From: Raillietiella orientalis | Taxonomy: Eukaryota | Length of the DNA: 64,000 nt | Assembly (NCBI GenBank): GCA_036172245.1 | Contig: JAYWIR010000002.1 | Span: 124,001-188,000 of the forward strand | Direction: 5' to 3' | In this document: one piece after another, positions 1 to 64,000 of the stretch | How positions within the stretch are numbered: position 1 is the first letter of the stretch | Layout of the letters: each line of letters begins with the position of its first letter | Notes under the pieces: model-generated | What the model was told of the DNA's origin: nothing | Database searches by the model: none | Seen by the model: only the letters and a program-made list of their open reading frames with translations | Program-made: the position numbers and the translations under genes

Positions 1-81
1 CTCTTCCACCAGTGCCGCACTCGAAGCCTGCAGCCAACCAGCGTCATCTTGCGAGGGGGGGGGGGAATCGAATTCCAGGAT

Positions 82-164
82 TCACCCATTTTCCGGCGTC
101 AGTTCTTCCCTGGGTGAGATTCGAACCCAGAACTCTTGGCACCATGCGGCCGCCGACGCGGTCC
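82..164 (-). mobile_element. tRNA-derived SINE-like repeat, copy 1 (internally deleted)
   Basis: Minus strand reads ccgcgtcggcggccgcatgg-tgccaagagttct-GGGTTCGAATCTC-acccagggaagaactgacgccggaaaatgg. It has a Pol III B-box and a tail shared with copies at 8871-8938 and 49478-49580. Confidence 0.55.
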
Positions 165-1711
165 TGTGATTTTCTGAGGCTGATGAACGATGGTTTTCCA
201 GGAGCTACTGAAAAGGAAGGAAAGGGTTGTGAAACTTGTGGTTTGGAGGCATTCTTCTTCCTCTGGTTCGCTCTGCGAAGAGCACATTCCGGACGTCGGA
301 TCCCCGCATGGCGTGATGTCCCTCCGCGTGAGCGCGCGAGCAGCTTCCGTAGCAACGGTTTCTTCGATTCACGAACCGTACCTTTACCTCCCTACGCGAA
401 GGGATCCCCTCGGCCGTCGTCTCCAGTGCCAGGAGCAGTGGCTCTTCGTTGTGGCAGGATTTGGGCTGAGAGCACGGGTTGCAAGTTGCGGTCGAGATGC
501 CAACTCCCAGCCCGATCAGGAGGTACTCCTTCGGCTGGGTGAGCGGTTTGGGACACGTAAAGCTGTACTTCGGGACGACCAAATCGGTTTGGACTCCACG
601 CAGATAAAGTATTTTATGACACGTAAATGTACACTTCAAGACAATTAAGTTGTTCTTTACGACAGTCTCTTGGCAGAGTAAGATTTTCCTGGATTGCTTT
701 CACGGGGAGACAGGGACGTTAGGCACGAGAATGCACTCTGTCTTCTTTGCGGGATCGAAAGTTGGTGTTATTTGAACACCGGCGAGTGCAGCTCCGAACG
801 AAGCTCGTTCGTTCCCGAAAATCAATAAGACGTTAGCCGTGTGCCTCCGGCTTTGTTTACGCGTTCATAGTTTTGGCCCTCTCAGCTACTCCCCGCGCCC
901 GCACACATAAAAAGTCGTAACTGGAAACCGAGGAATTGAAGATCATCATCCCCGCCCGTTCGAGATGCGGATGGTGGTTCTCACCCGGTTGCGCAGAGGC
1001 GTTTATTTTCTTCAAAATGGACTCACAAGAGCGATGGCAGATGCTTGGTCATGTTGCGTTCATTGCCAGCAGAGCCTGCTCGAGAAGCCGGCACGCAAGC
1101 CAGCGAGGTTTACTTCGGCAGCAGAAGGGGGAGGGGGACAAACAAAAAGAAAAATAAAATAAAAGTGAGTATATAAAAAAAACCTCTGGAGGGATCGGGA
1201 GGGGATCACAGAATGCTAAAGGGTGTCCTCCTTTCCAGGATGCTGTCAAGTTCCCGCTGGATTGCTCCCAGGTGGGACCTTCTTGATGCGATCCTGCTAA
1301 AGCGGGCTGCCACCTCGACGGCGTCCCTGTCGTCCTGGCCTCCTCTTCTGGCTCTCCATGCCGCCACGATGTCCCGCGTGCTGCTAGGGACGGGTGGCGT
1401 TAGGGCATCACCAACGAAGAGGAGCTTGTCAACGAGATCCGAATGGTGGTGGGTTTTTTTCTAATCCCCCGTTCCCGAGTAGCGTGATGTTCATCAGGTT
1501 ACTCGGGAGTTCGTTCACTGATGTGCATCAGGCAGGTCCCGTGGCTGCTTCCTCTTCCACGCGGAGCTTTCAGGAGCTGCTCAGTGCCAGCAAGGAAACA
1601 ACCTGCTTCCTCTCGTGTTTACGTCGTTTGCTGCTTTTTTCTTTTTTTACATGTATGCTGAGGTGCACGAAACGAAAAGTATTTCTATTTCAAAAAGTAT
1701 CTGGTGCGTAG

Positions 1712-2501
1712 GTGCTACAAGCTGACGGAGGCGACTCTGTGGCTTGTGTTGGTGCAGCAACCATGGCTCTTGTTGATGCTGGAATTTCAATGCAAGATTA
1801 TGCATGTGCATGCACTGCAAGCCTGATAAGAGATGATGCAACGGATGCTATCCACTATTCCAGTAGCTCCAGTGCTCCGCCATCACCGACAGCGATACCT
1901 TATTTTACGGGGTCAGCACCCTCGCCGTGGACTGTTTCTCCATCATCTACATGGTCGCGTACATCCCGCTCGTATTCCTGTTTTTCTAGATCCTGGACAA
2001 GAAGGAGCGTGGATCAAATGCATTCTCGCCTCCCTGGACCTCTTCACCGTCTCCTCCGTCGACCAAACCGTGGTGGCCGTCTCCCAGATATTCATCCATC
2101 CTAAGATCGCGTCAGTCTGGTTCGGCTCCAGCGAGATGCCCACCGCCCGCTCCCTGGGGGTGTTCGGCAACCAGGTGAGCATCGCATTCGGCTTTCTTCT
2201 GCCGTCTCTGCTCGTACCGGGTGAGCCTTCGGTAGAGAAGATGAGGCAAGGCCTGCTCGTTTTGTACTTGGCTGTATCCACCGTCTCCTTCCTCCTCATT
2301 TTGACAGTCTTCCCGGACCACCCCCCGTCGTCTCCCAGTCTGTCCCAGGAGTTCTGCGAGAGTGTCCATCTATTGGTGGATGCAAATCAATTGGAAGAGA
2401 CAATGGATGGACCCATGCTTGTAGCTGCTGTGCTCCCAAAGTCAGAGCGAACTGTGTTACTCCATCTGACTTCAAGATGCCATTTGGATCACTTAGATCC
2501 A
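1712..2501 (+). pseudogene. EXOSC4: EXOSC4/Rrp41 (RNase PH family) exon fragment, split by an insertion
   Basis: After acceptor gcgtAG(1711) it reads VLQADGGDSVACVGAATMALVDAGISMQDYACACTASLIRDD. It resumes at ~2365 as HLLVDANQLEETMDGPMLVAAVLPKSERTVLLHLTSRCHLDHL, matching the Rrp41 C-terminal half. No other exons were seen. Confidence 0.85.
1858..2352 (+). pseudogene. FLVCR: FLVCR/SLC49 MFS transporter fragment, intronless, disabled
   Basis: FQ*LQCSAITD..FYGVSTLAVDCFSIIYMVAYIPLVFLFF*ILDKK, then after a frameshift/deletion GAWIKC...KIASVWFGSSEMPTARSLGVFGNQVSIAFGFLLPSLLVP...FPDHPPSSPSLSQ. TAG stops at 1864 and 1987 replace conserved Trp codons. Confidence 0.85.
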
Positions 2502-2520
2502 GGGAAAAGCATCAGAATTC

Positions 2521-3387
2521 GTCGACATTCACTCTTCCATTTCAAGACCCTCAGTATTTTCGATTACATTAGGAGAATGTAATGAATTCGATTTCGAGCA
2601 CGTTGAAAGTTTCAGCTTTGCACGAATTTCACGTCACCCTCAAACTAAAAGGAACGCCAAGGACAGTCCCCGCTTCTGACGTGAGTTCAAGTCCGAGGAC
2701 GACAGTGAGTTCCAATAAGTGGATCACAGCAGGCTGTTGCGTTTTATCGGGGAAATCAGCTGCCTGCAGTTCACGACGATCCAAGCCACGGAATGCTTCC
2801 GTTCCAACATGTCGAAAGTCGCACTTCAGGATCCAAAACCAGGACGGACCGAGAAGACACGAGCAAAGCGCGCTGGTTCTCCTTCTCGAACGCCCGAGGG
2901 AGAACATTTGAGAAAAGAATGGTAATTGCAGCAAGGGAAGCATCTCCCGGAAATACTGAAACTCGAGGGAAACGTGAAGAGCATCCGTTGTTTCAGTTCG
3001 AATGATCTTTCAAGAACGAATTTTTTACTTTTCGTTGAATGTCCTTACCAAACGGAAGGGCATCTCTTCGACATGGAAACAAGATCAGCTACCTTGCTAC
3101 CAGACACTTATAATATGGACTCGTATGGTGACTTACGTACACTCCTATGTGTACGTCTGTGGCATCCATCGATTAAGGCGCATTTCACTTTCGCTTTCGA
3201 AGATCTAATTGTAATTATTAAACTGATCCCTGGTCCAATACAAACGATTTGGATTCAGCAGTGTTCACTGAAGAATCCACACGTACTGACGGACGTAGCT
3301 GTCAAAAATGACAGCGTATGTAGCTCGTTCTATCTGTGTATCATCATGATTATAAATCACGTGACTCTGCTGGAAGAGAATTCTTAA
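2521..3387 (+). pseudogene. degenerate reading frame of unknown origin
   Basis: About 290 codons in one frame with only 3 stops (~2677, 2716, 2923). It joins ORFs 2719..2925 and 2926..3387. Family not recognised. Confidence 0.35.
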
Positions 3388-3499
3388 GCGGGAATTGTTT
3401 CAAACGAGATGTGAAGAATACTCTTTAACCGATGTACATTGTACATTCTGATGCTTCTCTTTGGCGATAATAATAATCTCTCCGTCGATCTTCTCTTTG

Positions 3500-3750
3500 G
3501 AAATAATCCAAGTGGCATCTTGAAGTCAGCTGGAGTAACACAATTTGCTCTGACTTTGGGAGTACAGCAGCTACGAGCACAGATCCATCCATTGTCCCTT
3601 ATCAGGCTTGCAGCGCATGCACGTATGTAATCACGCATTGGAATTCCAGCTTCAACAAGAGCCATAGTTGCTACATCAACACAAGCCACGAAAGTGCCTC
3701 CACCAGCTTGTAGCAACCACACACCAAATACCTTTTGAAACAGAAATTTC
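3500..3750 (-). pseudogene. EXOSC4: second EXOSC4/Rrp41 exon fragment, inverted relative to the first
   Basis: LLQAGGGTFVACVDVATMALVEAGIPMRDYIRACAASLIRD, then a deletion with frameshift, then TMDGSVLVAAVLPKSEQIVLLQLTSRCHLDY. It shares the upstream intron flank (atttctRtttcaaaaRgtatYtggtg) with 1681-1711, but the acceptor AG is lost. Confidence 0.85.
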
Positions 3751-6355
3751 CCACTTGAGAAACTAGAACCCAGAGGTCGCGGGAATGTACAGTATACACC
3801 GGATAAAAGAGTATTCTGCATATCTCGTTTGAAAAATTCCCGCTTAAGAATTCTCTTGCAGCAGTGTCACTTGATATTTCATCATGATGATACACAGATA
3901 AAGAGAATTAATACGCTGTCATTTTTTGACAGATGCTTCCGGCCTAGCGGATGTGCAACGGCAGTGTGCTCTCCCATGGTGCTCCACTCCTCACCCACGC
4001 ATTCCATTAGGAGTTACCCCCCTAAACGCGCGACTAGAAGGAGAAACGTTCCATTTGTGAATTTTCAGTATATGGAACGAACAGGGAGCTCACGAGTAGA
4101 AGACCCCAGATACGTCGACTCCGGAGTCGGCGTCTCTGTGAGTCACATAGATGATGCTTTTGAGCCAAAAGCGGCCGACGGCACTTCATCCGATATGGGT
4201 GCACATGCACATACATAATGTATTTCGTGTCCAATAATTCTTCTTCGCATGAGTTTCTCTTTCCGGAATCGTGTGGTTTCGAAAGAAGATGGTCGGTTCC
4301 TTCCCACGCACGCTGCTCCAGAGTCCGCCGCACCTGTTCCAGGAGAGGTTCACCACGCCGGCAACTGAGGCAGGGCGGATAAGTAAGTAGAGGGGAATCC
4401 AGATTGAAGCTCGAGCGGTGTTCTTACGCTTCCATGCGGAGTAGGAGAATTTCCGCGTGCTCTCGAAGGGAGGTCAACTCGGCAGCAAGGCTTAATCTCT
4501 GTGGACGCATCTCGGGGATCCTCTCATCGCGTTCTTCAGACACAGGAAGGTTTCGAAAATACCCCGTCTCCCAGGACGGCGGTGTTTGTGGCTGCTGATT
4601 CCAGAGCTCTCATTGTCTTTGGAAGCTCAGGGAGAACGAGCAGAGGGGAGCGAGTCCGCAGCAACCGTTTCCGGGAGACGTTCCTGGTTTGGAACGGAGT
4701 TCTTTTGGGAACTCCGTCAACACGGGACTCTTGAAACCGAAGCTCTCGTGCGCTCGACGAGTCCAGATGCATCTCTTGCGCCCAACTCGCTCCTGCTTAT
4801 CGACCGCGAACCACCGAGGTCTGCTTCAACGTGACTGCTTCAACCTCGGAGGGACGTCGTCGAAACTGCGGACGTATTTGGACGCGTGTGCCACGTCGGG
4901 TGTGTCGGGGAAGGAGGGAGGCGGGATACGCTGGAATACGCTGGTTCCGGGTCTTCTGTGCTCTCACTCGTGGCAACAGGGCGCCTCGAACGTGTTGATT
5001 AAGAAAGCCGTCAGACGCATGCTTGTGCTTCGGAAATTTAATTTTCCTCCGGCAAGCAGAGGAAGAGCGTAGTGGTCGAAGCAAGATGGCGAAAAGAGAT
5101 GCCAGGAAGCAGCCCGTCTAATTCGGAAAAAATGACGGACTTCGCGTCATCAGATTCCCCCCCAGCCCTCCTCCTCACAAAGTCGAATCCGAAGAAACTC
5201 GATAATTTGAATAAATAGGTGTGCCGTAAAGAGAACGCTACAAATGAAAGAGCAAAACAAAAGTTGAGAGTTCTGCAAAATTATTTCCGGATTCGAAATC
5301 CAGGAAAGAGTTCACAGGCATGGAGTCATTCATATATTTCCGGGAAACTTCAGTGCTTGTGTGCACAGCATAGGATCCCGTTCAGGTTTCAGCTACGCTG
5401 AATGGTGACGTCAGCAGGGATTTCATCCTTGCAGGTTGGCTTGGGTGAACTCTGGAAAATGCACCTGGTAGCTCTTCATGGCACTGGCTGCACACGCTCA
5501 TCCTCCTGCTCTTCCTCCCCTTCTCAACGTCGCAAATGATGAGGTGTGATCGGAAGTGCTCTTCGCGCGCGCGAGCCGAGAAGAGCAGCTCCATCAGACG
5601 CTAGACCTCGGTTTGGATTGAGGAGAGTGCTTCATCCCTTTAGCGTCTCCCTCCTGGCACAGAATGGACAGTGTCCCTCGGCTCGAATTTTTCCAGAAGT
5701 CCCCACCCCCGGCATGTTGAAACCTTGCGGTTTGGTTTGAGGCAGCTGATCAGAGAAAGTGGGTTTGCAGGCACGCACTCTTCTGCATCCCCAACGGCCT
5801 GGACCGAGCGAGCAAATCCTGCCGCTTCTGTGCGAGGTTCTGGAGACCTTTCCCAGCTGACTTTGCGATTTCTTTTTTCTTTATCCCCGTAATCGGAGTT
5901 TGGCTTTCCCACCCATCCTGAAAGCATTCGAAGGTGCGCATGGCGGACACAAATTCTCCTGGGAATTTTGTGGGACCGCCACACGTGGAACGAAGACCCG
6001 GTCAAGAAGAATATGCAAGGACGATTGCATCACGCAGATCCGCCGCTCCGGTCATGCAGCTGTGCTTTAGATTTACAACGCTGAGGTCTCATTCCGCGAA
6101 GACTGCACTTCTGATCGGCCGACCGGTGTGATTTCGTGTTCACATTTCATGTCTGCATGCGTAAGATAAAAGTGGCCCTGGGCTTCTTTGGAGCAATTGG
6201 ATCACTTAACACAACCGCCCCGCGGCTCTGTGATCGGCTGAATTGAATTGTGATCAATCAGGAACACGTAGGTCTATTCGCTAGCCGCAAATTAGCCCTA
6301 AATTATCTTTCGGGGGAGAAAAAGGGGGGGAGGAGGAGACGAAAACGTTGCTGCC

Positions 6356-6394
6356 AAGTCGCCCAAGGAAACAACGAGTTTCCTTGGGCGACTT
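6356..6394. promoter_or_regulatory. perfect 17-bp inverted repeat; each arm resembles an RFX X-box
   Basis: aagtcgcccaaggaaac-aacga-gtttccttgggcgactt. The arm GTTTCC-TTG-GGCGAC fits GTYNCC-N0-3-RGYRAC. The palindrome is certain; its function is inferred. Confidence 0.45.
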
Positions 6395-7127
6395 TGTCCG
6401 AGCTTAAATTCACTGGCAAAGTATGAAATGGGAATCGGGGAGCAGAGTGCATATGCGACGAATCGTCTCGCTGGAACTCGGGAGCGCCTCTTGGGGAAGA
6501 GGGCAGGCAACACATCCACGAAACTCGATGCCGGCTCGTGCGGCCCTGCACTGTCGGGGCAGTGTGGATCGCTGGTGGACAGGTCCCGCGCAATCTGGGA
6601 ACGAGAAAGCGGGGGATACTGGGGGCACTGGAAGGTTTTCCAAGTCGCGGATCCCCGTGCACCCTCTTGAGCCACTCTGGCATCGATTTCCGTTCCCTCC
6701 TCTCCCGGAACGGGAAGTCAGGGAAGGAGGTACAACATCGGAGGGCTTCCTCGACCCTGGTGCTTCGGGAACTCTTCGGGCAGGACGATTGAAACGGTGG
6801 AGCAAGGCGGTTTTAAGCTAGAAGGGACAACGTGAACACGCTTCGCATCTTCTTCCTCCTACTCTCGCATCCTCCGTACCTGACAGTAGACTATCGTGTC
6901 GCTTGCCATCCTCTTCTCCTTCCCTTATTCGGTGTATACTGAAAAACCTGGACAGCCTCCAGGTCCAATAATGCTGTTATGTGGAGAATTGGTAGCACTG
7001 TAGAAAGCGTAGGTCATTCATGGTGCACGGCTTCAAATATTCTTTAGTTCGCGTGAATTAAACACGTCGAACTGCACATCTGCATGAGATAGTGGCGATC
7101 TGATTTCTCATTTTTAGGGTGCAAGTA

Positions 7128-7492
7128 CAGTGGTACCTCGGTACTCGTCGGTAATTCGTTCCGGAACTCGAGACGAGTGTCGAAACCGACGAGTACTGAA
7201 CGAGTTCCTTACTAGGCATCATAGTATCACTTTTAACTATTTTAGAGCCTATCATTAACGTTTAAAATGTACAGAAAGCACACAAAAGGGAACGATTCGG
7301 GTGGCACTCTATGGAAGTATTTGGCACTGTTCGCGAGCTACCACGGGACGAAAGTATTCACTTGTTTCATCATGAGTGAGGTGTCGAGTTCCGAGCAGGA
7401 GCCGTGTGTCGAAGCATTTTTTTTCCTCGACAAAATGCGACGAGCACAGACTTCGATGAATTCCTACACTGTCGAGTACCGAGGTAACATTG
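7128..7492. mobile_element. pogo/Tigger-type (Tc1/mariner superfamily) MITE, ~365 bp
   Basis: Left end TA|CAGTGGTACCTCGGTACTCGTC and right end GTCGAGTACCGAGGTAACATTG form a 22-bp TIR with 3 mismatches. No transposase. The right TA is not preserved. Confidence 0.7.
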
Positions 7493-8687
7493 CTCAAGGC
7501 ATGGCCAGTCCGCGGCGTGCGTTGGACTTGGCCGCATCCCTCCACCATGAAGATGTAATTTGGGCCGTGGAAAAGGGAGATGCAGCGTAGGTCACGAAAG
7601 CATCCCGTTTCTTGCACCTCGGCTGCAACAGGAAATTATTTCTGAGTGCACCCACTTTTAAGATCCGCAGCCGTTGCAAGTAACTATGACGTTTTCCTCA
7701 TTAAGGATCACTTCATTCATCATTTTTGCTTATCATGCGTGGCATTCGAGGAAAAGGGGGAGAGGGGGGGAGGGGAATTCTCCCTAATCGCAACCTAGCG
7801 AACTGCTTCGCTAAGTGACCTTCAGCTATCTGGGTAAGCCGAAACTGTCAGCCTGCCGCGTTGCCATTATCTGCTTCGCAGTGACCTGGCAGTCGCAGCA
7901 ATGTTGCAGGCAGGGCAAACTAGCGACGAACTTGGAAAGGAAAAAAAAGAAAACAAAACGCATGTGGCTGTAGCCGTTCTTGGAGACGGATTCTTTCTTT
8001 CTTTTCGCCCGGTCACGCCGGGGTCTTCATTGTAATTCGAATAATTCTCAAGAAACTGTCTTTTTATATAAAATGGAGGTCTTTCTCCGGTTGGTAGCTT
8101 CACAGCACCACTGAGAAGGAAGATGCCTCGGAGGAGCTGCTTCTCGTGATCGCCCGATGAGGTCCGCACAGGAGGAGTGGGGGAAAGAGTGAACAAAAAA
8201 ACACATAAATAAACAAAAGTTCAGTTTTAAGATGTCAGAAAGGAGAGGAAGGGATCACGGATTTCTTCCTGGAGTTCTCAGCCTCCTTTTGTTGGCAGGA
8301 TGTAGCCATCTTGTCACTTTCCTCATGAAGGAGTAAACGATTGCAATAACCCCTCTCCGTTCGGCGCGGCTTCTCGCCGCCACGATCCCATGGACGCAGC
8401 ACGGAGCTGCAAGGGAAGCTGCAGGCTCTGTCTTTTCGGCTATCATTTGATCTCTAGCTGAAACTCCTGGAGGTATAGGAAAGGCCGATCCCTGCCAAGG
8501 TGGTTTCATTGCATTGCGCAAAAGGATCATAATGTTTCGGGAAACAGCAAGAGATAAAGAAGTTTCTGAAAAGAGAACGAAGGAAAATGGGTGATTCCGT
8601 GCGAAGGGCACCCACCACCAGTGATTTAACCATCGAGAAAGAACGGGGTTGGCGGCGCCGTGTGGCTGCGGTTTCTCACCATGACAG

Positions 8688-8828
8688 ACCATTACCTCCA
8701 TCACCATCATCTTACTCATCTCGTACCCCCTATGACTTATACCAACAACTTCCAAGCTTACCATCTCAAACCCTATCAAACTAATAGCAAAAAACATCAT
8801 TAGTAACCTACACCACCAATCCACCTCA
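8688..8828 (+). other. possible NUMT (atp6-like N-terminal fragment)
   Basis: Strongly G-poor, A/C-rich tract. In the invertebrate mitochondrial code it reads TITSITIILLISYPLWLMPTTSKLTISNPIKLMAKNIISNLHHQ with TGA=Trp at 8733, resembling the ATP6 'WLMP' region. Confidence 0.35.
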
Positions 8829-8863
8829 TCAAGGCATGGCCAGTCCGCGGCCATACCTTGATG
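8827..8863. repeat. short fold-back, possible hAT-like TIR remnant
   Basis: catcaaggcatggcc-agtccgc-ggccataccttgatg. The 23-mer tcaaggcatggccagtccgcggc recurs exactly at 7495-7517. Confidence 0.45.
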
Positions 8864-8870
8864 CCAAACG

Positions 8871-8938
8871 TGGTGCCAAAAGTCGCGGGTTCAAGTCCCT
8901 CCTGGCCGGGGAAGGACCGACGCCGAGAAATGGATGCG
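8871..8938 (+). mobile_element. tRNA-derived SINE-like repeat, copy 2 (5'-truncated)
   Basis: tggtgccaaaagtcgc-GGGTTCAAGTCCC-tcctggccggggaaggaccgacgccgagaaatgg aligns with the copies at 82-164 and 49478-49580. Confidence 0.55.
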
Positions 8939-11900
8939 TTGACCTTCCAGTTATGAAAATGGAGCCGTACCATGGAGCAGGGTGATACCTCCCTCGGGAG
9001 TCCTTCTCTCCACAGTCTAAGGAGCGAGCTGCTCCCTCCAGGGAAGCGCTCCTCAGAGAAAGGAAGAAATCTGTGCGGCATCTACGCAAACAGCCTTTTC
9101 CTGACTGGAATCTGCACTGCATAGACACACTCAAGATGTACGTCAAAGGGATCGATACTTAAGAGACCTATCTGGGAAGAATGGCCTTCCTGGGATCGGC
9201 CACAGACACGAAAATCAAGAAGCAATTAAGGATCGCTTCGATACGGTCACCGAACGTTTCCTTAAAAAGGATTCGCCCTTCCCCTCTGTTGCGTTGGTGA
9301 GGATTATTTTGCGCCGAGTTTGAAACTCCAAGCACGTGCATCCGAGAAGACGCCAAGGAAGGCACCGGATGAATGGATGAGGGCTGAATCCGGGAAGTGT
9401 CGGGAACGATCCAGACCCGTCCTATTCGGGTTCGCCTTCCGGTAAGCGAAGAGACTCTGCGGCCGACGCAGGAACAGAGCGGCGAAAAGGAGGAAAAAAG
9501 ACAGCTACCGCATTTCAGACAGAGAGGAAGGCGACCGATTGCGTAGCAGCTTCCCAGCCATCATGAGGGAGGGAAAAGTTCAATTCTGGTCTTTTTTTTT
9601 CTCCCCGGGATGGATTTCTTCATCCAGCGTCCCTGCCATGTGGAAGGCAGCAGTGCTACGTGTACGAGGCGAATACCTCACAGAGATTGGTGACACACGT
9701 CAGCACAGAAGTGCTTGGAGTGCAAAAAGCGCCAAATCTGACTGTGTGTGACAATCTGACGTTTACCTTTCCCGATGCTTGATCAAGGATCCACCTAAAC
9801 GTGCAGTTGTTTGTGTTCCGCTCCTTTACGGATTCCTGATCCACGCGGTATGAAAGGATTTCCATCCTACACCTCCAGAAAACAGAGACGGCTGTTTACA
9901 AAGGAAGAGTCGATTCTTCTTCGCTCTTCACGAAGTGAACGCCTTCACGAAAACTCTGGGTGTCTCTCGCATGAAACATAAAAAAAATAAAAATAAAAAC
10001 TGGAGATCAAGTCGCGGGTTGAAGGATCTTGGTAGAAAGTCACACCTCCTCACTTTTAATGATTTTCATCATCGAACGCCAACACAGGGCTTTCCGGTGA
10101 GTCGCGAAGCCCGAAGCAACTCCGCGTTCATCTCCCGATAAAGTTCTCCAGAAAAAAATCTTTCTCTCTTTGTTCTGTATCTTCGCCTCTCACTTTCCAC
10201 TCGTTTCCTCCATTACTTTTTAGAATCACGAATCACGATTCATGAGTCCACATTCACCATGCTTCTTGCATCCAGTCTGAATCCGCATTCACTTCATATC
10301 GTGGATGTCCCTAGAATTCAGGAACAAAGGGACAATCTCCTCTCAGAACACGTCCACCTCTATTGCAAAGGTCTTTGTCTTCGATGACGCGCGCGCCACT
10401 GCATCTTACAAACACTTGTCGCAATCCCGGGTATGAGGTCGTATGGGTTTTGCACCAGCATGACCTCAAACAGCCGCCGTACACATAGCATGATGTAAAT
10501 GAGGAGATGGGAATGCAGCGAGAGCTACCCTGCTCAACACCGCAGCGAACGCGCACACTTTGCTCCAAAGAAAAACTTAGCAGGCCACTCTTGCTACCTA
10601 AATGCGTCTTCAGACACGTCTCTTGATCGGTTTCCTTCTCGTTTTCGTACTACTCATTCAAATATCCCCATCTCTTTTACCAGAAAAGAAACTGTCTTCC
10701 ATCTTGGCACTGTGAACCAGAATATCAGACTGATTCACAATGCTGATGAGCATCATTACCAAAATAATCAGTCTTAAGGTCCTGTTAAACTCTTGTCCCC
10801 CTCTAATTCCATGCCGACAGGCGGTTTTTTACTTTTCAGTTATAAGATATCTGAAACCTGTCAAAAGCTTATGCGATCAGCTCATTCCTGCTACCCAGCC
10901 TAACTTGTGTTCCCTATTTTGGTGGGGAAAATTAAATTCCTCTCCGTTTCTTGCTGACGTCAGTATATTTTCTCCGTCTGCATCCATTGCAAGAATCTTT
11001 CTCCTTCTTGGTACCTAGCTAGCTGAATACAAACCGAAATCACTGTACTTCGTACCGGTTCGGATGACGTTTGATGCCCACGTCTGCTGCATTTACATTT
11101 TTGACACATCGTAACTGCAGCTCAGATATCGATCTGAACTCGAAGATCTTTCCTCCTCCTTAAAAAAAGATGTGCACTGGTGTTTTTTTTTCTTTAAAAA
11201 AAAAAGAAAAGCAAAGAGGACGATTTGAAGAAGTATCCAATTACTTTCTAAATACTTTTTAAAAAAAAAAAAAAAAAAAACAGAATTTATTTTCATTAGT
11301 TAGGCTTTTGACTGGTGCACCTGCGTGAGTCTTACTTATGATCAGACGTGGAACACTGATTACACAGCTTTCTTACGTGGGTTGATGCGAAGAGGAAAAT
11401 TGCCTCCCCACTGAAATGCATAGGGCTATTTGGGTCCCTTTCCTTTGAGAAACGTGGATTTCGTAAGGGCAGCACTCGTCCCTATGGCGATGACGGCGAA
11501 TAACTTCCGGAGTCAGTTCTTCGAATGGTTATCCGTAAACCTTATTCCTTCCCTCGGAATCGATAAACAGAAGAGAATGAATATAAATTAACAGGTGTGT
11601 ACAAGATCTCCTTCCATCCCGGAAGCTCCGTGCACGCGTTCCTTACAGACAGAAGGGGCTTCGCCATAGCATAAATCCATCAAGTGGCTTTGCTTTCAAC
11701 GAAAGGGATTTCCTCTGGATTCCGATACCTCGTTGGTTGTTGTGGCAACCGGAACGCTGCGAGTGAGCTGAGGGTTTCTCTGGAAAGAGGTTTGGAGCCC
11801 TTTAAATGGTTTCCAACGGAAAGTTTCGCACCCTGGGATCGTCATAGCAGTCGTTGCAAAAATCACTCTGAAATGGGGTCAGATGCTGAGGATCGACCCA

Positions 11901-13842
11901 GCGACCAGCGCACTGCTGGTGCACCCGATACTTCGAAAGTTCAGTCTTTCTCTCTCCTTCCGAGCTTTGTTTCCTTCATTCCAAGGTCTTCAGTAATTGC
12001 TTCGGTAGTGGATGAGAAAGCAATGGAAAGCAGTTTGTCTTCCGCTTGGATTCATCCATAAATCCAAGAGACGAAACTGAGCTTCGAACGCTGGGAGAAC
12101 CGGTTCCTCTTCCAGTTTCAGATTAAATGACTCTTGCAGCCGGATCCTGTAATATAATTTGGAACATCAACCCAATTTGCTGCTTGTTTTTTCCTCCTCC
12201 TCCCCCCCCCCCCTTCCCTCTCCTCCTGGAAGGGTGTTGCAGATGCATGCGCGCGCTGAATGCTCTCTGCGGAGAACGGCGAAGGAGCCGCCGATTCGAA
12301 CTACGTCGCTCAGCATTATCTGGCTTGTTTCCTTTCACAATGACTTCGTTGCTTCGTTCCTTCCTGGTTGTCTGTCCGTCCATCCCGTCATAATCTCGAC
12401 TTTCAGACGCTGCACTGATTCTGTATGTGCTGCTGGAAGAAAAGAAAAGCGGTGACAAAAACGGATGGGAGACGGGCGGTGCAAATAAATGAAGGGGGGA
12501 AGACAAAAAAAAAAAATGGTGGAAGAAGGAGGGGAGAGGGGAGGGAGTACCTCTAGGTGTAGTCGTAGTAGCCTCTGTGACTATGAGCACGACGCCTGCG
12601 ACCGTCTTCACACAGAGGACCACCTTTGCGATCGACCACTGTCTCTCTGTTCCGCACGAGCCGGCGGAGGCCACGACTACGTCACGAACATCCGATTCCG
12701 ACCTGCGCTTCCCCGGATGCTCCTCCGCTGGAGATCTGGGAACCCTCCGGTTCGAGTTCGCCCGCGTTGAAAAATGATGAAATTTCAGACCAGAAGCTGG
12801 CGGTGGAGGTTCGAGGAGCTCTTGGGATCGCTTCGGGAGGGGTGGGAACGGGAGAGAGGTGGTGCTGGAATCCTCTTGCTTTCGGTTCAGGTGGCGAGCT
12901 TCCGGGACGGTGCTGCAGGCCGCGCAAGGCTTTGCCACGTAGCGAAACTCGGCTGCGGCAGCTGGACCGTGGAATGGCATTCCCATGTGAACCGCCCGGA
13001 CTCAAGTTTGAAAGCTCCGTCTTGGATTGACGAAAATTTAAACCGAAGCCTGGAAGTTCTGGATGGCTCGCGGAAGACGCTCTGCATGCGAATGTCAGCA
13101 CGCCTTCACGGAATGCGTAATGGAGAGGTTGGACGCAAGCAACGAGAGTATAAGAGCGAGACGAGGAGGATGGCGCTGCTGCAGATACGCTGTTCTTGTG
13201 CGGGATTCAAGAACATTAATGGAAAAGAATTTCCTATTTGAAAAAGCAGGCAGTCTGTGGACCATTTCCCTCCAAAAGAGTCGCACCTGCTCATAATCAC
13301 TTTAGGGTACAATGGTCTTCGTAGTCTTCACTAACGAAGAACCTATCCTTTTCCTCCAGACTTTCCTGTCAAAGGCCGTGCGATTTTCGAACAACGGTAG
13401 CAGTCTTGGTCAGCTCTGCTAGCTCCTAAGAACGCCCCAGAGAAGTACGCTTTGAAAGAATGGAACAGACACTAAAAGAAGGGATTCTTTTTTTCTTCTT
13501 ATTCTTTTTCCCAACACCAAGAGCGATACCGGTCCAAGGACTCCTGAGTCCAGTTATTGTAAGCAGACCCTATTTCTTCTTTGGCTTGCGAGGAGGGTGT
13601 AGGCGGGACCGCTACGGAAGGAAGAAGCACTACCAGAAAAAAGTATCACCGGACAAAAGAACCACAGCTTTTACCATAGCCGCGAAAGTCGATTCTTTCC
13701 ACGTCACGAGGAGCATTCATCTATCGAGTTTTCCTTTCATTTTTCCCGAGTTCGCAGCAAGGGGACACAAATCCTCCCACAAATGCTTTCTTGTCAAGGG
13801 AGCACTGTGGGGCCACTCTTGCTTATATATATATGTACATGA

Positions 13843-15261
13843 TCAAGATGGCAACGGAAATTCCACCCTCGAGACAGCATCTATTACCTCTAATTTCTTG
13901 TTAGATGGGTCACAGAAAGAGTAACCAAGGTGTTTACGAGTGCACGTCATGAATTTCTTGAGAATTAATCAATGGAATCCACGAAGGGAACGCAATCATT
14001 AGGCCTTCCAGGGCATAAGATGATGATGATGATGATGCTATATATATATATATATATAAAAGAGGTAATCGTGTGCAAACATGTATATTAAGAATCTCCG
14101 ACAATTGCAATCGCATTTCGCGGCTGCATAATTACTGTCTACCAATGCACTCACGTTATTCGTGTGTCTATCTGTGCGTATGCATATGTATATACATATA
14201 TACAGAGAGACGCAAAAGCAGCGTGAGTCACAGCCCGGTCCGGTGAAAAGCAGCCGAGTCTCGTTCGCAGCGAAGAGAAACCATCCGAATAGCAGCCACC
14301 TCGATAGGGACAACTGCGAGGTGGCCTCACCTGCAAGAAGAAGTCTCTAGGGAGAATGCCAGCATCCAGTGCCAGCTGTAGAAAGAATGAAGCAACTGCA
14401 GCCAAAGGCCCCTGTTCCTACACTCCAGTCTTATTTTTTTATTTATTTATTGTGCCTTCCCTCCCACTCCGGACTCCCTTAGAAGCCGGCCTGCGAGCTG
14501 GTGGTCGTCCCCAGCCAACTTCCCGTTTTTTTTTTTTTTTTTTGCAATTGACTTGTAATTTATTTATTTTTAAATAAAGTCCCTGCGTTACCGGGTACAA
14601 AAAGAATGTGAGAGCATAGGTACACGGTAATTATGCTTCCGGGAAATGCGATGGCAGTTGTCAGAGTCTCTTAGTATGCATGTGCTTGCGACACGACATC
14701 ACCACCGCCCGAGGAGAGAACCACATCCAACTCTTCCCGGCTTCCTGACCTGGCACAAATTTGCCTTTCCGCTCACGGATTGTTTCACAGATGCACTGGC
14801 ATGGGTATTGCAGCTTGGAGCTTCTTGTGTACAATCGACGTGTTTAAGGATGAATGCGAGCGACGGCGCTTTGCGCACTCGGATCACTTCCAGGCGACCC
14901 TCGGGGAGTCCACCGTGAAGCCTTCCTAGGTCTTGGACTCGAAGGCTGGAAGGTACACGCTTTCCTTTCCGTGCTCGTGGGTCATTTTCCATTGACGACG
15001 CCATCCACGCATCTCGGTGCAGTGTGTTCGGGCCGTATCGAACACGTTCTCGATTCTCGAAATGGGATTTACCCACATCATCATTTTGTGCCCTGGAAGG
15101 CCTAATGATTGCGTTCCCTTCGTGGATTCCATTGATTAATTCTCAAGAAATGCATGACGTGCACTCGTAGACACCTTGGTTACTCTTTCTGTGACCCATT
15201 TAACGTGAAATTAGAGGTAATAGATGCTGTCTCGAAGGTAGAATTTCCCTTGCCATCTTGA
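13843..15261. repeat. nested long inverted repeat (fold-back)
   Basis: Outer arms 13843-14030 and 15076-15261 (~185 bp, few mismatches). Inner arms ~14066-14165 and ~14597-14697 (~100 bp, more diverged). (GAT)n and (TA)n microsatellites at 14019-14057. Confidence 0.85.
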
Positions 15262-18200
15262 GATTACGGCAGAAATAATTCCAGTGCTAAAGATGCTACT
15301 GCGTACCTTGAAAATGAAGTAGTACGTTGAATCTTGAAGAGCATGCCTACCGGTTTCTCTTTGAACAGTAACCAGCACCTGTTGGCGAGGAATCGTCGCA
15401 CCATTTCCTATCCTTTCAAAGTCATAAGCTGCAAGACCTGTGAACTTCTCTGCACCTGCAACAGATTTCCCGGCCCCTCCCGAGTTCCAACAGCATTTCA
15501 AGGACCACCGCAAGCGCTCGCGCGTATTCCACCCGCAAGAAACTCATAGATTTAAGCATGGCGAAGATCCAGTGGCTGACCAAAGGAAGATGCGCTGATG
15601 GGAAACGCGCCATAAATTTGCATCACTACATCGCTTCGGGCTGTACATCGCCTCTGGCGCACTGGCTATTCCTGCGAAGCACCAGTAGTGTTTTTGCACA
15701 GAGCTGCTGCTGGTGACCTCAACAAAGGAGACATTTTCGAATAAGCACTCTCCAAAGGAGATTATTTCCATCTCAAATGGAAAGAGTGTTAAATGAATTC
15801 GAAGAATGACATTCGACTGACCACGAAACAGGGAACAATAATCGTAAACTATGGAAGAATTCCTCGATTGCCGCATTAAAGTACCAACAATCTTCTCTCC
15901 TTCCTTGCAGCCACTGACTGTATCTGACCACGAACTCTAGCAGTAACATTTCTGGGTTTTTTCTACCCCAGGTTTTCCTAATTTCTCTTGAATATGTGTG
16001 ACGATGATGCCAACGATTGTATGAAAATGTTTTGACCTCCATTTTGAAGATCGCCCGCATGGACCTAAGTGTTTCCTAAAGCGTGAGGCATCTTTAAGGA
16101 AGATCGCTGTGATCTCTTCGAAGACACCAATAATGAAGGAAAGTTTGTCAGCATGGCATCTTTAGTTTGAATGTGTGTGTGTGTGTTGCTGCCAATGACA
16201 ATCACACAGGACTTTCTTGATTTACGCTGTTGCGTAAATATGATGTCGCGAGTATGAATGCAACAGAAATGAAAGAGGCTGAAAAAGCTTTTTGTCGATC
16301 TGTTGCGCTAAAGAAGGAACAGCCTTTTCCTTCCTTGTTTTGTGAAACCAAAAACTCGGGAAACCAACCAGGCATTCCTTCCTCCCCTCGGCACGCCTCC
16401 TTTTCTTTTGATAGACAAAGAAAGGATTTTTAACTGCTAACAGGGTAAGTTTCCAGAGCACGTAACAATTCTGCACTTGTTAATTTCTTTTCCTTTGCAG
16501 TCTGTGACCAAAAGGGTATCCCTCCAAAACATCTTCGATGTGATGCATCATCATACCTTTGGGGATTTCGGGTCCAACTCGTGCCATCTCTTCTTATGGC
16601 ATGTTTTGCAGGAGCGGGTTGAAAGACGTATACCAAGAACCTCTTGCATTTCATTATCACATGACAATTTTTTTTATTATTATTAAGATGCACTGGTGTA
16701 GCTGGCACTTCTTTCGCAATATTACAGATTCCTTCCCAAATGATAGGATCTGGTGAGAATTTCAGAAAGATGATTTCAGCACAGAAAGCACACAACACGA
16801 CAATTTGGGAGAAACACCGCCTCGTAAAGCATTGGCATTGGGGATAATTCAAATATTCGTGCTTCATTTTTGTGCTGATTGCTGTTCCTTTCCATTAACC
16901 CGCTTGAGGCATTTGACCCATGTATCCTCACCGAACTTGATCGATGGAGTAGACTTTATCTTCTGCCTCTAAGAGGTGAATACTTTCAAACCCGCGATTG
17001 GAAGTAAATTTTCTCTTGCATATCCCAGTCACGTTCAAAACCGTCAGCATTTTAGAAATTTTGCTAATCTTTCAACAGTCCTTCAGTAGTCGTCATTTAT
17101 TACCAACATATCATTATGCTATTCTTGTCTTTATTGGAGAAGATAATAAGGTCTGGTCTACATAATATTCCATTATAGCCTGTTTACAATACAGATAAAA
17201 TATAAATAGGAAATATTATTCTGTGTTCGTCACAGTAACAACGTTATGAATTAAGTGTACCATGGCATTTCAGCGTTCACCACAAGGTTATACATTATTT
17301 TTTTCGTCTTCCTTTCATCGTTTCCATTTAGCCCTCGCTTTGAATTATGCTTCTCTGATTGCATCAAAACTGAAAGCGATCTTCCATCTTTTTAAGCATT
17401 GCTTATAAACGTTTTACAAAATCAAATCCCTACCGAATAGTCCAGAGAACAAGCAAGCGGCGATAATTTATTAACTTAATTCATCGCAAGTAAGTAAAAT
17501 GAAAAAAGAAAAAAAGCATGGCAGCAAGTTAAAACTTAAACACGGCACCAAGTTGCAGAAAGAAATGAAATAATTAATAAAAACGAAACACCCTTTTAGC
17601 GCTCCTTCAATTTTTTAGCGAGCTTTTCGTTTAATATGCAGCGACTACACTGTAGAAACTCCAAAGTCTTACAAGATTAATACAAGAAACTTTTGAATGA
17701 TAATTCCAAACACCCAGGCAGTGATTTATGGAAATTAGTTTTCTTTTTCCCTTGCTAAATCTGCAAATTGGAACTTCAACTTGAATCGGTGGGAGGATCT
17801 TTCTAACCCTAGTTTTCCAAAATTGCTTTCATTTCTTAAGATACTAATTTTATTTTTTTTATTTTCTGTTGTAGCATTCAACTCTGTAAAACACTTGAAG
17901 ATTGCCCATTTGAAGTTGCATGCACAGTTAAGACAATCGCTGAACACAAGAAAATGTTAAAATTTCAATCGTGATTGCAATGCTTCGAGACAAGTCTGCC
18001 ATTACTAATTGGGAAACTGAATCTTGATCATATTTTGGCATTTCTGTTTTTCCTCTATCAGGAAACAGTTATAGCACTTACCCGTAAACCAACTTTATCC
18101 TTCTAATTGAACGAGATTCTTAAAGCTTTTTTCGAAAGCCTCTTTCGAGCAATACAGATTTCGTTGGGTCTTCCCCTCTAAACTACGTTTCTGTGTCTTT

Positions 18201-21200
18201 TCTTGTTATCAAAACAGTGATGATTCAGTCTTCATTGAATTTCTGTTTTCATCGAAGATGTGTAACGCCTATGAGTGAATACCGTTTCCTATCAACTAGG
18301 TACTTATGACTACTTAGGATTTCAGTCTTATTTAATAACAGATATAGTGAAACGAATCCCTCAGAGAAAATTAGGATTCCAAGTTCGGAAGTTCAAAATA
18401 TAATTCTGACGATGACATTTCACAAAATGCTGCTCTCTTAGGAATATCATAACTGTCGGAAGATTGCAGAAAGTTTCGGATTGGCCTTTTAATTCTTCCG
18501 AAACAAGGCAAGAAATGTTCCTGCCTTGCACTTGACAACTCCATTCGAGCCCTTAAATCTTCGTTAACATTATATGTTATTCAGCTCTTCCAATCATCTC
18601 ATTTGACTATTAGCACATGCAAACTAATAAATCATTAGTATTCAGTTACCTTCATGCTTTATTTTGTTGTGCGTTGTAGCTTGATAAACGGTACCTCAAA
18701 GATAGGGAAGCAGAATTACGAATGCCTACAGGAGGTAAAGTTTGGAATCGAACTTACGAATGATGAAAAATGATTGCAGGGGGAAGAACCTGGGAAAGTA
18801 AATAAATGAAGAAGGAAAAGACCTTCTTTGTTCGAAAACTTTGAAAATGCTATGATGCATCTAATTCGAAAACTCAGCACAAACCATTTAATGACTTTTC
18901 ACTCCTCCTTGACTTTCCTTGACATTCCATCCTTGCACCTATGATAAGTGAAGAATGGCAGTAGTAGAACAATACATTCTAAGCAATTCTGATTCTAACT
19001 ATTTATTATTCGTTTTCTTGAAACATCAAACATTGATGTTGCATTACTCAATTAAACTGCATTTGTAGACTGCTGTGCTTATACCATGGATGGATTTTAT
19101 AAAGCATTTACGTTTCTTTTAAAAGTTTGATTAAAAATTAAAACTTTCAGTAATATACATAAACGTTTACGTAAAGTTTTTTTCTTACAAACCATTCTGT
19201 GCTTCTCGAAGGAATCACCTGAAAACTAAGAAAGGGCTTTACAGAAAACCAAACTGATGCATTTGGCAGCTCTGGACATAAAGTACTAAAACAATCATAA
19301 CATTTAAGCATTTTTTGATACAACTTCTTTAGGTAAAATGAAAATTCTTTAGGTAAAATTTTTGACTATTATTAACAAGTCGTTTGAAATTGTAATGCGG
19401 AATCTGTTATTTTTAGTGGAAGTAGCTTTAGTATGTGTAATTTTGAATCCTGCATATCATTACGATATTAAAGCAGGTTCAGAACTTTTATCGGAAGATG
19501 TGACTTTTTGCTCTTTCTGCCCCTTTAATAAACATCCATTAACAATAAGTACTTAAATACATTACATGATGCAATACATGAGTCTCAATTTTTCATTTTT
19601 CATTCTTCTATAGAATAAGTTATAGCATCATAGTACGAACATTCCGGCACTTGATTTTATAAAATAAATTAAACCTAAATAAATGAGAAAATGGAAAATA
19701 TGTCCCTGTGAAACACCTTGTATTCTTCTTTCTATTTCAATGCTCAATCGCTTAATTTAACTGGATCCCCATGAAAACTGCGTAGGGAATAGAAAAAAAA
19801 AAAGAAGCTTTTAATTCACTCTTCAATATATTTGGTCTCTGGAGAACGGCAATTTGAAACATTCCTAACAAATTTTTAGCAAACTTTCATCAATCCTGAA
19901 TCTGTATTTAGTTTTAAAGAAGTGAATAAACGACAAAACCAACGAAGCTTTTTTTGCTCCAGTTTCATCGTGTTTCCTTCTGAGTAAACCAACTTAATTA
20001 ACTTCATTTTCACTTACGATAAAGTATGCTCGGATAAAAGTGAAAATGCAAAAACTGGTGATTTTTTTTTTTACAGCCAGCTTTATTTTATTTTGACATA
20101 TCTTGTTTAACCAAATACAAGACCAAATAATTCCACGAAAAAAAAAAAATGCTATGCAATATTCGTGTTACTGTACTCAATAAAAACTAGCGATGGGATG
20201 CTGAGTTTGAAAAATCTAGAATATCAGAAAGGGTTTTCTGAAACTAGCATAATGAGAATCAAGAAGAAACGTGAAATAAATAGTCAAGTGGTAAAAACTC
20301 TATTCGAAAAAAAGGGAGTTACTAAGACAACTTAATGCAAGATGGAAAATATTTCTCGATTCCAATAGGAGTGCAGTCCACAGATTTTGTTTTTTGTTTT
20401 TAAAAAAAGAAAAACAGTTAAGAACACTTTTGGTGCATGGTTGCAAACGGTAAGGGGCAATTCCAAGGGTTTTGAACCTCCGGATGCAGACAGCTGATTT
20501 AAATTTAACGAAGATGAAGAATCTCGGAGAGTTCATAATGCAATGTATCGATTTTTCTCGAGCACAACACAAAATAAAAGCATGGGGGGGACGTCCAGCT
20601 ACGAGCAGGCCCATTTTAAATCACTGCTCAGCGTAACATGCACGACCAACTAAATAAATAGCTTTTTATTTTTGCCCAGTTTCAGTAGCTAATGTATTCA
20701 GAATGTGCTGACATTACACCCCAGTGCAGCAGCTCACGAAATGGACAGCAGATGAAATGGCGAATAAGATCGTTACATGTTAGTAGCGATTCAGTGGCAG
20801 CATTGCGAGGTGCGCATCGCTGGAGTACGAAGTGGGAACGTTTTTTGACTGCTCCAAATCTTTGCTCGCTGGGATGATGCCCTGTGTTGCACTGCGAGAA
20901 TCTGAGGAATTCGGTATGTGCGCGCCGCTTTCATTAGCATTCACACCCACCAAAAATAGTAGTAATAATAAAAGTAATAACAGTTGAGAGAGTGTGGATT
21001 GTGACAGCGTTAATGCGGGTCCGTGTGCGACGATCACATCTTTGGGGAGAGCGTTTCTGCAGTTTTGGAATTGTGGAGATATTTATAGCGAACGTGCTGC
21101 ATAGCATACTTTTGTAAACGAACTTGCTAAAAACCAGCCTACAGGTTTACTAGAATCCATGATTCATGATAGTCAAGTTTGATTTTTTTTTTTTTTTCTA

Positions 21201-22406
21201 TAATCATTTGCTCGTTTATTTGCGGAATGAATGGAGAGCCCATCTCCGTACATTGTGGTGGCCTGCTCCTCCCCTTTCTCTGTGCAGAATGTTTGTTTCC
21301 TAATTTCTCATCCCAGTGTGCCTGTCGGTGGAAGCTGTTGCAATGAATCTTTATGCATTCACTTCATGTAACGTGCTCGCTTTCGTATAAACATTAGTTC
21401 TGTACGCGAAGGGAATGATTGCTTTAGAAAAGAGTGTATAATCAAAATTTCATTTGTAAATATTTCGCCCATAAGTTTAAATATAATTTTCTTAAAATCT
21501 AGTTTTTTCAGACCTGTTTTCAACAAACTAAGTGTAGAATTAAGTGTACATACGTAGAAAAGGCACCGATAATATCAAAGTTGAAATCCACTTACAGTTA
21601 GAAACTAAGTAAGGAAGAAAAGCTTTATACAAAATCTTTCATATATCAAAAACCTTTGAGAGATTATGTTCATCTAGAGTTTGCTTGCATGAATAACGAG
21701 TAAGTACAGGGAATGAGAAAACAGATATTTAACAGTATTTGAATCAGATTGTCATAAGCATTAAAACGTAAAAACAGTTATACTTGTCAGGTTTGTGTTC
21801 ATAAAAAGACGATGTGAAATCAAAACATACAAAGTTTGACGCAAACCGGGAATATGTACAGATATACTTATATGTTTTTATTGTGTGTGTTATATATATC
21901 CAATAAGTGCATGCTGTAAGTATATACAATGTAACTCAGAAATAAATTGAAAGTTGTGTATTTTAAACTGAACAATAAGCATTCAGTTTATTACTTGAAT
22001 CGGTAATAAATTGACTTTGGTGATCATACGATTTATTTGTCTGATGAACATCCTCAAGTGTCTATTTTTTGGATGTTCATGTTGTGTAAATGTTAGCAGT
22101 GCAAATTTTCCTTTTGACTCCTATCAAGTACACAAAATTGTTGCAGTAGTAGTTACCTCGAGTGCACATTTGATGCAAGTATGATTTTCAGGATACTAAA
22201 AATGGAATAGCAATTCATGCTGGAGCAAGTGAACAAAATAAATAGTAATAGTCATGTTGTTTGCAAATTGGAGTCTTTTTTTACATACTGGCTAGAAGAA
22301 TGCCCTGAATGTTAACAGAGATGCTCCTGCATCCATATTTGGCAAGCAGAATTCTGTGGAATTTGTCGTGACATTACTGTCTTTGAGTTGTGAGAATCTG
22401 TGTAAA

Positions 22407-33683
<11,277 letters not shown>

Positions 33684-36600
33684 TCAGTTATAGCTAGGGA
33701 CTCATTGTGAGTGTGGTGACAAAGCAGAAATCCTGAAAGGTGAAACACAAATCCAGTTCATGTTAAGGACAAATGCATACGCGGAAAGTTTGGCTGGATT
33801 CTTCCGATGATCGAGGGAGTTTCTATGTGGAGATGCTTATCAGAGGAGCCTTTCCAGTATGTTCGAACGTTGGATTGCTGGTTTATACGATTTCAATGCG
33901 GCATTGCTGTGACTGAAGTTGCAGATTTCCGGAGATTGGGAAGACACTTGGAGTTTCTCAAGTTCTTTTCCTCCCTTTACAACCAGAATATATTGTTTAA
34001 TTTAAGTTTTCAAGTTTTATTTCGTTTTCTATGCAAGCCTGAATGCAAGCCTTTGCCGCCAGTGACTGCCTGGCGAAAGCATTCGCGAAGATGAGAGTGG
34101 CATCAGCAAACCGTGGCTAGCGATTTCCAACGCAGCCTCCGGCGGTCCATCTGAAAACCGTCGCTTTTCTGTTCGCGGTTTGCTTCAGAAACGAAGGTTA
34201 TCCGTAAGTTTCCGTGTTAGCTGGGATAGCGTCAAGTGAAAAACAAAGCTGTTCCTCGTTTTTTAAAACCGTGATCCCAAGTTCATGTCTCTGCCGCAGG
34301 CGTTTGCTCTCATTCGCGCGCACTCATTCTGTTTTGAAACTGCGTGTTGGGCTGTGAACACTTATGCTAACAAGCGTTGATCATAAACGTAACCAAAAAC
34401 ACCTTTGAAGATCCTCAAGGAGAACGGAGCGTAAATGATAAAAAAAAAAAAAGGAGGAGGAGGGAGGGGAAGAAGACTTTTTGTTCGAGAGAAAAAAAAA
34501 AATCTTGTATTGTGTGAATCTGTGGTCGCCGTTTCAGTTGAAAAAGATTCCGGTCAGCGGCCTGACGCGCTTGAGGCCTTGACATTCTATTGTGTGGGAT
34601 GATACGAGGTGGTGCGTCTTGATGGAAAATTCAGAAATTGCGCCCATCTGAGCAAGAGTGCATCATCGGCTCCCACGAAAATTGCTGCGCGGCTGCATGG
34701 AAAGAGTCGATACTGAAGTAGCAAAAAGTTTTCCTGCCCGACATGTTTGTGGAATGCTTAACCACTCCTGCCTGGGTGGAAAGGCATGGGAAAAATTATC
34801 TTTCATATGCACCCTGAAATCATGGGAGAGAAAGTGATGCAACTTCCGTGTTCCACGTTTCTCCATCCTAGCATTTCCTGACTAATGTTTTCCCACTTGT
34901 GCTCATAAGGGTTTGCCTATCTATCGGGAAATCCAGGCAAAAGCAATAGAATAGAAGAAACACGCACAAACACGGAATCCAGTTTGGTCTGTTTCCAACA
35001 AACGGCTCTTTTCTCAGATATGAATAAATAGTAATAATAAACAGATGATTTGAAGTGGCGAGTGAAAGAAAATTCAAATCATTAGAGGCAATTCGAAATT
35101 CTCTGGGCAGTTCAAAATTATAAAAATTCAGAACGGTCACTGATGTTCAATGACTCAATTCAGGAAGTATCATAACCTGTACATGGTTACGAAATTCTCA
35201 GTACGATGCGTTTCTTTTCGTAAAGGATTTACTTATAGCAGCAAAATCGTTAAGCACGGCAAACTCGTGATGTCAGCCGGGTCACACCACTGGCCTTAGG
35301 ATAGAATGTACACCACACATAAACAGACTTTCATCCTTCAAGATGACTCGCTTCCATCCATCCCTTTCAAATGGTTGCTGGTGCTTTTTACGTCGTTATC
35401 TTCTTTTTTCTTAGCAATCGTCTTTTCAAACCTTGCTTTGGAGAAAGGCACATATAAAGTTTTGATTGTATCTTTAAACATGAGTTGTACAGATCGACAC
35501 GAATGAAGCGAGGGCTTTTTTCTTCAGCGGTTCTTCCATTCCCGTAGCATCTTCTTTAGGCAAGGAAAAAAATAATGATGCATCAATTCAATAAGGTAAA
35601 CGAGTTAGTTGAGTCAGATAAATTCCTGTATTCTCATTATTCCCAAGTTCAAAATCAAAGGTCACGAGAACTCCTCTTCAAGATTAATCTTGCAAAATGA
35701 AAATAATAGATATTGATCACTGTTATAGTTTATAACGTGAAGAGTTCCGTTCAGTTGACTTCACTGATTTTGCATGATTCTGGCTAGAGAAAGCCTCAAC
35801 AGTTCGTGTTCGTTGTATTCCTACCAGTTTTGTCGAAAAGACCTCAGTATAATTTTATCCCTTTCGCTTTTTATTAACAGCGGCTGTGAGAATTAGCTTG
35901 CAAATTGGAAAGTAATTTCAACATGGATTAGATTATGAAATAAGCCGATATTTGAGTTCATACTTCAGAAATTCACTGATTGTTTCATTCCTTAGGAGCA
36001 TTGGTGTTATATTCAATTAGAGTACTTGTAAGTAATATGGCTTCTGCTTCCTCTCTTTTAGTTTTTCTCTGGAACATGAAATCTTACATTTTACATGTAA
36101 GAGAACTTAGAATACATCCATCTTCCCTCTTTCCAGATGAGTTGATTGTAGCGTTCTTTCCGATCTCACAGCATCAGAAAGATCTCAGGAAAACTATAAA
36201 ATATAAGTATGGAGTTCGTTGGGATGCCTTGGTGTTACAGCTGTTGGAGAAACCTCACTGAAGGATTACATGTAATAAAAACTTTATTAGAGCATCTGTC
36301 ACGATAAAACAAAAATGTGTTGCCTTATCACAAAGGTATTATGATTATTACTGATGAATCACAAGGAATCGATCACTCAATCATCTTAATAAATATGCAG
36401 TAAGATCGGAAATGCACGGAGGCAAAATGATGTAAATATAGATACATATACTCGCATCAACATGAAGTACACATTGCAGCTATATCATACTTCAGTAAGC
36501 CTCTCATATAAATAATTAAAAGGTATTAACACATACTGAGACAATTGCAACATCCAAGTAAAACACGCATTGGTGAAATAACGAAGAATGTAAATGTCGA

Positions 36601-37486
36601 TCACTTGTAAGTTTCATCCAAACTGCTCCGCTCATTGAAGAATTCAGGTTAAAAAATGCCAAACCTTTCAGCTATGGCCAAAAAATGTTGCAAAACATTT
36701 TCCTGACGATTGTGCCGGTAACAAGCTATGCTTTGAATACGTGACTGAAATTCATCGCAACTGGTGTACATAAAATGTCCCCGGTATGAAGTGTTTTTGT
36801 GTTCTTCCGTCATGCCATTTGAATCCGAGGAAAACCCAACTTCTCACTACTTGGCAGAAAACAAGGATGGCGTAAATAGGATCTAGGATTTCGAAAGTAA
36901 ACATGCAAAAGGTTTGAAAAGTACATGCAAGTAAATAATTACGAAAAATAAAACCGAAGCGGCAACGGTTGAACGGGGGAACCCTAAGAAATGCGCAAAA
37001 TTTGTTTTTGCCCATCACGGCGAGCGCGATGGGCAAAAATAGCATCGACTAAGTACGTTCGTTAAATGGTGCGTTGTAAAATAAAATAGTGTGTGCCTGT
37101 TTGTCGTAAGGGTGGCCATTTCAGTTATGCTTGTCAGTGTAAGGGTTTGCTGCTATTACCTCAAGTGGGCAATTTAATGTAGTTCATAAAATACAATAGA
37201 CGAATTGCCTGTACATCAGTTTAAAATAGCATGGTTCCTTGAACTTCGTTCATATTAAAAAATACGATTTCGATTTCAAACTGTTAAGTGATTTTTCAAG
37301 TTATACAAATGTGTTTTTGAAACAGGAACTTTCATTTTAAGTATTCACAAGATTGCTATCTTTGACTAAGTACTAATTTGTAGGGTGTTGCTTCCACATT
37401 ATTTTCAAATAACTCATACTTGCCAGCTACAATAAACGCTATAGAATTTCCTTCTGAGTTAGTAAAATGAATTTTTAACGAGCAGC

Positions 37487-38103
37487 ATGGTGGAAGAGGA
37501 AATTGTTCACATAAATAAGCCAGAATTACAGAGACCACCAGTTAGGACAGCTGCTGATTTGCAGCGGTTGAGGCTAGAAAGACTTTTAGAGCATCCAGTA
37601 GGTGTTATCAATGATTATGGAATTAAAATGCAATCAACTAATTGCAGGAAAGACCTATAATAATTCCAGAACGTCCTCCTGAGCGTTCATTTCCAGAACC
37701 TCCAGAATTTGTTCGTAATGTTATGGGATCTAGTGCAGGTGCTGGCAGTGGGGAATTCCATGTGTATCGACATATTAGGAGAAGAGAGTATGCCCGGCAA
37801 AGATTCATTGCAGCCCAAGCACGTAGAGAAGAGCTTGATGCCGATTTTCAAAAACGTCTCCAAGAAAATCAGGAAAGATATGAGCAACGAACTGCAAAAC
37901 GTCGACTGAAGCGATTGAAAACTAAAGAGAGAAAAAGAAAAAAGCAGCGGACGGAAAAAACAGCACCTGTTTGCCCCGCATCCCCTCAGGATGAACCCCA
38001 TACTGAATCAGATTATTCACCTGAACATGTAAATGAAGAAGATATAAGCCTGGAAGAGTTGCAAGAGAATGCACAAAGTGAAAGTGACCCTAATGTTGAG
38101 TAA
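37487..38103 (+). CDS. PRKRIP1: PRKR-interacting protein 1 homolog (spliceosome C* factor), 188 aa
   Basis: Exons 37487-37597 and 37648-38103 with a 50-nt GT-AG intron. Contains [14 protein letters not shown] and the signature [31 protein letters not shown], followed by a basic coiled coil. Confidence 0.95.
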
Positions 38104-41100
38104 AGTGTGAATTTCATCCACCTTATGATAATTACCAGCAATGGATCTCACATATTTTTTTTGCTTTGTTAAAAAAACATCTAAACATGATTGAAATTGA
38201 TGATATTGTTTCCTTTTCTTTTTTTTTTTTTTTTTTACCATGCTTGGGATCTTAAATGCAAGAAATAACAAGAATTGGTTAGAAGCTATTTGTGAGATAG
38301 AATTGTTTCTTAAGATATGTGACAAATATGGCACACTTTATGCTAGAGTACAGTTTTCTATTAAATGATTTTCATCTGTGAATGCAAAGTTCAATAAACA
38401 CAACAGGCACCTCAATGAAAAATAAAAACAATTGGAATACCTATCATGAGCACAAGTTTGAAACAAGCTTTTTTTTTTCCATATGATCTGTGTCAATTCC
38501 AATGCTTGTTTCTGAGACAACGATGAGTAGCCAGCGGGGTGAGGTACTAATGAAGGGAATCAACAGCAAAGCATGTATTGTTTAAAATTTACAGATATTG
38601 TATGCTTTTTATTTCATCCATTGTGTGGTATCAAACACAGTGAAAGGTCTACAGTAATCCCAGGACGAAAATTCATTTTGGAGGCAATAGGTGTACATGC
38701 TCAGCTACAGCGGTTTTGGATTTGTTTGAACAAATAAGCATCCTACACTTTGCACAATGTTGCACAGGATAACAATTTAGCTTTCGTGGCCGATGGTTTC
38801 ATTTTATGAGGACCTTTAGAATTCAGGCAAATGTGTCACATGACAGTTCTGGAGCCTTATAAGGCTCTGGCTTGTGAGTTCTGCTCTCGTAATGTGTTGT
38901 CACTTGTTTCTTAAACACTCTACATGTCAGAATTAATAGTTGCCCTCACGGTGTGCTTAGCATGAAGGCTCGCGACTGTATAGGTTTTTCTGTGTTCAAC
39001 AAAGGAAATGGAACCAATTTTGAAATCTTGGTTTCAGTTCCTGCATCATGGCAACAAAAGCCATTGCATCGTGCAGCAAACAATGTTGATACCTGATATA
39101 GATCGTACCCCGAGAAGGCCCCAACGTATTTCTCTCATCGCGGACCCACGAAAATCTCGACGCATTAGTTCTGTGAAAATATTCTAATGGCTGTGCACCG
39201 GTGAACTATGTTGCTGTGAAAAACTCCACGGGGCACCAAGAGCTCATGTTTATGCGGATGCAGGGGAAAAAAAAAAGTCAGACCCATCCAATGAGGATCA
39301 AATCGCACTTAGACTCATTTTTGCTTTCTTTGGCAAATCCATAAATCAACCACAGGTCACGTAACGTTTCAAGCTGTTTTTATGCTGTCAAATTTCTTGT
39401 GGCAAGCTGCCGGACACCAAACACCAAATACAGTGCACAGTGATTCAGGGTGCATTAATTTTTGAGCAGTACTCGTGAAATGCTAATCGCTGTTATCTAT
39501 GTAATGATTAAATACCATAAAATAAAATGCAATGGATGTAGATACACTGTTTAAGTACTATGGATCTTATACCTTGCGTCTGTTGCTCGTATGTTTCATT
39601 TAGGCAATACGTATTGGTAACATTTGAATGCTAACAATTTTATTTAATCTACAAGTAAACTTCGTTGATTTTCTTTCTGGAGTATTTAGATTAGTTTGCT
39701 ACTGTTCGGTTTCACGTAAACATAAATCTCCGCGCCACTATCAGCATCAAATACATACTAATTAGGGACACATATATGTTTGTGTTGCATATTATGTCTC
39801 ATTACCCTATAATAAACTATTATGAAATGTTACATATAGACAGTTAAGCACTGAAAGATCTTACCCTGACTACTGTACACAATTCTTTCACAAAGAGAAG
39901 TATACATTATACCTAGGAAAACATTAACCGTAGTTTTATTTAACTTCCTTTGTATACTATTCATCGTGTGATTATGGTCTGAAGATAAGGTACTATTCGC
40001 TCTTCGGCTAAGTGGTTTAGCTCAAAACATTTATCTCGAAGCAAAGGTTAGTTCGGTCTCTTTGCTTCCAGGAAAGCCCTCCGTTTATCTCATATCTCCC
40101 ATTCTAAAATAAAAGTCCAGCTGAACAATTGCCTTATTCGTCCATATCTCCTATTGGTCATTCCGTCACTACTAAAGTCCATTCACTCTCATTCAAAAGA
40201 AGCTTTATCGAAAGACATTGTAAATTATCTAGAAGGAAAAGTCTGATGTAACACTTGCTCAACTTAGCCATCAGGAACCCCCTCAACCTTGGTGCCACTC
40301 TAGCATACTTACCACTTTCGTTCTCTTATTCTCAGCCTCTCTAAGTCATACATCCTCTCAGAAGTCATACAACTTATCTAATTCATTTCATTCCATCACA
40401 AGTCAGCTGCCGCCATGGGCAGTCAATATTCTTGCCTTGATACTACCAGGTATTCTCGCCGATTCCTCTCAGCAGTCCTTCTAGGCATCACAATATTCTG
40501 CATTGAAGACTACATCTTTGAGCTACATTTTCAAGCACCATCACCCTCTCGATAAAAGGATGGCGATGCAACAACTATGTTTACTTCACCCATACACATC
40601 GTGATCGCCATCCTATCATCTTCATCACATCAATAACACTTTCCTTCGTTAACACACTCCTTGCCTTGTACACGTCATTCTACACTCGAAAGTTATTTTC
40701 ATCTGTAAAATGAATCGGTCTTATCATTATCGGCTTCATCATCGACATGGAATGTGTATTAATGAAGAACTAAGGAAACGGATTTTCTTCTGCAAAGAAG
40801 TGTTTAATCCTGGAGTCAAAGTGAGGCATCGCTCAATGCATAAAGAAGACTGCAACATGAAAGTAGATGAGAATAACAGTATCTGCATGGAGTCCTTGGA
40901 ACTGTTGTCACCAGAGCTCTTTATCGGTGAGAAACTTAACAAGGAGTCGCATTCCATTCTCTAAAGAAACCTATCTGGATAAGTTTCGTCTTTGGCACAT
41001 CATCCGAGGAAGTCTTCCACTTTTGAAGCTGCTGCTACCCATCTACTTTCAACAAACTCTTGCCTTCGGTGATTCATTCTTGCATTTGTTCCTGTTGCAA

Positions 41101-44100
41101 AGAATAACCACCCCACAATGGAGCAGCAAGAATCTACTGCTTGTGATAATCACTGCGCTAGCTGAGAAGCCTGTTTCTTGAAAACATGCACTCAGGCCAC
41201 GGTAGCATGCTGCGAAGAGCATTTCTTGTTTCTTGAAGCGTCCAAGAGAGCGGTAACAGCAGCAGAAGATCCTCGTTCATCGGGGATTTGCAAGCGCCTT
41301 CTCAAAGATCGAAAAGAAGATTGCGCTGCTCAAGTGCCTGACTGCTCGACTGATGTGTTGAAATTCTGTTGGAGGCACCACCCCGCTTATTATTACACGC
41401 TCCCTCTCTTCTCCGGTTCCGTCGGCTGCTTTCGAGAAGGCAGGAGGGGAAAGGCGAGCCCAGCAGCAAGAAGAGCGCTTGCGATCTGCTGACACGCTGA
41501 GCTCTTTCACGAAGGATCAGTTCCGTCTTTCCCGGATCGAGTCTCGGTGATGGATGCCCTGAAGTTTCGATGCGGCGCCGGACGTGAGGATGACGTGCCA
41601 GCAAAGTTCCGGGTTTTCCTGTCGCGACCGCCGCGCAGGGAGGAAACCGAGAAGGTGTGCATTCGTCACGCGAGGGCACCAAAGGATGCTCAGGGAGGGA
41701 TGAAGGATGATTCGCTTTCGCGGCAAGGGAGCAGACGAGCAGCTGCAGGACTGAAGGCGGTGGTGGGCCTCTCGTTGTTTACTTTAGCGGAGGGGGAAAC
41801 GCGAGAGGGAAACACGCATCCGCATGCTCCTTGTTTATTTAAGCAGCATCTGAGGCGATGGTGACGTATCGCGAACCGGATGCCAGGTATGCTGGAGTGT
41901 ACCGAGCACGGGAATTTCAAACCGGCGGATCAGCCAATCAGCCGAGAGCGAGGCAGGGTGGATGGGCTTTGTGCGCTGAGGAAGAGTGCAGTTGTTTTCC
42001 TTCCTCTTTCCCACTGCTGTGTTCTAGGGGTAAGCAAGAGGAAGGGGGAAGGGCGGCGCGCGGAGCAGGAGACTTCTCTCACGGACCCAAGGAATCGCCG
42101 CTACCAGAGTTTTTCATTACCCCCGAGGCGAAGGGAGCGAATGCTGTTCCTCCCCCCCCCCCTCCTTCCCTTCCCTTTCCGTCTTGTTTCAACCCCTCTA
42201 GACGCAAAGGGACCTCAGCTCTCCCCTTGGGAGGAACCAGCACTTCGGACCTTCGTCTTCGAATAGAAATGCGTAGCCCATACGCGGGAGGGAAAGGGGG
42301 GGGAGGTGCGCTCGTCCCGCGATGGGCAGGGGGCGCTTTCGACGGCGTTGGGATGGTCACGCATGTGGCCTTGAGATCTGCCGCGAAAGCCGCCTGCCCC
42401 TTGCTCCGGCGTGGTCTCACTTCCGGTACCTCTCTACATGTGGCCGGTACCGGAGCAGAACACGAACGCGTCCCCCACCTCGTGCTCGAGACAAGGAGGA
42501 AGAGAGACGCTCGGGTCAGAGGGACCAGAGGGACACCCCCCACGGATAGCTCCGGGGCTGCGCCGGAGCTTCCGGGGCGCCTCTCCTCGCATCGCTTCCC
42601 GGTCATGCGGGGAAGGAGGTCGGGCAAGGCGACCAGGAGGTCCCTCCGCGGTCCTTCCAGAAGAAGGAACCTTGCCGGGTTTCCGATTCCTGGGGGAGGG
42701 CAGGTCTTGAGGTGATCCTCTCGCCGACTCCATGCTCGCTGTGCACCTTCGGCACAGGAAGGGGGGCCCTGTTCGGGGGAGACGCCGCCGGCGATTCCTG
42801 GCGAGCAGTCCCTCGCGCCCACGCCTCTGCCCTGCCTTCTGCTTGGGTCCAGGCGGGAGAGGGAGGTCAATGGGCAGATTCCTCTGGCTGCCACGTCCTA
42901 AATCTTCCCGGTAGAGAGGATGGGGAGGGTAAACGCTTCCCCTCACCTTCCTTCCTTCGCTGGACCGGATATCCTCGGGAGTGGACGGGAGGTCAGCGTT
43001 GTTTCCCACGTGTTACGGCTCTCTACGTTGCTGCGCAAGGGACTTCCGTCGATTGGGAGTGGGTAGTCACTCCAGTCCCGAGGGGTCCGAGGAGAGGAGA
43101 GTCACTCACGTTCCTTCCCTCCCATTGCGCACCCTTGCCGCACCCCACCCCATCGTTGCGGCCCCGCTGATCCCCTTCGAGCCTCGCGCTCCGGAGGGCG
43201 GAGGCCCCACCACCCCTCGTACGATCCTTCGGGGAAGGGAAAGGGCGCGGACGGCGGGTCGCCCTTGTGCTCCTCCCCGAGGTGCTCCCTGATCGAGGCC
43301 CGAGGGCGCGTCTTGCGCCCCAGGACTCCGAGGAGCAGGAGGAAGGGGGCTCCCGTCTCCAGGGGTTCCAGTGGAGACGCCGAGAACAACCCTTCCTTCT
43401 GGCGACCCTTCTTCCCTCCCTCATTCGAGACTTCTGCCGTCCCCTCGCCTGCCTCCGCTCCCATTGCCCTGGGACCCGGGAAGATGCGGAGGGGGGAGCG
43501 GTGTCTTCAGGATGACGGGAAGGGAAGCTCCCCACCGGTGAAAGGGCGCAGAGAGACTGCAGGTACGGACGAGGTCTCCGGTCCTTTCCCCCCTCCCCTT
43601 TCCCTTTCTCCTTTGCTCCCCCGCTTCCGTCTCAGGAAGGCTGCTAGCCCTTCCAGTCCCTCATTCCTGTGCCTGCCGGGAAGGGCCGCGAGACAGCCCG
43701 CGATGCTGTGAGGCTACATCGCGAACTCCTCCTCATGCTTTGCAGCGCCCCGCCGGTCCGAAGGCGCTGAAGCTAACGCCCTCCGGAGCAGCATGACGGG
43801 AGGTGCTCCCGGGACGCCCCCGACCCAGGGAAGCGGCAGCCCCAGAACCTCCGCCGTCTCGAGCGATGCCCGGGCGGCTCGGAGCCCCTGAGGATCTCTA
43901 GTCGGCCGCAAGGTCAGGACCTCTTCCGCAGTCACCGGGCAGGGGCGGGCTTCGTGGTCGAATGGATCCTTTGCCGTTCTCATGCCAGCGACCTGCGCAT
44001 CTGCCGGCGGCGGATGCATCCGGCCGAGGATGCAACTCACCTGCATCTCTTTGAGGGATGGCACGCGGCGAACCCCAGTGCTCCAGGACCCACGGTTTCC

Positions 44101-47100
44101 CTCCCTCCCCTCCCAATTCTTGGCGGCTCCGCCGTCACCCGCTCGAGACGTCCATGACTACGCCAGTGGGGCGCCCGTCCCTTCCACCTACCCGGGGGGG
44201 CGTCTCCTGCCCCCATCTCGATGTGCCCATCCTCGAATGGGCTCTAGGAAACCGCCAGCAAGATCACCCGGAAGTCCGCTTCCGTGGGCAAGCATTCTTG
44301 GAGGCGAAGAAGGGAGGAGGAGGGAAGCGTCACAGACCCTTCTGGAACATTGCGGCCCGACAGGATGAGGGAGGGAAAGCAGGGAGCAAGAGGAGGTCCA
44401 ACCGACACCCCCTTCTCCACTTTTCTTCAGCCCCGTGGGGCGTAGGAGCTCCTCGGAAGGCACGGAAGCTTCGCTGCCCCTCCGAAATCGGGTGAGAACC
44501 TGACAGGAGTGACCGAGGTACAGCCTTTGAGAAGGTTCGCCCTCAAAACCGCCGCACCCCACTTCGTGGGCGAGAAGGAGGGGCGGAATGCGGGTGTTCC
44601 ACTGGCGGGATCACGGAGCGACGAAGCCACCACCACGACCCTCCTGGGAAAGCGGTCCTTTCGAGCTGGGTGGCACCCTGGGTCGCTGCGGGGTGCGCGC
44701 GGAGGGGGCGGCCGGATGCTGGTGGGGACTTGCACCCCCTCTGCTTCCTGCCGCCAAATCGCCGACACTTGCGAGTGCCTGCTTGAGGTCGGCCTCCAGG
44801 TCGAGGTGTTCCGTTGGCCTACGGGCTGGGCATTCGCGCGCTCCTTAGGGAGGACTTCCCTCGCAGTCCTCCTAAGGAGGGAGCCTGCTCGGACCTCCGC
44901 TCCCTCGAAAGGCGTCCCGGAGGATCGCTGCGACGGTCACCGTGGAAGGGACGGACTCGCCTTACCATGGAATCGCTGACGTCACGGGACGGAGTCCTCC
45001 AGGCGACGGATGCACGCCCGATGCGCGGCTGGGGCGGGTCGCCCCTTCGCCGGCGGCCACGTGGGAGTCGTCGCGCCCCCCTCCACCCCCATCCCTACCC
45101 TCGCGAAACCCGTCCGGCGGGTCTCGCGGAGGATCCTTAGCCGGGGCACCAGGAGGGCGGCAAGCGTGGCGGCGCCATGCGGGAAGGGTGGCCCGGCAGG
45201 CAGAGACGGACCACCCTTTCCTGAGGGATCGCGCGCTGCCCTCGCTCCGCCGCACGCGCTAGGAGGCGCCGAAGGAACCGCCGGGGGCGGTGGACTTGAG
45301 CGGCCGGCCGGCCGTCGCTGGAAGCTGTCGCCGTCTTCGAGTGTCCCGAGAGGGGGAGGGAGGGGAGGAGAATGGGAAGATCTCCCTCGGAACACCAGCG
45401 CTTGGAAACGGGGGACAGCTTCCGGGAACGAAAGTAAGCCACGAGCAAAGAGAGGGGCGCCCGAAGCGACCGTCGGGATCCGAGCACCTCTGATCCGGGG
45501 CCGCTTCCCCCGGGAAATATGGACGACGACGACGCTCGAGAGTGGGGCCCGGAGAGGGAACGCGCCATCGAGGGGATGCGGGCCTCGAACGAGGGTTGAG
45601 AGGGAGGAGGAAGTGGGCCGTGAGCGGACTGGTGAGAAGGAAGGGAGGAAGAGAGAAGAGGAGGAGGAGGACGCCAAAATGGTGGCGACAGCGTGCTGGT
45701 CATCGCGTCGGAAGGAGTTCGCAGTCCGACAGGATGAGGGGAGGGAGAGCGGGGTGTGAGAGGAGGCCCGTACCCTTCTCGGAGAGAGCCTGAAGCACCC
45801 TTTCCGGAAGCACTTCCCTTTCTCCCTACCGGGATTCCCCTCCCACCAACGTTCCCACGGCGCCTTCCGCTTTCCGTCGGGATCCGGTTTCAGAGATGCC
45901 AGCGGTGGGGTTTGGCGGAAAGGCGGACGGATGGGCATGCGGAGGACTGTCGTCCCCTGGGAAGTCCGCGTTGGGCGTGGCGTCCCTTTGCCCTCCCACC
46001 GCGGCGAGAGGTCTCGGCCCCACGAGAGTGGCAGGAGCGGGGCTCGCCCCGTCTCTCCCTCCCTCCCTCCGTCCCCCTCCCTTCTCTCTCGCTCTTTCAC
46101 TCTTTCAAAGCGCTCTTCGCGACGACGGTGGCGGGCTCCACGGAGGCTCCACAGGGGTGGGGACTTCGAAGGGGGTAACCTGCGTCTCCCTCTGTGAATT
46201 GGCGATCCCCCCTCATCGGTTACCCCTCCCCTTCCTTCCCTCTGTGAGGGGCTCCTTCCCGGTCGGAGGGTTCCTCCCGTGGCCCGGGTCTGACACGTCC
46301 CTCGGGGGAGCTCCGTGCATGGTCTCTGTGATCCGCGCCAGAGGGTGCCATGAGCGCCCTCCGACCCTCCTCCTGTGAGGGCCACGTGATCTCCGAGAGC
46401 TGAGGGCAGTGGCTTCTCGGCTCCACCGGCGTGCCAATCGCTCTCGCGGCGAAGCGGGGAAAAGGGTCAGGAACGGGGAGGAGCGCGCCCTCGGCCGAAG
46501 TGGCCCGCGCACGGCCCTTCCCTGGAGGCGCCCCTTCGCTCTTCTCCCAGCAGCGGGGACGCCCGGAGGGTTGACGTCCCTCGGACGCATGTTGCCTGCG
46601 TCTGACTGCCCGGCGCCCCTCGCACCCAAGGGCGGCAGAGCGACTGCCTTCAGCAAAAGAAGCGGTGCGGAGGGGGGAGACTGCCCACGGGTCAGCATCA
46701 GCCTCACATCTGCTACGGGGGGATCACCGTTGGGAAAGGGCGCTTGCCGTGGCGGCATTCCGAGGGTGTCTTCACCCGGGGGTACCCGGCAGGCCCCTCG
46801 CCTTCCCCTCCTACCACTCCGGGAACCTCGGAGACGGGAAGGAGGAGCACCGAACTCTGACCTCTGCTCTCCGCAGCAGACTCATCTCCCGACGGCAAGC
46901 AGTGGCCTCCCTCAGTCGCGCGCAGGGTTCTTCCCAGCGGATGGCCCTTCCTCCTATGAAACCCTCCCTGGGTCCGCCGCAGGGAGGTCCTCAGATCGCG
47001 ACGAACCCGCCTTCCTTCCCTTCCTTCCCATTTCCGGAGAAGCAGAGGCTGACAGCCACTCGAGCAACTCGCTCCGTGGGGCCCCCGTCGGGGCGGGCGG

Positions 47101-47399
47101 AGGGAACGCGCGTGGTCCTGGATTTCATTCTTCTCACCGTTCTGGGCTGAGGGACGCCTCGGGGAAGTCGTCGCGAAGAGGTCGGCGGCGAGAAGGCATC
47201 GGCACAGGTGAGCCGCAGATCGTGCGCTGGCAGCCCTGCTGGAAGGCTCGATGTTTTGCTCCACGCTAGCGGCGAGAAGTCTATAAATAGCTCGCACAGG
47301 CGGCAACGGATCAACAATGCGTGCGTCCTCGGCGCAGGATGCGCGCGAGAAGGGAGCATGGCGGCGGGCGCTGCCCCGTTCTGGATCCCTCGTGCCGAG

Positions 47400-48100
47400 T
47401 CGCAACGGTTCCAGTAACATACGTGTTCCTTGCTTTCCCGGAACTTCTGCCCAATAGCAGAACGGTGAGTACGCAGTTGGAATCATCAATCGTTCCGCTT
47501 TCCAGTTCATAAACGACTCCGACCAAGTAAATTTTTTGTCGTGTGTTGAACGGTTTCCTTTGACAACGAAAGTGGGGGTGCGCATCCTTTTTTTTCTCGA
47601 AGGGAGCGTTTCAGCACGACATCCCATGGGAGTGGACTGCAGCGCAACAATGCAGTCGACGGGCGCACCAAGCGGGAAACAAGCGTTTCGTGAACCTTCC
47701 GAGTTCGCCATATCGGGAATAAAGTGCAACAAAATGGCGCACCTCGAGCATGGCGCATTCCAGGCCCACGGTGCACGTGGGACGTTGTTGGGTCATCTGA
47801 GAGGGCCTCGGTACATCAGGAGCGTTCGGGGCTCAGGACTTCCGACTTCGGGAACTGCTAAACACACGGCAGTCGGCACTGCTGTATAAGTCGGAGCCCT
47901 GGGTTTGGTACGCTATGCGACGGGAGGACGTCCAGTTCACGATCGCCCTCGGGGCACCCGATAAGCAGTTGGCCTTTCCCTGGTGGTGGTAGCAAGGACA
48001 CTTGCCTCGGGGAAGAGTTTCTTCCGTGTGAGGCCAGTAGACCCTTCTCCTCGCTCCCAGCATCGAAAGAGCTGCCCGATCAGCTAGTTCCACTCGAAAT
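47400..48100 (+). mobile_element. possible highly decayed RTE-clade LINE reverse transcriptase relic
   Basis: Lower-GC island with frameshifted peptides in RTE order: RFPLTTKVGVRILF, LLGHLR..RGSGLPTS, SALLYKSEPWVWY (cf. LLYGSETW) and PSIE. Weak. Confidence 0.25.
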
Positions 48101-49477
48101 CCAGAATTCGCCTTTTCAGGGAGGGTCACGCAAAGGTCGCCGGGACAAGCATCTCACGCGCGTCCCGGAAGCGGGACGACTCCCGCTTCCGGGAGACCGG
48201 CGCACGGAGAAGACGGGGGTCGCTCTCGAAGGGGAGAAATCGCGCCCACCTTCGCTTCCCGGCAGAGCGCGCGCGCGGCATCCCAGGAACCGTTCTTTCC
48301 CGGAAAGACGGGTTCGCTCGGCGGGGAACGCCCGAGGGCAGCAAACCAGCCTGCTTCACGCCTGGCATCACCTTCCCGGCCCCGTTTTTTCGGACGAAGA
48401 GGCGACGGCTGCCTTCCGGCTCCTGGTTCCAGGGAAGAGGCGCTGAGGTGATGACCTCGAGGGCACTCCTTTCTAGGGTCACACCCTCGTGTCCCTGCCG
48501 ACGTGCTGCGCCCCCTCCTACGCCTTCGAGGGAGAGCGAGGTGTGGCTTCCCCCATGAAGTGGACGATGGCGACTTTCCCGGCAGCGTGGGTAGAGCCTC
48601 GTTGCACGGCGGAGGCATCGCTCGCGACCTAGGGAGGGGCGTGGACTTTCTTTGAATTTCCCCGGAGGTCTTTGGGCTTTACCGCAGGACTCTCCTTCGT
48701 CCCCTTCCCTCCCGCTCTGGCCGACTCTCCCTCTGGCTCACTGGCTCTGAGATCTCCCTCGCAATGAGCAGCCAGCGTCATAGAGACTCCTCCGACGGTA
48801 AGGCGATTCTCGGAGGCCTGCGCGCGCCCCGGAGGGCCGCGGGAGCCCTTTCTCGCGAGTTGCCTGAGCGCGCCCCGCAAGGGTTTGGCACGACTGGAGA
48901 TGTGTCGCCAGGGGGCAGCGCTCGACAACTCCGACGACGCTCCTCGAGGTTCCTTCCCGCCTTTTTGCCGCCACACCCGCGAGTCACGGTGGCAGCGAGG
49001 ATGGACGAGGTTTGCTGCCCCAGGGTTGCGACACGCCCTCCCATGGTGACGCGGGGCGGGACATTGCGGGAGAACGCCCAAGGGCGGCGGGCGGGAACGC
49101 TCGCGAAGGAAAGCCACCGTGGCGCTCATTCGCTCCTCCCTTCCTGGAGCAGACCCTCGGGATTCCCGGTCACTGGAAAGGAACCCCTTGAGGGGGGCAG
49201 TCAACCTCATGAACGTAATGGGGGATCCCTCCGTAGCGGAAAAAGGGTGGGGGCGGAGCGGCTCCACTTGCACAACCGGAGGGGGAGCCCTGATGGGCCC
49301 AAAGGGATAACTGGAAGGACCTCCGATGGTCCACTTCCAATCCCGGGGGCCACTCGACGGGGTTATCCGGTTTCCAACGCTCACGCATCTCCCACCGGTG
49401 CCGTATCCGAGACCCATGGACCAGTCAGCGTCATCCTGCGGAGGGGAGACTGGATTCCCACGACGCACACTCCCTCC

Positions 49478-49580
49478 CCCCATTCTTGGCGCCGATCCTT
49501 CACTGGGGGTGGATTCGAACCCACGACGCTCGTTGCCGCGCGAGCGGCAGCGACGCAGCCACGCGGCCGCCAACGCGGGT
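49478..49580 (-). mobile_element. tRNA-derived SINE-like repeat, copy 3 (most complete)
   Basis: Minus strand: cccgcgtTGGCGGCCGCGTGG (A-box-like) ...cgtcgtGGGTTCGAATCCacccccagtgaaggatcggcgccaagaatgg (B-box plus shared tail). No acceptor stem. Confidence 0.55.
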
Positions 49581-51577
49581 TCCTCCCTTTGGGAATACTT
49601 CCGCTTTGTTTCCCTCGAGGGCACTTTCACGACGGCTGCTCCTCGAACGCTCAAGGAAGGGAGAGATTGTTTGGCCGGTTCGCCGCCAGCGACGCCAACT
49701 GCCTCCCAGACGTCTTTCGCCGTCTTCGTGCAGCGTGGCCGGTGCTACAGTGACCTCGAGCTGCTCCCTTCCATCAGCTCCGGACCAGGGAATTTCTTCC
49801 TCCTTTCCTCCTCCCCCTTTGCTCTGCATCTTCCCTTCCGCTCCCCCTCCACCGCGTGTTGCGAAACAATGGCACTGAGTTCGCCGCTTCCTTCCAGAGG
49901 GCCTCGCGCTTGCCGAAAGGGCCGCGGGGGGTGCGCCTACGACCTGTTTCCCGGTGTTGCCAGAGCTCTCCTCCGCAGCGCAGCCCTGGGGAGGGCAGGA
50001 AGAGGAGGGGATGCTGAGACTCCGAGTGCGAGCTGGGATGCTACTGGAGAGAACGCCCTCCCGCGCAGAGTCCTGGGGGAAGCCCATTGGGACGCGGCGG
50101 CAGCCGCCCCAATTCGGGAAGCATGGGAAGGAAGCACATCCCTCCGCCTTCGGGCGATCCGACCCCTTCCGAGCGTCCCATGCACCCGCAGAGGCAAGTT
50201 CATGCGCTCAAGGAGGGGAGAGCGGGCGGGTGGCAGGTGGCAGGTCCCCCTTCTGGTTCTCCGTGATCCGGTCCGCACCAGAAACGAGAGCAGCAGTCCG
50301 AGAGGGTGGATTCCGAGGTCAGCCGCGAGCAACCGGCCGGTCAGGAGGCGGACAGCACTCTCTGACACGACGACGGCGCCTTAGACCTCCACATAGCTCG
50401 GGGGAGCCCTGCCGCTCCCTGGGGGAAGGTAGCATCGGGGGAAAGGGGGACGGGAGGTAGCCCGCCTCCTGGGGCTCCCGGAGAGGGAAGGGCGTTGAGC
50501 CGCTCTGCCAACCCCAACGAGCCTCCGGGAACGGCCCCTCCTTGTCTTCGGGGAGAGGAAGAGCCACCCGAAGAGGGCTGGGTGTCGCGAAGCGGCTCAG
50601 GCGGTCAGGAAGGAAAGTCCCAGGGGAAGGGGAGAAAGGGAGCCTGACTCCGCCACCTCCCACGCTCTCCGCAGGCTGAGGGGTGGGACAGGGTTGCTGC
50701 ACTCTCCCTCGCTCGCCTCCGGGACGGGAAAGGGGTGAGATACCTACCTCTCATCTCGGGGAGATAGGAGGGAGATAAAAGGGGGAGGGGACCGAGGGGT
50801 ACCCGCTGTCGCTTCCCGTCCTTTCCTTCTGCCCCGAGGCGCACACCCGGTTGGGGTCCGGGAAGCACGAGGGAGAGAGGGAACACCGCCCGGCGACGCG
50901 CCCAATGGCATTGCGACCTTCCGGCTTCGCTCGCTCGCGCGCGCGCAATTGCGCCCCGAGGGGTCCCGGCTCATTCGTGTGGAGGCGTGCGGCGTAAGTG
51001 GCGGCAGTCGTTCGCCCGCGCGCGCGCGCGGCACGAGCAGGTGAGTCGCGTGCGTGCGGGAAGGGGAGGGACTGGGCAGCGGCCCAGTTCGAGGGTCTCT
51101 CTCGGGCCCCGCGAGTCCTTCCACTCACTCCTCCACCCCCTTCGGGAGGATCCTGAGCGTGACGCCGTGCTCCCGCCCCAGCGACCCAGCCCGCCCCCCT
51201 TTTCCCAGAAGGGAGAAGGAAGGGGGTCTGCATCCCTCGCATGAGGATGGGGCAGAGGAGGGGGGAAGGGGCAAGGGAAGTCCTCCTCCTTCTTTTCCGA
51301 GAGGGGTGGATCCCTCCCCTTGTGTTGGTCTTTGGCGGCCGCGGGAGGGCACGCGCGGCGGTGCTGCCAAATTTCGGAGGCACCGCCCGTCCAAAGTCAA
51401 CAGCCCGCGCGCTCCCTAAAAATAGAACCCAGAGCCGCCGAGGGGAGCCCCGGGACGTGGATGCATGCGCCGCACTCCCCTCCCCCCTTCCTCCAGCTGC
51501 TGCTGCTTCCACCACCGGCGGCGGTCCATGATACGCGCCTCCCTCCGCCAGGTCCCCGCACCCTTCCTGTCCCCGGA

Positions 51578-52709
51578 ATGAAGCTGCGGGAAGACGGGGG
51601 AGGCGGCGGCTCCGGGAGGAGGACGCTGCGCACGCCCAAGTGTGCCCGCTGCAGGAACCACGGGGTGGTGTCCTGCCTGAAGGGCCACAAGAGACTCTGC
51701 CGGTGGAAGGACTGCCGCTGCTTCAGCTGTCTCCTGGTTGTCGAGCGCCAGAAGATCATGGCGGCGCAGGTGGCGCTGCGAAGGTGAGGAAACGCGCGGA
51801 CGCTCCGTAAGTGTTCGTGCTTGTGTGTGTGTGTGTGTGTGTGTAAGCGGGGAGGGGGGAAAGGGGGAGAGGAGTGGTGTTTCTTCCATCCCGCCACGGC
51901 GCAGGGACCGTAGAGGCTGGAGGGAACCTACCTCTCCCCGCGGGGCGGGGGGCGGGACGGAAGGACGGAGCTTCTCCATGCAGCTCAGAGATTGCGCGGC
52001 AGAGGAGCTGCTGATCGTCTTCACTCCTCCTTCCTTCGCTTGTAGGCAACAGACTGCGGACCACCTGCCCAGCCGCGGAGAGTCAGCAGCAGGGGCGGGC
52101 GGTGGGACCTGCCGGGACAAGGAGTTCCTGCTGGAGCAGAAGAGGCGCCACCATCAGCACCTGAGGGCCTTGCAGCACACGGCCGCCGCGAGAGCCGCGC
52201 TCCACGGTACGTCAACTCCAGGACGGACCCCCAGGGATGCCGCGTCCTGTAGGACGCGGCGTCCAGTCAGTGCGGGCGCGCGCGGGCCTCCGTAGGACCT
52301 GACCTGCCCTCCCACCTCCGACGTTGCAGGTCACCGCGACCAGGCAGCGACGGCGGCGTTCCTGGCCCCAACCTGCCGCGGGCTGCTCTGCGGACCGCCA
52401 CCGCTGCACCCCTCGGCATGGGTCCGGTCGCAGCCCCACGGGTGTTTCTCCGCGCTGCTAGCCAGCGGGCTGGTAGCCGCTGAGGAGATCGCCAGGGCGA
52501 GGCGCGTCGACCCGCCTCCTGCCGGCGTCCCGGCCGGAAGAGCCGTCGGCGACCAGCAGCGCCGAGCGCCGGGTGCCGCGGCGGCGGCGGCGGTGGCGTG
52601 GGACGAGGTGCGGCTGCCCAGCCGCTTCCGGGCTCCGTCCCCCGCGGACGCCCTTCCGAAGAAGGGCGAGCTGTCGTTTTCCATAGAGGCTATCATGAGG
52701 AGGTCGTAG
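51578..52709 (+). CDS. Dmrt11E: DM-domain transcription factor, Dmrt2/Dmrt11E subfamily, ~248 aa
   Basis: Exons 51578-51783, 52046-52206 and 52330-52709 are in frame. DM domain [54 protein letters not shown], then [16 protein letters not shown], then C-terminal eh1-like [12 protein letters not shown]. The start codon is uncertain (alternative ATG at 51461). A likely 5'UTR exon ends at donor 51040/51041. Confidence 0.9.
51823..51844. repeat. (GT)n microsatellite in Dmrt intron
   Basis: gtgtgtgtgtgtgtgtgtgtgt. Confidence 0.9.
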
Positions 52710-54825
52710 GGCGACCGCGCCCTGCGAGAGTGGCCGCCTACCGGCGTGGAGGAGGAGGAGGAAGGCAAGGGAGATCGCGAGCTGTGACCTAGCCCCCCCT
52801 TCCAGGCGGCGGGAAGTCGCAGCGAGCATCCCTCCGGATCGGTTCGCTTCCGGTCGCAAAGCTCGCCCCAGGAGCGACCCATGAAGCAGCGGGCCATCCG
52901 GACACTCGGCAAGGCCGAAGGCCAATGAACGAAAGAAACTGGGAACGCGCATGCGCAGTTCGCTCATCCCACCCCTCTGACCGGGAAAGGGGTCGTGAAG
53001 GGAAAGGGACGGAAAGGCAGGGAGAGACATATCGAGACCTGACGCCGTCTCGCGGGGGGGGGGGGGGGACATCGAAAGTGGGCGAGCGCTGAAAAAGATC
53101 GACGAGCAGCCCCGCTGGGGAGCTGTGTGATCTCCGAGCAACGGACCTACGAAGATGCAATCATAGGGAAATTTTCCTGGAGCTCCCCTGCTCCAGAGAG
53201 CTCCTCGGCGAGCAAGAGGGCGAGCCACGTGCCCTGCCCGCAGAGCCGCCTCCCTTCCTTCGCGCCACAGATGCGCGGCCCTCGGCAGCTGCCGCCCGAG
53301 AACCGGCCCACATCGGGCTGACCCCTCTCGGAGACTTCTTTCCGGCTCTCCTTTCTGCCAATACGGCACGAGAGGGCATAAGGGGGGGACAAAGGAAAGG
53401 GGAACAAAGAGAACAGATGAGGGCGTCAAGGCGACCAACTTTTCGATGCGGAGGTTCGCTGGCGCGCGACTCTGGCTCCTCGCCGGTGGCCCCTCCGGAC
53501 GTGAGGCAGCAGCATCCAGCGGCTCATCTTCTGGTCGGGAGAAGAGGTGATGTTGGGAAGAGCGTGAGGAGGGAGGGGGGGAGGTTGCGGCAGCCGAGGT
53601 TTCTCTTGGCAGGTAGGAAGGATCCCGTCGGAGGCGACCCGTGGAAGAACACCCTCGCTCCGTCCTCTTTCTGTGCCACTGCTTCTGCGAACCGCATGTG
53701 AGGGGGGGAGCAAAGAATGGTGCTCCCCTCCTCCGGCCGCACACCCGCCCGCAGAGCGGTAGCTCCTTGACCTCCGCCCCTCCCACCGGCGACGGGTCTC
53801 CTAGGCGGCGTCAGCCGTGGAAGAGGAGTGGGAGATGAGCCTCAAGACTCGCCTTCCGGGAACGAGAATCTCCCCAAGGGGATATGTCGAACCCCGGACC
53901 TGCTCCTCCATTCCCACGCACCCCGGGGGCCGCAGCAGTAGGCCAATCTCCGCGAACGGAAGCGGAAGAGGGGCTCCAGTGCTCGCGGTCCTGGATCCAG
54001 GAGGAAAGGAGGTTTGAGCACCGGAGACCGGGGAGAAACCCTCCCGAATCAATCGGGACCCCCCATCACCTAGAAGACATTTTTCTTGTCCCGCAGGAGA
54101 CTTCCAGAAGCGGGCGCGGTGCAAAGCTGGAGGGGGGCCACCAGGAAAGCCTTGATGTTTCGGACGCGTCTTCCAGGAGGGAGCCTCTTCCTGCCCTCCT
54201 TCACGACAGGGCGGGGATCTGACACGGTATGGCAAACGAGGGGTGACGTGGTGTCTGCCGACCTCGTCAGTTTCTTGCCCCCCTCCCCCTTCAGCCCTCG
54301 AAGCTGCCGGCCTCGCATCGTCTCGAGCCTACACAAGGAGGAGAGGAGACCTTCCATCCTCTCCCTTCTCCCCCCCTCTTTACTTCCTATTACCCTTCCA
54401 TCTCTCCCCTCACGGGAGTCCTTCTGCTAGACACTTTGGGAGGGACCATCGACGCCGCGGTTGCCAAGGTATCCCCTCGAGGGAGCGCTTCCTTGCAGGG
54501 CAACGGGGTGGCAGCGGAACGCCCGCAGAGAGGTCATCTTTTTACTCTATTCATCCCAAAGACACCCAACCGCCGCAGACTGCGCCCCTTTCCCTGACAA
54601 GGAGGGGGAGGATGGGCGGAGGGGCTGTCGGGAAGAGGAGGGATGAAGGGCCCAGGACAGGCGCGTTCCTGTCCCGGCGAGGCTTCAGGGCAGCTCTTCT
54701 CGGTCGGGTCCCTTCCCTAAAAGGGAGGGAAAGGCGAGGGCGAGAGTCACCCTTCCCTTCGGGAAGGAACAGCAGGTGGGTGGGCTCGGGGAAGATCCTC
54801 TATTCCCTGGAGCGCGCCAGCCTCA

Positions 54826-56469
54826 CTAGAGCGACTCCTCCTCGCTGGATTCCAGGAGCTGGCGGTTGAAGTCCAGGAACTGGGAGATTTCCGTGGTCGC
54901 TCTCCTGTTCCTCTCAAGCCCCGTCTCCTTGCGCATCTTCTCGAGATAGGTTTCCAGGGAGCTGTCCAGATGAGAAGCGAACCCGTCCTCCGCGCGGTCC
55001 ATGATCAGGTTCTGAAGCTCCTGGACGTCGGAGATCGCGTCCTCGAGAGAGTCGCCGCCGCCTGCTGCGATGTCTCCCTCCGGCAGCGGCAGGTCCTCGA
55101 GAAGAACGGCCAGGTTGGCGTCGCCGCCTTCGGGTTGCTGGATCGCGTCCCGGACCGCTTCTCTGAGGGAGGTCTGGTAGTCGGCCAGCTTCTCCCGTAG
55201 GGCGCGGAGCAGGTCGCGCACTTCCTCCAAGCAGGCGCCGTTGATCTCCTTGGCGTCCACCTCGAAGTTCTTCGTGGTCTCCTCCAGCCGCTCGACCGCA
55301 TGGATCTCCAGCCGGTAGAGCTTCTGACCGGTGCTCGAGAGGCGGCCGGAGTACTCCTGCACCCAGGAGGGAGGGAGGGTCTTCTGCTGCTGCTGTTGGG
55401 CGTTCGTCCTCGCCGCCTCGCCGTCGCCGTCGGAGGGTGAGCGGTTCAGGTCCGAGAGCAGAGCGGCCTTGTAGTCCATGAACCCGCCGGTGAGGGCCTC
55501 CGACCGCTCCCTGGTCCAGGACAGTGTCGAGCACACGGACCGCTCGAAGGCAGCCCTCCTTTGGCGCTGCCTCTCGGAGCAGAGCAGGCCCGAGTCGAAC
55601 GCCCTGGCGACCATCTCCTCGCACGAGGTCGCCCACCTCCCGCTCAGCACGGCGACGGAAGGAAAGCCTGCGGCCAGGCTCGCCAGCAGGTCGTGACACC
55701 CCAACACGCGCCCACTCAGCCTCCCCGGGGCGAAGTCCACCACCCCGGCGGTCACGTACAGACGCTCCACCTCGTCCCTGCGGGATTCCTCCTCGCGCTT
55801 CTCTTGCTCCCCCCTCTCCAGCGTGAGCAGGTTGAAGGCCGTCAGCCCGAACGTCCCCTCGGTCTCGCGCCTCTCCTCCACGGTGATCCGTCGATAGTCG
55901 AGGTACACCAGCTCTCCCAGCAAGGCGGCGGTATAGCGCGCGTACCTCGCGTCCCGGCACAGAGGGTTGCCCAGCAGGGTGAGCGACCTGAGGCGTGGGA
56001 GCCTTCGCAGGTAGACGACGGCGCTCTCGAGGTCGTCGAGACGGTTGTTTCCGACGGACAGGAAAATGAGCTTCGACAGGTTGTCCATGCTGCCCAGCAT
56101 CGCGATCCTGTTCTCGAAGAAGGACAGCTCCTCCAGGTTCACGAGATGGTCAATGTTTTCGATGCTCCTGATGAAGTTGAACGAAAGGTCCAGGTACTTC
56201 AGGTGCGGCAGGCCGTCTAGACCCTCGACCTTTTCGATCACGTTGTTGTTCAGCTCCAGTCGGACAAGGCTGGAGAACCTATGAAGGTTCTCTATCTTCA
56301 GGACGTTCCTGAAGCTGATACGCAGCGCCGCCACTTCCCTGTACTCGTTCTGGCAGCAGATCTGGTATCTCTCGGATCCCAGCTCGCCTTCCAGTATTTC
56401 GCGCAGCAGCGCCTCATTTATGACCTCCGGGTTGGGTACCTGGCTGTGCACGATGTCCAGGCGGAACAT
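54826..56469 (-). CDS. DRC3: dynein regulatory complex subunit 3 (LRRC48), single coding exon, ~547 aa
   Basis: From MFRLDIVHSQVPNPEVINEALL: SDS22-like LRRs (FRNVLKIENLHRFSSLVRLELNNNVIEKVEGL...LDLSFNFI), LRRcap GNPLC...LVYLDYRRI, coiled coils, and C-terminal RNRRATTEISQFLD. The ORF extension to 56961 is not conserved-looking. Confidence 0.9.
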   Translation of the reverse strand: MFRLDIVHSQVPNPEVINEALLREILEGELGSERYQICCQNEYREVAALRISFRNVLKIENLHRFSSLVRLELNNNVIEKVEGLDGLPHLKYLDLSFNFIRSIENIDHLVNLEELSFFENRIAMLGSMDNLSKLIFLSVGNNRLDDLESAVVYLRRLPRLRSLTLLGNPLCRDARYARYTAALLGELVYLDYRRITVEERRETEGTFGLTAFNLLTLERGEQEKREEESRRDEVERLYVTAGVVDFAPGRLSGRVLGCHDLLASLAAGFPSVAVLSGRWATSCEEMVARAFDSGLLCSERQRQRRAAFERSVCSTLSWTRERSEALTGGFMDYKAALLSDLNRSPSDGDGEAARTNAQQQQQKTLPPSWVQEYSGRLSSTGQKLYRLEIHAVERLEETTKNFEVDAKEINGACLEEVRDLLRALREKLADYQTSLREAVRDAIQQPEGGDANLAVLLEDLPLPEGDIAAGGGDSLEDAISDVQELQNLIMDRAEDGFASHLDSSLETYLEKMRKETGLERNRRATTEISQFLDFNRQLLESSEEESL

Positions 56470-57988
56470 CGTCCCGCGAGATTCAGAAGCCTTCCGCGCG
56501 ACTTCCGGAGCCCCCCTCCGTCCGCCGTCACCACCCGGTTGCGCACTCCACGTTCTTCCGCAGCTTGCCGGTGCCGCAATGCACTTGGAAGCGTGCAGCG
56601 CGCGTGCTCCTCGCAGGCAGCGAAAGGACACGCCGTCGCTTCTTTCTTTTTTCCTTTCCGCCAGGCAGCGTTCTTCATTCTTGCCGTCCAACAATGGTCG
56701 GCAAGAATGAGGAGTTCGTGGACCCGATCTGAGGACCAGTCCCGTCCTGAAGTCAAATCTCGAGCTCAGGATTCGAGCGCGGAAGGATCGTCGAGGTTGA
56801 TCCATGCGATGACGTCCATCGCGCGCATGGCAATTCGAAAAAGTGGCCAGTGTGGCCACTCTTGTGCATGGCCAGTGTGGCCAGCGCTGCCACCCCCTAG
56901 CCAGAATGCGCCACGCGAACGGAGCTGCCTTTGCGGGTTCGAGAGACCGTCCCGATCCCAAGATATGGAGGGAGCAGGAGAGGGCAGGATTCCTGAAGTG
57001 GAGGAATACGGGGGCGTTTCTATCGATTGTTTCTAAATCTTGAAAGTTTTTTTTTTTTTGGAAAATACAGTAGAGACTGCACTCTAGCTTGTTTCAAAGA
57101 ATCAGGCTCCCAGCCATTTAACCGGGGGTTCAGTTGTTGTTTACGCTCGTGCAAAAAGAGGTTTGATTTCGAACATTCATCTGTCCTTTTTGTGAAATGT
57201 GAAATGCACGCACCTCACAAAGTGTGTTTCTAAATGTTCAGCGCTTCACGGGTAAGGGACAACCACATAAGGGACGTCGCTGAAACCTCAAGGTGTAAAA
57301 ATCCAAAGTCTGAGAGGCTGAGGTGGCGAAGAGGCAGACATTCAAGGACACCAATACCAGGAAGTGGAACACGCTTGGCTTCGTTTCTTGATCGATGCAC
57401 GATGGTGCACAGGATGCTGGACTCCAGCACGCGGTCTCTCGTATTCAACCTACTCACTTCCGTCACACGGTTACATCGAAAGAAAAAATCGACATGCATC
57501 GAATTGCTGATTTTCGGTTGCACGCACTGAATGTACACACATAAGAGCATTTGCGCAGAGATGTCGCAAAGGCTCCCGGCGGGAGCTTCGTGGAGTGCTT
57601 GCCAATATATCACGAGTCAATAAAGAAACAAACTCCAGAAGTCACACTGTCCAGTGATTTTTCGAAATGAAACCGTGCGTGATGACTTTCGATGGAAGTG
57701 TGCAAATTTCCACTTCCCAGCCAAAGCTTTACGACCCGTAACCTCCGGAAACGCTGGCAACAAAACTGAGAACAAAAGGCTCTGACCTGAACAACCGGGG
57801 AAGTTGCAGTCTCGCTGCTGGAGGAAAGCACTGGAAAAAATCTCTCGGAATCTGTGAAGTACCGAGAGATGGACGCACGAGGGCGCCGAGAGTTCTGGTG
57901 CCGCCAGAGGCGCAAATCTAAGTCAACTCGGTTTGGCGTTTCTCATTTTATTGTTTCTGATGTTATTGCTGTACTAAAACTAGAACTC

Positions 57989-57989
<1 letters not shown>

Positions 57990-58032
<43 letters not shown>
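57990..58032. repeat. (TA)n microsatellite
   Basis: About 21 uninterrupted TA units. Confidence 0.95.
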
Positions 58033-58035
<3 letters not shown>

Positions 58036-58888
58036 ATATTCGCACTAAAAGGCAGATCGAAGCTCGCATGAACATGGGTCGGCTCTTCTGCTGCCTTTGC
58101 ATAATCGAGCAGCCAAACTTTTCCTGCAACCGCCATGGAAGACCTAATCACACACTGTGAAAACTCATGCCTATCACGCTCGAATCTTCTCCGTATATGT
58201 ATGTGCCTTCAGATATGAGGAGAGCCGATCTACCCAACAACAGCACCAATGGAACCACACTAAAACGATGCGGCCGCGATTCACTCCACGAAAGTGCTAT
58301 GAATTTCCACTTTCTTCCATTCTAATATCAGCTTTGGTTTAGACATGTTTTTTTTTTTTTGCATGCACCTTTATCCCAAGTACTTCTAATCTCTTTCTAT
58401 ACCTTGAGGAGAGACAAAAGAGTTAAGCATTAATGGCATTCAGCATTAGCACTATATAGATGTTTCTGGGAGATTCTAGATTACTTACTTACCTACTGAC
58501 GACAATTAAATACTTGACAACAGTAATTCGATTACACGAAAACCTAAATGTATACGAAACTCCATCCTACTTCTTCCAGAACAATCGCACGAAGTCTCTA
58601 TAAGGCATCCACGAACTGGATGTTGATTTGAAGTCTATCTAAACAAAGTTCTCTATATATTTCTAGTTACTTCTAGTTAAAAAAGCCTCTACATATCTGC
58701 TGCTCTCTATTTGTATGATATAGTAACCTGGCAACTTGCAGTACTGCTATACATAATGCATCCATCAGAAAATACATCGACCACTTGTTCATGTATTCCT
58801 TTAAGAAGCTTTTTAGCAGAGTAAATAAAGAAGGATTTCTCCTCAATGAAATAAAGGGACAAGTACAGGCAGAAATACCATGTTCTAA

Positions 58889-61154
58889 TTATTCTGAGCA
58901 ACAATTATCAATTCCGTTAACGGATTTTCCTGGGATCACTTCTTCTTCTGTGATAATAAGCAAAGTATTCGTCTTCTTATCATTCAATTCGTGAATGCTA
59001 TTTGAATAAGAAAGTATGAAAAAATCCCATGCTTACTTGTCGTAAATAAGGGCATCAACTCCCCAACGCTTAAATTTTTCCCTTGTTATGCAATCATTCA
59101 GTTCAATTCCCCAGCAGAAAACCACTAATTCATCCTGTTTGCACAATGATATCAGCTCGGGATGGTCAATCAAAATTTCAGAGTTTATGCTCAACCCCTA
59201 TGATCAAAAGTGCAATGACCTCATTCAACAATGAGATAAAAACTCACCAAAAGATTTGTACTCAAAGCATGACAAATACCCATTTCAACTGTCTGGCAGC
59301 GAGGATCCATGTATGTTGGATAGTGCTTGCTCACTCCCTGTGTTAAAAAAAGAACAGGAAAGCGGTTTTGTTTCAGATGAAGGCTGGAAAAAGAGTATAG
59401 TTTGGAAAGGCTTGCTCATTCCCTTACAGAGTGCAAATATCTGGATGGAAGCATGAGAGAATGATGAACCTCCTGCCAGAATGCTGCAGAAGTACCTCCA
59501 AAATACGATCAACATACACATTTGCATCCAATATGCAGTCTATCAATTCATGAGAACCATCCTGAATTCATTGAAGCCATACAAATGTAACAGCCAATCT
59601 TACCTCCAATTGCATGGGCCATTTAACTTCAACATTGAAACCCACATGGGCATCAATAGAATGGCACACAAGCTCTAGAGATGGAAAGGGCAAATGCTCT
59701 GCTATCTGATTTGGATACTTCTCCAAAAGGTTTTGAGATTCTTCAGCATGAAAAATCTTGAAAGAATTGAACAAAATGACATAAATTTGTGTGCTGAAAA
59801 TACTTTGAGCATGTGCATCTGATGGAGAGTCAGGTTTTGGACAGAGACTTCAAACCCATCATGAAGCTTGCCAGCTCTCACACCAGCAGCAATAAAGCAT
59901 TTGAAATCATGATAAATTACAGGCACCATATCCTGGGATAATTGGACATCAAATTCAACCATATCAGCTCCCTTGAGGACAGCTTCCTTCAGGGATGCCA
60001 CAGTGTTTTCTCGCAAATTGGAGCAACTACACACTTTCTTTTACTACACTGTAGAACTCACTTTTTACAATTAAAAGAACTGCCAGTTCCTCGATGGCCC
60101 ACACTCAGACCCTTCCATTCTGGATACCACACATTCTTCCCATTGAGCAGTGGATTGCATATGGCAGCTTTCAAGGGCCAACATGTGACAAAGTAAACTG
60201 GAATCAAGGAATGCACACTGACATGTGGAGATGCCACTAATTACGACAAATCTGGCCAATCAACTGGTGCTGTCCATTAGTCAGTGGCAAAGTAACATGC
60301 CCTAAAGAGTTTTTAAGATGAACAGGTAACACAAACGTGCATCCCAGAGGTCTAAATTTAGAGGGCTGCTGAGAATACTTGAAAATCTCCACAAGAAAGG
60401 CCTGAAATTGTAAATTAAACAATTTGTGAATTAAAGTTGACTCTAGATAATTTCTTTCTCACCAATGGATTGAGGTCTGTAATTAGGGTCTCAAACATCA
60501 GTACATCTCCATCGTTGTAAACTAGTCCTGTTTCAGGTTGGACTTCAAACCTGCATTTCCCATCTTCTAAGATGGCAACTTTTACTTCAGGTGAACAAGC
60601 TAAATCTGACACTGCTTTCTTATTATTATAACAAGGCACTGCTTGGGAGGAATCAACAACACAACCAGAAGTTGGTGCAGGAGAAATCTTAATCGCTATC
60701 TAGCGATAAGCCCATAATTATTTGCTCACTGCATTTCCCCTTACCTTTTCTTCAAATAAGCATACATCTGACAGTTTTACTGGATTGCTGTGGCACAAAA
60801 ATTGCACAACGCAGCCAGAGGATAAAAAATTTTGTTTTTCTAAAATACCAAATAGGGATACATTTTAGAATTCTACCAAAAAAGCTACATTAAACATAAT
60901 TTCGTATTTGCGAGTTAATCCATAAATTCAAAGTTGGTTAAAGCTGCCATAATCAAATTACATATCTAAACTCTAACGTGGTTTGGACAATGTATCGTGG
61001 TACATTAAACACAAGTATGATTACATATTTTCATGTGTAAACCTTAATTTTGGCTATTTATTCAATTCATTTCGAGGTTTAAATGTTTAATTCAAGGAAG
61101 GTCTCTTGAGGTCATAAAGATCTTACCATTTTGATTTGGAGATTCCTGAATCAT
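58889..61154 (-). CDS. GPCPD1: glycerophosphocholine phosphodiesterase GPCPD1/GDE5-like, ~522 aa
   Basis: Exons (minus) 61154-61127, 60839-60745, 60699-60463, 60401-60245, 60197-60062, 60026-59804, 59756-59604, 59561-59428, 59383-59248, 59197-59037 and 58997-58889 join in frame (1569 nt). Motifs: VGHRG, RENTVASL, GADMVEFDVQLSQDMVPVIYHD, VGFNVEVKWP, LVVFCWG, GVDALIYD. The first exon is less certain. Confidence 0.92.
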
Positions 61155-61899
61155 AATAATACTGATTCGTCCTACAAAACTGACCTGAATTTTTACAAAA
61201 ATTAATAAAAGACTTGGTTTGTTGGTTTTATGTCATCTTTAAAGCCAGAAAATGTGGAAGGCCACGCACGTAAAAAGGTGCGTATTGTTTACGAACATGC
61301 ATGCAACGTGCTCGGAAGGTAACCTTTGACATTTGAAGGAACTTTCCATGCTACAACTGTTCCCCGTACCCATTCACGAATTAGTGGGGGGCAAATTAGT
61401 GTACGCGTACTCGACTGCATCTACATAATACAAAACGACAATAATTTCCCGTGATTGAATACCAAAGTAAACGTCGCGTAACGTCCGAGCGAGTAAACGT
61501 CGCCGTTCGCTTCCCACGGGACTCGGTTGCAATGGAACTTCGATTTTTGCAAATTGCTGGAAAAAAAGAAAAAAAAAAAAATCAGCAAATTCGTTTCACG
61601 TCCCCGAGAGGAGGCATGACGTTTTGCATCATTTCCAAACCAACTTCCATTCACACCATCTCGCACGTCCACGAGATGTGGCCTTACTGCTTGCAAAGGA
61701 ATCCGTATCAATCTCGACATGTACTTCTTGAAAACTAAATCCCCGTTAAACTTGTGGCAACGAAAATCGCTGGGTGTTCTTCTTCCTCATGAGTGGTAAC
61801 TCCTCTGTTATCGTTTAAATCGTCTTCCTCTCAAAGCGGTACCCATAAATAATCTCTCCAAACCTGAGCATGCCAGATTTTTGTAACGACCTACAATGG

Positions 61900-63900
61900 T
61901 CACTGAAACACTAAATTATAAGAGAAAAAATCTCGGTAGTACAACTGCACCACGGAGCGAATTCCGTGTCATAGGCTCTTTTAACTTTTCAAGTCGTCAC
62001 TTCTGGAAGAGTAACGTACAAATATACTTATATTCTTGGCCTTTTTGTGCACTTGATTCCCGAGAAACTCTTCACTGTTGAAAGCTTCCATCACACTTTC
62101 GATGAAAGTTCTACTTTCCTAGCTTATTCGTTTAATAAGTTTAAGATCTGACAACTCACTTCCCAGCAACCGTAAAACTACAATAAAAACAGTTGCCATA
62201 TTCCTCAGGTTTCTTACAAAACAGGAAAGAAATCACATTCATGATAAGCATACGACTTCATCACGTAAACTCAAGACCATGAACTTAAAAAAACATGCCC
62301 TTCTCTGGAAGCATTACGACTAAGGCAAAGAGAAAGGAACCTTTCATCGCTTAAAGTTACTGCAGGAAATCTGATCTCAACTGACAGAGTGAAAGCGACA
62401 ATTTTGCCTATTTACTGCTCAGTCCACATCACTTCGAAACCACTACTATGGATACTATGCAGCATGTTAAGCTGTTAGGAAAATTATTGAAGATGAAACC
62501 GAGGTTGACACTGCACAGTCCGCTAATCTTTTATCAAAGACTACCAACCTTTAAAGACCGAAAAACAGTAAGGACATAAAACTCTATACGTGGACATTTC
62601 GATTTGGTGCTCTTATTTATGTGTGCAGGACAAGACACAGTACAGCATTTGGTTCCAGGATCAAGTTCCACTGAAGAATTCACGAAGGCATTATTTTGCA
62701 CCAGCTCCTCCTTCGAAATTTTAAAAGCACTACATTCGAAGCCTCGGTATCTTTTGTTAGCTGATTTCAATTGTGCTTTTAGCATTCTTTTACGATTTAT
62801 GCAGCACGTTTTTGCATTCTCATCCATACTGTGATCTCACTACTAAGTTATGTTGCCCTATGTCGACCATAGCAAACAGAATCATGACTCCGAATATCAG
62901 GTGAATCCAGACTTTGGTCTGTGTTCAGAAAAATCCGCTCTTCGATGTGACGAATAGCAATCTAATTGTATGTCCAGTTGATGTCACAGTGTCACACATG
63001 GTGTAGACAGCGTCAAGTGAGTTATCGTACACATATTACCTCCAAGTTCGCATTCTACGGGCATTAAGTCTCAAGCTCAAAGGTTTAAAAAAGTCTTTGG
63101 ACCGAGGGCAGTTTTGATTACTTCTAACCTGCTTACTTGTGAACGCTGCTACCAACTAGGCATTGAATTTGGTCCACAGCTGAGAAAACTTTGTAACCTG
63201 AACGAATACTATTTACATCCGTATCGGACTTTCTGAAGCAGTAGTGTTATCGACTTCAAATAGGTGAAGTTTACATTTTTGCGTGCGTGCTTGCTAATCC
63301 AGGTAGGCAAGCCTGTCTAGCATCCTCTTCCCCTAAATGGCAAAGGCTTGCGTCGCTCCATGGGCATCGACACGGAATCTGCAAAGATAAGATTCATGCA
63401 GGCAGTTCGTGGATCCTGAGGCTGATATTATAGCAACACATGGTTATTAATTTATTAATAATATTTATTATTAATTTATTAATAACCATGTGTTGCTGGC
63501 AGTAATTTATTACTTTCGAAGGCATCAAGCAGAACAAAGTCATCACAAAGGAGAAACATAAACCTTTGTCTTATTCGTGGAACATTAATATCGAAAATAT
63601 CCAAAATGCACAAATACCTTGTGAGGGACAGTCTTGCTCCCCTCCAAAACATTGGAAAAGATGTTTCAACAAAAATCAGTGTCCGCCTGTGACACAAACT
63701 TGCGGTTCGGGAAATTTTGTCTATATTGAAAACGTTCGTAACTTCGACGTCCTACAGCATATCTTCCAGCTCTGTATCCGTATGCTCTTTATCTATTGTA
63801 TCTATCGTGCTCGGGCATGCTCCTGTTTAAACAGATCTGTAATGTTCATAGTGTTTAGCAAAAAAAGAAGCCAAATACCTCAACTTCGCAAAAAACAGTT
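61900..63900 (-). pseudogene. decayed multi-exon sequence (or long spliced 5' leader) upstream of GPCPD1
   Basis: Canonical-looking splice sites, e.g. ttgtAG|18 nt|GTgagt at 62177-62160. Protein-like stretches (62534..62827, 63479..63697) are interrupted by stops and frameshifts. Family not recognised. Confidence 0.3.
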
Positions 63901-64000
63901 GCAACGCTGCATTATCAGTCCCACAAACGGATGTCCTGCAAATTACACACGCCACGAGTATCTGCACTCGTGGCAAATGAAATATGCTTTAAACATAGCG

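Follow-up and report, generated by a model that had tools for sequence, protein, structure and literature searches.

The locus raises two questions: by what route did coding sequence of a FLVCR-family transporter come to lie within an exon of Rrp41 (EXOSC4), and does the open frame that now runs through parts of both belong to a gene? The preliminary description of this DNA had read the arrangement as a gene fragment inserted into an EXOSC4 exon, with a target-site-like duplication, through gene-fragment shuffling by an unidentified mobilisation or break-repair route. We analysed the two coding sequences, their junctions and their surroundings within the window, by which we mean the whole 64-kb stretch of DNA. 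The mosaic is ordinary decayed gene-fragment debris in an animal genome, and an example of an already known kind.

Two coding sequences at one locus

The Rrp41/EXOSC4 exon lies in two halves, at 1712–1858 and 2365–2500 of the window, with ~505 nt of FLVCR-family coding sequence between them (1858–2363). The change from one coding text to the other occurs at TCCACTATT on the left (1851–1859) and at TCCATCTATT on the right (2365–2374), which confirms the interruption as it was originally reported. Table 1 collects the coordinates of the features; copy A denotes the interrupted exon and copy B a second, inverted copy downstream.

Table 1. Features of the interrupted exon, its inverted copy and the adjoining repeats, in window coordinates
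Feature	Position	Strand	Remarks
Upstream-intron stub of the Rrp41 exon	1681..1711	+	Ends ...GCGTAG, acceptor-like AG; common to copies A and B
Copy A left half, Rrp41/EXOSC4 exon, frame 2 (VLQADGG...SLIRDDATDA)	1712..1850	+	Human RRP41 residues 127–168
AAGAGA, left edge of the stretch absent from copy B, then ...CAACGGATG	1828..1833	+	
Open frame of 249 codons	1833..2582	+	FLVCR part 1 out of frame, part 2 in frame, Rrp41 tail, 27 further codons
Junction repeat, left copy TCCACTATT	1851..1859	+	
FLVCR fragment part 1, frame 1	1858..2003	+	In-frame stops TAG at 1864–1866 and 1987–1989
FLVCR fragment part 2, frame 3	2004..2363	+	FLVCR2 residues 187–308, FLVCR1 residues 187–308
Junction repeat, right copy TCCATCTATT	2365..2374	+	
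Copy A right half, Rrp41 exon, frame 3 (LLVDANQLEETMDGP...HLDHLD), plus ~20 nt common to copy B	2365..2517	+	RRP41 residues 169–211
AAGAGA, right edge of the stretch absent from copy B, then CAATGGATG	2395..2400	+	
Inverted-repeat left arm, abutting copy B	3290..3448	.	85% identity over 161 nt to 3941–3783, E 2e-43
Copy B, same exon and intron stub, inverted and frameshifted	3449..3750	-	Without 1834–2394 of copy A
Inverted-repeat right arm	3783..3941	.	32 nt between arm and copy B

The left half of copy A (1712–1858) translates as VLQADGG...SLIRDDATDAIH and matches residues 127–168 of human RRP41 with an E-value of 1.1e-10. The stop-to-stop frame at 1830–2582, which encodes 250 residues, matches residues 187–312 of FLVCR2 (E 2e-21) and then residues 169–211 of RRP41 (E 0.0013). 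Against individual orthologue representatives, the left half is 68% identical to residues 130–170 of P0034, and the right half matches residues 173–214 of the same protein and residues 93–133 of P0103. Altogether, 160 representatives match the host pieces at E ≤ 0.001, which establishes their Rrp41 ancestry. The FLVCR ancestry of the insert is supported by collinear matches (FLVCR2, E 1.4e-21; FLVCR1, E 1e-16; both in part 2) and by the match of 1867–1986 to FLVCR1 residues 127–162 (E 5e-4). Both identities would have been missed if Pfam had been used alone: the Rrp41 piece scored 15.9 bits against RNase_PH, below the cut-off of 25.5 bits because the piece is short, and the long frame was assigned to no family.

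The host piece is a stray, duplicated exon

We searched the whole 64-kb window by tblastn with 150 listed Rrp41 representatives. Strong matches were confined to 1712–1858, 2355–2546 and, on the opposite strand, 3497–3737, and no other Rrp41 exon was found in the 64 kb by this search; the remaining hits had E-values of 0.006 or worse and were visibly junk. Residues ~128–216 are the only part of Rrp41 present in the window. With the other exons missing, copy A interrupted and copy B frameshifted, the window contains no functional EXOSC4 gene, and the earlier reading of the host as an EXOSC4 exon, in the sense of part of a gene, has to be replaced by that of an isolated, duplicated pseudo-exon with an intron stub.

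The two copies align by blastn over 1681–1833 versus 3747–3595 (84.4% identity, E 9e-42) and over 2395–2489 versus 3600–3506 (89.5% identity, E 6e-31). When 1600–4000 was compared with the whole 64 kb, blastn returned three match pairs, these two between copies A and B and one between the arms of the inverted repeat, and nothing further. Homology between the copies begins at 1681, 31 nt upstream of where the Rrp41 protein homology begins (1712), and it ends ~20 nt past HLDHLD, where the inverted repeat of copy B begins. Because the homology between the copies extends past the protein homology, the duplicated unit is one exon that was copied as unspliced DNA together with stubs of its introns. 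Judged by these boundaries, the host unit is neither an EXOSC4 retrocopy nor the working gene.

Copy B yields tblastn matches in frames -3 and -1. The stretch that it lacks relative to copy A (1834–2394) comprises the insert together with ~53 nt of exon, and AAGAGA...CAAYGGATG occurs at both edges. Since the two AAGAGA edges form a direct repeat, slippage can explain the deletion, and the simplest account of the gap would be a 53-nt slippage deletion in an exon that was free of the insert. A gap of this origin would make copy B uninformative on the insertion site.

Relatives of the host piece were sought more widely. A word-indexed protein search with the 49-residue Rrp41 piece found no match among longer proteins, and a metagenome scan for its close relatives returned three loci with 45–63% identity, the parent not being among them.

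The insert is a dead internal fragment

The insert spans residues 127–308 of the 555 residues of FLVCR1, or about one third of a transporter of 500–555 residues. The FLVCR query set consisted of 32 proteins with E ≤ 0.001, from arachnids, crustaceans, fish and unnamed sources, with identities of at most 53%. By tblastn, 30 of the 32 give two collinear pieces, 1858–2004 in frame 1 and 2004–2339/2366 in frame 3, and the remaining two give a single piece each, spanning the second piece or both. At the change of frame, FLVCR1 residues ~163–186 are replaced by 26 nt, the result of a deletion and frameshift in which ~15 codons were lost. With two stops, a frameshift and a deletion, the insert is a dead internal fragment.

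Homology to FLVCR reaches to ~8 nt from the left junction and to 0–16 nt from the right one; it thus fills the insert, and transposon ends would not fit in. The insert ends (1860/2364) showed no inverted repeat, and neither an A-run nor a T-run occurs there (1851–1870 and 2340–2375). The absence of poly(A) and of terminal inverted repeats, already noted in the preliminary description, is therefore borne out both by the letters and by the inverted-repeat search. Of the features that would mark known mobile routes, the poly(A) and mRNA 3' end of a LINE retrocopy are lacking, as the similarity to FLVCR1 ends at residue ~308, and so are the terminal inverted repeats of a Pack-type element. The end of the insert, read as ...GCGAGAGTG, is also without the CTRR of a Helitron.

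The pieces differ in composition. The GC content is 0.57 in the insert versus 0.49 and 0.46 in the exon halves, and the observed/expected CpG ratio is 0.89 in the insert versus 0.38 and 0.14 in the exon halves, with 0.14–0.56 for the Rrp41 pieces overall and 0.92 for the window. The insert had been called CpG-rich, which holds in relation to the exon halves but not in relation to the window; it is the Rrp41 pieces that are CpG-poor. The composition of each piece may still reflect that of the gene from which it came.

The insert runs across two intron positions of human FLVCR1

The variant tables of a 2026 review (PMC13195507) assign p.Gly244 and p.Asn245 of human FLVCR1 to exon 1, p.Thr249, p.Gly252, p.Phe253, p.Ala283 and p.Ile290 to exon 2, and p.Ser305 to exon 3; one row of these tables, p.Phe229fs, labelled exon 2, conflicts with its neighbours. 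By these rows, codons 245 and 249 flank intron 1, and codons 290 and 305 flank intron 2. Our FLVCR1 alignment is numbered natively, and its C192, P221, A241 and N245 agree with the residues in the tables. The insert is collinear across both tabulated intron positions, with gaps of 3, 1 and 3 residues, and intron 1 corresponds to 2169–2183 of the window. To the extent that these tables define the human introns, the uninterrupted span hints at a cDNA origin of the insert. The 'intronless' reading of the preliminary description is thereby supported, though not proven. Either of these introns in the parent FLVCR gene would mean that spliced RNA was the source of the patch; with a parent free of introns, the patch could be DNA rather than cDNA.

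At 2166–2180 the insert reads GGC AAC CAG/GTG AGC (G-N-Q/V-S), a consensus-like splice donor at the position that the same tables give for intron 1 of human FLVCR1, and the coding text runs on through it. The sequence may represent a proto-splice site retained by a copy that has no introns.

We also considered the insert as an intron of the host exon and rejected this reading. Copy A reads straight through the position at which orthologues have an intron, window 2379/2380, which lies 15 nt downstream of the right junction, and the junction regions (1851–1866 and 2359–2364) offer no usable GT...AG pair that would keep the frame.

Many orthologue fragments stop after ..TPxLG. In a eukaryote contig (L002, 5001–5110), the Rrp41 exon ends ATT ATA G/GTAAAA, where a phase-1 intron splits the Asp codon of L-x-D. 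Breaks of this type recur in many of the orthologue fragments that end ..TPxLG and are absent from copy A.

The junction repeat and the rejoined exon

An imperfect direct repeat of 9/10 nt, with one indel, lies exactly where the homologies change. We compared it with random pairs of places of the same spacing within the window and found a repeat of at least 9 nt with at most one edit in 447 of 4000 pairs when zones of ±20 nt were allowed, and in 209 of 4000 with narrow zones, for an overall chance rate of 5–11%. The surrounding sequence abounds in repeated GGATG and CTATT motifs. As a target-site duplication, the junction repeat is suggestive, not proof. The claim of a target-site-like duplication accordingly stands in so far as the repeat is present at both junctions, but it is only weakly above chance and the exon rejoined across it has an atypical loop.

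The loop became apparent when the exon was rejoined without the insert. The proposed restored sequence, IRDDATDAIHLLVDANQLEE, is indeed in frame, but it places the conserved L-V-D 30 residues past the DAGI anchor. Among the 75 orthologue representatives with both anchors, this spacing is 24 residues in 59 and at most 28 in 73, with 25 in seven, 26 in one, 27 in three, 28 in three, 36 in one and 41 in one, the last being a mis-anchored match; another 68 representatives break off earlier, mostly at exon ends. The rejoined Rrp41 loop is 6 residues above the mode.

The right-hand CTA TTG GTG GAT (L-L-V-D) is clearly Rrp41. The left-hand ACGGATGCTATCCAC could be a loop peculiar to the lineage, or else filler generated at the junction, and the weak duplication together with the atypical loop suggests that part of the left 'Rrp41' text (~1841–1859) may be such filler. 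The parent EXOSC4 exon would discriminate between the two: if it contains GATGCTATCCATCTATTGGTG once, the duplication is real, and if it is without ACGGATGCTATCCAC, that text is junction filler. An alternative junction at the GGATGC repeat (1843–1848 and 2378–2383) was rejected, because CTA TTG GTG (L-L-V, 2370–2378) before the Asp fits the conserved (P)LV-D of the orthologues.

A patch at a repaired break

With moderate confidence, we interpret the insert as a patch of cDNA or DNA that was taken up when a double-strand break in a pseudo-exon was repaired, and the locus as non-functional debris that formed in three steps. Initially, one Rrp41/EXOSC4 exon was copied as DNA together with ~30 nt of upstream intron and ~20 nt of downstream sequence; the two exon copies, inverted and ~1 kb apart, are both present. 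A break inside copy A would then have been mended with a ~505-nt internal piece from the FLVCR family, probably cDNA because the piece is uninterrupted where human FLVCR1 has two introns according to the variant tables. The junction repeat could have arisen when staggered ends were filled in, or when a few bases were copied across the break during microhomology-mediated end joining. Finally, the locus decayed, the FLVCR piece gaining its stops, frameshift and deletion and copy B losing 53 nt between its two AAGAGA..CAAYGGATG repeats. A break-repair route, one of those proposed at the outset, fits an internal fragment with neither poly(A) nor inverted ends.

Human class 2 templated sequence insertions, as described by Onozawa and Aplan (PMC5110952), are cDNA patches joined by end joining and without poly(A). 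The insert agrees with them in coming from the interior of a distant gene and in having neither poly(A) nor a polyadenylation signal. The junction is what speaks against the patch: class 2 insertions are defined as being without target-site duplications, yet a 9/10-nt repeat is found here, at a chance rate of 5–11% that neither establishes nor dismisses a duplication. Microhomology, a small deletion or filler would be expected at class 2 junctions. The repeat could be a duplication or templated filler, and the loop that is 6 residues longer would fit filler at ~1841–1859. If the chimera were multicopy in the genome, a carrier element would be the better explanation.

Retrotransposition and carrier elements

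A LINE could have driven target-primed reverse transcription of a FLVCR mRNA into the pseudo-exon, and the 9/10-nt repeat would then have arisen as a genuine target-site duplication. The repeat has a suitable length (7–20 nt) and lies exactly at both ends, the insert is uninterrupted at the two tabulated human intron positions, and 'class 1' insertions of non-LINE RNAs with target-site duplications are known (PMC5110952). We nevertheless find this origin unlikely. Neither end carries a tail of poly(A), poly(T) or microsatellite sequence, the target does not resemble TTTT/A, and the fragment stops at FLVCR1 residue ~308 of 555, so that the 3' end of the mRNA, where copying starts, is missing. 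Moreover, no reverse transcriptase or endonuclease domain was found in 89 of the 142 window frames of at least 110 codons, or in the 123 frames of at least 45 codons in 1–9000. The junction repeat alone favours class 1 over class 2; the poly(A), the mRNA 3' end and the TTTT/A target of class 1 are missing.

Alternatively, the pieces could be cargo of a DNA transposon that carries host fragments (a Pack-type element with terminal inverted repeats, a foldback element or a Helitron), the mosaic having arisen inside the carrier. Copy B gives this explanation its substance: 160-nt inverted repeats (85% identical, E 2e-43) closely flank it and form with it a 652-nt unit (3290–3941) whose interior is almost entirely captured exon, and this exon is unspliced and still has its intron stubs, as would be expected of capture at the DNA level. 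However, copy A is without such arms, and the FLVCR insert neither ends in inverted repeats nor leaves space for any. A Pack-type element would also be expected to have a flanking duplication of fixed length and several genomic copies. Beyond 3290 and 3941 we saw no duplication, the 64 kb contains no further copy of the arms, and no transposase was found in the same two sets of frames (89 of 142 of at least 110 codons; 123 of at least 45 codons in 1–9000). We consider such cargo unlikely; given the arms of copy B, a carrier transposon may have had a part in the locus as a whole, but it does not explain the FLVCR insert.

Each 160-nt arm of the 3290–3941 unit has a small palindrome, GCTGTCA-AAAA-TGACAGC, near its outer end. 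From its layout, the unit looks like a small foldback or terminal-inverted-repeat element with a captured exon. The joint proposal, that copy B is such an element and that the chimera is a second product of the same exon-shuffling activity, is quite unlikely in our estimate. Were it true, a Pack-type carrier would have been active in an animal lineage and capable of producing open chimeric frames.

The 249-codon frame

The 3' part of the FLVCR fragment and the Rrp41 tail do share one ATG-to-stop frame of 249 codons (1833..2582), as was first reported. Approximately 161 of these codons, in FLVCR part 2 and the Rrp41 tail, are open by descent, and the odds that the two would share a frame are one in three. 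The remaining ~85 codons do not exceed what the surroundings provide, frames of 150–180 codons being abundant in 1–6000. Most simply, the frame would be a chance by-product, two stretches open by ancestry having fallen into one frame, and not a gene. We searched the whole 250-residue frame against a collection of 5.8 billion proteins and scored 1860 candidates, among which there was no chimera and no close relative; the search returned 17 FLVCR/MFS proteins, with a best identity of 46%.

It is very improbable that the frame is instead a young, expressed chimeric gene. In its favour, FLVCR part 2 and the Rrp41 tail lie in one open frame of 249 codons that begins with ATG. However, over its first 58 codons this frame runs through FLVCR part 1 in the wrong register, and it contains ~120 residues of a 12-helix transporter and 43 residues of an RNase PH fold, neither of which is a complete domain. 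The frame contains no Pfam family, no similar protein was present among the 1860 candidates, and frames of 150–180 codons are common in the neighbouring non-coding DNA. The locus is also a caution to annotators, who might record the frame as a spurious 'FLVCR/exosome fusion protein'.

An assembly artefact that joined EXOSC4 and FLVCR reads is very unlikely, because the insert is decayed and the second junction leads back into the exon that was left at the first; neither partner is an intact gene, both having decayed to pseudogene sequence, and the window contains no runs of N.

The rest of the window

The scanned frames of at least 110 codons (89 of 142) contain DM (Dmrt-type), DUF1168, PH, LRR and GDPD domains; the unscanned frames mostly overlap others in the GC-rich region at 41–57 kb. 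In the 123 frames of at least 45 codons in 1–9000, Pfam gave two sub-threshold chance hits, Tli3 (E 0.027) and PDGF (E 0.036). No tRNA, Rfam family or tandem repeat was found near the interrupted exon.

A 14-kb island at 42000–56000 has a GC content of 64–68%, compared to 33–53% elsewhere in the window. The DM-domain (Dmrt-like) frame lies at 51245–51784 (+) and a 755-residue LRR frame at 54829–57093 (-). At 37642–38100 (+), a single open frame holds nearly the whole DUF1168 (PRKRIP1-like) domain (E 7e-43), and may be an intron-poor gene or a retrocopy. Close to the left end, at 60–150 (-), text resembling the 3' half of a tRNA, with a GGTTCGAATC-type T-arm, lies beside a C/G run, as in a tRNA-derived SINE; ARAGORN and Rfam made no call at 60–150.

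Comparison with known systems

Compared to class 2 templated insertions, as characterized in PMC5110952, the FLVCR insert is alike in being an internal piece of ~0.5 kb from a distant gene, with no poly(A) or polyadenylation signal, at a single site and with short homologies at its junctions. It differs in its flanking 9/10-nt imperfect repeat, and in that the case is non-mammalian, old and decayed, its RNA origin being inferred. With class 1 insertions and LINE-derived processed pseudogenes, as the same paper describes them, it shares a junction repeat of at least 5 nt and an apparent freedom from introns, but not the poly(A), the mRNA 3' end or the TTTT/A target.

The junction also invites comparison with filler DNA, to which it is similar in that the repeat could be copied from the other side of the break and in that GGATG and CTATT recur locally. 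Filler DNA, the product of synthesis-dependent microhomology-mediated end joining, usually consists of tens of bases copied from nearby, whereas the insert is 0.5 kb from another gene.

Pack-MULEs and Helitrons capture gene fragments and build mosaics of host pieces; the hallmarks of Helitrons are 5'-TC ... CTRR-3' ends, a 3' hairpin and insertion between A and T. The locus resembles their products as a mosaic of unrelated host genes, with copy B an unspliced exon between long inverted repeats. It departs from them in that the FLVCR insert is without element ends, that we saw neither a flanking duplication nor additional copies in the 64 kb, and that the scanned frames contained no transposase.

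Taken on its own, the locus is one more case in which breaks are patched with stray gene pieces and single exons are scattered, and it matters little in itself. Gene-fragment carriers with inverted repeats are well documented in plants and rarely in animals. Consequently, if exon-bearing inverted-repeat units like that of copy B prove to be numerous across the genome, the locus would matter more.
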